The translations under genes were made by a program, and so were the position numbers. Of a stretch of 64,000 nucleotides of DNA, positions 1 to 64,000 are shown one piece after another. A model generated the notes under the pieces. It ran no database searches and was not told where the DNA came from. It saw nothing but the letters and a program-made list of their open reading frames with translations. The stretch's first letter is position 1. Each line of letters opens with the position of its first letter. The DNA is from Chrysomallon squamiferum (Eukaryota > Animalia > Mollusca): the NCBI GenBank assembly GCA_012295275.1, contig CM022679.1, positions 23,808,001 to 23,872,000 of the forward strand, read 5' to 3'.

Positions 1-107
1 ATTATTTATTTATTTATTGATTTTACCTATTCGAAGCATAAATGAAACAAACAAAAAATGGAATTGAAACAAAAAATATATAACTGAACAAAATAAAAAT
101 AAAAAAA

Positions 108-139
<32 letters not shown>

Positions 140-1480
140 ATTTCTGTATTGTAAGAGTACATGCGATAATTCCATTTTTCTAGCAGTAATAAGGAAAACA
201 ATTTAAAAATAAAAATAATAACAATAATAATAATAATAATAATAATAACTATTATTATTATTATTACGATGATGATGATGATGATGATAATAATAATAAT
301 TTAAGATATAATTAAAAATAAACGAATCAAATTCATGATGATTAAGTAAGTTAAATTAGAGGTTACGAAAGCAAGAATGATAAAGTATGAAAAGATAATA
401 GTAACAATAATAATTAAGAAAAAAGTAAATGAATAAAAAAACTAATTAAAATAATAAGAAGATAAACGAAAGAAAATAAAAACTAATTATTTATTTCTTT
501 AAACCATTTAATATCACTTTTTATTTTACTAGATTTATTTTATTTTTCTTTATTTTAATTAATTTATTTTTACTTATTATTAATATTTATTTATTCGGTT
601 TTGTATTTTTCATTTATTCGTTTGTATGCTCTTTTTTAATTTATTTGTTTATTTGTTTATTGTTAAAAGGTATTTATTTATTTTTCGACGCTCTGTATTT
701 TGTTAGGTAATCAAAACTAAATTACATTAAAGAACCGATGCAAGATGTAAAGCAATCTATCTAAAATAGATAATCCAAAATACTTAGATTTAATATATTA
801 TATATTTATATTTAGTCATTAAAAATTAGTGAAAATATTTCAAATCTCTTTCATCCAAAAATTCGCAAATGTTTATTGAAACGAGTGAAATTTTCTTATT
901 ATCATCATCATAATCATCATCATCATCATCATGATCACTTTTTATTTTAAAATAATGAACTACATTTTCTTTTTCTTTTATTTATATTTTTAACAATTGG
1001 TATCTATTTCGTTTCTTTTCATTACTTTTTTCCAAAATATATTTATTTTAAATTTATTTTTTAAATTATAAATTATAATGTTCTTATAATTTGGTTTTTT
1101 ACAACCATTTTTCAATTTTAATTATTTCATAATTATATATAATTAAATGAAACATTACATGTATCTTTATAAGAGAATAAATCTAAAAATTTTAATTATA
1201 ATAACACGGAGAATTAAATTTAGGAGCAGCAGCCACAGCAGTAGTAGTTGTTGCTGTAGCTGTAGTTGTTGTAGTTGTGGTTAATAACAACAATTACACA
1301 GAGATACATTTTATTATAATTAATATGCCATATATTAATACATTCCATTTATCATTTTGAATGTTATAAATAATTTCCAAAAATTTATCATTATTTTTAA
1401 ATTCATAGCGAAATCAAAATTATTTATTTTGTTCATAATCAACAATCAATTCATTAAATATTATGCACGATATCAAATCT

Positions 1481-1665
1481 CACCTGTATAATTTTGACGT
1501 CATAAGCTCACCTGTGTCTGATCTAGTCCCACCTGGATGTATCAAAGAGCGCACATGGTGAGATAGCAGTCTTGTTGATTTGAATAATCAACACAAGACA
1601 CGTACACGTGATTGGCTGAAATCTGCATGAGATAAATACGTCAATGACTAATAAACAGATGGAGT
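1481..1665. promoter_or_regulatory. dense TF-motif cluster (candidate enhancer)
   Basis: CACCTG x3 (1481, 1509, 1530), TGACGTCA (~1495), ATCAAAG (1541), CACATG, CACGTG (1605), ATTGG, GATA, TAAACA and CAGATG within ~185 bp. Confidence 0.4.
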
Positions 1666-1782
1666 TTATTTTTTTCTGTGTTTGGTTGATTTTGGTCTTG
1701 TTTTCTGCCACGGCATTTATTCAGATTAAACCATCATCGGTAAGGATGGGAGATACTATGATCGAATCGCACAATATCCAAA

Positions 1783-1818
<36 letters not shown>

Positions 1819-4124
1819 AATAATAGTAAAAATTAAATTAAAATGTTACGAAAAAAATTTAAATATTTTATTATTTAAAAGACTTCCATTTCTGGAAACA
1901 AGCTGTTATTTCATTTATAAAAAAATCACTAACAGACCAAAGAAATACGAATAAAAGATTGAATGAGTAAATCTTTTCCTGAAAGTGTTTGAAAATGTGT
2001 TTTGTTAGGTCAGTTTTTTTTTGGGGGTTTGTCTTAAATTTCTAGTTTGAATTTTCAATAAAACATTCGATTATAAATCTTAACAGAATTACACTGCAAA
2101 ATTACAGATTTTATCAACGAGAGGCATTTTTGAAAACTCTCTCTCTTTCTCTCTTCTCTTTATAGATTTATGTATATCTCTCTATTACTTGTAGATAGAC
2201 AGACAGACAGACAGAAAATGAAATAATAATGTAGAGACAGAATCTTACAGATGAAAGTGATCGACGAATGGATTTGTAAAGTTAGTTTAATGAAACAATT
2301 ATAGATTAACGTATTGACTAAAGGACTGAATAATGGACATGTGGTTCTACCATCAAAATGGCATCTTCTGGTGGATATTAATATGTCGGAAAATCAAAAC
2401 ACGTGCCAGAATCATCCCATTCTCATCTTATTGGAGAAATCACAGCTACATGTGACTGGTAAACGTCTATATATTGACAAAGACCTCTAAAAATATACTC
2501 AGCAAAAACAGTTTGTGAAACAAAAAATATTTATTCACATATAATGTTCCTGTCATGTCATTAAGACATGACTTTCACTTCTAGTGACACGTTTTGATAC
2601 AAATGGTGCTAGTATTTACAATTTGCTTTGAATATTTTATTTATATTATAGTAATTATCTGCCAACTCAGCGTTCCGTCTTATTGTATTATGTAATATTG
2701 TTATATTGCTCTCTGTTTTAGTTAATGTGTTATTATTATTACTATTATTATTATTATTCTAATACGGTGTAGATATTATTATTAATATTATAATATGGTT
2801 GTTTTTGTTGTATTTCTTAAAACAATCGTATTTTTCATATCAGTGATACAAATATTACAAAAATCGTTGCTTTATATTTGAAAATTATTTATCTACATTT
2901 TGTTTTGCTCAATATATATCGGCAATACCGTTACAGACTTAGTGTCACTGTAGTTAGAGATAAAACACTCTCTTCTCCAAATCGTACGAGCCTGTTGTCG
3001 TCTTGACAGACATTGTTCTTGGTCTTGTGTTAAAACATCAAGATTACCTTTCATCGCGGTGTTAAGAGCAATTGGGATAGATTTTAATCCACCTGTTTAA
3101 AGAGTTACGTCAGAGTGTATGGAAGAACTGTTTATCAGAGGATGTACGGTTTGCACTGACACGTGGGTCTTACGTCAGTGGATGGAAGATTTGTTTATTA
3201 GAGAACGTACGGTTACGATTGACAAGATAGGAGCAGTTTGAATAGAAGCTTTCGTAGTCAGATTTGATGTAGTGAATTTATTGAAATATTTAATTGTACA
3301 GAAATTTATAACTCTGCACAATGCATAGTTCGAAGGATCATTAAATCCTTAAGGAATTAAAAACAAATATATTTGTTTGTAGTTTAATATTACATAGAAA
3401 TTGTCTCGTTAAATCCATCCATTCAGATTTATCTTTTAGAAACATGCGTATATGTATTTCCTCTTCTATTACTTCTTCCTTTCCTCCTTTTGTTACAAAT
3501 GAACAAATATTGTAATTCATTAACTAACGGGACGATCAGTAATAAAATAAAGTTTAAGAAAACAAATATTCCGTTTTTTTTCAAAAACCAACAATCAAAA
3601 CATAAAATTACAATATATATCTTGGGCGTTTGGGAGTTCTTTATTCAAAATTATTGTTTCTTTTTCTAAGGGAAATTTTGCCCAGATCAAAACACGAGAA
3701 CCAGTTTCTTCCCTTCTGTTTTGCCGCTCCATCCCCAAGAGTCGTTTATCCATGTTACATGTTACAGTCGTCTGTGGCGGTTTCTGTTTTGTTTGTCACA
3801 TTTAATACACACAGAAGTGAGCAATAAATCACTGTGTATAACAACGATATCGACTGAACGAGAGTGAAACGACTTCTTAATTAATCACTTCAAACTAATT
3901 CAAGGCTGTTGTGTGCGACTTATCAAAAATCTGTCAGTGTATTGAACTCCGGTGACCTCAAATCACCCATGAAGGCAACCCACTATAACATTGAAAAGTT
4001 TGGAAAGGAAGCACGACCATTTTGCAAGGCTTCCTAAAACCACACTTCTATATTTTATACGTATGTACATTAGCTAATATATTACGTTCTTAAATATTGT
4101 TGTCGTTTTTGTTTCTCTTGTTGC

Positions 4125-4155
<31 letters not shown>

Positions 4156-4355
4156 ATTATTTTTACTGCTGTCATAATTGTTGTTATTATGTTATTATTC
4201 TCGCTGTTATTATCTCTGTTGATAGTACTGTTGATTTCAATTAAGAAATAAAATAAGAAGTAAAATGCTTAGATCTGACTCATTCTCGGTCTTCACGTTC
4301 ATTCTGTCTTTCAGTATTTAATTCTACATTAAAAACCCCTCTATTGATCAGTAAA

Positions 4356-4481
<126 letters not shown>

Positions 4482-7243
4482 TGTTCATTTGTTTATACAT
4501 AAACATATGCATACGATTTCCACATATGCATGATAACAATTCAAACGTCCTAAGTGACAAACTACAATTCAAAAGTCAGTCGGCACCAGAGTTTTGCGTA
4601 AAAACATTTATAGTAATGGCAGTAGTTAATAACTGGTTTGTGTTGTATTTGAAACAAAATCAATCACTTTTTATTGTTATTATTATTATTTTTTAAAAGA
4701 TATCTTTGAAGAATATAGTTGAAATTATAAGCAATCACACGGTTTTATAATTCAATAGACGTCTAGGGGGTAGTTTATTAATCAACTGAACAAAGAGGAG
4801 AGTGGCTGTTTTACAGCGCCAAATGTTGATTGTGTTGACGTAACTAAGACTGTGGCACCAGTTAAATACATTGCGCATTTTCAAAATGAATCATGTGTTT
4901 TAGGTTCATGGTCAAGAAATGGGGTGACGTGATTTAAAATGGAACACGAAAGGTTTGAACATTAAATAAATAAATAAATAAATAAACGCAAACAGCAACA
5001 TAATATGCAGTTAAGAACCACCACAAAAATCAAAACAAACAAAAACAACAAATATCTATTCTATGGAAAAAAATAATATAAAAAAAATAAATAAATAAAT
5101 AAAATAAAATAAAATAAATAAATAAATAAAAAGTGTGGTAAAAATAAAAATTACTTTTCTGTCAAACACGCACGTACCGGATTCATTTTACTCCAGTTAT
5201 GAAACAAAATACTATTTTCACAAAAACATCATCTAACAAAACGGACTATATAACTGCACTAAATAAACGTAAATCTTAAATTAATTAAAAAAATATTTAC
5301 TATAAACAATCTGTGATCCAGTTCATGAGGATTGTGTATTTAGTTATGCATAATTATATTTTTATTTGCTACAACTAATTGCATAGCATATTCAGCACCT
5401 TAAAAAAGGCCATATGTATATAATTTTGACAGTCAGGTGTATATAAATATCAAGAATATATAAAATGCATATTCGTATTTTCGTAACTTGAAACCATTTT
5501 CTGATAACTGATGGGCTTGTTTCTAAAAATAGTAACACTATTAATAAATGCAAATTCACCAAAGCTTTGATATTAATTCGTTAAAAAATACCGAGAAACA
5601 AGTTAACAGTGTCTCTAGGCTGTAAAATCCAAGCAAGTCGCCATTCTGTTTTAAATTTTAATTTTAAAAGTCGTTGGTAGGCGCATTCCTAACCACATCA
5701 AAGCGTACATTAGTAACACCCTGGTTCAGAATGACCGACAGTAGTTAATCATGGAGGTTCACTCAGCCTCGTTTATCTAGACATTTCGTTTTGTAAACAC
5801 AACGAAAGACGAGACATGCTGCGCGAGAGATATACGTCGAGACGTATTTCCAAACATACCCTATCTTCATACGTTCCTGACATACCTGTCCCTTTTTACC
5901 GATGTTGAGTGGCTGTCTTGTGCATCTTCCAGCACATTAGTCATAAATGTTGTTTGGACATGAAATACGGATAACCAAAATCCTTAGTCATCTTGTGACA
6001 TGAAGTTAAAGGTTTATGTTTGCTTGAGATAAGTACTGTCAACACGCGTATATCTACAGTTTTATGAAAACCTACTGCAATATATCAGATTAAAAAAAAA
6101 AACATTATGTGCGTGTGTATATGGAGGATCTTCTTTGAACCAAATTTCTTTCATTCTCATCATTTATTGTAATAAAATTTTAATTCTTCCAAGTACGATC
6201 ACATTTCAATTAGAACCCTGTGCATGTACAAGCATAGTTTCAACCAAATATAAAAAATAAAATAAAATAAAATAAAATAAAATAAAATAAATAAATAAAT
6301 AAATAATAAAAGGTAGTCTAACGGAATGTTAATTTGCCGTTCTTCATTAGATTAACAGAGGAGCTGTGCAAAATCTTTTGCTAAATAAGCTTCTAAATAT
6401 ACAGAATTCTGATATGTGTGTAGGATCTGAATGAACGTTTTTAAAGAAGTTCACTGTTTCAAAGTGGATTTCTAACCTTATAAAGGCGGGCCATTATGCT
6501 GTCATTAAAATTTCTAATGCCTGCTTCCATGGCATGTACATGTATTTCCACATAACGGTAGCACAAGCGTTGATTGTAGTTTTACATCCAACCGTATATA
6601 AAACCGTTTGAAGGTTTATAAAAACATTATAACATCAACACACACACATTTTACACAAACAACAACACAAGCACACACACACACACAACACAAAATATTA
6701 ATAATAAAAAAAAAAAATTTTTAAAAAAATGAAAAAAAAAAGAAAGAAAAAAAAGAAAGGATATTAAAAAAGAACAAAAATAAATGATGTATTATTTTGA
6801 TTACACACACACAAACGCACACACAGACACACATACAAATTGATTTTTTTTTTTTTTTTTACACTGAAATAATAATATACTAATGAAATTAAAACTTCAG
6901 TATATTTTAAATATTTTAACATTTTAATTTTAAAAGCTATTTTCCATATAATGACTATTCATTATCATTTTCTTATCAGCATCATGTACTGGTGGTCCTA
7001 TTTTCACGAAAAAATCTCTCAAACCTGTTGACTGATATAATCTCGTATGACATGTTGTAAAGCTGGTAAAATGAAAAATGATAACATTTAATAGAATAAT
7101 AAACACGTGTTTTAACAATAGCCTAAACTCACCTGTAATTGTGTCTTTAATGTCTAGAAGTGTTTTCTTTGATCTTGTTTGCGCATCTATCTCTCCAACA
7201 CGAGGATTCTACCGCCAAAGGTATGTAATAGTAAAACAAGATT

Positions 7244-7294
<51 letters not shown>

Positions 7295-8289
7295 TCGTTT
7301 TATAAATGCATAGATTATATGACAGAGAATAGAAGTGTATATTGTTTCATGGCTAAAATATTATTATAAACTTTTGTATTTCAGACATCAGAATAGTTTT
7401 AAAGAATAAATATAAATATGACAATGCAACGAAATTTGAAATGAGGTAATAAATAAATAAATAAATGAAATAATAGCAGTAATGATGTTTCAACTACAGC
7501 AGCAACAACAACAATAATAATAAACATAAATATCTATTATAATATTATAAAACTAGTATGGGCATTTTGTATTTTTATGTTTTATTGTTTCCTAAAAGTT
7601 CATTTATTTATTTATTATTATTATTATTTTTAATTTCATCATCATTATTCACCGTCGTAAACCTAGAATAAAATTTTCTATTTTTCATATTTTTATTCAC
7701 TCTCTCAAGTTTTCAAACGTTTTCGTAAATTACAGATGCACCATCGATTTTCCGGAATCTTTGGTTCCGAAGTTTACCGCGGATTATCCGTTTTTCCGGA
7801 CCTTAGAAGGTCACATATTAGTAAACAAAACACTTCTGAGCAACGAAACATAATACACTTTGCCTACCTCTAATACACCATGCACCTGCTAGAAACGTAA
7901 ACAAATATTAAATGTAAATTAAATGATTAAATGATTTCATTAGCAAAAAGGTTATCAGTTTATCAGAACAATCTACTTCAATAAAATTAAAGTATTATTA
8001 TACAGATATTAAAAATAGATTAAATAAATTTTCCAAATTTATTCGGTCTAATTTAGATCAGATCATCAGAGCCTAGGAACATTTTTCATGTAACTATAGT
8101 AATTTAGAATAAATCTGGTGTATGCATCAGAAATCCGTTTTAAAAAGAGATTATTATTTTCGTCCATTCCATCATTTATTTATTCATTCTCTTAAGTTTT
8201 TTTCTTTCAAATATTTAGTTTATACATCAGAAATCAGAATAAATCACTTTATTTAAGTGAACTAAGAAGTCAACAACGTTAATCAAATC

Positions 8290-8600
8290 GTTGAATATCT
8301 CGGATTAAGCGGGCCCAATCTAATCAAAATGTTGTCCAGATATAGTCCTTTATTTCTCTGCAGTAAATCCCTCCCTTTCCCGCCCCCATGTTTGCTTCAC
8401 AATTTTGTATTATTGAACTTACCTTGATTAAATTTCTACCTTCTTAGCATGGGGTGTACTTATCTGCTGTTAATGTAGAGATTGGCCTACCGCATTCTAG
8501 ACGGAACCCATGGCAGGTCGGTGCGCTCCGAGTCGTGGGAAAGTTACTTCTCGGAATTTAGTTTCGATTAATATGTTTGTTTGGGATTATCGGTTGATAA
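8290..8600. promoter_or_regulatory. CpG/GC-richer island, candidate promoter or first exon of a leftward minus-strand transcript
   Basis: GC box cccgcccc (~8379), CCAAT, GGATTA x2, CGTGGGAA (8534), TTCTCGGAA (8548), AAG|GTAAGT minus-strand donor at 8422. Confidence 0.4.
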
Positions 8601-9896
8601 GAAGTAAATAAAAGTTTTAACAATAATTGCTGGTCCAAAGTGAAAGATATTGGCGATTTTTCTCTATTACAGTCCATTTTAAACATTAAAATGAAATAAA
8701 CCAGATAACAAATGAAATTATTTCAATTTGTTTTTATATTTCAATATCTATTTTATTTCCAGTTGATCGAAAACTAAGAATAACAATTATTTGTTCAAAT
8801 TTTCGGAATTTTTCGGATTTTGGAACATAAGCAGATAGCCTGAGAGAATAGGATAAAAGATTAAATACGAATGCCATTTGGCATTTATATTTCATATTAA
8901 GTTTATACCGATAGTTTACAGGATGTTTTGCTTTAACGCCTTTAATTTAAATAAGTAAATAAAATGGTTATCCGTTTCTGTTATGTATTTGCCTTTAATG
9001 ATTTGTAGGCAAATGATGATATGATAAAAATAATAGTAAACAATAACAATAATAAATACATAACTAAATAAGTAGGTTAATAAGAAAAAAATTAAAAATT
9101 AAAAAAAATCGAAAATTTATGTGCATTTTGGCAACAACAACAACAATAAATAAAATAATATAAATAAGTATATAAATAAATAAAAATATTAAAACAAAAT
9201 TAAATTGAAAATAAACACATACAAAACATTTTCAAATAAATAAACTGACACATTATAGGATAGGAAAAAAATTAACGTGCTAATCAGAGCAAGCTGTTGT
9301 GAAGCACGTCCACATATTACAATAAATGCACATTTATATACTAAACTGTCAAGTGTTTTAAATATATTACGTGTATATACAGATTCGTCCGTGTAAGAGA
9401 TCTATTGTGTTTTTAAAAGAAGTGTGAACAACGTACTTCATAATAAAAACTCGGTGCTCTTTAAAACGCACTATATTTTTGTATTATGCAATACAGTTTT
9501 GTTTAAAGGGGTGTTTTCACGTCGCTCACTTCTTCTGTTGGTTGTACAAACAGGTGTTCCTGTACCTGGACTCGCTAATTGCCTGAAATGAAAAAGTTTA
9601 CGTTTCACAGATAAGACATGACAAACGTTTAAGAGGATGATAAACAAGCGAAGCTAGAGCAGCTGTGGTTACGTGCTGTTTAAGAAATTTTGACTAATTC
9701 ATGATAGCCAACTGTCAGATGTACTCTTCCTGGCAACTGTTACATGTTTGGCAGACGATTTTAAATACATTTATTGTTATTTTAAGATTTTATTTTTTAA
9801 ATTTCTTTTTCAAGAGACAAGAACAAGATATTTAAATATTTTAAATTTCGTGGAGTTCTGAAAATAATATTTTGTAAATTAAAGCATATATTTCCT

Positions 9897-9909
9897 GATG
9901 ATGATGATG

Positions 9910-9960
<51 letters not shown>
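9897..9960. repeat. (GAT)n(AAT)n microsatellite
   Basis: direct inspection. Confidence 0.9.
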
Positions 9961-9963
<3 letters not shown>

Positions 9964-10138
9964 TATGATAATGATAATAGTAATAAAATATAGAAGTAAA
10001 ACAAGAAGTGATTACTATACATCACTTGTAAAAAAACCTAATAAAAAATGAAATTACTGATATGTTTTATACATGGATTACAAACATTGTGAAAGAAAAA
10101 CAAACTATTCAGAATGATTACAACAAAAGTTTATTAAC

Positions 10139-10170
<32 letters not shown>

Positions 10171-11688
10171 GTTAATTAAACATTAAAGCCACATACTGAA
10201 ATGTTTTTAATTGTAATAATTTTATCAGCAGTAAAACCAGACAGATCTTTGGAAATGGATGGATTAATGGACATCATCAAAACTAAAATAAATAAATAAA
10301 TAATAATTTCTGTAAAATAATTATTCTTAAACAAAGGTAATGTGTTTCAGTAGGAAAATGAAAACTAAAATTAAAATTTCAACTGGAACATTTGCAAATA
10401 CATTGTTAATATTTAAATTGTAACTAAATAGATAAAAAGCCAGCACATGCAGTTTGTTCTCAGCTTATTGCAATATTCTTTATTGATTTAAAACATTCTG
10501 AAATATAATTTCATATTTTATTTACATAATTTAATTATTACTTCAACATATTTTTCATTTTTGAAATTAACTAATTTACAAAAAATTAAATAATAAAAAA
10601 TCTGTATAGTTACTAATAAATGATTTGTTTAATAATTTATTTCATTGAAAGAAATTGGAGGAAATTTAAGACATTAAATATTTAAACAATTATTATTATC
10701 ATTTTAAACTAATATCAATGATTAGATATGCATAAATAAAAAGGTAATACTAACGCTGATGAAAGTAATTCCTTTAACAATGAACACTTTTTAAAATATT
10801 TATTAAATAAAGAAATAAAAACTTCTGTTTAATAATTCTAATGATTGGTTTAAGTCTTCTAGTGTGCATATATTGTGTTTGTGTTTAAATAAATAAAAAT
10901 TACATAAATAACAATTTATTATTAATAATTTAATGTTTTGTTTTGTTTTGATTATAGGTGCTTCCTATAGGTGTTTCTTATTAAAACATTACTCTACATT
11001 ACTAGTGAGCTCCTATTTAATAAAATAGATTTTTTTTTAAAATAAATAAAATGACATAAAATAAGGTAAAATAAAACACCTACAGAATACAGCATTATTA
11101 ATTAAAACAAATTAGACAAAATTCAAATATAATTTTAATGCATTATTCAATGGGTGTAATAAAAATAAAATTAAACTAAATGTATATCCTTAGATTTGTG
11201 TTTGTGGCAAGATTTTATGATTTAATTATCTGAGTATGAAAAAATTCAGATGTGGCAATAAAACATATTAAATGCAATAAATAGAATTAAAAACAAAACA
11301 AAAAAGTAAAATAAGTAAAATATAAAACAGTAAAATTGTATGCTATTATTACATCATAACAATTTGAAGATTAAAAATGTATATTTATATATATGAAAAT
11401 ATCTATGTATGTAATGTATTTATGTTTGTATTGATTATTTTTATTTAGTTAGCTAAATGTCACATTATACATTAAGATTAAAAGTACATGAAAACAGTGT
11501 TTTTAACTGTAATATATGATGGATAAAAGTTGAATGATTAATTTAAGAATTAACTTGCAGATATTACTATCATTATTATTAATTTTTTTGTTGTTTTTTT
11601 AATTATAATATTTCTTAACTATTTCTTTTTACATAACTTCAAGAATTGTTCCTAAAACATTTTTATTTTCTTTCATTAAATATTACAG

Positions 11689-11731
<43 letters not shown>

Positions 11732-12218
11732 TGTGAGAGAGTTTGTGTTTGTGTGCATGTGTATGTATTTATATAAAAAAAATAGGAACAAAATAAATAA
11801 ATAAGAGGCAAATCTAATAATAATAATATGAAGAAGAAGAATTTAAGTTAAACAAAAGTCCTTTCCAGTAAAATTAATATTTACAATCCATCATTGGACA
11901 TCAGTGGAATTCTTTCATATTTGTATTACAAAATTAAATAAGCATCAAATCAATTTTAATACATTCTATTTAAAATCTACTCAGATGAGTGTAACAGTTT
12001 CTTTAAAAAAATGCTTTATGCACTCATCAGATACAAAATATATATATATACAAGGCACAAACAAATAATGAGACCTGCCCACAAAATGTAAAAAACTGTT
12101 AGTGCCAAGTTTACACATTTCTGTAAACTTAAACACACAACAAATGCCTCTTTCACTTGCTTATTTCCAAAACATGTTAACAAAATAACAAATCATTTTA
12201 TATTAAAGAAAAAAAAAA

Positions 12219-12262
<44 letters not shown>

Positions 12263-14320
12263 ATTAAGCTTTATCACATGTAATATTCTTTTACAGTTTC
12301 CACTATTTGAAACAAACAAAAATTTGAAAAATATTAACAAAATTATTATTTGACAAAACTTGCAATGGAATCTAAACAAACAGCTATTACATAAATACAT
12401 CATATATGTGCAAACAAAGCCTAAATACATATATGCATAACAATAAATAAAGGAAAATGTGCAAAGTAAAAATACATTATATATTTGCATATATTTTCAT
12501 CTGCATGTTGTTTAAGGTGCATATTGTGGCTATTATTCTGGTATAATTATTAAGGCCATGTATTAGTTTTGCTTTTATTAAAATATTTAATAATTGTTAT
12601 GTTTTTAAAGCCAAGAGAATTATTAGTTTTCTGTGTTTAAAAAGATGTTTTATGAATAATTAAGAACAGTTATTATTCAAACACTTTCATATATCTTTGT
12701 AGATAAAAAAAAAAGGAGATAATAATAATAACATAAATTAACAGTAAATAAATAAAATAATAATAAACAAGCAAAGGTAAGCAACCTTTAATGAAGGGAA
12801 ATAACTCATTAACATGTTTTTATTGTATAAAACAGAAATCAAAGTAAAATGAAATACTTATATAGTTATAAAAAAAATAAGAATTTTTTTAGTTTGTGTG
12901 AAAAAAAAAAAACAACTGAGAAACAAAAAGAAAATAATATAAAGAAAAGACATGTCTGTTCCACAAGAGAACAACTAAAAAAATGTAAAAATTAAAATGT
13001 GAAACACTGAAGTAAAAAATAAATTTTTGTTTATGACTTCACAAATTCTGATACATATCACAGACAAGCTTGCTTGTAAAAAATATGCTTTTAGAAACAC
13101 TTATTAAAATTTGTTACCAAGCACTATCACAGAATAACATATTTAAACAATGTAAAGTTTACATGCACAACAACTTACACTGTATATTAAACATTTTCAA
13201 AATACGTATTTTGTTACATAAGTATTTACATAATTAAACTCCGAGCAACACAGCAGAACAAAACTTACAATGAAAATGTTAAATGTATGTTTATTTACAA
13301 AATACCCCATTTTTTCCGCTTTTAAGATATGAATAAAATAAATACCCTGTGTTGTGAGTAAAAGACTAAAAGTTTCATTCAGGATCAAGTAAGATTTTGT
13401 TATTGTGTTGAAGTCTTAATTTTGTTTTCTTATAAAATACTTTTTATTCCTGCTTATTCTTTTAAAGATATAAATAATTAGATGTGATATGAATGAGAGA
13501 AAATAACAGGTTTAATCTGATATGTAGATTTTATTAAATTTATTTTTGTTGCTTATTATTATTATTATTATTTTTGTTTTTATCAATTTCTTTTTTCTTT
13601 TTACTGAAATAGCCTCAACAAAGTTAAGTATTTTATGGAAAATGAAATGAAATTTTAAGTGAAGTGAAAATATGACATTTGTCATTGATAACTATTTCTT
13701 TTTCAAAGGCATCTGTATTATTTTTATTATCTTCCACCTTTGATTTTTAATATTTATATTATTATTACTATCATTTTAAATAACAAGAAAACAACATACA
13801 AATAAACAAAACCCTGAACAAACCAACACTGATGTTAAAAAAAATCATACAATTCAAACTATTTCAAACATGAATTTTCAGTAATATAGATTTAAAAAAA
13901 ATGATATACTACTATAGGCTTGAACAAAATATAATTATATTTATCTTAACAAATAAAAAAAAAAAAAAAAAATAATAATAACAATAAAATAACTAAATAT
14001 AATTAAAAAAATATATATATAAAGTTAAAAAATAAATATGGCACAAAATACATTAGATAAAAAGAAAAAAAGAAAGAAAATAAAAAGATAATTTTAAAAG
14101 ATGATTCCACATTTAAATCCAAAAAGTTTATAATCTCCCTTTTTTATACAAATTGTAAAACTACTGGTCAAATTCAAAGCAACAGGATAATCACTAAATT
14201 ACACATCAAAGAACAATAAATAGCTGAACAAATATTTTCATTAAATAGTAAATAAATTTAAAAAAAATCAAATGCATATTTAATTGAAACACTAAATAAA
14301 TTGAGGCACAGTCTGTTTTA

Positions 14321-14519
14321 TTAACGTGGTCCTTCGCCTTTGCTGGCTCTGCTGTTGTTGCGACTGTTAGGTTGACTGTTTCTCCGACTGTTAGGTTGAC
14401 TATTTCTTCCACTGTTAGGCTGGCTGTTTCTCCGAGGACTAGTGCTTCTGTTGTCAAGCTGACGTCGTGACGATTTTTTCCACTTGAAATACATCAGCTT
14501 GGATTTCCATGTTAACCAT
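14321..14519 (-). CDS. CCDC154: CCDC154-like terminal coding exon (WLTWKSKLMYFKWKK...RRNSQPNS repeats...stop)
   Basis: Acceptor ttatcag at 14520; phase 2 joins exon 18513; TAA at 14323-14321. Confidence 0.85.
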
Positions 14520-15126
14520 CTGATAAAGCACAAGTGAAAAATCATTAGTGTTAGTCATTTTAAAAAACATAAAACATACGAAAATGTATGCTGCAATATT
14601 CACTCAGGAACAATTGCAGAAGTGAAAGGAAATGAAACCAGTTATTTCCTAAAATACCAGACAAATTCATGACAGTATAAATAAATATGTATTAATATCT
14701 ACCTACTAGTTTATTAGTTTATTAGTTCACTGTGCCCAAGTATTTCTAGATGACACAAATTTGTAAGCAAATAACTATATACATAGTCCTTGTAATGATT
14801 TGTTATGACTGCAGGTTTATTGTAATGGTGGAGAAAATTTTAGATGTGTTGATGGTTCTTTGAATGAATGTATAAAATGTTTGATTACACTGGCAGCAAA
14901 TGCATGATGACACGGAGAAAATTATTTGTGGATAAGTTAGGTGAATTTTATCACTCTTATGTGCCATTTATTGTTTATCTAAAATAAATAAAAATAAAAT
15001 GAATGATATATAATAAGAATTAAAAATAAATAGATATGAAAACAAAAATGAAAATATATAAATAAATAAATAAATAAATAAATAAACAAATAAATCATAA
15101 TAATAAAAAATAAACATGCAAATAAA

Positions 15127-15157
<31 letters not shown>

Positions 15158-15239
15158 TCATTAAAATCCAACAGTCCCTAAACCTACTAAAAAAAAAAAA
15201 AAAAAAAAAATTAACTTAAAGAAGAAAACAGAAAAAAAT

Positions 15240-15270
<31 letters not shown>

Positions 15271-17629
15271 AAATAATAATAATAAATAATGAGAAATGGA
15301 AAAAGCAAGGAAAAATAGGAAAAAAAAAAAGAAAAAAAAAATACAACAAAAGAAATACAAACAGAAAAAGATGTTAAAATTTTGACAACTTATAAATATA
15401 TTTTTTTAACATTTTAATAACATTTCTGGTAAATTTTTAATTTTAATTACATTTTAAGAATAAAATTTCCATAATCAAAAAATAAAACTGAAAGATTTTA
15501 AAAGTTGTGCATTAAGTACAATATTGTTTGTGCCTGATTATATATATATATATATGTATATATTGCATAGAAACAACAAAATACATTTGATTATAAAATA
15601 CATATGCACTCCAGTAGATCAAAAGAACAACAAGTATTTGTTTATTACAAACATTCCAATCATATTTAAAAAAAAGAAAGATTAAAAAAGGAAAGTAGTG
15701 AAAAAAAAGAGAAAAATCAGAAAAATAGAAAAAAGAAAGAAAGAAAGGAAAAAAGTAGAAGAAAACAACAGAAAAGTAATAAAAAGAAAAGAAATTCAAG
15801 TACATAAATAAATAAATAAGTAAATAAATAATAGAAATAAATAAATAAGTAAATAAATAATAGTAATAAATAAATAAGTATATAAATAATAGAAATAAAT
15901 AAATACTAAGTAAATGAATAAATAAACATTCTTAAATAAAATATTATTAAAGTGATGAATATTTATAATATTTAGCCAAACAAAATTAATAAACTATTAT
16001 CTGGTACTAATTCTTTATAATTTATTTTTATTTTTATTTATTTTTACATAAAAGAATAAATACAGTAATTTTCACTCTACTTAATTTTTTTGTAATTCAT
16101 TTGAGTATAGCCAAAGAAAATAGTTTATTAATTTTACATTGTTTAGCTATAAAAACATATTTGATTATTATATTATAACAACACATAATTAGATCATGCC
16201 CATGTCTTAAAAGAAAAATATTACATGCTTCCACTTACAAATATGTTAATAATTATATGAACACCAAAGTATATATTCACAAATAAATAAAAATAAAACA
16301 GTAATAATAATAAAATTGAAAGAAATAAGATTTACATTTTGATTATATGGTTGCTGCACATTATATAGGTTCAACAACTAAGCATTTTAATAATATAATA
16401 AATATAACAAGTAACATACAGATTAGTTACCATTCATCATTAAAGTTGCCAAAATTCTGAGAAACAGATTGAGAGAAAAATACAAAAAGAAGAAAGAATT
16501 TGAAGTTACAAAAGAATGTCTTTAGTCTGTACAAAAATAATCTGATTTTCATATTTTATTTTCTTTCTTTTAAATTATTTTTCTTAATTCAAGAAATTTG
16601 GATTACTAATATCTGTCAACTGCTTTTGAAAACATTTAAATTCCCATTTTAATTAATTTATGCATAGTCTATATAATTTGAAAGCTTACTGAATAATGAA
16701 CTAAAAACTATTAAATTTAAACTATTTATTTTTTTAGAAATTCATATTCTTTATTTATTAGTATTCTCTAGAAATAGATTAAAAAATAATAAAAAAAATA
16801 TGTAAATAATGATCTAAAACAAATGAAAAATACATATAAAAAAATTAAAACAAACAATCCTATAACAAAAAAAAAACCAATTAAATAAACTAAAATAAAC
16901 TAAAATAAAATATTAAAAATAATCACCTCAATAAAAAAGTGGAAAAAATAAATGGATAAAAAAAGAAAGAAAAAAATTAAAGAATTTTTTTTTTTTACAA
17001 CAATTGTTAGATATTTCCATTATTTGTAACTATAGTTATTTTCAACACTTTTCAGTACTAACTTGCCACTTCCTATTCAACGTGATTCAGGATTATGCCC
17101 CTTGGCAGGTGGCTCATGAGATCTGACTGAATTTCAAAGGAATATATATACCAATGTTATTGGAAAGATATTTAATTACTCTATTAAGGACAGACTATCT
17201 TAATAAAAAGAATGGCTCAGATTGAAAGAATGAAAGACCCTTCTCAGCAGAGATTTTGTTCACTGCAAATCAAAAATGTTTTTCCAGTTTTCTGAAAATT
17301 TAAAAAAAAGGTTTGGTTAAAATGGCCAACCATCTTAAAATTGCTCATTGGTCCCCAGTTTCTAATCAAAAATGTTTTTCAGTTTTACAAAATTTAAAAG
17401 TGATCTAAAATAACTTCATTACTATTATCATTTTAAAACCAACCACTAAAAAAAAAAAAAAAAAAAAAAAAATTAAAATATAATATTAAAAAAAAATAAT
17501 GAAATAAACAAAATATCTTTAAAAAAACTAAAACAAATAATCAAAAACAAACCCAAAGTCTGCCTCTTAAAAACAAACACGAGATCATCAAATGAAAAAA
17601 TTTCAGCTTAAAAACTAAAAAGTTGAAAA

Positions 17630-17717
<88 letters not shown>

Positions 17718-20700
17718 CTTTATATCAAGCTTCTGGTTTTTTTAATTAATCAATGCATGAAGTCTTACTGAATGGAAATGTGAAATCTGTGACAATGATT
17801 TAGTTTGTCTAATGTAATAAAAATATTTTCATAATTTACAATGTTCAGCAAAACCACAGCAAAATTACACCAAAAATAATTTGATAGGAAATATATAAAC
17901 AAGTTCATACATTTATTTATAACAGAAATTTAATAATTTTATAATGATCAATATGTTGTTTTTATTTGCAAGTATCATAAATCAAATGTTTTAATTAAAA
18001 ATTAGAATCATATATTAATAACAGTGGCAAAAGTATATTGGTATGTTGATTTTTTTTTTTTTTTTTTAAATCAACATGATTTGGTGATTTGAAATGACTA
18101 AAACATGTCCTATTTGTTTTGACAAACTGGAAGCTGACAAGCAAAATATTTATAACAAGAGTCAAGTCTTTCAGTTTTCTCACAAATGTCAAAATTCAGA
18201 ACATGTGTATTGTGGAAAGAAACACCCAATTTTAATGTATTTTAAAAAGAATATTACTAACTTAACTAAGAAAAAAAAATTATATATGTATATATATATA
18301 TTTATTTTCAAAACCTGTTTAATATCACTAAATGAATTTATTTCAAAATGAATTAAATTTAATTTTATTTCACAATAAAAATCAGCATCGTTAAATTATA
18401 TGCCTAAAAAATGTTTGAATGATAAAGATTTTAGACCATAAACTTCTTGTACAGGGTACATTTTATGAAATCAAAATATAAAAGATGAGACAGATATATC
18501 GGTGTATATTACCTGTAGGTGTTGTAGAGTCCCCATCGGTTAATTTCTGGAGCATCCTCTTCAGCTTTCACACGATCTTTTTCATCCTTGTTTTTGATAA
18601 AGATTCGAGGCAGAGGATTGTGGATCAGTGGTTCTATGAGTGACCGCAGTTTGGCCACCTCGTCTTTGAGACTGACAACCTCTTCAACACGCTGCAGATC
18701 AAGACAGGGTGAGTAGGTTAGTTAACAGTGCAAAAACTCAAAAAACATGAAATGTGTGAGTGTGAGTAGTTGTGTGTGTGTGTGTGTGTGTGTGAGTGCA
18801 TGCATGTGTGAATGTGCTTTTTGTGTGTGCTCTTGTCCTTAAGTATGCATGAGTGGGTTATTAGTGCGAATATGTGTTTGTGTGGCAATAAATAAATATT
18901 GATTTATCTTTTTAAATTCTGAACAGTTTTAATCAGTCCCAGAAAATGAATAATATTATGATAGTATGATGGCATACAACTACTACTACTACTACTAAAA
19001 TATTATATTTTTTATCATTATTCTTTTCATTTATCTGGAAAAAAATTCTTTATTAAAAAAGTAGTTAAAAACCCAATAAATAAAAATTAATATTTCTGTT
19101 ATATTCTTGTAAATTGTATTAATCATAATATTATATCTGTTTATTAATCAAACATTTATCTAAAGCTTTGGCAAATGTACACAAATGAGTTATATCTCCT
19201 CAAATTAAAAAATAACTGTATCTTGTTTATTAACAAACACTGCTTCAGAAACTTAGTATGTTTTTTGTAGTGGAAATTAATAGTATTTTTAATTTAAATT
19301 CTGAGCAATTTTGTTTCATGTACATTGTCTCTACAAATGCAGATTTTAGCAGATTTTTTATTAGTATTATTATTATTTTTGTTTGTTAATTTATCGTAGG
19401 TTATGGTCTCTAAAGTCATGGTTTTATGCTACAAAAATAAAAAAAATCTCTCCTGTTCACTGATTATCTACTGAATTCAACAAAATAAATAAATGAGTAA
19501 ATAAAACTTTTAAAACATGATTAGCAGTTTGAAGACAAATTCATCACAAACTCAGTGCATGTGAAGTTATCACACGTATCTTTGATCTGAAAGACAAATT
19601 CTTGTTAATAAATTAACAATAAAATAAAAATATTAGTTCACATCTGGATAGATCTGGAAATTTCATTAACTCGTTTGATGAGAAAACAAATGTTCACATC
19701 ACAGTCATTTATTTTTATAAAGCAGTATTTATAATAAAACCTTAATCAATAAATTACAAGATTTAATTTTCTTTTTCTTTTTTATATTAATAATAATGTT
19801 CCATGAAAAATGGAATTATTTCTTCATTTCTTGACAAACCTAATTATGAAATCAATAATAATCATAAATCATAACTATAAAAATAAATTATAAAAAAATC
19901 AAATAATAAGCTTATATCATTAAAAAATGCATAACTTACATTTAATTATATATGCTATTTTAAAGATTTGAAATTTCCAGAGATACCATTTGAAAGTGTA
20001 ACAATGCTGGGGACAAAAAAAATAAAAAAATAGAAAGAAGTAACTATAATCAGTAAAACAGATTTCTTCTCTACTGGTTGTTTCCACCCCACTGTTGGAG
20101 AACCGTAGGTATCAAACAAACTGTAATCAGTGTTACTCTGATTTCAAAACATCTTTCTTCTCTGATTCGAAATTTTTAGGCGTTTCTTCTTGTTTTCTGT
20201 TTTCAGATTGTTCTGATTTCTCTCTAGACAAGGGACCAGGATCAGTAATAAAAAAGTTTGATGCTTTGACTTCAGGACTTTCTGATTCATGATCAAGTGC
20301 AGGTTCATTTTTAGATTCTGATGTAGGTTCTAATTCAGATATAGGTTTTGTTTCAGGTGTAGATTCTATTTCAGGATCTTCAGTGGATGGGCTAATGGGC
20401 AAGTCAGAAGATTCTTGGACAAGGTCTGTCTGAGTGGCTGTGTTCCTTGAAGCATCATCCTCTCCATGACTGTTGTCCATTTCTGCTGTGACATCATTTC
20501 CAAGACGGTATCTGATGGTACTGCTGCCTTGTCTTGAAACAGAAGTCTCTTCATCATTCCTAATATTTCCACTCTCATCTACTTCAGGATGATCCAATGT
20601 GACATGGTTTTCATTAGGAATCTTTGAAGATTCCTCATGGATATTTGTAAGAGATTCCTCAGGTTTATCAGATCTTGGACTATTCCAGTCTGGAGAGCTC

Positions 20701-22994
20701 AACCTGGCAGAACGTTGCTGTCCAAGGTTAGTTTTCATGAGCTCATCAAAATCTCTGATGCCAGAAACAGCAGGGGGACCAAAAGTTGGGTGAAATGCAG
20801 CAGAAGTTTTTAGTCTGTCTAACTGAAACTGAAGATCTTCGATACCTAAAACCCTCTGAAAGTCAAGTGAACCTATTAACTGCATAGTGAAAACAACTCT
20901 ACAGAAACTGTTACTATTTTTTAAACTCTATTTTTTAACAAATATTTTTAAAGCAAAATAAAAACAACCACAATAAAAAAAAATGTTCTACCACTACTGC
21001 TACTACTGCTAATAAATAAATAAATAAATAAATAAATAAATATATAAATAAATAAAAACTTCTAGAAATGCAAAATAAATATTTAAGAACTCCACATCTT
21101 TGCGAGTTGACCTGTAAACTTTAAAAGAAAATTGTATAATAAAATTTCTTTCCACCTTTCCCTATAGTTTTATTGCTTTACTACGTGCTAGATGTATCCT
21201 TGACAGTATGGTGATATCAGTATTTAATAATAGTGATAATAATAGTTGGAATATCAAACTGGTGGCTGCCTGCAAAATAATGAAACCCTAGAATAACAAA
21301 AAGCAAGAACAAAACAAGACAATATGAAAAAACAAAGCCTTCCCAAATGACAGGGATTCTGAAATATAGGAATACAGCAATAAAAGGAAACTTATTTATT
21401 GTTTTCTTGACTTTTATTATTTTCATTGGTGAATAATAAGAATAACAAGCTAAAAAAGTGAGGAATTATAATTTATCTTTTACTGGGAATGTTTTGAGGT
21501 AATTCTTTGTTCTAATCTCTATGTTAGATTCAGATCCAGAAAGCAACTTGTTGAAATAAATATGGCTTACTGTGTTAATCAGTTTGCTGAAATTAAACTG
21601 TGTAAGAGTGTATGGACCAGTGTGATGGACAGCTGGTTGGAAAACCAGAACAATTAGTTATCTAAATCAAGACAAATTCCTGTGAAAACATGCTTAAAGC
21701 TTACCAGTTTTTGTTCTGACTGAATCTTCATACCAAGAACTGTCTTCACAGTCTGAATTGATTCAGCAAGTTTGCGAACATTTTGCTGAAGCTAAAAGAA
21801 AAAAACAAAAAATTTGAAAAATAATGATTTATAAAGTTTTAACGAATATTAACAACTTTTACTACATATTAAATATTTAAAGAATTTAGTTTTTTAAATT
21901 ATTAGATTTATGTAAAAAGCTTATGAAACATTCTTTGACAACATTTACAAACAATTTCATGTCACATCAGTAACTATTGACTACCAGTAAATTAATCAGT
22001 AAAAATGTGATTCTAAAATTTGTGAGGAATGTGATACAAATACTGTGACGCATAAATAAAGAAGAAAAGAATAATATAAAAAATACCTATATATGTTTAT
22101 ATATTTTATTTTATTTTTATTTATGTGAAACAAATCTGAAATATAAATAATAAATTTCCCTGAAAATAAAAGGATGTGTGTTAATATATTTTGTGATAAC
22201 ATTCTGAAATCTATCAATATGAAGTGCTGGTGGTGGGCACATGCGCTCATGCACACACACACACACACACACAAACCATAAGTTTTTATATCAGTTTCAA
22301 ATATCATAATTGTTTCAACATGTCTTATTAATATTATTCAGAGAACTGGAGATTGGTTTCATTTTGTTGCACATTGATTCCAATATATGACAAATGTGGG
22401 GGATAAAAATGCCTCCACTAGATAAAATGTTTTTTTTTCATTTCGGTAGGGGTTTATTGTGATAAAAAAAAAAAAAACCAACAAAAGTTTAAAAATAAAT
22501 AAAACAAAACATCTAACACTGTCTAAAGGGACAAAGGAAGGAACACTCCCATTCAGAAGCATAAATTTGTGGTTTTTCACAATCAAGGTACACATTTATT
22601 TTACCGTTATTTCAACATATCACTCCAAACACCTAATTGTACAAGACAGTTACAATTCACTGTAATCCATTATCTAAATCAGACTAGAATTACACCAGTT
22701 GTGAAGTCCTGGCTGAAGTCAGAAAGATCCCAGAGGGTGCAAGGGAAAAAAATTTAAACTGTGTTTCATAATTTATAATTTTTATGGGGTTTAAATCTTT
22801 AATATAAAACTGAAATGCTGCTTAAAATTATGGTTGTGCAGGGGTATAATAATTGCAGAATACATTTTTGTGTGTCTGTGCAAAGGGAGACTATAAACTT
22901 AAAGCTTTTATGATTTTAAATGCTTTACAGCAGCCTTACCAAGACTATGGTTTCATCCTTGGAAAATCAAACACAAACAAATAAAAATTTATAA

Positions 22995-23030
<36 letters not shown>

Positions 23031-23166
23031 AAAAATATTTCATATAAACACTTCCCAGTGTACACAACAATAAAGGAAAAATTTCTGCTACCATGCGTGT
23101 TAAAATATCATACTTTATTGTTAGTAATGACTGGTGTGAGGTAACAAATAAGAAATGGATCATATA

Positions 23167-23204
<38 letters not shown>

Positions 23205-24209
23205 CTGATTGTTAGAAAACATTTACCATGCATTTAAAAAAGTAAATTTATGGTCATTCTAAGAAACATATATTAAATTCACATTCATGTTATTATTTTA
23301 TTTGCTGTAAATATTGATATGACATTTCATATAATGAAAAATGTTGAGATATAAATTGAAAATCAAGTAATATAAAAAAATAAAGAAATACTCACAGCAA
23401 CCATCTCCTCAGGAGAAACAGTTTGTGGTTGACGTCTCATTCTCAAAGCATTAATGTCCTGTTTCAAATTTTCTACATCTCGGATTCTGAAAACCAAATA
23501 AAATAACAATAACAATAACAACAACAACAATAATAATAATAACAACAATAACAATCATAATTACAATTATAACAATAACAGCAACGATAATATTAATAAT
23601 CACAATCATAATTAAACTAATAAAAAGAAATAATAACCTACTATAAATAAGAAAATATTTTTGAATAATTGTTTTCTCAAATTTTTTTACAAAAATTCAT
23701 TTTGGCTATTTCAATTTCCCTTTAAATGAAGCTGAAATAATTAAAACCAAATCTAAATAATTTATTATTTTTTTTATTTACAAAGAAGAAAAGAAACGAT
23801 GGATGTATTCAATGTCTTTTTATCCAAATGGCTAAACTGATTATCTTTGTATTTTAAGTTGAACTAAAAATTAACTTATTTTAAATTCTTATTACATTGC
23901 AACATTTTAATAATATATGTATCAACTTTAATATTATTTATTATTAATTTTTTTTTTTTTTTATCCTTTCTACATTTTAAAAATTATTATGACAAAAAAA
24001 TACAGCAATATATTTTTTAAGGTACAAAAACAAAATGTTTAATATATTACCTGCTTTCTGCTTCTGATCCAACTCTAGAATCAAGTTCTGCCCTCAGAAG
24101 TTTGTAACGTTCTTCTATGCCATCAATCTGCATTATAAATAATTTTAGTACTCTCAGTTTAAATATAATTTGTTGTGATAATAATAATAAATATTAATAA
24201 TAATAATAA

Positions 24210-24240
<31 letters not shown>

Positions 24241-26585
24241 ATATTATTTTTACCCCCTGCTGCAAGAGGACAGTTCAAGACTTACCAAAATATCCATATA
24301 CAAAAATACACGCCACTTTAAACCTTTTTGCCCATTCTAAACACTTACATCATTAGGAAACTGCTGTATTGACATATTCAGCTGATGGACTTTTTCGTTG
24401 GTTGATTTCTGCCATTCAGAAATGGAGTCTAACTTGTCTCGTATGTTGTGTGACAAAGCAACATGTGCCTGAAAGAGAAGGCAAGTGATATAATATAAAC
24501 TGCTCTGAAAAGTTGAAAAATAAGAGTTGTAAGGAGAATATAGAAATGTCAAACTTTTAACTCTTTTAAAAACAATAGTGAGAAATAATGACATGGATAT
24601 GCAGATGTAGTTCTCACAAACATTAAATTTTGTTTACTCTGTTATAATTATGTTTGAAGACAACTCAAAGTTGGCTGGATTGTCATTGTAAACAAATGTT
24701 GCAGACAGTTATGATATATTTTAAAACAAAACCAAATTCAATCTTGTTATATATATATATATATATATATATAAATATCCAAATTGCAATTTTTTTAGAT
24801 TTTTTTTTTCTCCAGTACCAAGCTTCTTGGTCAGTCAAAAAGTATTTTAGGATCATGGATTGTCTAAAATGGAAGCCTTCATGTCAGTGAAGATTAAAAA
24901 AATAAGATTAAAAAAAATATAATAATTTTAAACATTACTGTGAATAATATTTTTTATAAAATAAAACAAACACAATGAATTCTTGTAATAAATTCTCCAA
25001 TTTCTGTTTCAAATTTAGTGAACATATCTAAATATTATTTATTAACTCTGGTGAATTTATAAAACAAAATAAAATCCTAATGAAACATTACTTGGATACA
25101 ATTTGAAAAGAATGTAAATTTTACCAAACAGTTTTGTTATCTGTAGGAATATCTTTTATTACTAATCAGCAAATTTATCCAATCTATAGATCTAATCATG
25201 AATTAGCTTATTAAAAATAACTAAAAATATAATTGAACAGTCAAAAAGCATGAAAAGTTTAAGATGCATCTATGGTAATGTCACACTCAGTTTTGTTATT
25301 ATTATTTTAATGACAGGCATAATAAACCTTTGTGTTAGATTTATGTTAGTTTATATAAATAAGTATTATAACTATAAGACTAATTCTAGGTTGATGTTTA
25401 TCTGCAACAGTAATAAAATATATATATTATTATTCAATGTGTCAGCTAAAAAAGAGAAAAATTTCATAGTTTCTAAATCTTTATATAACTTATAAATTGT
25501 TATTGTGAATGTCACAAAATGTGATAGGAAATATTATTTGTTAACCAGTTAGAAAAGCATAATAAGACATTAATTTTTCTGTTAAATTGTTGGTATTAAT
25601 AATGCTATACTACTACTAATAACATAATAAATAAAAAGTAGTAACATTAAGATATAATAACCAAATGTATTCTTGGTATATTAATACAAGAATATTTATA
25701 TATTACAATTATACCTATAAGGTAACAAATGTGAATTAAGATGGTAATAATATAATAATGCCTGTAATATTATGAAAACCATAGTTATTTTTCTGTTCAT
25801 GAACTTATCAGTTTTAAACATTCAGTCAGTCGTGTTTTTAATTTCAAATTAAATCATTAGATATTAAATCAATATGTTAATCTTATTTGAAAAAATAATA
25901 ATATTAATTAATTACAATCATGACAATGCTAATTATAAATAACTGAACTAATGTTAAGTCTATACTAAATGCTTCAAAATGTCCAATAAATTATATATTT
26001 ATTTATTTCTGAACAATTAGCCCTATAGCTAACATTTAATAAATGTATTTCCGTACCTCATCCAGTTCCTGGCTCTATGGGTGCATTAATAAACAACAGA
26101 TTAAATATTAGATTTATATAACTCCATCAACATGTGTAAAAATAGAATTTTATTACTGTATATTTTCATTTGTCTCAAATACAGTATGACAACAAGCACG
26201 AACATGCACCCATACACACATAAAAGCATCATAAATAGTGTACTTGAACCATACTGTGATGAAACCTAGCCTAAAATTACCCAAACCCCATACTGAATTA
26301 TAAATTTTGGTTCTCTCTCTTTTTCTTTCACTCAATCTTTCCTCACTTTCCCTCTGTCTTACAATCAATAGCCGATTTTTTTGTTGTTCTGGAGTGTCAT
26401 TAAACATTCATTCACTCTCCTCGTCTTTCCCTTTCTCTCTAATAAACTAAAAAAACACAAACAGATTACTTTCAATATATGTGTGTATGTGTTCAAAATA
26501 TAAGAATTTAATGTATAATTTCCTTTGAATTATGCTTCTCTCTCCGTCTCATACATGAACACAAATGAAATATAAAGACTGATAC

Positions 26586-26631
<46 letters not shown>

Positions 26632-29600
26632 TTGTTATAAATAAATAAATTAATTAATAAAAGGACAACAATAATGACAAAAACTATGGGAATTAACTTA
26701 TACATTGGTACAAATCAGGTAAAAAATAAAATAAAAATAAAAATATAAATTTTCAAAAATAAAACAACAAAAATACAAAAGGAAAAAGAAAAGACAATTT
26801 TCATATAAAAACAAAATACATAAATACATAAAATAAAAATGAAAAAGTCTAGTGATTCTGTAAAATAAAAAATCAAACATCTAACAGTTTGAAAATTACC
26901 TCTCGATTTGTTAAACGTGCCATCTATAGGAGAGCATAAGAAAAAGCACAACAAAAAATAATTATTTGTTTTGAAAATATCCAGAATTACTTATCATTTA
27001 TTTAACTTTGAAATGACTATTATTATTCTTTTTTTTTAAAGGCTTATTCAAACTTGATTTTTATACTACTCAGTTAAAGAAGAGTTTTTCAAGAATTAAA
27101 AAAAAAAAAAAAAAAAATTTAATTTTTTTCAAATTAACTTATGCAACTTCTTTTACTTAGGAATATACAGACAACAGCCTCTGATTCTTGGTTGTACTGA
27201 CAAAAAGTTTATCATTTTCATGTCTGAAGGAGATTTTTTTAAAAGTTAATTTTATTCATGCTGTTTTGTTGTAATTTAATTCACACATTTGAATAAGTGT
27301 ACTTCAATTCACACATATATACATTGCAATTCAGTTCACACATCTGTATAAGTTGTAATTCAGTTCAGACATTTGTATAAGTTGTAATTCAGTTCATACA
27401 TATATATGCTGCAATTCAATTCACACATCTGTATAAGTTGTAATTCAGTTCACACATTTGTATAAGTTGTAATTCAATCCACACATATGTTACAATTCAA
27501 TTCACACATCTGTATAAGTTGTAATTGACTTCACACATTTGTATAAGCTGTGATTCAATTCACACATTTGTATAAGTTGTAATTCAGTTCACACATTTGT
27601 ATAAGCTGTGATTCAATTCACACATTTGTATAAGCTGTAATTCAGTTCACACATTTGTGTAATTCACACAATCATAAAAAAAAAATAAAAAAATATTTAT
27701 TTTTACCTCAGCCACTTTGTCGTCAACCACAGTTTCAATAGTTGACAGTTTGGTCTTGACACCCTCCAGCTTGACGTCCATGTCACTGATAGCTCTCGCA
27801 GACACCTGACCTGACTCAGCCACCATGCTCTTTACTTCCTTCTTCAACTGCCATTCAAATAATACATCCATTATAAATTAAGAAAAAGTGGCAGCAAAAC
27901 AGGATTATAAGCAAAGAAAAGAAAAAGAGAAAGCAACAAAAAGAAATACAAATATGAAAAGTATACACAGCTGAAAGAGAGGGCAAAAAAAGAGAAAAAA
28001 AAAGGAGAACATTCTCTCTTTAACTACAATTTAAACAATATATTTGTTATAAAGAAAACATAAACAAAAATAAAGTTATATATATATTTTTGAAGTTTAT
28101 CAACAAAAGAACAGCATCTATAAGATAATCTCATAAACAATACAGAAATTAATTAGTTTACTTGGCTTAGTGCACTTAAATTATAAGCAATAGTCTAATG
28201 TTTATATGTTTATATCAAAATTTAATGCATCAAACACTAGTAACAGTTCTGGTATGTATTAGTATAATATAAAAAAATGTGTTTAAAAAAAATAAATGTA
28301 TTAAAAACAAAGAACATTTCTTGTGTGTATTGGTATATAGTATTAATCACACCTTTTCTGTATTGGAAGCCACCTGGGCACTGATTCCATTGATTGCCTG
28401 CTGTAAAGTGGATGTTGCTACCTGTAGTTTATCCTGTACGTCATCTATCTTCTCAGCTGTTGTTTTCTCATGAATTTTTCTATAAGAAAACATTACGTTG
28501 ATTTCAAGAATGGATATCAAGAGACACAATGACACCAGCTATTACCAATATGATTTTTTTTTTTTAATAAAAATAAACAAATGAACACATAAACAAATAA
28601 ACAAATAAACAAATAAATAAATAATAATAATAAAAATAAAATTAAAAGTAACTATCTGTATAATTATAAGTACAACATTATTATTATTAAAAATATATTC
28701 TAATACAAGAATGACAATATTTTCTTTCTTAAAATTTTTTTTTTAGTCATCTGGATTAGGATTTTGATTTAAATACTATCAAAGGCTAAAGTATAAAATG
28801 TTCAAAGAATTAAATTTCAGTGTTAAAGAAAATGTTTTATTATGATTTTAAAATGTATTTTAAATTTAAATATTTCCTGAACTTATTTTCTATAAAAGTA
28901 ACAAAATAAAATAATCATAATTCTTCAATCAATGTGAATTTGCTTAGAATATTTAGTCATTTTTGTAATCATCAAACTGCAGTCATTACATCATGTCATC
29001 ATCATCATATCTTTAACAACACATAATCAACTACATTGAAATCAATTTTAAAAACATCAACAACAACACTACCTGGATTTGATTTCTGCTGCTATCACTT
29101 TGTCTGTCTGTTTTCTGTTTTCTTGCAGTTGCTGCTCCAGTAGTGTAATGGCTGCATCAAGTTTCAGAAATGCTTCCTTGTTCTTTGAACGATCACCCTA
29201 GCAACAAGATACCATTTTGAAAATTACAAATCAGAAAATTAATATCTCAAAAATACTAAGAGTATTTCCAAGAAAAGTCACATCAGACGAAACGTATAAA
29301 GAAATAAGGACTGCAAAAACTGGAATCTTTAAGAAGAAATAAAGCACAATAAGGCAAACTTAAATTCAATATTACTAATTAAATGATAAAATGATATTTT
29401 GAATAAAATAATAACAAATGAATAGTATGATTTAAACATGATTTAAAAGTCAATATTTGACACTATAGAATGGATGATAGATAATTATGTAGTTAAAAGG
29501 AATAAGGTATTAATTGTTTAGATTTTTACATCATGCAATTGTACTTGAAATGACACTCTGTTGGAATTAGCTGACAATGACTTATACAAATATATAATTT

Positions 29601-32290
29601 TATGCTAAATCTGAAAATGTATATTTCTGGCAAAAAGAGAAACTTTAGAACAAAAAGAAAAGAACAAAAACAACTAGAACATGACTCTCACATGATAAAA
29701 CATACAAAAGAAGAAAATGGAAATGTCAGGAAAAAGTTTAACAGAAAAATGTTTGAATTATTTATTTATTTATTTATCAGATTACTTTTGTTTATCTTGT
29801 CTTCATTATACAAGAAACATATAACTAGCTACAAATTGTTGATAAATAATTATTTATTTAATTTAACCATTTATGGTGGCTATCTACCTTAAAACTATAA
29901 ATCTTTTTCAGAGTTTTAACATGGAAAAATATGAAATAAAAAATAAACAAGAAACAGTTTTTTTATTTAACCTTTAATACATTTATCATTAAAAAAAAAA
30001 AAAAAAGAAAAAAAAAGAGACTAATTTAACAAATAAACAAGGATGATAAATTTAAAAGAACACATGGACAAAGGTTTTGCAAGAAACCATTCTAAGTGAA
30101 GGATGGGATAGGTGATCACTGTAGTCTAGACATATATAAAAACTGTTGTTGAAATAAAAAAGAAAAAGTAAAGAGATTTGATACACCCACAGGACTCATA
30201 TGTACCAAGACTTTTAATATTTCATATGCCAGATATAATTATGCATCTTTGACATTTATATTTTGAGATATTGTATGCCAATTGTATGCCAAATAATGTA
30301 ACTTTGAAATTTTGTATTTCGAAATATTTTATGCCAATCTAAAACAAATACACATTTATGTGTGCATTTTCTCTAGTATACATAACCATTTTAACTAACA
30401 GTTCTCAAATTATATGTTCTCTTGATGTCTCTTATCTTGCTATCTGAAACAATTTAATAATAACAGAACACAAAATAACAACGAAAAAATGGTCCACATC
30501 ATTGATAACCTGCCAAAAAATGGTTTTCTTTCATTCTTCTACCTCTAACCAGTCTACAATGCAGATACATTTGTTGTTGATAAAACTGCCAATGAACCAC
30601 CAATACTATGTTACTGAAGTTGACATAGCTTCAGTGAAATTAAAATGAAAACTCATTTCTCACGACTGGTTTATGGTTTTCCCTTTAATGGAACAACTAA
30701 ATATGAAAAATGTAAGACGCACTTAATGTGACTTAACTGTGCTATGAATTTGCATAGAAAAACTGCAAACTAGTTATCTACAAATTTGGAAATGGAAGCA
30801 GGGTGTAAAGAAGTGAAAGCATCAACTGGAATGTGTCTGGGATTTTTAAACCATACCTGAGTTAGCTCCTGTTTATATAAGAAACAGTAAGTTGACATAG
30901 TTAAAACATTAACATAGATATTAACAAAACGAGATACTATATAAAAAATAAAAAATGTTAAATGATTAAAAATATTAATGTTGAAATGCTGAAATAATGC
31001 AAAAAGATATTAACAAGATAATTTATATAGATAAGGAAATAATAAAGTATGTGTAAAATTGAAATAGTTAATATGTCATTAACAAATTTTTAATAATAAT
31101 AATAATGCATAAAATAATTTATAAAAATAACATATATCGAAATCATAAACAGAAGAAGAAAAATATCTGTAGAAATGCTAATCAGCATAAATGTAAAATA
31201 ATGTATATAAGAAAAATTCTTAAGCTGAATTATTAAGGTGAAACCAGCTTGCCAAAATAGATGGGAATAAAAATCAGGTTGTTGAAATATTGTTTTAGAG
31301 ATTAAAATAATATCAACTAAATGAAATAATGTAATATATGTTATATAGATGATTTTTTTAACTTCTGAAATGTAGTAAGTATCCAAAACTAATTTGAAAT
31401 AATTTAGGAATTACAATATATGCTAATATGTGGAAAGGTTTTGACAATTATGAAATGTTTCAACAAGATGAAAAAAAAAAAAAAAAAAATCCAACAACAA
31501 CTGATTATACTAATATTGTAAGCAAATTCAAATTCAACATGAAAATGAATAAGAACAAAACAAAGAATACAGTTGTGACAAAAATGACACAAAAAAAAAA
31601 ACTATTACTATAACATTTGATGATGATGATGATAATGAAGATGACAATGATGATGATGATAATAAATATAACTAGCTTACTAAGGTTGCACTGAAGCTGA
31701 GATTTCCTTCTTTGTTATCTGTATTTTATTTCATTCATTTGTAAAACATCCTATTTGATAAACACTGGTTGTTACACAGTCAGCTGAAGAACTAATTCAG
31801 CAAACCCCTATAACATTAGTGGAACAGTCACTGGCTGAATGAAGATGGCCACATTTATATACTGAATGTGCTTTACACTAAAATATGTCCTAGAACTTCA
31901 TACATATTCATACGTACTGAATGTTAGTTCATGTTAGTAGAGGTTTGCTTGTTTATTCCCTGATCTGACTGTGAAACAACTTGGATGCTAGGTAAATAGC
32001 CTATGATCAGTAGATCACTCAGAAATGATCTGCCTATTTATAAGGTGTGACAAATGGGAGGATATGAAATACTATGAAATGGTTACTCCTACATAAATTT
32101 TAGTATCAAGACTTAAGTATATGAAAAAGTTCATGAAATTAAAAAAAAAACACCCCAATATTACCAAGACTTTAGAATATGAAATAGTTATTGACATGAA
32201 TAAATATGTATTACCAAGATTTAAGTATATTAAAATTACTGACATGAAAAAACATATTTTACCAAGACTTAAGAATTTGAAATATTGAAA

Positions 32291-32339
<49 letters not shown>

Positions 32340-34269
32340 AAAAAAAAAAAAACAAGAATATGGAATAGTTACTGACATGAAAAAATGTAATTACAGTTCC
32401 TTATCAAAATTAATGTATTACAGTAATATAAAAAAATTACTGATATGAAAAAATATTGCTATGACTTAAGCAATATCAAATATTGTAATTAACAAAAACA
32501 AACTACTGCTATGACTTAAGCAGGTGGCAATATTATAAAACTTACCATCTTTAGGAAACAATTAGAAACAAATTATAAAAATAAATAAACCAGTAAGTAT
32601 ACTTTGTATTTATTTCAATATTTGACTATATAAACTCTAACAGAATTAAAAAATAATAATAATTAAAAAGTAGTTTATGTGGACATATTAGTAATTTAAT
32701 TTTGTTTTTAAAAATGAACAAAATAACAATAACAATAAAGATAAAAATTCATTTTCAAAAACAGAATAATAACAAATAAATGGAATGAATCAATAACAAA
32801 ATGTTTACTTGCCTTTGCTATTAATTTTTTATGATTTTCCTGAACATACAAGTTTTAAATAATTTGTAAAATAAAATTAAAATTAAAAAATGACCTGGGT
32901 TTTTAATTTAACAGACTTATTCCTACAAACCAAAAAAAAAAATGACTGCCTTCCATGCTGCAGTATATTTGTAGTGTAATTTCTCTATTTATTATTAATG
33001 TAGATATTTTACTTTCTATTAGCTACATTTAAAAAAAACAAAAATCTTTTCATCTTCTGACTGTCTACAAAATAAGTTATTTTTTATGATATGGAAATTT
33101 TTGTTTTTTTCTCACAAACTAGGCATACACTGTAAAGAAAATAGTTCTGTCCATTACAACATATGTATTCAAAACAAAGATGTGATCATCTATATATGTG
33201 TAATTACTGAAATATAATTGATACCTTGACAGTGTCTTTGATAGCAAGAATTTCATCATCCATCATTTTTTTAAGAGCTTCCCAGCGTTTTTCATTTTCA
33301 TCTCGGACTCTGCGTTCATAGTCAGTACGAGACTGTTGTTCAAGTTGAATTGTCTGGAAATTAAATAAATAATAAAAAGTTTAAATTTTAAAAGTAAGAT
33401 TAATAAATGGACATAATAACTAGTAACATAATTACTAAAGTGATAGTTTCAAATATCCTGGGTAATACTTTGAGTTCTTGTATTTCACCTTCTAGTCAGT
33501 ATATATTAGTATTATGGTTGTCAAAGGTTGTGTTTTTTGTCATTTCTCCACTGCTGTTATTAAATATCAGAAGCCACTGTTTTATCAGCAGTGAATCTTT
33601 CTATTAATTAAACTACTTTTAACACAAAAGATTTAACACAACAAACATTAAAAAAAAAACCAGTGTACTAAGATGTCTTTAAAACTGAAATTCATTTCAT
33701 AAATCTTAACCAAGACATTTGTCACAGATTTTCTATCATCAATATCCTACCGTAACAGGAATGAATTTTCTACATATTATTCATTATTATTAATAATGCC
33801 ACAAAACAGAAAGTTTTAAAAATAACATAATATGATGAGTAATTATTAAATAAATCTAAATTTACAAACCTTCTCCAGTTGTAGAGCTTTTTCTTGGATT
33901 TCTTCTCTCAGTTTGATTTCTTTAGTCAGTATCTTCTTGTTTGTTTCTTCCAGTGATTCAGCTAACTGAGCCTGCAGTTTGAGTCTCTCGCTCTCAGCCA
34001 CGTGTTCTCTCTCTCTGGCTATCATGTCCAGAGCATGCATCGACTCTTCACGTTTACGATTCTGTTCTCCGATAGCTTGGTGAAGTTCATTAGCTCTGAA
34101 AAGAAAAGAAAAAAATATAAATTACAAACATCTACATCTTTATCTATATCTATTATTTAAAATTAACTGAATGAGAGCAGTATATTTCAGAACACTTCAT
34201 ATATAATAAATACAGAGAGAGAGAGTGGGAGATATAAAAATTATTTATAGCTATTTGCTCCAAAATTGC

Positions 34270-34312
<43 letters not shown>

Positions 34313-35453
34313 TTAATAATATTAATAATAATATTTAAAAAATATATAAATATCTATTTTCACAATTTGAATTAATATTAAAAGTAGTTTAATTAGGTGA
34401 TCTCTCCTGGCAAAAGTAATAAAAAAATTCAAAAATAGAAATATTGTATATATTTTTACAATTTTAATTAATACTAAAGGTATTCATCAAATGATCTCTT
34501 CTGGGAAAAGTAATAAAAATACACATGCACACACATACACACGCATGCACACACTCACACACACACACACATACATACATAGACTCAAATACACACAGAC
34601 AAATCTATTCAAAGATTATAAGAAAATTACTTGAACTGCAGTTGTTGTTCTAGAGATCTTCTCTCTGTTGCTTCTTGGTCCTGTTTTGATCTAATGTCCA
34701 AAATAACCTCCCTGAGTTCAGACAGTCTGTGAAAATTATAAAAGTAAAAATAAAAACAATAAATAAACAAAACAAAAGTAAATTAATCAATAAACTACAC
34801 TCTAATAATAATAATAATAATAATAATTATAATAATAATAGTAATAATAATAATAAATAAATAAATAATTAATTAAATACCCATCTATTCTTTTCCTTTT
34901 TAGTATAATACCATCATTTTTCTTTTATATATATATTTTTTATTCTTTTTATTTCCTGTATTAATAGATATCTTTTACATATTTCTTTATTAATTCTAAA
35001 TTAAATTTTTTATCTTTTAAAATATAGAATACACTGTTACTGAAGTCCATGGTGTTTAGTTAACTAATGATAAAACATAATTGTATTTTTCTTCACATAT
35101 AATTGCTATTTTTATTTTTCACTGTGTTTGGGCTTTTTTTTTTAAAGCCAAAATGAAAGCCTGTTTCAATAACAGTATAATGTAATTTTAAAATCTGTTT
35201 ACCTTGTTTCTACTTGTGATCGTAAATGTGCCAGGCTATGTTCTGCGTGTGACTGGATGTCACCCTGCTTTCGTATTGAGTCCATCTGCAGAAGGGTTGT
35301 AATAATTAACATTAATCAGTTGTGTTGAGTGTTTATTAATTAGCTGAAAACTAAATTCTATACAGCTCACTAATGAAAGTGTTTTAAAAAAAAAAAAATT
35401 AAAAAAAAAAATTAAAAATTAAAAAATAAATGAAAAGGAAATATTTAGATTGG

Positions 35454-35523
<70 letters not shown>

Positions 35524-38500
35524 TATAAAATAGAAATAGAAATAAAAATAGAAAAAAAGTATATATTGTTTCATTAGTTCAAAAAAATATTAAGATTTTT
35601 GTTTATAATTATTTATTTATTAAGCAAAAAATGTTCTTGAAAAATAATTTACACATGACACACCCATTTAAAGAGAATAACTGTATATTTTTAAATGGAT
35701 TAATAAACAGATATTCAACTTCTCTGTTTCTGAAGTAAGAATGTAGATTTATTAACTGAATATTAATTTTATATCATCAAACTTGCAATGATGTAAAAAT
35801 TTCAAAAGAAGATAACACCTAAAACTGAAATATAAACTCATTTAAATATGTCATATTTTATATTAACACATAAAATTGGAGAATTTAAAATACATTTTAA
35901 AACTATTTAAGTTGAGGATAAGAAAATACATTATGCTGTTATTTGTCAGTATGATCATTATTGTTATTGTTACTGTTGTATTATGAAGGCAAGGGAGATA
36001 ATCAATATGACTTACCAACTATAACAGCATGCAGAAAGTACAAATTAAACATTAGTAAACAGAATAAATAGAAACAATCCAAACATCAACAGAGAAACAT
36101 ATCCATGCATTCCACTTAGAATAAACAAATTTATATTTATTTAAGTTACAAATAAAACATTAATTTCAATATATTGTTTTTTTGTTATATGAAACACAGC
36201 TATTTTAAAATTGTAATTTATATATTGTTTAAACTTTTAAATATTATTTTACTTATTATTATTATTTTTTACCACTTATTTAAATAATTAATTTAAAAAA
36301 TTATATTTTTAAAAAGGATTTACTCTTTTAACAGAAACATTGTAATACTGTTCAAAAGAATGTTTTAAATTTTGTTAGTAAATAATTATACAACATTTAC
36401 TTCACAAATTTGGTATTTAGGGAAATAATTGTTAGTAGGCAAAACAAAAAACAGAAAATCAATTACAGTTAATATATATATATTATAAACTATTTTACTG
36501 TTATTTTCAGCATTATAATCAAACAATTATGACATTTTCTAATATGTAATGTGAAGATATTATTAATCAACTGTAATATAATCCTCAATAATGTGATCAT
36601 AATTTGTCTTTTAGGTATTATATTTGTTCCTGTATTATATTGTATTGTATTTATTATTTTGTTTTGTTTTGTTTTTATTTTTATTTTTTGTTTCTCTTTC
36701 TTTCTATTGTGTATTTTTTGCAATCAAAACCATTAGTCCAAAGCCCAGGGAAATCCCTAATATACAATTAATATACTAAGGGAATTAGTTAGTATATCAA
36801 AAATAATTAATAAATTAGAATAAAACACAGGAAGCTAAACAACAGGTAATCCATATAAACATCAGTTCATTGTGTAATGAGGTGAAATATAAATTAAAAT
36901 GGACAAAAATTTGAACTGTTTCACAACAGGTTGGAAGGTATACCAAAACTGTGAACAAAGGTTTAACAAATTTCATGAATGAAAAATAAAACAACAACAA
37001 TAATAATAATAATAAATAAATAAATTAATTAATTAATAAATAAAGAAATAATCATAAAACATAATAAAAAAATAAAAACAATGGGCAGATTTTGATTTTT
37101 TTTCCACAACAGATGTTAATAACAAAATTCAGCACATTATCTGGCCAAGACAACAGGATAACATTGGAAACAAAGGAAAATGGGAGCCTATTTTCATTTT
37201 TATAAGCTTTTATATTAACAGCATACTCTGCTGTGATTAAAAATTAGTCTCCATTTTCATAAACAAAAAAAAGACAAAAAAAACAAAAAAAAAAAAAATA
37301 AAATAGAAAAAATAAAGAAAAACCAAAATGCATTTAGTTATTTTATTCTTGGGAGCAGAATTAACACTTTTACCAATAACAAGAACAAAAAAAAAAAAAA
37401 AAAAAAAGAAATAATGATTAAAAAAAAAAAAAAAAAAAAGAAAAGAAAAGGCAGGAAGTAAATAAGTAAATAAAACAATCTTGAATGATTTGTTGTATTC
37501 CCTTTAGCAGACTGTAAGTCTTTGGTAGTTAGTAAATATTTAAAGCTGAGGATGTTATGGTTTTATTCATTCTATAGACTTTAGCAGACTGTAAGTCTTT
37601 GATAGTTAGTAAATATTTAAAGCTGTGGATGTTATGGTTTTATTCATTTTATACCTGAAGTCTGTTCTCTTCTTCCAGTCTTTTTGATCTCAGTTTTAAC
37701 TCATTTGTGGCTGAGAGAAATTCAGATGTTTGAGTGTCGACTTTATTTCGTACTGATCGCAATTCATCCATCAGTGTGTATGTTGTTTTCTCAAGCTGAT
37801 CTTTGGCTCGAAGAGTTTCTTGTAGTTTGTTTTCCAGATCAGCCAATCTGTAATTTTCATGCAATGTGTACATTTATTTTACCATATCGTTTACAGGTTT
37901 ACACATTTATAGTTTATAAATTTGTTTAAATTAAATTAAAATGTAAGGAAATGGAAAACAATCTTTTTAAATTTAATGTCTTGTCTATATATATATGTGT
38001 GTGTGTGCGTGTGTGTGTGTGTGTGAGTGTGTGTGTGTGTGTGTGTTTGTGTGTGTATGTGTATGAGTGTATACAACAATTTGGAACAGAAATATTCTGA
38101 TCAAACAGAAATAAATATATGAATGAAACTGAACATGAAGATGACAATATCGACTCACTTTGATGCCTGTGCATCTTTTCTTGCCTTCAGCTCCTGCTGA
38201 CTGGCGACCACAGCCTGCTCCACCCCCTTCGTGTGACTGACCAGAGATGACAGTGCTGATTTTTCATCGAGAATTTTCTCCTCGGTAGCTTTGATCCTCG
38301 CCGACAATTGCATGATGAGGTCATTGCACATCTTGAGAGACGTCTCCAGCGTCTGTCTGGCTGAACGCTCTTCTCGGAGAGTGGATTCATTTCTGTGTAC
38401 GCTGGACCGCAACTCGTTCTGCAGGCGAAGAACCTCCTCCAGGAGGGTTCGGTTTGATTTCTCCGTGACTCCTAATCTAGATTCGAGGAAATGCACCCTT

Positions 38501-39703
38501 TCCTGGGCATCGGGCATTTCAGTTCCTGTCCTGAGCCCACCCATGGTGGACTTCTGTGGCCCAGGGCCATGAAATGGAACCACTTGCTTGTCCTGGGCTG
38601 GAGGTGGGGGCGATGCAATGGAAGGTAGCTGTGTGTATTTTGTAGGGAACTGAGAAGAATTTCTGAAAATCAAGTAATGAAGAACTGTTAATGTTAATGC
38701 AAGAAAGGACTTACTATATAAAAATATTTGGTTAAATGATTTTTACATAATCAAAAATAGAATTAAGATAAAATAAAATAAAATAAATGAAATGAAATGA
38801 ATGAATAAATGAATGAATGAATGAATAAATAAATAATTAAATAACAAGAAGAACAAAAACATAATAACAACAAATTTTAAAATTCTGAACATGAAATTAT
38901 ACAAATAGAAACATTAAATTTTTCAGAATATATATCTTGAACATTAGAATTAAATATTATTTTCATCAATGTTGAATCAGTTTGGAAACAAAACAAACAA
39001 ACAATCTGAAAAAAAAATAAAATAAATAAAATTCCACACATAAAAGAACTCCACCATGCAACAAAATGAAAGAAAAATAAAATATTATATTAAAAGTATG
39101 GAAAAGTAATTGGTTCAATCTTTCAAAAGTGAAAAACTAAAAAATTATATATTAACTTAAGAATCAAATATAATATTAATAATTAAATAAAGAATAATAA
39201 TAAAAAAAAAACATTTAAAAAACGACATTAACACAGATCACTAAAATCTGAAAAAAGAAAAATGAAAGAAATAAAAATACGTAAATATAAAAATAAATAA
39301 GTATCATAAAATGATAAAACAAAATTGTTTATAATTTTTTGCAGTATACTACACTAATATGTCTTGAGTATCAGCAAAGGAATTTTTATAGGCATGTTCT
39401 CTTAAGCTAGGCTTTGGACATTAGCTGTGATGTGAAACCATCAAAGGAGAATGAAATACTACTACTACTACTACTACTAATAATAATAATAATACAAGTA
39501 GTGGTATTAGTTGTGGTAGCAGTAGCAGCAGCATTTATAATAATACTAGATATGAAGCCATACATGGAGGATGAAATAATAATAATAATAATCATACAAG
39601 CAGCAGTAGTAGTTGTAGCAGTAGCAGCAGCAATTACAATAATACTAATAATAATAATCATACAAGCAGCAGTAGTAGTTGTAGCAGTAGCAGCAGCAAT
39701 TAC

Positions 39704-39745
<42 letters not shown>

Positions 39746-40613
39746 AATACTAGAAGTTGAAAGTACTATTACTAGTCCTATTATTACTACTACTACTACT
39801 ACTAATAATAATTATAGTAATAATAATAACAATTTAAAAATTTATTAAGAACCTCAAAAAGAATGCCTTTTCAGGTAGACATTTAGATATTAATTGGATA
39901 AATGTGTTTTATTTTATCTTCAGACTCACCTGGTTTTAATTTTGTTAACACAAAACTGTTTATGTAAAACTTCAGAGCACTGATGTAGAGAATGGAATTG
40001 TTATTTATCAAAGCCATCCCTGACAACCCCGCAGAAACAAATAAAATCAATAACTGATAATGGAGGGAGTAGTGTCTGTCATTGTCAGAATGAAATTATT
40101 GTGTTACTAGTAATGGTGTTGATGAGAAGAAGAAAAAAACACAAAAAAAATTTTAGCCATAAATGAAGGTGTAATAAGAAATCAGTTAATGTTTTTCAAT
40201 TAATTTTACTGTTTTTATTAATTTAACATTATTTTTAATTTTTACTAATGGAGTAAATTAGACATTAATTTCATATTAAGTTTCTTTAATTTAGAATCAA
40301 GTAATAATTATTTGAGAAATCTAACTGATTAGAAATTTTACGTTGATTTTAAAGATATCACTTATTTAATAATAAATAATAATCTTCAGGCAACAGCCAT
40401 GACTTGCAAGTGATAAATTAACACAAATATAATTATACTCAATTAGTAAATAAGAATGTTTAAAAAAAAAAAAATTATCTCTTGTAATCTTATAGTTATA
40501 TACTACTACTACTAACTATGATGTTGATTATGTTGATGATGTAAAATTCTAAAAAACAAATAATAATAATAAAAATTAATAATACAAATTATGATGATGA
40601 TGATTATGATATA

Positions 40614-40646
<33 letters not shown>

Positions 40647-43221
40647 AAAAATAAAAAGAATTCAATGATTAATAGAATGAATCAATAAACTAAGAAAATT
40701 AAAAAATAATTAATGAAAAAATGTCATAATTTAATCTAAATTCAAATAATGTAATTATAACAAAATATTTAAAAAACAAAAACATTCCCCTTGAAAACAA
40801 AAATGCAACAAACTAACAAATGCATGCATATATCAGCAAAATGTTCAAGCATATCCAACATGCCAAAAATGTCACCAGATTCTTATAACTTATCAACAAA
40901 GCATAATATGAAACTATTTTTTTTAGATTAACAAATCAAAAAGATAACATCTATGTATACACATATCTATAATCTCACAATATATCTACTTTTTTATCAT
41001 TAAGAATTTTAGCTACATGAAGGTCAAATGTCATTTTTAGTTCCAACTATTTTGCTTTTATGTTGTTTTTATTTATTTTATTTTTTTAGATTTATTATTT
41101 TTCTATTCTCATATTCTGTCTGGCACTAGTATTAGTTTAAAGACAAGTGGTTAATTAACTGAAAAATATTACTTGTACCTGTGGTGATCTGACCTGTATC
41201 TGTTACATGATTGGCTAATAATCAATACTATTTTCTATACAGTTTTACTGTAAAATTCAATTAGTGTATGAGGTAACAGAGTTAATGAAACTATTTGAAT
41301 ATTAGATACAGAGTATGTGATGTATTTTATATTATTAATGGGGATGATGATACTCTTTATATTTATTTTAAAATTCTGCTTAATGTTTTTGGTGTTCTTA
41401 GTAATTATTACAGTATGACTGATTGTTACTTATTATTATATTTATTTATTTCTTAACTTCTGGATTTTATTTATTTTATTTTTTTAGATTTATTATTTTT
41501 CTATTCTCATATTCTGTCTGGCACTAGTATTAGTTTAAAGACAAGTGGTTAATTAACTGAAAAATATTACTTGTACCTGTGGTGATCTGACCTGTATCTG
41601 TTACATGATTGGCTAATAATCAATACTATTTTCTATACAGTTTTACTGTAAAATTCAATTAGTGTATGAGGTAACAGAGTTAATGAAACTATTTGAATAT
41701 TAGATACAGAGTAAGTGATGTATTTTATATTATTAATGGGGATGATGATACTCTTTATATTTATTTTAAAATTCTGCTTAATGTTTTTGGTGTTCTTAGT
41801 AATTATTACAGTATGACTGATTGTTACTTATTATTATATTTATTTATTTCTTAACTTCTGGATGGTTTAAAATTACAAAGTTGCCGTCTGTAATGTTACT
41901 ACTGTGTTCTGTTGGTACTGATGTTATTATTACTATTGATATTATATTTGGAAATCAGTACAGCTCAGTGGTTAAAGCACAAGACTGAGACTTAACAAAT
42001 TAACATATGCAGTGTATTTAAATTAAATATCAAGAGACAAATAAAATATGTTTTAAAAATTTACAAACAGTTCTAATTTGCAGCCTTTTACACAATAATA
42101 TTGAAGGAACAGAGTGTAGTACACTGGCACATACTAATTGGTGGATCTTCCCACACACGCATAAACATGTATACAGTAATACTGAAACCATACTGAAGGA
42201 ATACAATGCAGTTCATTGGCACATGATATTATACGGGATCTATCCCTCACGTCCTATCTTTAGTCAAAGTTGCTGTCTCCAGTCAAGTATATAAAAGGCA
42301 TGGTATTTATTTTCCTGTTTATGGGAACTGCCATTACTACTGAGACCTATACTTTCTCTTATTAAGGCAAGACTGTGCACAGAAGCATTGAAATACACCG
42401 AAAAACATGGCTATATTCACCAGTGATAATCTCAACAAAACATTAAGATAAAACATTCACACTTTGACACAACAAAGTATGAGGTGTGATTATTAAAATT
42501 TAATTTACTTTATATAAAAATATTTGCATATTTTATGTTAATTAGGTAAATAAAATGGTTGCCACTTCAGTCAAACCAGTCAAAATTATGAATTGATGTA
42601 ATATCTCCATAATGCATAGTTTTATGTCAATGAAATCTTGTATGTAGCTTTATACAGATATCCCGATTATCATTAAGAAATGATGACTGATAATTAGTAA
42701 CCATTTATTTTGTTTTTAAAAAATAAAATTGTACTGAGGTGTTCATTAGACAAATACCAATATTTATTTCACATTAATGAACAACTCTGCTATCATTCTT
42801 TAATTATTTGAAATCTAATGAGAATTTCCAAACTGATTGAATTATCTTGTTATTGTAGTCTATCTTTCACCTTGATATTTATTAATTACCTTTTCATGTT
42901 AGTGTTGTTGTACTCTGTAACACCATTGTCTCTGAATACATAAAAAACCAAATAAAGATTTTTTTTTTTTTTTTTGCTTTATAAGAATAACAGAGAGGTT
43001 TTTTTATTGCATTGTAGTCTATAACTGTATATATACATATATATTCTACACTTGTTTGCCAGTCATACTTGAATGAGTTTTCTGCATACTGTTCAATATC
43101 ACTACTTTTCCAAGCTGTGTTATGGCTGGTTACCAGTGTTTAGAAATCAAATCAATGAATAATTACTCAAATCAGCCATTAAACCTACATTTAAGTAACT
43201 CTTTTCCTTTCTTCATTTCTT

Positions 43222-43266
<45 letters not shown>

Positions 43267-44912
43267 CATACACACATACATACAGACACACACATACACA
43301 ATCACATTGTTTTTTCTTATACACACATGCACACACAAACACACTTATCTATAATCTGTCTCTCATATGTGTGTGTATGTGTGTCTGTGAGTGTGTGTGT
43401 GTGTGTTAAAATAATTTGCCATTACCTAATTAAAGGTGTGCTCACTCCTTTCCCACTGTATTTTCCTCTGAAAATTGTGTTATAATATGCATTCAAATGC
43501 AGTTACACAACACGAAACACACCATACAAAACCTTACACATATACTGAAACATACAAATATATGCATGCAACTAAAAAAAACACAAATATATTCAGAAAA
43601 AAAATATATACACACTATATATAAATTATGTTATTTATGTCTACATTATCATACAATATAAATTATATATATGAATAATAATTACTTTAACATGCTTATA
43701 ACAAAAATTACTGAAAGTGACAGTACTTCAGTACTAAAAAAACAAATTTCAATGAATCTCCCACTTCCTAATTTCTTGATATTTATTAATAAATGTAACA
43801 TTTCATCCATTTCATATCTATGTCTTGAATGATTTTTCAGTAATTGTTGAATGTATTTTTCTTCAATTTCCTGAAATTACTTGAAATGTCACTGATTACC
43901 TGTTATTAATAAGATGATAATATACAGAATGGTTAAGATATAAATTATAACAATAGCATTTCATAACCACAGAAACTTATCACATTAATCTAAAAAAATA
44001 TAAGTAATCAAGAAAGAGTCAAGATAGATCTACTTAGAATGTTTGATTTATAGAATAAATTTTAATAATAATAAATAATCAACAATTTAAAAATTGAGTT
44101 ATAAATTTATTACTGTTATTATTGTTTTATTAATTTATTTGTTTATTTATTTAATTACAAAGTTTCGACATTTCTGCAATTAATACTTTCTAAAATGTAG
44201 CTTAATTTGTTAGCGGTAATGATTTAATAAAAAGATAAAAGAGTTGAAAAATGTTATAAAAAGAAAAGAAAAATTAATGAAAATGAAATAGAAATTAAAA
44301 TAAATAAATAAATAAATAAAATAATCAAAAAAATTAAATAATTTGAAATTTTTATTACAAATTTGTAATATTTTAATATTTACATTAGTAAAAACATCCA
44401 CAAATAAATAAATAAACAAACTGATAGATAAATAAAAGGAAGAAGAGTTAAACTACAAACTAATTGTATTAGGAGTTATAATGCATTGGTTACAGGCAAT
44501 GGCAAAGATTGAAAATGCACATGAATAATTAGATGCTGAAACATTATTGAGTTTTTTTGTTTGTGTATGTGTGTGTGAATGCTAATGTGCATATATGTAT
44601 ATCAATATATGAGTAAATGCATGTGTGCATATATTTGTGTGTGCGTGTGTGTGTATGTGTATGTGTGTGTGTGTGTTTTAGTGTGTTTATATATTTTAAT
44701 TAGGCATACAGTTTTAATTTACTCCATCCATTGAATAAAATAATAAAAAATGTTTCTAATGAACTATTGTTATAAATCTTAGTCTTTACTATCCATGCAT
44801 GTTAGAATATATTATGGCATGCTACTGAACATGTAAAAACATAAACACTTGTTACTCACTTGTTGTAACCATAATTCAATTCATAATCAGAGCTGTATCT
44901 ATAGCGATCCAT
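14321..44912 (-). CDS. CCDC154: CCDC154-like coiled-coil protein, spliced gene model (~809 aa core isoform, 17 coding exons)
   Basis: Phase-consistent GT-AG exon chain: 44912-44860, 38662-38159, 37847-37655, 35285-35203, 34726-34631, 34095-33870, 33353-33225, 29197-29073, 28479-28353, 27847-27707, 24468-24349, 24127-24051, 23486-23396, 21791-21705, 18691-18513, 14519-14321 (2430 nt, open to TAA). The protein is heptad-rich in E/K/L/Q/R. Motifs KVIAAEIKSR, KLAESIQTVKTVLGMKIQSEQKLR and PRIFIK...INRWGLYNTYRWLTWK resemble CCDC154 as recalled, not database-checked. Confidence 0.8.
17630..17712. repeat. (CA)n(GA)n microsatellite
   Basis: direct inspection. Confidence 0.95.
18513..18691 (-). CDS. 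CCDC154: CCDC154-like exon (RVEEVVSLKDEVAKLR...INRWGLYNTY)
   Basis: ctgcag acceptor, CAG|gtaata donor, phase 0 to 2, 179 nt open. Confidence 0.85.
20133..20855 (-). CDS. CCDC154: CCDC154-like alternative exon encoding a ~240 aa acidic, Ser/Pro-rich tail (RVLGIEDLQFQLDRLK...KKDVLKSE*)
   Basis: 250-aa ORF in the track; tttcag acceptor at 20856 is in phase 0 with exon 21705; ends GAG TAA, which overlaps a possible GA|gtaaca donor. Confidence 0.7.
   Translation of the reverse strand, partial: RVLGIEDLQFQLDRLKTSAAFHPTFGPPAVSGIRDFDELMKTNLGQQRSARLSSPDWNSPRSDKPEESLTNIHEESSKIPNENHVTLDHPEVDESGNIRNDEETSVSRQGSSTIRYRLGNDVTAEMDNSHGEDDASRNTATQTDLVQESSDLPISPSTEDPEIESTPETKPISELEPTSESKNEPALDHESESPEVKASNFFITDPGPLSREKSEQSENRKQEETPKNFESEKKDVLKSE
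21705..21791 (-). CDS. CCDC154: CCDC154-like exon (LQQNVRKLAESIQTVKTVLGMKIQSEQKL)
   Basis: ttttag acceptor, gtaagc donor, 87 nt, phase 0-0. Confidence 0.85.
23396..23486 (-). CDS. CCDC154: CCDC154-like exon (IRDVENLKQDINALRMRRQPQTVSPEEMVA)
   Basis: tttcag acceptor, gtgagt donor, phase 2-0. Confidence 0.85.
24051..24127 (-). CDS. CCDC154: CCDC154-like exon (IDGIEERYKLLRAELDSRVGSEAES)
   Basis: tgcag acceptor, gtaata donor, phase 0-2. Confidence 0.85.
24349..24468 (-). CDS. CCDC154: CCDC154-like exon (AHVALSHNIRDKLDSISEWQ...FPND)
   Basis: tttcag acceptor, gtaagt donor, 120 nt, phase 0-0. Confidence 0.85.
26057..26074 (-). CDS. CCDC154: candidate 18-nt microexon (SQELDE)
   Basis: taatgcacccatag|AGCCAGGAACTGGATGAG|gtacgg; frame-preserving in a phase-0 intron. 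Confidence 0.55.
26900..26923 (-). CDS. CCDC154: candidate 24-nt microexon (MARLTNRE)
   Basis: gtgctttttcttatgctctcctatag|ATGGCACGTTTAACAAATCGAGAG|gtaatt; frame-preserving. Confidence 0.6.
27278..27670. repeat. 29-bp minisatellite, ~13 copies (aattcagttcacacatttgtataagttgt)
   Basis: tandem units read directly; some units are shortened. Confidence 0.92.
27707..27847 (-). CDS. CCDC154: CCDC154-like exon (LKKEVKSMVAESG...DDKVAE)
   Basis: ggcag acceptor, gtaaaa donor, 141 nt, phase 0-0. Confidence 0.8.
28353..28479 (-). CDS. CCDC154: CCDC154-like exon (KIHEKTTAEKIDDVQDKLQ...NTEK)
   Basis: cttatag acceptor, gtgtga donor, phase 2-0. Confidence 0.85.
29073..29197 (-). CDS. CCDC154: CCDC154-like exon (GDRSKNKEAFLKLDAAITLLEQQLQENRKQTDKVIAAEIKS)
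   Basis: ttgctag acceptor, CAG|gtagtg donor, phase 0-2. Confidence 0.85.
30857..30868 (-). CDS. CCDC154: candidate 12-nt microexon (ELTQ)
   Basis: tttcttatataaacag|GAGCTAACTCAG|gtatgg; frame-preserving. Confidence 0.5.
32070..32525. repeat. degenerate ~50-bp tandem repeat (taccaagacttaag...ttactgacatgaaaaa) interrupted by a long poly-A run
   Basis: recurrent caagacttaag and actgacatgaa cores. Confidence 0.7.
32813..32839 (-). CDS. CCDC154: candidate 27-nt microexon with GC donor (ENHKKLIAK)
   Basis: ttgtatgttcag|GAA...AAG|gcaagt; frame-preserving. Confidence 0.4.
33225..33353 (-). CDS. CCDC154: CCDC154-like exon (TIQLEQQSRTDYERRVRDENEKRWEALKK...DTVK)
   Basis: ttccag acceptor, AAG|gtatca donor, 129 nt, phase 0-0. 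Confidence 0.85.
33870..34095 (-). CDS. CCDC154: CCDC154-like exon (ANELHQAIGEQNRKREESMHALD...LQLEK)
   Basis: ttttcag acceptor, AAG|gtttgt donor, phase 2-0. Confidence 0.85.
34631..34726 (-). CDS. CCDC154: CCDC154-like exon (LSELREVILDIRSKQDQEATERRSLEQQLQF)
   Basis: tcacag acceptor, gtaatt donor, phase 2-2. Confidence 0.85.
35203..35285 (-). CDS. CCDC154: CCDC154-like exon (MDSIRKQGDIQSHAEHSLAHLRSQVET)
   Basis: tctgcag acceptor, AAG|gtaaac donor, phase 0-2. Confidence 0.85.
36016..36018 (-). CDS. CCDC154: candidate 3-nt microexon (TTG, Leu)
   Basis: tactaat...tttctgcatgctgttatag|TTG|gtaagt in a phase-0 intron. Confidence 0.5.
37502..37650. repeat. two-copy 77-bp-period tandem duplication
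   Basis: ctttagcagactgtaagtcttt...gatgttatggtttt at 37502 and 37579. Confidence 0.9.
37655..37847 (-). CDS. CCDC154: CCDC154-like exon (LADLENKLQETLRAKDQ...EEENRLQ)
   Basis: ttacag acceptor, CAG|gtataa donor, phase 2-0. Confidence 0.85.
38159..38662 (-). CDS. CCDC154: CCDC154-like large N-terminal exon (NSSQFPTK...ERVHFLESRLGVTEKSNRTLLEEVLRLQNEL...AQAS)
   Basis: 172-aa ORF, GC-richer than its flanks; ttttcag acceptor, gtgagt donor, phase 2-2. Confidence 0.9.
39455..39830. repeat. low-complexity trinucleotide region (CTA/AAT/GCA/GTA) with an internal 66-bp duplication
   Basis: atcatacaagcagcagtagtagttgtagcagtagcagcagcaattacaataata occurs twice. Confidence 0.85.
41067..41863. repeat. near-perfect 398-bp tandem duplication (2 copies)
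   Basis: constant offset of 398; one substitution seen (gagtatgtga vs gagtaagtga). Confidence 0.95.
41956..41995 (+). mobile_element. tRNA-derived SINE head relic (A-box only)
   Basis: agctcagtggttaaagcacaagactga resembles a tRNA D-arm/A-box; no downstream B-box. Confidence 0.4.
44860..44912 (-). CDS. CCDC154: CCDC154-like start-codon exon A (MDRYRYSSDYELNYGYN; exon 44989-44860)
   Basis: tttattttcag acceptor at 44990, ATG at 44912, AA|gtgagt phase-2 donor matching exon 38662. Confidence 0.6.
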
Positions 44913-46656
44913 TTTGAATTGTCAGTTGAATCAAACTTAGCCCCCATTGCCTGGAGACCTTGAAATATTAAGTATTTTCAGTCCTTGAACTGAAAATAAA
45001 ATCCCTAAACACATGTATTTATACTGGAAGGAAAAAAAAAAAAAAAGACTGTCTTGAAATTCTAGGATTTTAATTATTCAGAATCTGCTAGAGTTACTGC
45101 CTATAAATCTCTTTTGTTATTAATATTATTTTTTAATGCTTTTTTTTTATGTTTCAAGAATAGAATTTTGTTGACGTTTGTATATAGTCATTCACAACAA
45201 AGCTTGTTATTTTCTGAGATAAAGTAGCCTCTGTGTTATCTTCCACATTCAGAAAACTGTGTTCTTATTGAAAACCTTAAAATTAACTAACATGTGACCT
45301 ATTTTTCAAAAATTATCATTGAAATGTGAACTGTGTTTGAAATTGCCAAAGAAAATACACGTAGCATTGATTTCCACACACCCTAATATTATTTTCCCAT
45401 TAAATTCAACAGAACAATATATTCTAAATAGAACAAATCAAAACTTGAAGTGTCATCTTCACTACAAGGCACTGAAAAAAATCTCTGTAACAATATAATC
45501 TCAATATTGTTTTATAAAAATCTCAGAACAAAAAAAAAAATCTTGTTGTTCACTCATTCAAAGGCACTTTTTAAAATCTAAGAAAATATGAAAAAAAAAA
45601 AAAATGGGAATACTTCAATAATTCTAAAATGTCCATGGGAAATTCTGTATTTGTTTAAGGCACTTAAGAAACAATGTAAGCCCAATTCAGTTAACAAGAA
45701 AACTGAAAAGAATCTTCAAATTCTTTCACACTTCAGAAGTGTACCCTTGTGAAAATAATATAGCCTCAGTATGTTTTATAAAATTTTCCATAAAAGTAGT
45801 AAAGAAAATTATTTTCTACAGACTTACAACATATTAATGTGCAACCTTATTTATAAAACAATTTAATTCAATACTGCATAAAAATATTTTCAGGTATCTA
45901 GAATAATGTCATTTCCTTATTCAGCTTTCAAGACTTGCCTTCTAAAATTTCTAATGAAACTTTTAATTAGATTAATGTAATGTTCTGAAACAGTATCAAA
46001 AAAAAAGAAACAAAAAAAAACCAACTGTATATAGCTTTTAAATTGATTTCTAAATACCGCAAATACAAAGAAAAAGAATACATACATATATATAACTTCA
46101 ACAAATAATTAAAAGCTCAAATATCAACTGAATGAATTTAATATTTCTTTTTATCAAAGTCCTCAATAATAATGAAACTAGTAAATAGCTTTAATTCTGT
46201 AAGTTGCTAATATTAACGAAAAACTGTATGGAGCTTCAAAACCTTTCTAAATGTTTAAATTAAAATCAAACTTGAATAGTTTCTACATACTATGTCTATG
46301 AAAACTGTACATAACTTCAAAACTGATTTCTCCACGTTCCCAACACTAATGAAAACTTTTTCATTAAGAGAAATATTTTTATCAGTAAGTGAATAATCTG
46401 TAACGCTTTGAACATGTTTTCTTTAATATACTTCCTTCCTTTGTGTTGTAAACAAGTAAACAGCCAGGTAGCTAAGCAGAAAATATGATATACCACGAGA
46501 CTTTCAACCATTTAACAAGGACAACACCAAGTATAATACAACTGACTGTTATTGTTCAAATTGAAAAGAAAGATTTATGAATGCCATAATACTGTACCCT
46601 TTGTAAGGCTGTGCTAAATTCAAATGCAAATGAATCAGATATTAGGTTTCTTTGCC

Positions 46657-46694
<38 letters not shown>

Positions 46695-47129
46695 AGAAAG
46701 AATAAGAATGAACATAAAAAAAATTAAACAAAAAAGAATGAAAAAGAATTTAAGAAAGAAAAACAGTTGCTGTTTAAAAACGTTTTTGAAAAATGTTCAT
46801 AATTTTTCAAATTTACAGAATATAAAAATATTTTTAAATATGATTTAATTTAGGTGTTAAAAAAGAAAATAATAATAATTCCAGAAAACACTGCAAACTA
46901 TACTGAGTTATACAAATTTTTACTCTACAAATTGGAAAGAACATAACATAAAGGGAATAACTGTTTACAGTCTTAAGATATCAGGTTTAAAGGGAGTAGT
47001 TTACAAAGCAAATGTAGCTCCATCCCAGAAACCTATACTTTTTGGTCAGTGCCTGAAAAACCAGACATTCATCTAGTCATCATATACTGCTGCTGTGTCA
47101 GTGTCCAGGATATATACATATATATATAA

Positions 47130-47318
47130 AATAATTTATTGAAATGTAATTTGAAATCTACATTTAATGTGGGAAAAGTCATATATTTAATTATTTTCTT
47201 GTTAATAATTTATTGAAATATAATTTGAAATCTACATTTAATGTGGGAAAAGTCATATATTTAATTTTTTTCTTCTTAATAATTTATTGAAATACAATTT
47301 GATATCTATATTTAATGT
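47130..47318. repeat. 74-bp tandem repeat, ~2.5 copies
   Basis: aataatttattgaaat...ctacatttaatgtgggaaaagtc at 47130, 47204 and 47278 (partial). Confidence 0.9.
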
Positions 47319-50300
47319 TTCTGCTGTAATGAAAACAAGTACCTGTAATGATGTGTAGAGATTAATAATTTAGTTTTATCATCTGTCATATTCTATAATA
47401 AACCATATAAATGTCAGAAGTAATAATCTCATTTTTATTTTAAAAATATTGTAAATAAATTATAGGTTTTCTCAATTCAGTTTCAATGGTTGTAGCAACA
47501 TCAGTTTAACTGGTTAATTACTTTGTGATCAGAAATTAATGATTAAAATTGGAATTATATTTTAAATCCATTTTGTCTTCCATTTAAAATATTTATAAAT
47601 TAAATTGTTAATATATTGAATACCTTTAAAGGAAAATCCATCTGAAAGAATGAATGAGATAAAGAAAGAAAAGAGAAAGCTTGAGAGAGTGAGGAAAAAA
47701 ACTCCAAAAATAAACAAGAAACAAAAGACAGAGAAAAACAGAAAAGAAATTAAGATTATTATTACTATAAAGGGTAATGAATTAAGTAATTTAATTGTTA
47801 TCCGATTTCTAGTACTGAAATTTTGTATAATGATTATATCAGTGAAAAAACCTAATTCCTTGCTTTTTTTTGTTGATTAGAATATGGAAATAACAATGCC
47901 TTTCCTATAACAGTCTGTGGATCACAGCTGAAACCTGAAATAACTTAATAAGAACCTCAAGGAGTGCTTACAAACAAAATTAAACCTGTTGTTATTGAAA
48001 ATACTGAAAACACCAGTACCCATTCATACATTCACATACAAACTCAGATAAATGCATGCACTTCTTTGACAATTACTAAAATATTAATCTAACATGATCA
48101 AAGGCACATTTCTAATAATTTTACATGAAATTCATTCCCATTTCTTAAAATAATTTTTATTATGAAAGCCATATTTTCCTTCAAAAGCATTTACAACAAA
48201 TAATAATAATAATAAAAAAAATAATAAAATGTCCACCCCCCCACAAAAAAAAAAAAAAAAAAAAAAAAATGTTTTTCTCAACAGGATTATTTTGATCCAT
48301 CTCATTAAAAGATCATTTCTGAGAACAAGCATATTTTTGTTGTTAATGTTTTTCAGCTCTACAACAGTCAGCTGGATCATGAACAGAATTAATTATCTCT
48401 TAAACCCATAGCCCTGTCCATTACATGGTATTAAGGATTCCAAGCAATTCTTCCAATGACCAGTGAAACAATCAATAAGAACCATAAAGATCTTTTCAGA
48501 AGCAAAGATTCAGTAACATTTCCTTTTTCAATCACAGAAGTAGAAGGATTAGTATTCAGAAAGGTGAAATAATTGTGTTAAAATTGTAGGCCACTTGAAT
48601 AACATACATGTATGCTTGTATGAATGTATATACGAATATCTTTGCGTAAATCTGCTCATAAATCAAAGAAATATGTCTAAAAACAAAATAAATAAATAAA
48701 TGCACTCTACTTGGCAATACTCTCATATATATATATAGGAATAAATCATGGAATACTGAACACTGCATTTGAGTACTCTTAATCTTAACATAATTTGTAT
48801 ATATGTCTTTTATATAACTTTTTTTTTAAAGTCATCAAGCAATATCACTCCAATTTATGTGTGTGTGTGTATGTATACATATATATGTATGTATATATGT
48901 ATGTATATATTAAATCTATTTCTTTACAGTATGTTTAAAATATTTAACATTAAACTGTTTTTAGTCATCAAATTTGTATTTATAATAATGATACTAAAGA
49001 AAGGTCTTTTATGGGTATCACTCCATCTGCTAATCTTACTTATTACTGTGTTATGTCCACCATCCCACTGACAGGTAAGCACATACCCTGGGTTTTTAAA
49101 TAAATATCCCAGTTAACTAATAATGCCTAAGCTATTGGTTAATCTGCTCACTTCAATAATTTCAGGACCCTTAGAAACAAATTAGCACCAGTGATTTTCA
49201 CAGTAATGAAATATATAAATGCAATAAAAACTAAATAATTTTGTTCAACAAATATTTTAAAAAATATTAATTTAAATAATAATAATAATGATGATGATGA
49301 TGATGATGGTGGTGATAGTGATGGTGATGGTGATGGTGATGGTGATGGTAATAATAATGTTTTTAGAAGCCAAAAATTCTACATACATAGGATACTAAAA
49401 TAACAACAAACCTTTTTTCCCAGTCTGGAGGACTAGGCAGATCAGTTGCATATGGATAATCTGAAGAAAACCGCAGCATATTTTCCTTTGCCTAGGTAAG
49501 TTAACAACATCTTCCTCTTAATATCCACGAACCAGAACACAACAGCTTTAATCTCAGTGTCCAAACATCAAACAACTTCTTAATACTTGAAAGTAATTAA
49601 AGTTTTTCAAATCTGATATAAGATTATTTACTACTATCTGGAAAATTGAAAGAAGGCTGAAATTCAGCACAGTTGGGAAAAGAGAAACTGAATGGTTTTA
49701 TAATAATGATAATCGCTGGAAATTAGTAAATACGTAATCTCTAGTGTTATTAATATAGTGATAGTTTCGGCTGTAATCTGATGTTTTAATTAAAAACTAT
49801 CTGTAACTGAGCTTGATTGGAACAGAACATACTTGTTGTATATTTCAGTTAATAAATGTCACTGGTATATTTAAGTTAATTAACATCCACTGTATATTTC
49901 ATTAACAGTATACTGTAGAACAGTTAATACACTTCTGTAAGTAAATTTCAAGTAACACGTATCTGCCTCATATTCCATTAACAAGCTTCTGTCTTACCAA
50001 ATATCCACATTCAATTTCTGTTATTCTTTTTGTTAATTTTTAACACACTTTAACAAATTGAAACAATATTTTTTTGTTGGTGTTTGTCTTTAGGGGAAAC
50101 GAATGACAAAACACAACTGTAACTAAGTACCTAGCAAAGGTGAAAGAAACCACCAAGAACGTTTTCTCTTAACAACACATTTCTCCACCAATGTCGCACT
50201 CCACCAAAATAAACACTTCAAAGAGCAAGCAATACAGTGTCACTGTTCACAACCACTTAAAAACATGAAATCACACTGTGCAACATTGGCATAGACACTG

Positions 50301-50679
50301 ACGTTGTTCCAGTGCTGCTCACATGCAATTGGCCTATACGTCGTTAAAACAAAGACAACTCGACCCCAGTACTACATGCTAATCAATATATCATTTGTCA
50401 GCGGTGATGCTGTTTAGATAAATTGATCAAGGAATACGAAATTAAGGTAAACAGCTCTTTGGCTAAGAAGATTGATTTTGTTTCCACTGTGAAAGGCAGG
50501 CAACAATGAAAAACAGCAGGAAACATCACATGTACCCGGAACACAAGCTTTTCACAAAATCTTACGAATGAAGTAATTCATGAAAGAAATAGTTGCATTC
50601 ACCTTGATTGGAATTTGGAACAGAAACTTATTGGAATCTTGCTAATTTAAAACATAATTTATTCTGTGGGTTAAGCAAT

Positions 50680-51275
50680 GGACATATGTATGGGATACAT
50701 CTTATACTTATTAATAAGTTAGGTATTACTTTATAAAATAAAATATATATATATATATGACTCTATGGGATACACCTTAAGATAAGTTAAAATACATGCG
50801 TATTAATACTACTTTATGGCATTATACTATGAAACATATGATGTATATGTTTTGGGATGTACTAGAGGGTTGAAAAAGTATCAGTTTATTCAACAGGATA
50901 TAATACTGACTTGTACATTACAGTATATTGATATATACATTATGGGATGTACTACATGCTGATACATTATTCTGTGGAATATGCTGACTGTTAACTATAC
51001 ATTACTCTGTGGTATGTGCTGACACAGTCATTATTCTGTGGGATATATATATATATATATATATATACTAAAACACACCCACACACACACACACACATGA
51101 CAATATGGAGATTTTCTATAGGTAGAGACATACATTATATAGTATATATATAATGAATACATTACTCTATGGGATATGCTATATATTGACATATACATAT
51201 CCATAGGATATGCTATATATTGACATATACATATCCATAGGATTTACAATATACATTACTCTATGGGTAATACAG
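50680..51275. repeat. degenerate minisatellite with core atacattactctatgggatat, including an exact 33-bp doublet
   Basis: recurrent (c)tatgggat/ctgtgg cores; gatatgctatatattgacatatacatatccatag twice at ~51173-51240. Confidence 0.7.
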
Positions 51276-52353
51276 TATATGAACACAGATTAAAATATGA
51301 AATATGTAACAGAATCGCCACACGTTATTCAAACTGCTAATTGAATTACATATTATTCTTATGGTTTTTACTTCTCATATATGTCATATATAGTTATGGT
51401 ATAGATAATCAATAAATAGTAAGCTAAAAAAAAAAAAAAAATCAATATGTTAAGTATAAATTTGTTATGAATAATTTATTAGTGTTTTATGGTGTCTGTC
51501 GTTATGCTCCAATGAACACTTTTCTCAACAATGCAAAAAAATACATATCTATTTTTGAAGAAATATATGACTAATTATAGTTTGATGAAGTTTCAGTTTA
51601 TTACTTTGTATATATGTGTCTATATATGTTTGTATTTGTGTGTGTGTGTGTGTGTGTGCAATTCATTGTTGAAATAAGCATAAATGTCTATTTTTCAGCA
51701 CACTTTATGTCACTAATTAAGGAAAACCAAAATTAGTTTCATCGTCTCTTTAGCTAGTGAAAACGTCCCATTAAAACAGTTTTTAAAAAAGAAATTAATG
51801 CATTAAGCAATAAATATTCAGTATCATCTTCAGACATTTTAATGTCAAAAGGTCTAACACATATTTTTTGCATTATAATAGAAAAATCTGTAATGGAAGA
51901 AACATGTTATTCCTGTTTACGCATTTTCTGCTTTTACTGAACAGAGGCAAGGAATTCATCACATGCACATTCCCATGGAAAGGAAAACACAAACTACGCC
52001 ACTGAATAAAGCAATAACAGGCTGTACTGCTGAAGCCTGATGCTCTGACCAATCACACATGAGGTTAGCAATGACTTATAACTTGTCGCATGAAAAAGTC
52101 TCAAGTGATGAGGCTTTAACATAATTCTGGCTTGCTAGATAATTTGAGTTACGTAAAAAAAAGTGGAGATAAAAAAGTTTAAAATAAAATAAAATAAAAT
52201 AAAATAGATAAAAATAAAAATTATATATATTCACAAAATTGTCACTTTTCACTACAAAATTCTAGACATATGTTAATTTAAAATTGTAAATACATTTAAA
52301 GTAACAAGAAGAAGCAGAAAAAGAATAAGAAGTATTAAGAAATATTTTGTTAC

Positions 52354-52379
52354 CTCTCTTTGACTTGTACATCTGCCAT
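52354..52379 (-). CDS. CCDC154: CCDC154-like alternative start-codon exon B (MADVQVKE; exon 52438-52354)
   Basis: tttatttttag acceptor at 52439, tcaATGG at 52379, GAG|gtaaca phase-2 donor matching exon 38662. Confidence 0.5.
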
Positions 52380-55300
52380 TGAAAGCTTCTTTTCGTGTTT
52401 ACACTAAAATTCTCATCACGTTTCAAATCATCTGTATTCTAAAAATAAATTTAAACAGATATCAAACATAACAATACACACACCCAACATTAAACATGTC
52501 AGAACAAATGTACTTCTGATTTGCATTGCAGACACACACACAAATTTTTTTAACTTTTTAGGTTATTTGCACTTTTTAGGTTATTTTAGGTTATATTAAA
52601 AAATACAGAAGATATGGAAAACCTTTAACAACCTTATTTATAGTAATAAATAAACAACAAAAATAAATAAATATTTTTTTAACTGATTAAATTTTGTAGG
52701 ATTTCTGAAATTCAGATCTCTACAATTAACACAGAAATGAACTATGAAAGACATGAAATTGTTACACATTTTACAGATATCAGTTCACTTACTCTGATTC
52801 TCTTAGTAATACAAGAAACTCATTGCATGACATCAAGCACACAAACATTTCCACAAACATTTTGTCCATACAATGTACAGTAATGAAAACATAAATAAAA
52901 TATTGCCATGATGTTTGTTTGCTGGATTCACTGTGCATGTAGGTGGCTTAAAATATAGATCAGTGATTAATAAATTAAAGAAACTATCAGTAACATGACA
53001 ACTCAGTGTTTGGAAAGACTAGGAAGGGTATAATGATACAATTTAATCTACAGCTGAAATGTCATGTTTATGTTAAAAACAAAAGACTATCAGTGAGTAA
53101 TATAAAACAAGATGTATTTGAATGCAAGACCCTTTTTTATGTGGAATTCAATAATAATGATTTTTAGGCAAAATTATCACTTTTAAGTTGGATGCTGTGG
53201 ATACCAAAAAACATTTATAGTATTCTCTTTTGTAAGAAATATATTTAAGTTCTGGTAGATTCAGTTTTGTTTGAAAAGGATCGATTGCTGCTATAACCCT
53301 GAACATTTCAGCACCAAAAAAAAATTAAAAATTAAAATTTTTTTAAAAAAATGTTGAATTTAAAGAAAGGTTCATTTATACTGAAAGAAAGATTATAAAA
53401 GATTTTTGCAAGAAATATGGATTAAGAATCTCAGAAAGGGGATTACTGTTTTAACCCTGTAGATATCAGAATACTTGTTAGTATGCAACTCTAGAAATGT
53501 GCCTTTTTTCTGTTAACTCAGACAAAGGAAACTGTATATAATTTTGGCAACTAATTTTGGAGAACATATACCATAATTATGAGACTAAAGTAATAATGCA
53601 AATGAATAAATAATATTTTGAGGAGAAATATCTTTTTTAAATGGATAAACTAATATCTGTAATTTGAATAATTTAATGGTTATTAGGCATGAACAAAAAT
53701 GATCTTTCTAATAAGCAGCAGTGCAGCTATGGTATGGCAAGTATGGTATATGCAATCTGTGCCAAATGAATGAGCTGATTTTACGATAAAGTTATTGGAA
53801 AGAGGTATGTCGATGTTTGGACACTTTCAGTGCCTGCATGATATTTTCCATAGATTATGCCCCTGCTAAATAAGTGTAACCATGATTGTCTATAAATGTT
53901 TCTGAACTTACATATTTATAGACAGTACGAACAAACATTACTTTTTATTTATTGATAAGGTATCATTAGCATGGACATTAATAACCAGTAAAGCAGCAAT
54001 GTTTTTTGATAGAACATCAGTATTGCTGCAAGCATAAAATACAGGCTCAAACCAAGAGTAATAAAGATATTGTGTTCATGAAAATCATGACTGCTGAGTT
54101 ATGATGTACTGAAGTACACACCCAGGTTTTTGAAAAAAGTGATGTATTAATAATTTATAAAACATGGCTCATTTATTCTGGCAGAAAGGTAACAGTTTTC
54201 TAACTGCGTATTAATATTTCATATCAAGCTAGCAATTCTCTACATTTTTCGAAGAAATGTGTTAATGTGTAACAGAAATAAAGAAAAACTATTACCAACT
54301 ATAAAAAAAAACAGAGGATAAATAATAGATAGTTCAGATGGATGGGTTAACTGAAACATACAAAATTCATGTTTCAAGCACCTATGCCGTAACAAAAATA
54401 CATAAAAGTTGTTCATCCATATCCCATATGAAGGTGGAAAAACCTGTGAGATCTGTAACCTAAGTAACTTGTGGAAAACATTTACTAGTTTACAGACTGC
54501 CCTGACAACCATGAGTTTTTAAAAACCAACACACAGTAAACAAAATAATGATTTACTTTGTAAAAAAGAGAATAAGTTATATGTCAATATGGGCATAATA
54601 TGAAGAACATTCTGCTGCTTTCAAATGAACAAAAAGTTTACAGACACACAAACACAGATTCATCATCTCTTTTATATTTTCTGACATATACAGAGTTTAA
54701 AATGCATAGCTGATTAAATTCTCAAAATTTTATAAGATTGTAAATTAGTCAACATAGCAATAATTGAAAAAAAAATATTCTGAAAATGTATTTTGAAAAA
54801 TGTTATACTTTATGTAAAAAAGACCCAATTAAAATAAAAGCAATAATTCAACATCAAAAGAAGAGTGACAGGTCATAAAAATAATGTTTTTCTTTTTACT
54901 GTTATGTGGTTTGTGCTCTGATCATTGTTCCTAACAGACAATGGATCAAAGAATGAATTTATATGTAAACATATATAACTGAAAAACAATTTTAGTACCA
55001 GAAAAGACTAAAAGGTAAGAATGAAAAAGAAGAAAAGAAAAAGCCAATTAATTGTCATAAGATGTAAAAATGAAATACTGTTTAAAATAATGAAATAAAA
55101 ATTTTATGAAACACAAAAAAGAGACAAAGAAACAGATGAATGGATTAATTTTTACATTGTTAAAAAGGAAAATCTTTTTTAAGAAAAGATAAAAAGAAAC
55201 ATTTTCAAATAATACATTGAAATTAATGTTAAAGAGATATCAAGACAAAACAGTAAAAAAATAAAATTACAATAAAGATTAATTTCTACATTGTTGAAAT

Positions 55301-55514
55301 TGAATAATTTTAATAACTTTAGCATGAAAGAGTGTGTAATGTGAAAACACATATAAAAGAATATTCAAAAGATAAATGACATATAAAAAATATGTTGTAG
55401 ACATCAGAGAAAATTTCACAAAACAATTTTAAAACACCTCAACAAAAAACACAAGAAATCCTAAGAAACAATGATAATGAATAGTCTTTGGAAATAAACA
55501 ACAACAACAACCTG

Positions 55515-55551
<37 letters not shown>

Positions 55552-57037
55552 AATAACAACAAAAACAATAATACTGAAATGACAAAAACAACAAAAACAA
55601 GAACAATATTAACAAAATATCACTGAAGATTATGCAATGCTTTACACAGCTGAGACCAAGCTGCAAATGTCTCTTTATGACTTCATTGTGAAAATAAAGG
55701 ACAACATAATAACAACAACATAATTAATAAAATCAAAACAAAACAATAGATTTCTACTGAAAGCTTTTACCTGTTCAGTGTTAAAATGAAATTAATGAAA
55801 TTGCAGGTAAACAATGGTGATGTATGGTTAGGAAAACAAAATGAAATGAAAAAAAAAAACAGAAAAACATCTCAGAAATAACATATTAACTGAGATTAAA
55901 AACAATTTTCATCTTCTAACAATTTCAATGTCAAAATAAAACAAAAAGAGACAAAACAATAATTAAACAATAATTATATTTAAAAATAATATGCTCAAAA
56001 TTATGAATTAATTTCTATATTGCTGAGATAAAAACATTTTCAAAAGATCATTTTAAGATTAATTTATAAAAATCGCAAGGTGTGACCTACCTCTTTCCAT
56101 AAAATCTACCACAAACAATAAATTTAATAATATGTATAATATTGATTATATTGATCAGAACTCAGCCTTTTTACCAGATTAATGTTTGCTTTTTATTTGA
56201 TTATCAATGTGTCTGCTTTCATATTTCTTAGATACAGCACTTATAAACTGATTGAGATAAATGTACTCAGAAGTACAGTCTAATAAAAAAAAGGATGTTT
56301 TTAAACACTGTTTAATCTTCTATCCCTTGCATGCATTACAACAATTAATATTCAGAGACATAAAAATATTCATGTAATAATTATGTATTTAATAATTATT
56401 ATTAACAACAATTACATAATTTTTGCTAGATTTTTATATATATATATACAATTATCACATGCCATCTGCTTTAACATGAACAAATAAAGTAACTTCATAT
56501 ATATATCTATGCATGTTGTATATGTTGTATATGCATATATTTTTTAATACGAACTAACATCTGACTATGTATCTGTCTGTCTCTCTGTCTATATGTCAAC
56601 CAATTCACTGACAGGTTGATAGATATATATTGTAATATAAAACTGCTATTAAAACTACTAATAAAATAACAAAAATATATATAAGTAATAAACGATATTC
56701 CAATAATTTATCATTAAAAATAAATCTTCATGTTAATGTATTTCATGTTGACAACCAGCTCTGAACTGTCAATGGACTCAGTCTGAAAAGTATATTTAAC
56801 CTCAGGTGGGATTCATTTCTTTTATCATTTTAAAACTAATAAAAGAATGAATAAAAAGTAATGTTTTTCATATGGCAAAGTAATCTTAAAATTTACTTTC
56901 TGTATCTTGTAATATAAACATTTTGGAGTAGCTAAATGATATATTTAAATTTTAATGTATATTAAATATTTTTAAAATTACAAAGGAAATTATAAGTGAT
57001 TTGAATAATTTCCTAATGATAAATATTAAAAATCACT

Positions 57038-57079
<42 letters not shown>

Positions 57080-58212
57080 AGAAGAAATGTGATAATAATA
57101 ACAACAAAACACAACAATAACAATAATAATAATGAGTATGTTTTTAAAAACTAGTCTATTATTTTTTTTTGTTTTGTTTTAAACTCATGTTAAATAAAAT
57201 GTGTTATACTGGCACATAAAATATATTTTAATAAATATAAGTTATTTTTTAAACTAGATATATGTTTTATTATTTCTAGACTAAATTAAATGCTGTTAAT
57301 TTCTACTGAAACAGTCCTAACAATAATTTGATAATGTTTTGCTAATAATCAATATCATAACAAAGTCAAAGACTATGATTCTTGTTATTGTTACACAGGA
57401 CAGTTATGTTATGTTGTCATAGCAATAGCTGTTTACAGAATACTGCTGTTAGCTGATAAAAAGATAAAGTAATCTATGGAATAGCTGTACTCTTTGTGTA
57501 ATGTGTCAATATATTGCTACAGCAATCAAACTGAATATGAAACAAATTATTAAAACTGTTATAGGACAGATGTAATGAAATATTTGCATAAACAGGTAAA
57601 GCTGGCAGTTTTGTGACTTGGATGAGAATAACTTAGTGTTCATCTTAAGAAAAAAGATAAAGAAATAAAAACAATGAAGAAGAAGAAAAAAAAACCCCAT
57701 CTATGATGCTTTTATTAATCATAAACAACTGAATACTACAGTTACAATTTATCCTCTCTTGAAGTTTGTAAAATAAATAAATAAATAATAAAAAGGAAAT
57801 TAAACAAAACAAAACAAAAAAAATGTAGAAAGTTTAATCTTGTGTTCTTTATGAAAGTGAACATTGTTTTATCACATTTAATTATGATAATGATAATGAT
57901 GATGGAATGGGTCAATCTATCATTTTCTGAGCACATGTATTTATCAGATTATGCTGACAACAGATTTATTCCTAAAACCCATACACAAACTTGATATAAC
58001 AAAAGCCTTAGGAAACAACACTCATTGATATCCATGATGCTTTAAATAATGATTTTAAAAAAATAATTCTTAGCAAATGAATATATATATATATATCTGT
58101 ATATGATTTAAATAAATATATTTCAAGTTTATAACAGTATATGAGTATTTTTATCCATTTTTATCCAATAAATAGTAAAAAAAAATATATATAAATAATA
58201 ATAATAATAAAA

Positions 58213-58214
<2 letters not shown>

Positions 58215-58280
<66 letters not shown>
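58215..58280. repeat. (AAAT)n microsatellite, representative of many in the window
   Basis: direct inspection. Confidence 0.9.
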
Positions 58281-58911
58281 AAACTTTAGACTTAATGTGC
58301 ATATTACCCCCCACACACATCCAAACACTCATGTTTCCACAAGCACCACCCAATCACACCCACACAAAAAATAATTAAATATGTTGATTAAAGTAATACA
58401 GATATGTTTTTACCATAAAAATATAAATACCAAAAAAATTATCTAAATAATATATTTGGATAAATGGAATGTTGTTAATTTATTTTTAAAAATTCATTTT
58501 ATCTTTGTATTTACAAAACAAAACATTTACAAAACAGAATATAAACTTTTGGCATTTTGCTGAATTAGATATATGTTTATCATTAATTATTTTATGTTCA
58601 AGATCTTCCAATAAATCTACAGCATTCTTATTATGTATCATAATTATTTATTGGTTTTTGACAAGAAATTTGTCATTATGCAGGTATGATTAATTATTAT
58701 TTTCCTTATAATTACTGTAAAGACTACATTTACTAAACTGAAATTATGTCATAGTGTTTATGTTGTTTTAATTCGTCATCAATATTACTGTTTAAGATAA
58801 GTAAAATAAATAAATAAATAAATAACAATAATTCAAAATAGTAATAATAATAACAAGAACAACAAGAATAACAACAGCAGTAACAACAATAACAACAGTA
58901 AATAATAACAA

Positions 58912-58942
<31 letters not shown>

Positions 58943-59087
58943 ATTAAACTAAATTAAAATCAAATGTCTCGCGGAAATATTGAATTGTAATACTAATACT
59001 TGTAATACTAATAGTAGTAATACTAATAGTGTGTAATAAAACATTTATATAAGGAAAAATAACTTATAATTAAATGAATTTACTTAC

Positions 59088-59590
59088 GTTCAACAATAGA
59101 CGATAATGTTATTAAGGAATCGAGTCTGCACGAATCTGTGTGTTATATGTGTAACATTTTATCACTAGTCGCTACACAACAGTCTACAGACTACAGTAAC
59201 TACTGACAGTGACAGTGACAAGTTAGAACAAAACGAGAATTAAGTTACATTCCGATTATAACAACATACTAAATACAAATGAAATTATACCGAAATATAA
59301 GAACGAAGCATCCAATACCATAACAAATGTTATACATTCAATAAAATTAAGATACATCTTCTGTCATAATGAATTCGAGAAATTACAACTTACTAGTTAT
59401 CAGTGATCGGCCATATTGTTTATGGCTATCGCGAGGATATTTCGTCCAACTACTTTCATTGGCCAAATATTCAGGTTAAAGTTGAAAGGAAACATAAATA
59501 AGGTCAAATATTTAGGACTCGATTACTAATGAAATATTAGTAATCCCAGTTAACATTTAATTTGTCGAGACTGCCTTGCACATATCGCAC
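59088..59590. promoter_or_regulatory. putative bidirectional promoter shared by GRWD1 (+) and the CCDC154-like gene (-), including a candidate non-coding minus-strand exon 1
   Basis: CpGs reappear locally; CCAAT (attgg ~59458), TCGCG motifs (~58969, ~59429) and GACAGT repeats; minus-strand GTAAGT donor at 59087-59082; GRWD1 ATG at 59591. Confidence 0.55.
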
Positions 59591-62500
59591 ATGGGAATGG
59601 AAATGGACGAAAAAGACGTTGACATGGTTGTTGCAGACGGTAGTGGTGAAAATAGCAGTAAAAATGGTAGCAGTGGCTCAGGAGAAATCAGTAAAAAAGT
59701 ATACCTTCCTGGAGAAAAGTTAAACGATGACGAAGAACTAATTTGTGATGAGTCGGCATATATAATGTATCATCAAGCTCAAACAGGTCAAAATTTATCA
59801 TAATTTAAATTAATGTAAATATTATTAATAATGAATGTGTAATAACAATAAGATGAATATATGATTATATCAATATATATCTGTTATGAATGTTTTAATA
59901 TTTAAAAAATTAATTACTAATCATTAATATTTCACTTACATTTATAACAACAGCTATAACAACTATGATAATAATAAATTAACAACAATAATAGTAATTA
60001 AATATACATTATTTATTTCAGGAGATCCATGTTTGAGTTTTGATATATTGCAAGACAGCCTTGGTGCGAATCGAGATAAATTTCCACTGACTTGTTACAT
60101 GGTGGCTGGGACTCAGTCTGAGAAAAAACATACAAACAACATCATTGTGATGAAGATGAGCAATCTTCGTAAAACACAGAAAGAAAACAAAGAAGATGAA
60201 GAGGAGGAAGAAGAAGAAAGTGAGAGTGATGATGAAGATGAATTACCAGAAATGGAGACAGCTCTAATAAAACACACTGGCTGTGTCAACAGGATTCGGG
60301 TAACAATAACAACATAAACTTTTATCCATAATTTTTTTTAATGTTGGATAAATTCTAGAAACTGTTTTTGTTATTGTCTCCTTTCCTGAAATGATTAACA
60401 ATTAATTGTATGTAATAATTTTAAAATTAGTTATTAATAACAGAAATGTCATGGCTTCTCCACTGTTTTTTAAGGAATTTTACTTAATTATGAAGTGAAA
60501 ACAGGAAAGTGATTTTTTTGAATAATTATTCAGAAAAATATAAAAGTTTTTGTATTGTCACAAATTTGTTGTTTATAATTACAGTTTGAAATTAATTTAT
60601 TGCATTTATTCCTTTAAATAGTCATTATTTTATTAGAAATTAAAAACTACCATAATCATTTTTCCAGCTAAACCTATCAAACACTTTTTTTTAATTTCCA
60701 TGACATAAGGCATTCAGTAAAAAGATTTAATATGCTATTTTGCATTCTCTTTCTTTCTTTACATTTAAATTTAAAAATTGAAACACTTTTCTGCTGTGTT
60801 ATTTTCCAATTCTTAAAAATGAATACATCTCATTCCAGTCGACTGTATTAGGTGACAAACATTATGCTGCAAGTTGGTCTGAGAATGGGAAAGTTTACAT
60901 CTGGGATCTGTCACATCCACTGAATGCTTTGAATGACTCCACTGTTATGACAATGTATACAAGGAATGAAGAGTCACCATCGCCAGTGTTTGTGTTCTCA
61001 GGTCACCAAATAGAAGGGTTTGCTATTGATTGGTGTAGAACAACTCCAGGTGTGTGTGTGTGGGTTTTTTTATAAAGGAAAAATACATAATCCATGGCCA
61101 TTTAACCCATTCCCATTTTGCTAAATGATTAAAAAAAATTCACTCCATAATGAAAATCATTTAATTTTCAAACTTACTTAGAGCATGTTCCTTTCTGAGG
61201 TGCAGTCTGCTTAGTTAAAAAAAAAAAAAAAAATAAAAAAAAATATATTAAAAAAAAAAAAAAAAAAAAGACACCCAACCCCTTACTAAATATGCAGTTG
61301 AACATGTCATTATAATAGCTTTTTCTCTTTTGTTGTTTATTTAGATTACTAATTATAACATTAAAACACATACATATTTTTATAAAGAGTTAGCCAAACA
61401 AGTGTTTCTTTAAAAATCTCTAAAATAACTGACTGATGAAATTTTGTTACCAGGAAGACTGGCAACAGGGGACTGTAAGAAAAACATTCACTTGTGGAAC
61501 CCACTGGAAGGTGGGACATGGAATGTGGATCAGAGGCCCTACACAGCACACACTGACTCTGTAGAGGATATTCAGTGGTCTCCTAATGAAGAAAATGTCA
61601 GTCCCTTTAATAATAATTTTAGTCCTTGTTTTGTTGTAATAGATGAAATGTGTAAATGTATCTTCATCTCTTTGAATGTATATGTGTTTCTACTTCTCTA
61701 TGAAATGTGGTACAAGAGTTTTATATTTCACTTTAATGTAGAAGGCAATTGGTTTATATATATCTCTATAAGACATAATGAAAAAAATGAACTGCATGCT
61801 TTACTGGTATTTGTAAATGACACTTAAAATAAAAATTTAATTTTAGTTTTAACACATTTAATAATAAATATCTTTACTAAAAATAAAATTCTTGTTTTCA
61901 CACTTACTTTGCTGCAGAAAGATAATTTGTATGCCAATATGATTTGATGTTCACATATAAAATACAAATTATTTTCATTTTCTAAAACGTTTTGATGCTG
62001 CTTTAACACATAAGTTTTATATACTCTTTATTTTCAGGTATTTGCTTCATGTTCTGTAGATCACTCAGTTAGGATCTGGGATGCAAGGGTGGCCCCTAAC
62101 AAGGCCTGCATGCTGGCAGTTAAAGATGCTCATTCAAAAGATGTTAATGTTATTCACTGGAACCGAAATGAACCATTCATTGTTAGTGGAGGAGATGATG
62201 GATTCCTAAAAGTCTGGGATCTCAGATTATTCAAGGTATTATTATATCAGTACAATTTCTTGTGGATGATTTTTAAGTTATTAAATGGGATTTTTTAAAA
62301 TAAATAATGAAAAGAGCAGAATTAGTCAGCAAAGCATATGAGGCTTAATGGGTTGAAAAGCCAGTCTTCTGGGTCCATAAAAAATAAAATATGCTGCTTT
62401 CCAACAAAACTGAATCTTTAATAGCATTAAGTAATGGTAGTACATTTTATCATGGGTTTTGGATGCGATTGTTATTATCATGGAAATATGGATGTGTATC

Positions 62501-62950
62501 TTCAGTTTCACATAATTCACATGTCCAGTTGGTTTTTAATTTATTTGTTTCATCTATTTGTTTTCTGTTATTATAATTTTAAGCTCAAGGATATCTGCAT
62601 GCCCCTTTTATTTTAATATACATTTTCTTACATTTCAGGATGGAAAACCTGCTGCTGCATTTAAACACCATGCAGCCCCAGTAACATCAGTTGAATGGCA
62701 CCCAACAGATAGTTCTGTGTTTGCTGCTTCAGGTGCAGATGACCAAATAACAATCTGGGATCTGTCTGTGGAACGAGACTATGAAATGACAGAGACAGCA
62801 GAGCCCGAACCTGATGTTCCTCCTCAATTACTGTTCATTCACCAGGGACAGAAAGACATTAAAGAATTACACTGGCATTCACAACTTACAGGAGTTATAC
62901 TAAGTACAGCGAGTAGTGGGTTTAACATCTTCAGAACAATCAGTGTGTGA
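59591..62950 (+). CDS. GRWD1: Glutamate-rich WD repeat protein 1 (Rrb1 orthologue; ribosome biogenesis/uL3 chaperone), 6 exons, 445 aa
   Basis: Exons 59591-59786, 60022-60299, 60839-61049, 61454-61596, 62038-62235, 62639-62950 (1338 nt, all GT-AG, phases consistent). Motifs: KVYLPG..L.CDESAY.MYH.AQTG.PCLSFD, poly-Glu tract, WD40 repeats ([29 protein letters not shown]), [19 protein letters not shown]-terminal [10 protein letters not shown]. Confidence 0.96.
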
Positions 62951-63246
62951 TAGTAAAACACATTTATACATCTTTGCTTTGTGTTTATTTGTGTCACAGA
63001 TTATTAATTAATGATTATAAATTTGATTAAAACTGACGAAATTATCAAACTAATTCAGTGTAAAGATGTCAAAATATTTATTTAAAAAATATTAAAAATT
63101 TTATCTCCCTGCCAGTATTTGGTAAACCATAGTCATTATATAATTTTCAAAACTGTACAACAAATAACATTCAGTCAAATTAATTATTTTGCATTTTTTA
63201 CTGAATATTTCACCCTGTGGATAAAAAAAAACACAAAAGAAAATTG

Positions 63247-63646
63247 TCACCATTTAATCGTCAGTGCATTTGTCATTTTTTCCACTTCATGATATTTAGT
63301 ATGCAACATCTCTCTGGCTTTATTTGAATCTGCACCCCCTAACCACTCTGAGTACAACTGTTCAACACCATCAACATCTTTTGGTTCCACAGTTTTCAAA
63401 GATGAGTAAAGTTCACTAACTCTTGACAGTAAATCTTTTGTGTCCTCCCCTTCTGGTCTTATCTGCCCTCCTCCATTATTACAACCTGAGGGACAGGCCA
63501 TAATCTCAACAAAGTGATAGGGAATTTTTCTTCCTCTCTTCACTTTCTGGACAATGTTTTGAATATTTCTGAAACCGTAAGCCAGGGCCATCTTGATTTT
63601 TGGTTTACCTTCCAGTTCAAGAGATACTTCTTGAAAATCTTGGTTT
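63247..63646 (-). CDS. CIAO3: Cytosolic Fe-S assembly component 3 (NARFL/Nar1, hydrogenase-like), last coding exon
   Basis: NQDFQEV...AYGFRNIQNIVQK...YHFVEIMACPSGCNNGGGQ...LHTKYH...IKW*; ttcttcag acceptor at 63647, phase 2. Confidence 0.93.
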
Positions 63647-63986
63647 CTGAAGAATAATGTTAATAAAGATATTGAAAAATGATAGAGATTTTTGAAAGAA
63701 TGTAGACATATAAAAGTAATAATAAAATTAAATCAATTAAATCAAATTTTAAAAAAATAACTGGAATAATTTTATGATGACAAGAATGCATAAGAAAATT
63801 GTAGGAATTTATATGAAATACCAAAAACAAATTAAAATTATTACTAAATATGAATATTGTATTATAAAAAAAAAAGTAATAAATACAACTGAGAAAGGAT
63901 AAACTAGCAGAAGCCAGTTATAAAAAAATTGTATCCAAAGAAAAAAATGTTATTCTTTTTTTTCAAGTTTTTGTTTTTCCCCTCAC

Positions 63987-64000
63987 CTTAATGTTTTATA
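63987..64000 (-). CDS. CIAO3: CIAO3/NARFL penultimate exon, 3' end only (YKTLR), truncated by the window edge
   Basis: TATAAAACATTAAG|gtgagg; phase 2 joins A at 63646 to give YKTLRNQDF. Confidence 0.8.

What the first reader, a model, noticed from the sequence alone, without database searches (positions are those of the whole stretch)
22940..36018. A series of frame-preserving microexons in the CCDC154-like coiled coil
Seen: the long phase-0 introns of this gene each contain tiny AG-exon-GT/GC units whose length is a multiple of 3 and which have no stop: 3 nt (36018-36016), 27 nt (32839-32813), 3 nt (32548-32546), 12 nt (30868-30857), 24 nt (26923-26900), 18 nt (26074-26057), and a weaker 18 nt (22957-22940). 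Spliced in, they give helix-like peptide (DTVK-ENHKKLIAK-M-ELTQ-GDRSK; DKVAE-MARLTNRE-SQELDE-AHVAL). Established: 3-27 nt microexons in bilaterians are typically frame-preserving and regulated by SRRM2/3/4 eMIC-domain proteins via UGC motifs near the 3' splice site. Inference: combinatorial inclusion could tune the length or heptad register of the coiled coil, which I do not know to be described for CCDC154. Caveat: a few non-triplet look-alikes also occur, so some candidates may be chance.
Basis: partly seen in the sequence, partly recalled or inferred. Interest (0 to 1): 0.75.

Follow-up and report, generated by a model that had tools for sequence, protein, structure and literature searches.

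The report
Ancient microexon slots in mollusc CCDC154
A snail gene for a long rod-shaped protein (CCDC154-like) carries seven tiny candidate exons of 3-27 bases, four of which match optional inserts in database isoforms of a close relative, and the same four spots take short optional inserts in other molluscs, a brachiopod and echinoderms, which likely lets cells make longer or predicted-to-be-hinged versions of the rod.

Summary
All seven units are at the stated coordinates, stop-free and in frame, in phase-0 introns 3, 7, 10 and 13 of a 16-exon CCDC154-like gene of a gastropod close to Gigantopelta aegis. Four (12, 24, 18, 18 nt) are real: Gigantopelta RefSeq isoforms carry matching peptides at the same junctions and skip each separately (shuffles reached the match 1, 0, 0, 1 of 2000 times). 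The 3-nt unit in intron 3 sits where abalones, oyster, clam, Lingula and echinoderms have an optional single residue (about 75% real). The 27-nt and 3-nt units in intron 7 have no homolog (about 50%). This species' RNA contigs (4 runs, one study; introns 10-14 region only) show skipped forms only. Across 27 species, 40 of 41 isoform length differences in the core fall on five phase-0 junctions. Insert lengths are not tied to multiples of 7, and AlphaFold puts a helix break on the 24-nt exon: length and hinge change fits better than register tuning. eMIC control is untested (UGC 3 of 7 versus 4 of 16). Not found earlier in this scan.

The parts
36016..36018 (-). 3-nt microexon candidate (Leu) in intron 3; likely positional homolog of a one-residue optional insert in many bilaterians
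   Evidence: (AG-free zone 94 nt, CTAAT at -37, UGC at -15 and -11, GTAAGT donor; only one of 5 three-nt candidates in the intron with a consensus donor)
32813..32839 (-). 27-nt candidate (ENHKKLIAK), GC donor, intron 7; unproven
32546..32548 (-). 3-nt candidate (Met), intron 7; unproven
30857..30868 (-). 12-nt microexon (ELTQ), intron 7
   Evidence: Gigantopelta DLTQ in 7 of 8 isoforms, X2 lacks it; Haliotis EGIE at the same junction; 1 of 2000 shuffles
26900..26923 (-). 24-nt microexon (MARLTNRE), intron 10; predicted hinge
   Evidence: Gigantopelta MFRFTNPE in 6 of 8 isoforms; counterparts in abalone, snails, limpet, chiton, bivalves; 0 of 2000 shuffles; helix break 568-575
26057..26074 (-). 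18-nt microexon (SQELDE), intron 10
   Evidence: Gigantopelta SQDLDE in 6 of 8 isoforms; 0 of 2000 shuffles; skipped in run X4's contig
22940..22957 (-). 18-nt microexon (DETIVL), intron 13
   Evidence: Gigantopelta DESMIL in 7 of 8 isoforms; 1 of 2000 shuffles; skipped in contigs of 4 of 4 runs
49412..49479 (-). first coding exon (one of three alternatives)
38159..38662 (-). exon 2
37655..37847 (-). exon 3 (upstream flank of intron 3)
33225..35285 (-). exons 4-7 (35285-35203, 34726-34631, 34095-33870, 33353-33225)
27707..29197 (-). exons 8-10 (29197-29073, 28479-28353, 27847-27707)
23396..24468 (-). exons 11-13 (24468-24349, 24127-24051, 23486-23396)
   Evidence: covered by RNA contigs, joint 24349/24127 in 4 of 4 runs
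21705..21791 (-). exon 14
   Evidence: RNA contigs in 4 of 4 runs
20133..20855 (-). alternative last exon (acidic low-complexity tail)
   Evidence: homologous start to the Haliotis alternative tail; unspliced contigs over part of it in 3 runs
14318..18691 (-). exons 15-16 (18691-18513, 14519-14318), the other 3' end
   Evidence: loose ends at 21705 listed for X2, X3, X4 match the start of exon 15

Best explanation
The gene encodes a CCDC154-family protein, predicted to be a long helical rod, whose four long phase-0 introns hold frame-preserving microexons: four match optional inserts of the Gigantopelta ortholog, a fifth likely does so by position, and their inclusion is likely tissue-regulated and would lengthen the rod or put a flexible joint into it. 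Shown: the units, their frame, the orthologous peptides with separate skipping in RefSeq models, and skipping at introns 10 and 13 in this species' sampled RNA. Predicted: the 24-nt exon breaks an otherwise continuous helix; the intron-3 and intron-13 sites lie beside loops; the 12-nt and 18-nt (SQELDE) peptides extend helix. Inferred: these junctions tolerate insertion, so lineages have kept or refilled the same slots with peptides of different length; inclusion in some cell type (neurons, or ciliated or germ cells) would shift the spacing and flexibility between rod segments and so partner binding or polymer packing.
For: (Gigantopelta X1-X8: each of four inserts absent from at least one isoform). 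(shuffle tests); among 27 species with two or more proteins, 40 of 41 within-species length differences in residues 75-686 lie within one residue of introns 3 (8 species), 7 (4), 9 (3), 10 (15) or 13 (10); none at the five phase-2 introns or at phase-0 introns 6 and 11; chiton has the 9+6 pair at intron 10; a +1 residue at intron 3 occurs in Mercenaria, Lingula, two urchins, Patiria, Anneissia and Apostichopus, and in Haliotis and oyster; helix break at 568-575 with the inserts, continuous helix 493-648 without; the Pfam CCDC154 model scores the skipped form higher (113.1 versus 96.7 bits); skipped forms exist in this species.
Against: No inclusion was seen in this species' RNA (4 runs, one study, contigs only, tables cut; introns 3 and 7 not covered). 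Ortholog isoforms are database gene models; I saw no reads and no genomic DNA for those species. AlphaFold models are single chains with pTM 0.23 and differ from each other over residues 480-540, so the break is only suggestive; the window's peptide has Arg where most gastropods have the Pro of the NPE motif. Tubulanus (6 isoforms), amphioxus, Macrostomum and the acoel showed no insert at introns 3, 7 or 10. No function of CCDC154 at the molecular level was found in the papers read.
Confidence: 0.65

Rival explanations
1. The exons are targets of the neural Srrm234/eMIC programme, so inclusion is neuron-specific (a rival on regulation, compatible with the structural reading).
For: Sizes 3-27 nt, triplet; weak acceptors (scores 1.3-5.8 versus 4.4-13.2 for large exons); 36018 and 26074 have CTAAT then UGC before the AG, 26923 has two UGC, the layout described in bioRxiv 10.1101/2021.02.24.432780 (passages); skipped in the sampled RNA.
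Against: UGC in 3 of 7 versus 4 of 16 large exons; AG-free zones (median 64) like those of the large exons (median 56.5). Most RefSeq isoforms of several species include the inserts, which does not look like a rare neural form, though model counts are not expression. No tissue data.
Confidence: 0.35
2. The slots are merely permissive: small in-frame exons arise and persist at tolerant points of a floppy rod with little functional effect.
For: Peptide and length differ between lineages at introns 3, 7 and 13; some groups lack them.
Against: The intron-10 pair keeps its order and N-P/K-E and E-L/E-x-E motifs from chiton to snails to bivalves; Arg recurs at intron 3 in protostomes and echinoderms.
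Confidence: 0.2
3. The inserts are tuned to shift the heptad register (skip, stammer, stutter) of a continuous coiled coil.
For: In this species both intron 10 (8+6) and, if all are real, intron 7 (9+1+4) sum to 14 residues; single inserts of 1, 3 and 4 residues are classical register shifts (recalled).
Against: Homologous sites carry 11, 13, 14, 15, 16, 17 or 21 residues at intron 10 and 5, 6, 7, 9 or 10 at intron 13; register offsets at the four junctions are not distinct from those at other junctions; predicted helix break on the 24-nt exon.
Confidence: 0.15
4. The 27-nt and 3-nt units of intron 7 are chance look-alikes, and only four or five microexons exist.
For: No homolog in any protein examined; absent from 8 of 8 Gigantopelta isoforms; non-triplet look-alikes rank as high.
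Against: Near-consensus donors, AG-free zones of 51-53 nt, 0 of 3000 shuffles of intron 7 gave two such units (post-hoc rule); 3-nt and GC-donor exons are easily missed by annotation (recalled).
Confidence: 0.45

Closest known systems
Gigantopelta aegis CCDC154-like RefSeq isoforms X1-X8 (XP_041365026.1 to XP_041365034.1)
   Same: Ortholog (88% over exon 2) with the same four optional inserts at the same junctions
   Different: No 3-nt or 27-nt insert in its 8 models; no alternative acidic last exon among them; database models only, no description found in print
SRRM3/4 and Srrm234 eMIC-dependent neural microexons (bioRxiv 10.1101/2021.02.24.432780 and 10.1101/2024.09.17.613571, passages read)
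   Same: 3-27 nt, frame-preserving, weak acceptors, in three cases UGC before the AG
   Different: Neural enrichment and eMIC dependence untested; UGC not enriched; that paper finds fly and mammal targets almost wholly rewired, whereas these slots seem shared by protostomes and echinoderms
Troponin T combinatorial small exons (PMC2447309 abstract and reference titles seen, including a 3-base Drosophila microexon)
   Same: Several small same-phase cassette exons combined in one filament-type protein, including 3-nt exons
   Different: In troponin T they cluster in the N-terminal variable region, outside the heptad domain; here they are spread over four points inside the rod
Cytohesin 3-nt microexon (reference title seen in PMC6948192)
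   Same: A single-residue optional insert
   Different: There it changes lipid binding of a PH domain; here it lies near the end of a predicted helix and has no known effect
Mammalian CCDC154 (PMC7889813 passages; PMC11781066 term search)
   Same: Same Pfam family PF15450
   Different: Known only from mouse osteopetrosis, deafness and cell-cycle phenotypes; neither paper's text holds 'isoform'; mammalian exon structure not tested here

Membership tests
CCDC154 family (PF15450) | Pfam match above the curated cut-off | tested here: met
   ortholog P0059 96.7 bits, P0064 113.1 bits, cut-off 28; the window's exon-6 frame alone (91 aa) gave no hit; window exons align to the ortholog over its length
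CCDC154 family (PF15450) | Long coiled-coil-type helical rod | tested here: met
   long helices from about 71 to 735; 3.5-3.7 residue hydrophobic period; oligomer state not tested
Alternative frame-preserving microexons | 3-27 nt, multiple of 3, no stop, canonical splice sites | tested here: met
   all seven
Alternative frame-preserving microexons | Both inclusion and skipping in transcripts | tested here: inconclusive
   Both in Gigantopelta models for four exons; in this species only skipping seen, at introns 10 and 13; introns 3 and 7 not covered
eMIC (SRRM3/4, Srrm234)-dependent neural microexons | UGC close to the 3' splice site | tested here: inconclusive
   3 of 7 versus 4 of 16 large exons; 74-79% of human targets have one and it is not strictly needed
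eMIC (SRRM3/4, Srrm234)-dependent neural microexons | Long AG-free zone, strong CUAAY branch point, weak 3' splice site | tested here: inconclusive
   Zones 45-94 nt but large exons similar; CTAAT in 3 of 7 versus CTAAY in 3 of 16; acceptor scores lower than most large exons
eMIC (SRRM3/4, Srrm234)-dependent neural microexons | Neural-enriched inclusion | not testable with these tools
   Only four contig sets of one study, tissue not given
eMIC (SRRM3/4, Srrm234)-dependent neural microexons | Dependence on the eMIC domain | not testable with these tools
   Needs knockdown or minigene

The most novel reading that the evidence does not exclude
CCDC154 carries a set of microexon slots older than the protostome-deuterostome split, including a 3-nt exon kept in intron 3 from molluscs and brachiopods to sea urchins, and animals use them as a combinatorial code that sets the length and hinge points of a structural rod (possibly centriolar or flagellar) in different cell types.
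Probability: 0.25. Interest if true: 0.65.

Novelty: new member of a known kind. Interest (0 to 1): 0.45.

Why it matters
Alternative microexons are a known class, and four of these are already implicit in automatic gene models of a relative. What is new is the pattern: one poorly understood rod protein accepts short optional inserts at the same few phase-0 junctions across molluscs, a brachiopod and echinoderms, while the literature read here says microexon programmes are largely rewired between phyla. It gives a ready test case for how 1-15 residue inserts change a coiled coil, a candidate for one of the few very old 3-nt exons, and a handle on CCDC154 function. No paper linking CCDC154 to microexons turned up, and no study of mollusc microexons (open-access library only).

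Tried and rejected
No whole genome is held, and no eukaryotic genomic DNA could be fetched, so intron sequences of relatives were not compared. Splice-site matrix ranking did not separate real units from decoys; its top hit, 47641-47624 in intron 1, would bring a stop in phase 2. A further triplet look-alike, 29902-29888 (IYSFK), has no homolog and a weaker donor. A search for shorter proteins from this species' transcripts found none (6 hits, none close). No solved relative by sequence or by Foldseek (best E 3.2). Atlas look-alikes SF-assemblin, TSKS and QRICH2-like scored 0.83-0.85, below the lead threshold; they only hint at a centriolar or flagellar role. Fourier register analysis showed nothing special at the four junctions. 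RNA contigs show no piece or joint at 26074-26057 or across 22957-22940, but contigs drop rare forms and the tables were cut (26 and 47 rows hidden), so this is not absence. RNA was laid only on 20000-26500; introns 3 and 7 and the 24-nt unit itself stay untested by RNA. Rows left out of the count: Logan proteins, Nucella, Babylonia, Adineta and Mytilus coruscus (unnamed, paralogous or partial); proteins under 500 aa were dropped. Some counted events are large exons (crinoids at intron 7, Lingula at intron 9) or a doubtful GenBank model (Apostichopus +20). No complex prediction was run. Earlier scan notes hold nothing on this gene.
Full report
Observation. All seven units lie at the reported coordinates on the minus strand as AG|unit|GT (GC for 32839-32813), are multiples of three and have no stop. 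The window is 26% G+C. Using the best homolog, Gigantopelta aegis CCDC154-like (88% over exon 2), I built a 16-exon model from 49479 to 14318 with GT-AG introns throughout. The units sit in introns 3, 7, 10 and 13, all phase 0 and the four longest of introns 2-13. The organism is thus a gastropod close to Gigantopelta; no genome is held.

Chance. Sequence alone is not enough: of 2442 AG..GT/GC units of 1-30 nt in the introns the seven ranked 7 to 408 by a small splice-site matrix, among non-triplet look-alikes. All seven do have AG-free zones of 45-94 nt, like the real acceptors (median 56.5) and unlike ordinary AGs in these introns (median 13, n = 410). A post-hoc rule (consensus donor, AG-free zone, triplet, no stop) finds 4 units in 15 introns against 0.12 in shuffles and 0 on the antisense strand; I discount this because the rule was chosen after seeing the candidates.

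Homology settles four. The eight Gigantopelta RefSeq isoforms carry DLTQ, MFRFTNPE, SQDLDE and DESMIL exactly where the window has ELTQ, MARLTNRE, SQELDE and DETIVL; X2 lacks the first, X5 the second, X4 the third, X8 both of those two, X3 the fourth. Each window unit is the best same-length candidate in its intron by a wide margin, and shuffled introns reached the score 1, 0, 0 and 1 times in 2000. These isoforms are database models; that RefSeq models rest on RNA alignments is recalled, and I saw no reads for them.

The slots are old. In 124 homologs of 500 aa or more, insertions in the core pile up at these four junctions. Adding 75 further proteins, a chiton has the 9+6 pair at intron 10; Lingula, Mercenaria and Mya have 9-10 residues at intron 13; urchins and a crinoid have a 7-residue difference there; sea stars have 3 or 8 residues at intron 10. 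Among 27 species with at least two proteins, 40 of 41 within-species length differences in residues 75-686 are within one residue of five phase-0 junctions (introns 3, 7, 9, 10, 13) and none is at a phase-2 intron (left-out rows are listed under Tried and rejected). Against this: a nemertean (6 isoforms), amphioxus, a flatworm and an acoel show none at introns 3, 7 or 10. The family itself reaches a sponge and an ichthyosporean.

The 3-nt unit at 36018. A single extra residue occurs at the intron-3 junction in two Haliotis species and oyster (R), Mercenaria (E, 9 of 10), Lingula (R, 4 of 5), two urchins (R), Patiria (K), Anneissia and Apostichopus (R); Pomacea, oyster and scallops also have 3-residue inserts there. 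In a phase-0 intron a tandem acceptor could add only Q, K or E and a tandem GT/GC donor V or A (genetic code), so R points to a separate exon, although I could not see those introns. The window's unit codes Leu, not Arg, but is the only one of five 3-nt candidates in the intron with a consensus donor and has a 94-nt AG-free zone, CTAAT at -37 and UGC at -15 and -11. I put it at about 75%. The 27-nt and 3-nt units in intron 7 have good donors but no homolog anywhere: about 50%.

RNA of this species. Four RNA runs of one study hold the gene as contigs. On 20000-26500, 4 of 4 join 23396 to 21791 directly, skipping the 18-nt unit of intron 13; the loose end of run X4 at exon 11 matches the end of exon 10 at 29 of 30 letters, so both intron-10 exons are skipped there; no listed piece covers 26074-26057; exon 14 joins exon 15 in the three runs listed. 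Skipping is therefore shown in this species and inclusion is not; contigs drop rare forms, the tables were cut, the tissue is not given, and introns 3 and 7 were not covered.

Structure. The ortholog matches Pfam CCDC154, better without the intron-10 inserts. AlphaFold of the all-included ortholog gives long helices with a break at 568-575, exactly the 24-nt exon's peptide; the 18-nt peptide after it and the 12-nt peptide are helical; the intron-13 peptide starts the helix after a loop (663-677); the intron-3 site is about six residues before a loop (261-270). Without the intron-10 pair the helix runs unbroken from 493 to 648. These are single-chain models, pTM 0.23, which disagree over 480-540, so this is suggestive only, and the window's peptide lacks the proline. 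Insert lengths at homologous sites are not tied to multiples of seven and register offsets at the four junctions are unremarkable. Length and hinge change at tolerant points fits better than exact register tuning. No solved relative exists by sequence or fold.

Regulation. eMIC-dependent exons are described with weak acceptors, long AG-free zones, UGC near the AG and CUAAY branch points (bioRxiv 10.1101/2021.02.24.432780, passages); UGC is present in 74-79% of human targets and not strictly required (bioRxiv 10.1101/2024.09.17.613571, passages). Here UGC is in 3 of 7 units and 4 of 16 large exons. Two units (36018, 26074) have the full layout, three have neither UGC nor CTAAY. Membership is open.

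Literature. CCDC154 is known from mouse osteopetrosis and deafness (PMC7889813, passages); a term search of PMC11781066 found no mention of isoforms or splicing. Searches for CCDC154 alone, with cilia or with alternative splicing, and for microexons with mollusc, gastropod, heptad or Srrm234 plus octopus gave no description of this system (listings only); subscription journals and supplements such as microexon catalogues were not seen and could list it. Earlier notes of this scan report other mollusc microexons in other genes and nothing on this one.

Verdict. Real, conserved, alternatively spliced microexons in a CCDC154-like rod protein: four certain, one likely, two open. A new member of a known kind, with the added interest of slots shared across phyla. 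Interest 0.45.

Noticed in passing
window 52379-52354 and 44912-44860 (minus): Two further alternative first exons, each starting with ATG and ending in phase 2 before GT; they resemble the N-termini of Gigantopelta isoforms X7 and X6.
   Followed up: partly
window 20855-20133 (minus): Alternative acidic last exon; many molluscs switch between two C-terminal tails at this junction, much as the tail here competes with exons 15-16.
   Followed up: partly
homologs P0161, P0163 (crinoids) and P0149 (Lingula): The same junctions take large optional exons: 127-134 aa at intron 7 in crinoids, about 100 aa at intron 9 in Lingula; sea stars have 6-7 aa at intron 9.
   Followed up: no
homologs P0151/P0155, P0160/P0162 (sea stars): Two different peptides follow the intron-3 junction in Acanthaster and Patiria isoforms, which suggests mutually exclusive versions of exon 4.
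   Followed up: no
homologs P0226, P0233: The CCDC154 family extends to the ichthyosporean Chromosphaera and the sponge Sycon, so it predates animals' nervous systems.
   Followed up: no
window 41067-41863, 37502-37653, 27268-27662: Intronic tandem repeats: a 398-nt duplication at 99% identity, a 77-nt duplication just behind exon 3, and a 29-nt minisatellite behind exon 10.
   Followed up: no
window 59561-62950 (plus) and 63247-63732 (minus): Neighbouring genes that look like GRWD1 (WD40, acidic stretch) and a CIAO3/NARFL-type iron-sulfur protein end, tail to tail; names recalled from the translations, not tested.
   Followed up: no
window 29902-29888 (minus): An eighth triplet look-alike in intron 7 (IYSFK) with a weaker donor and no homolog.
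   Followed up: partly
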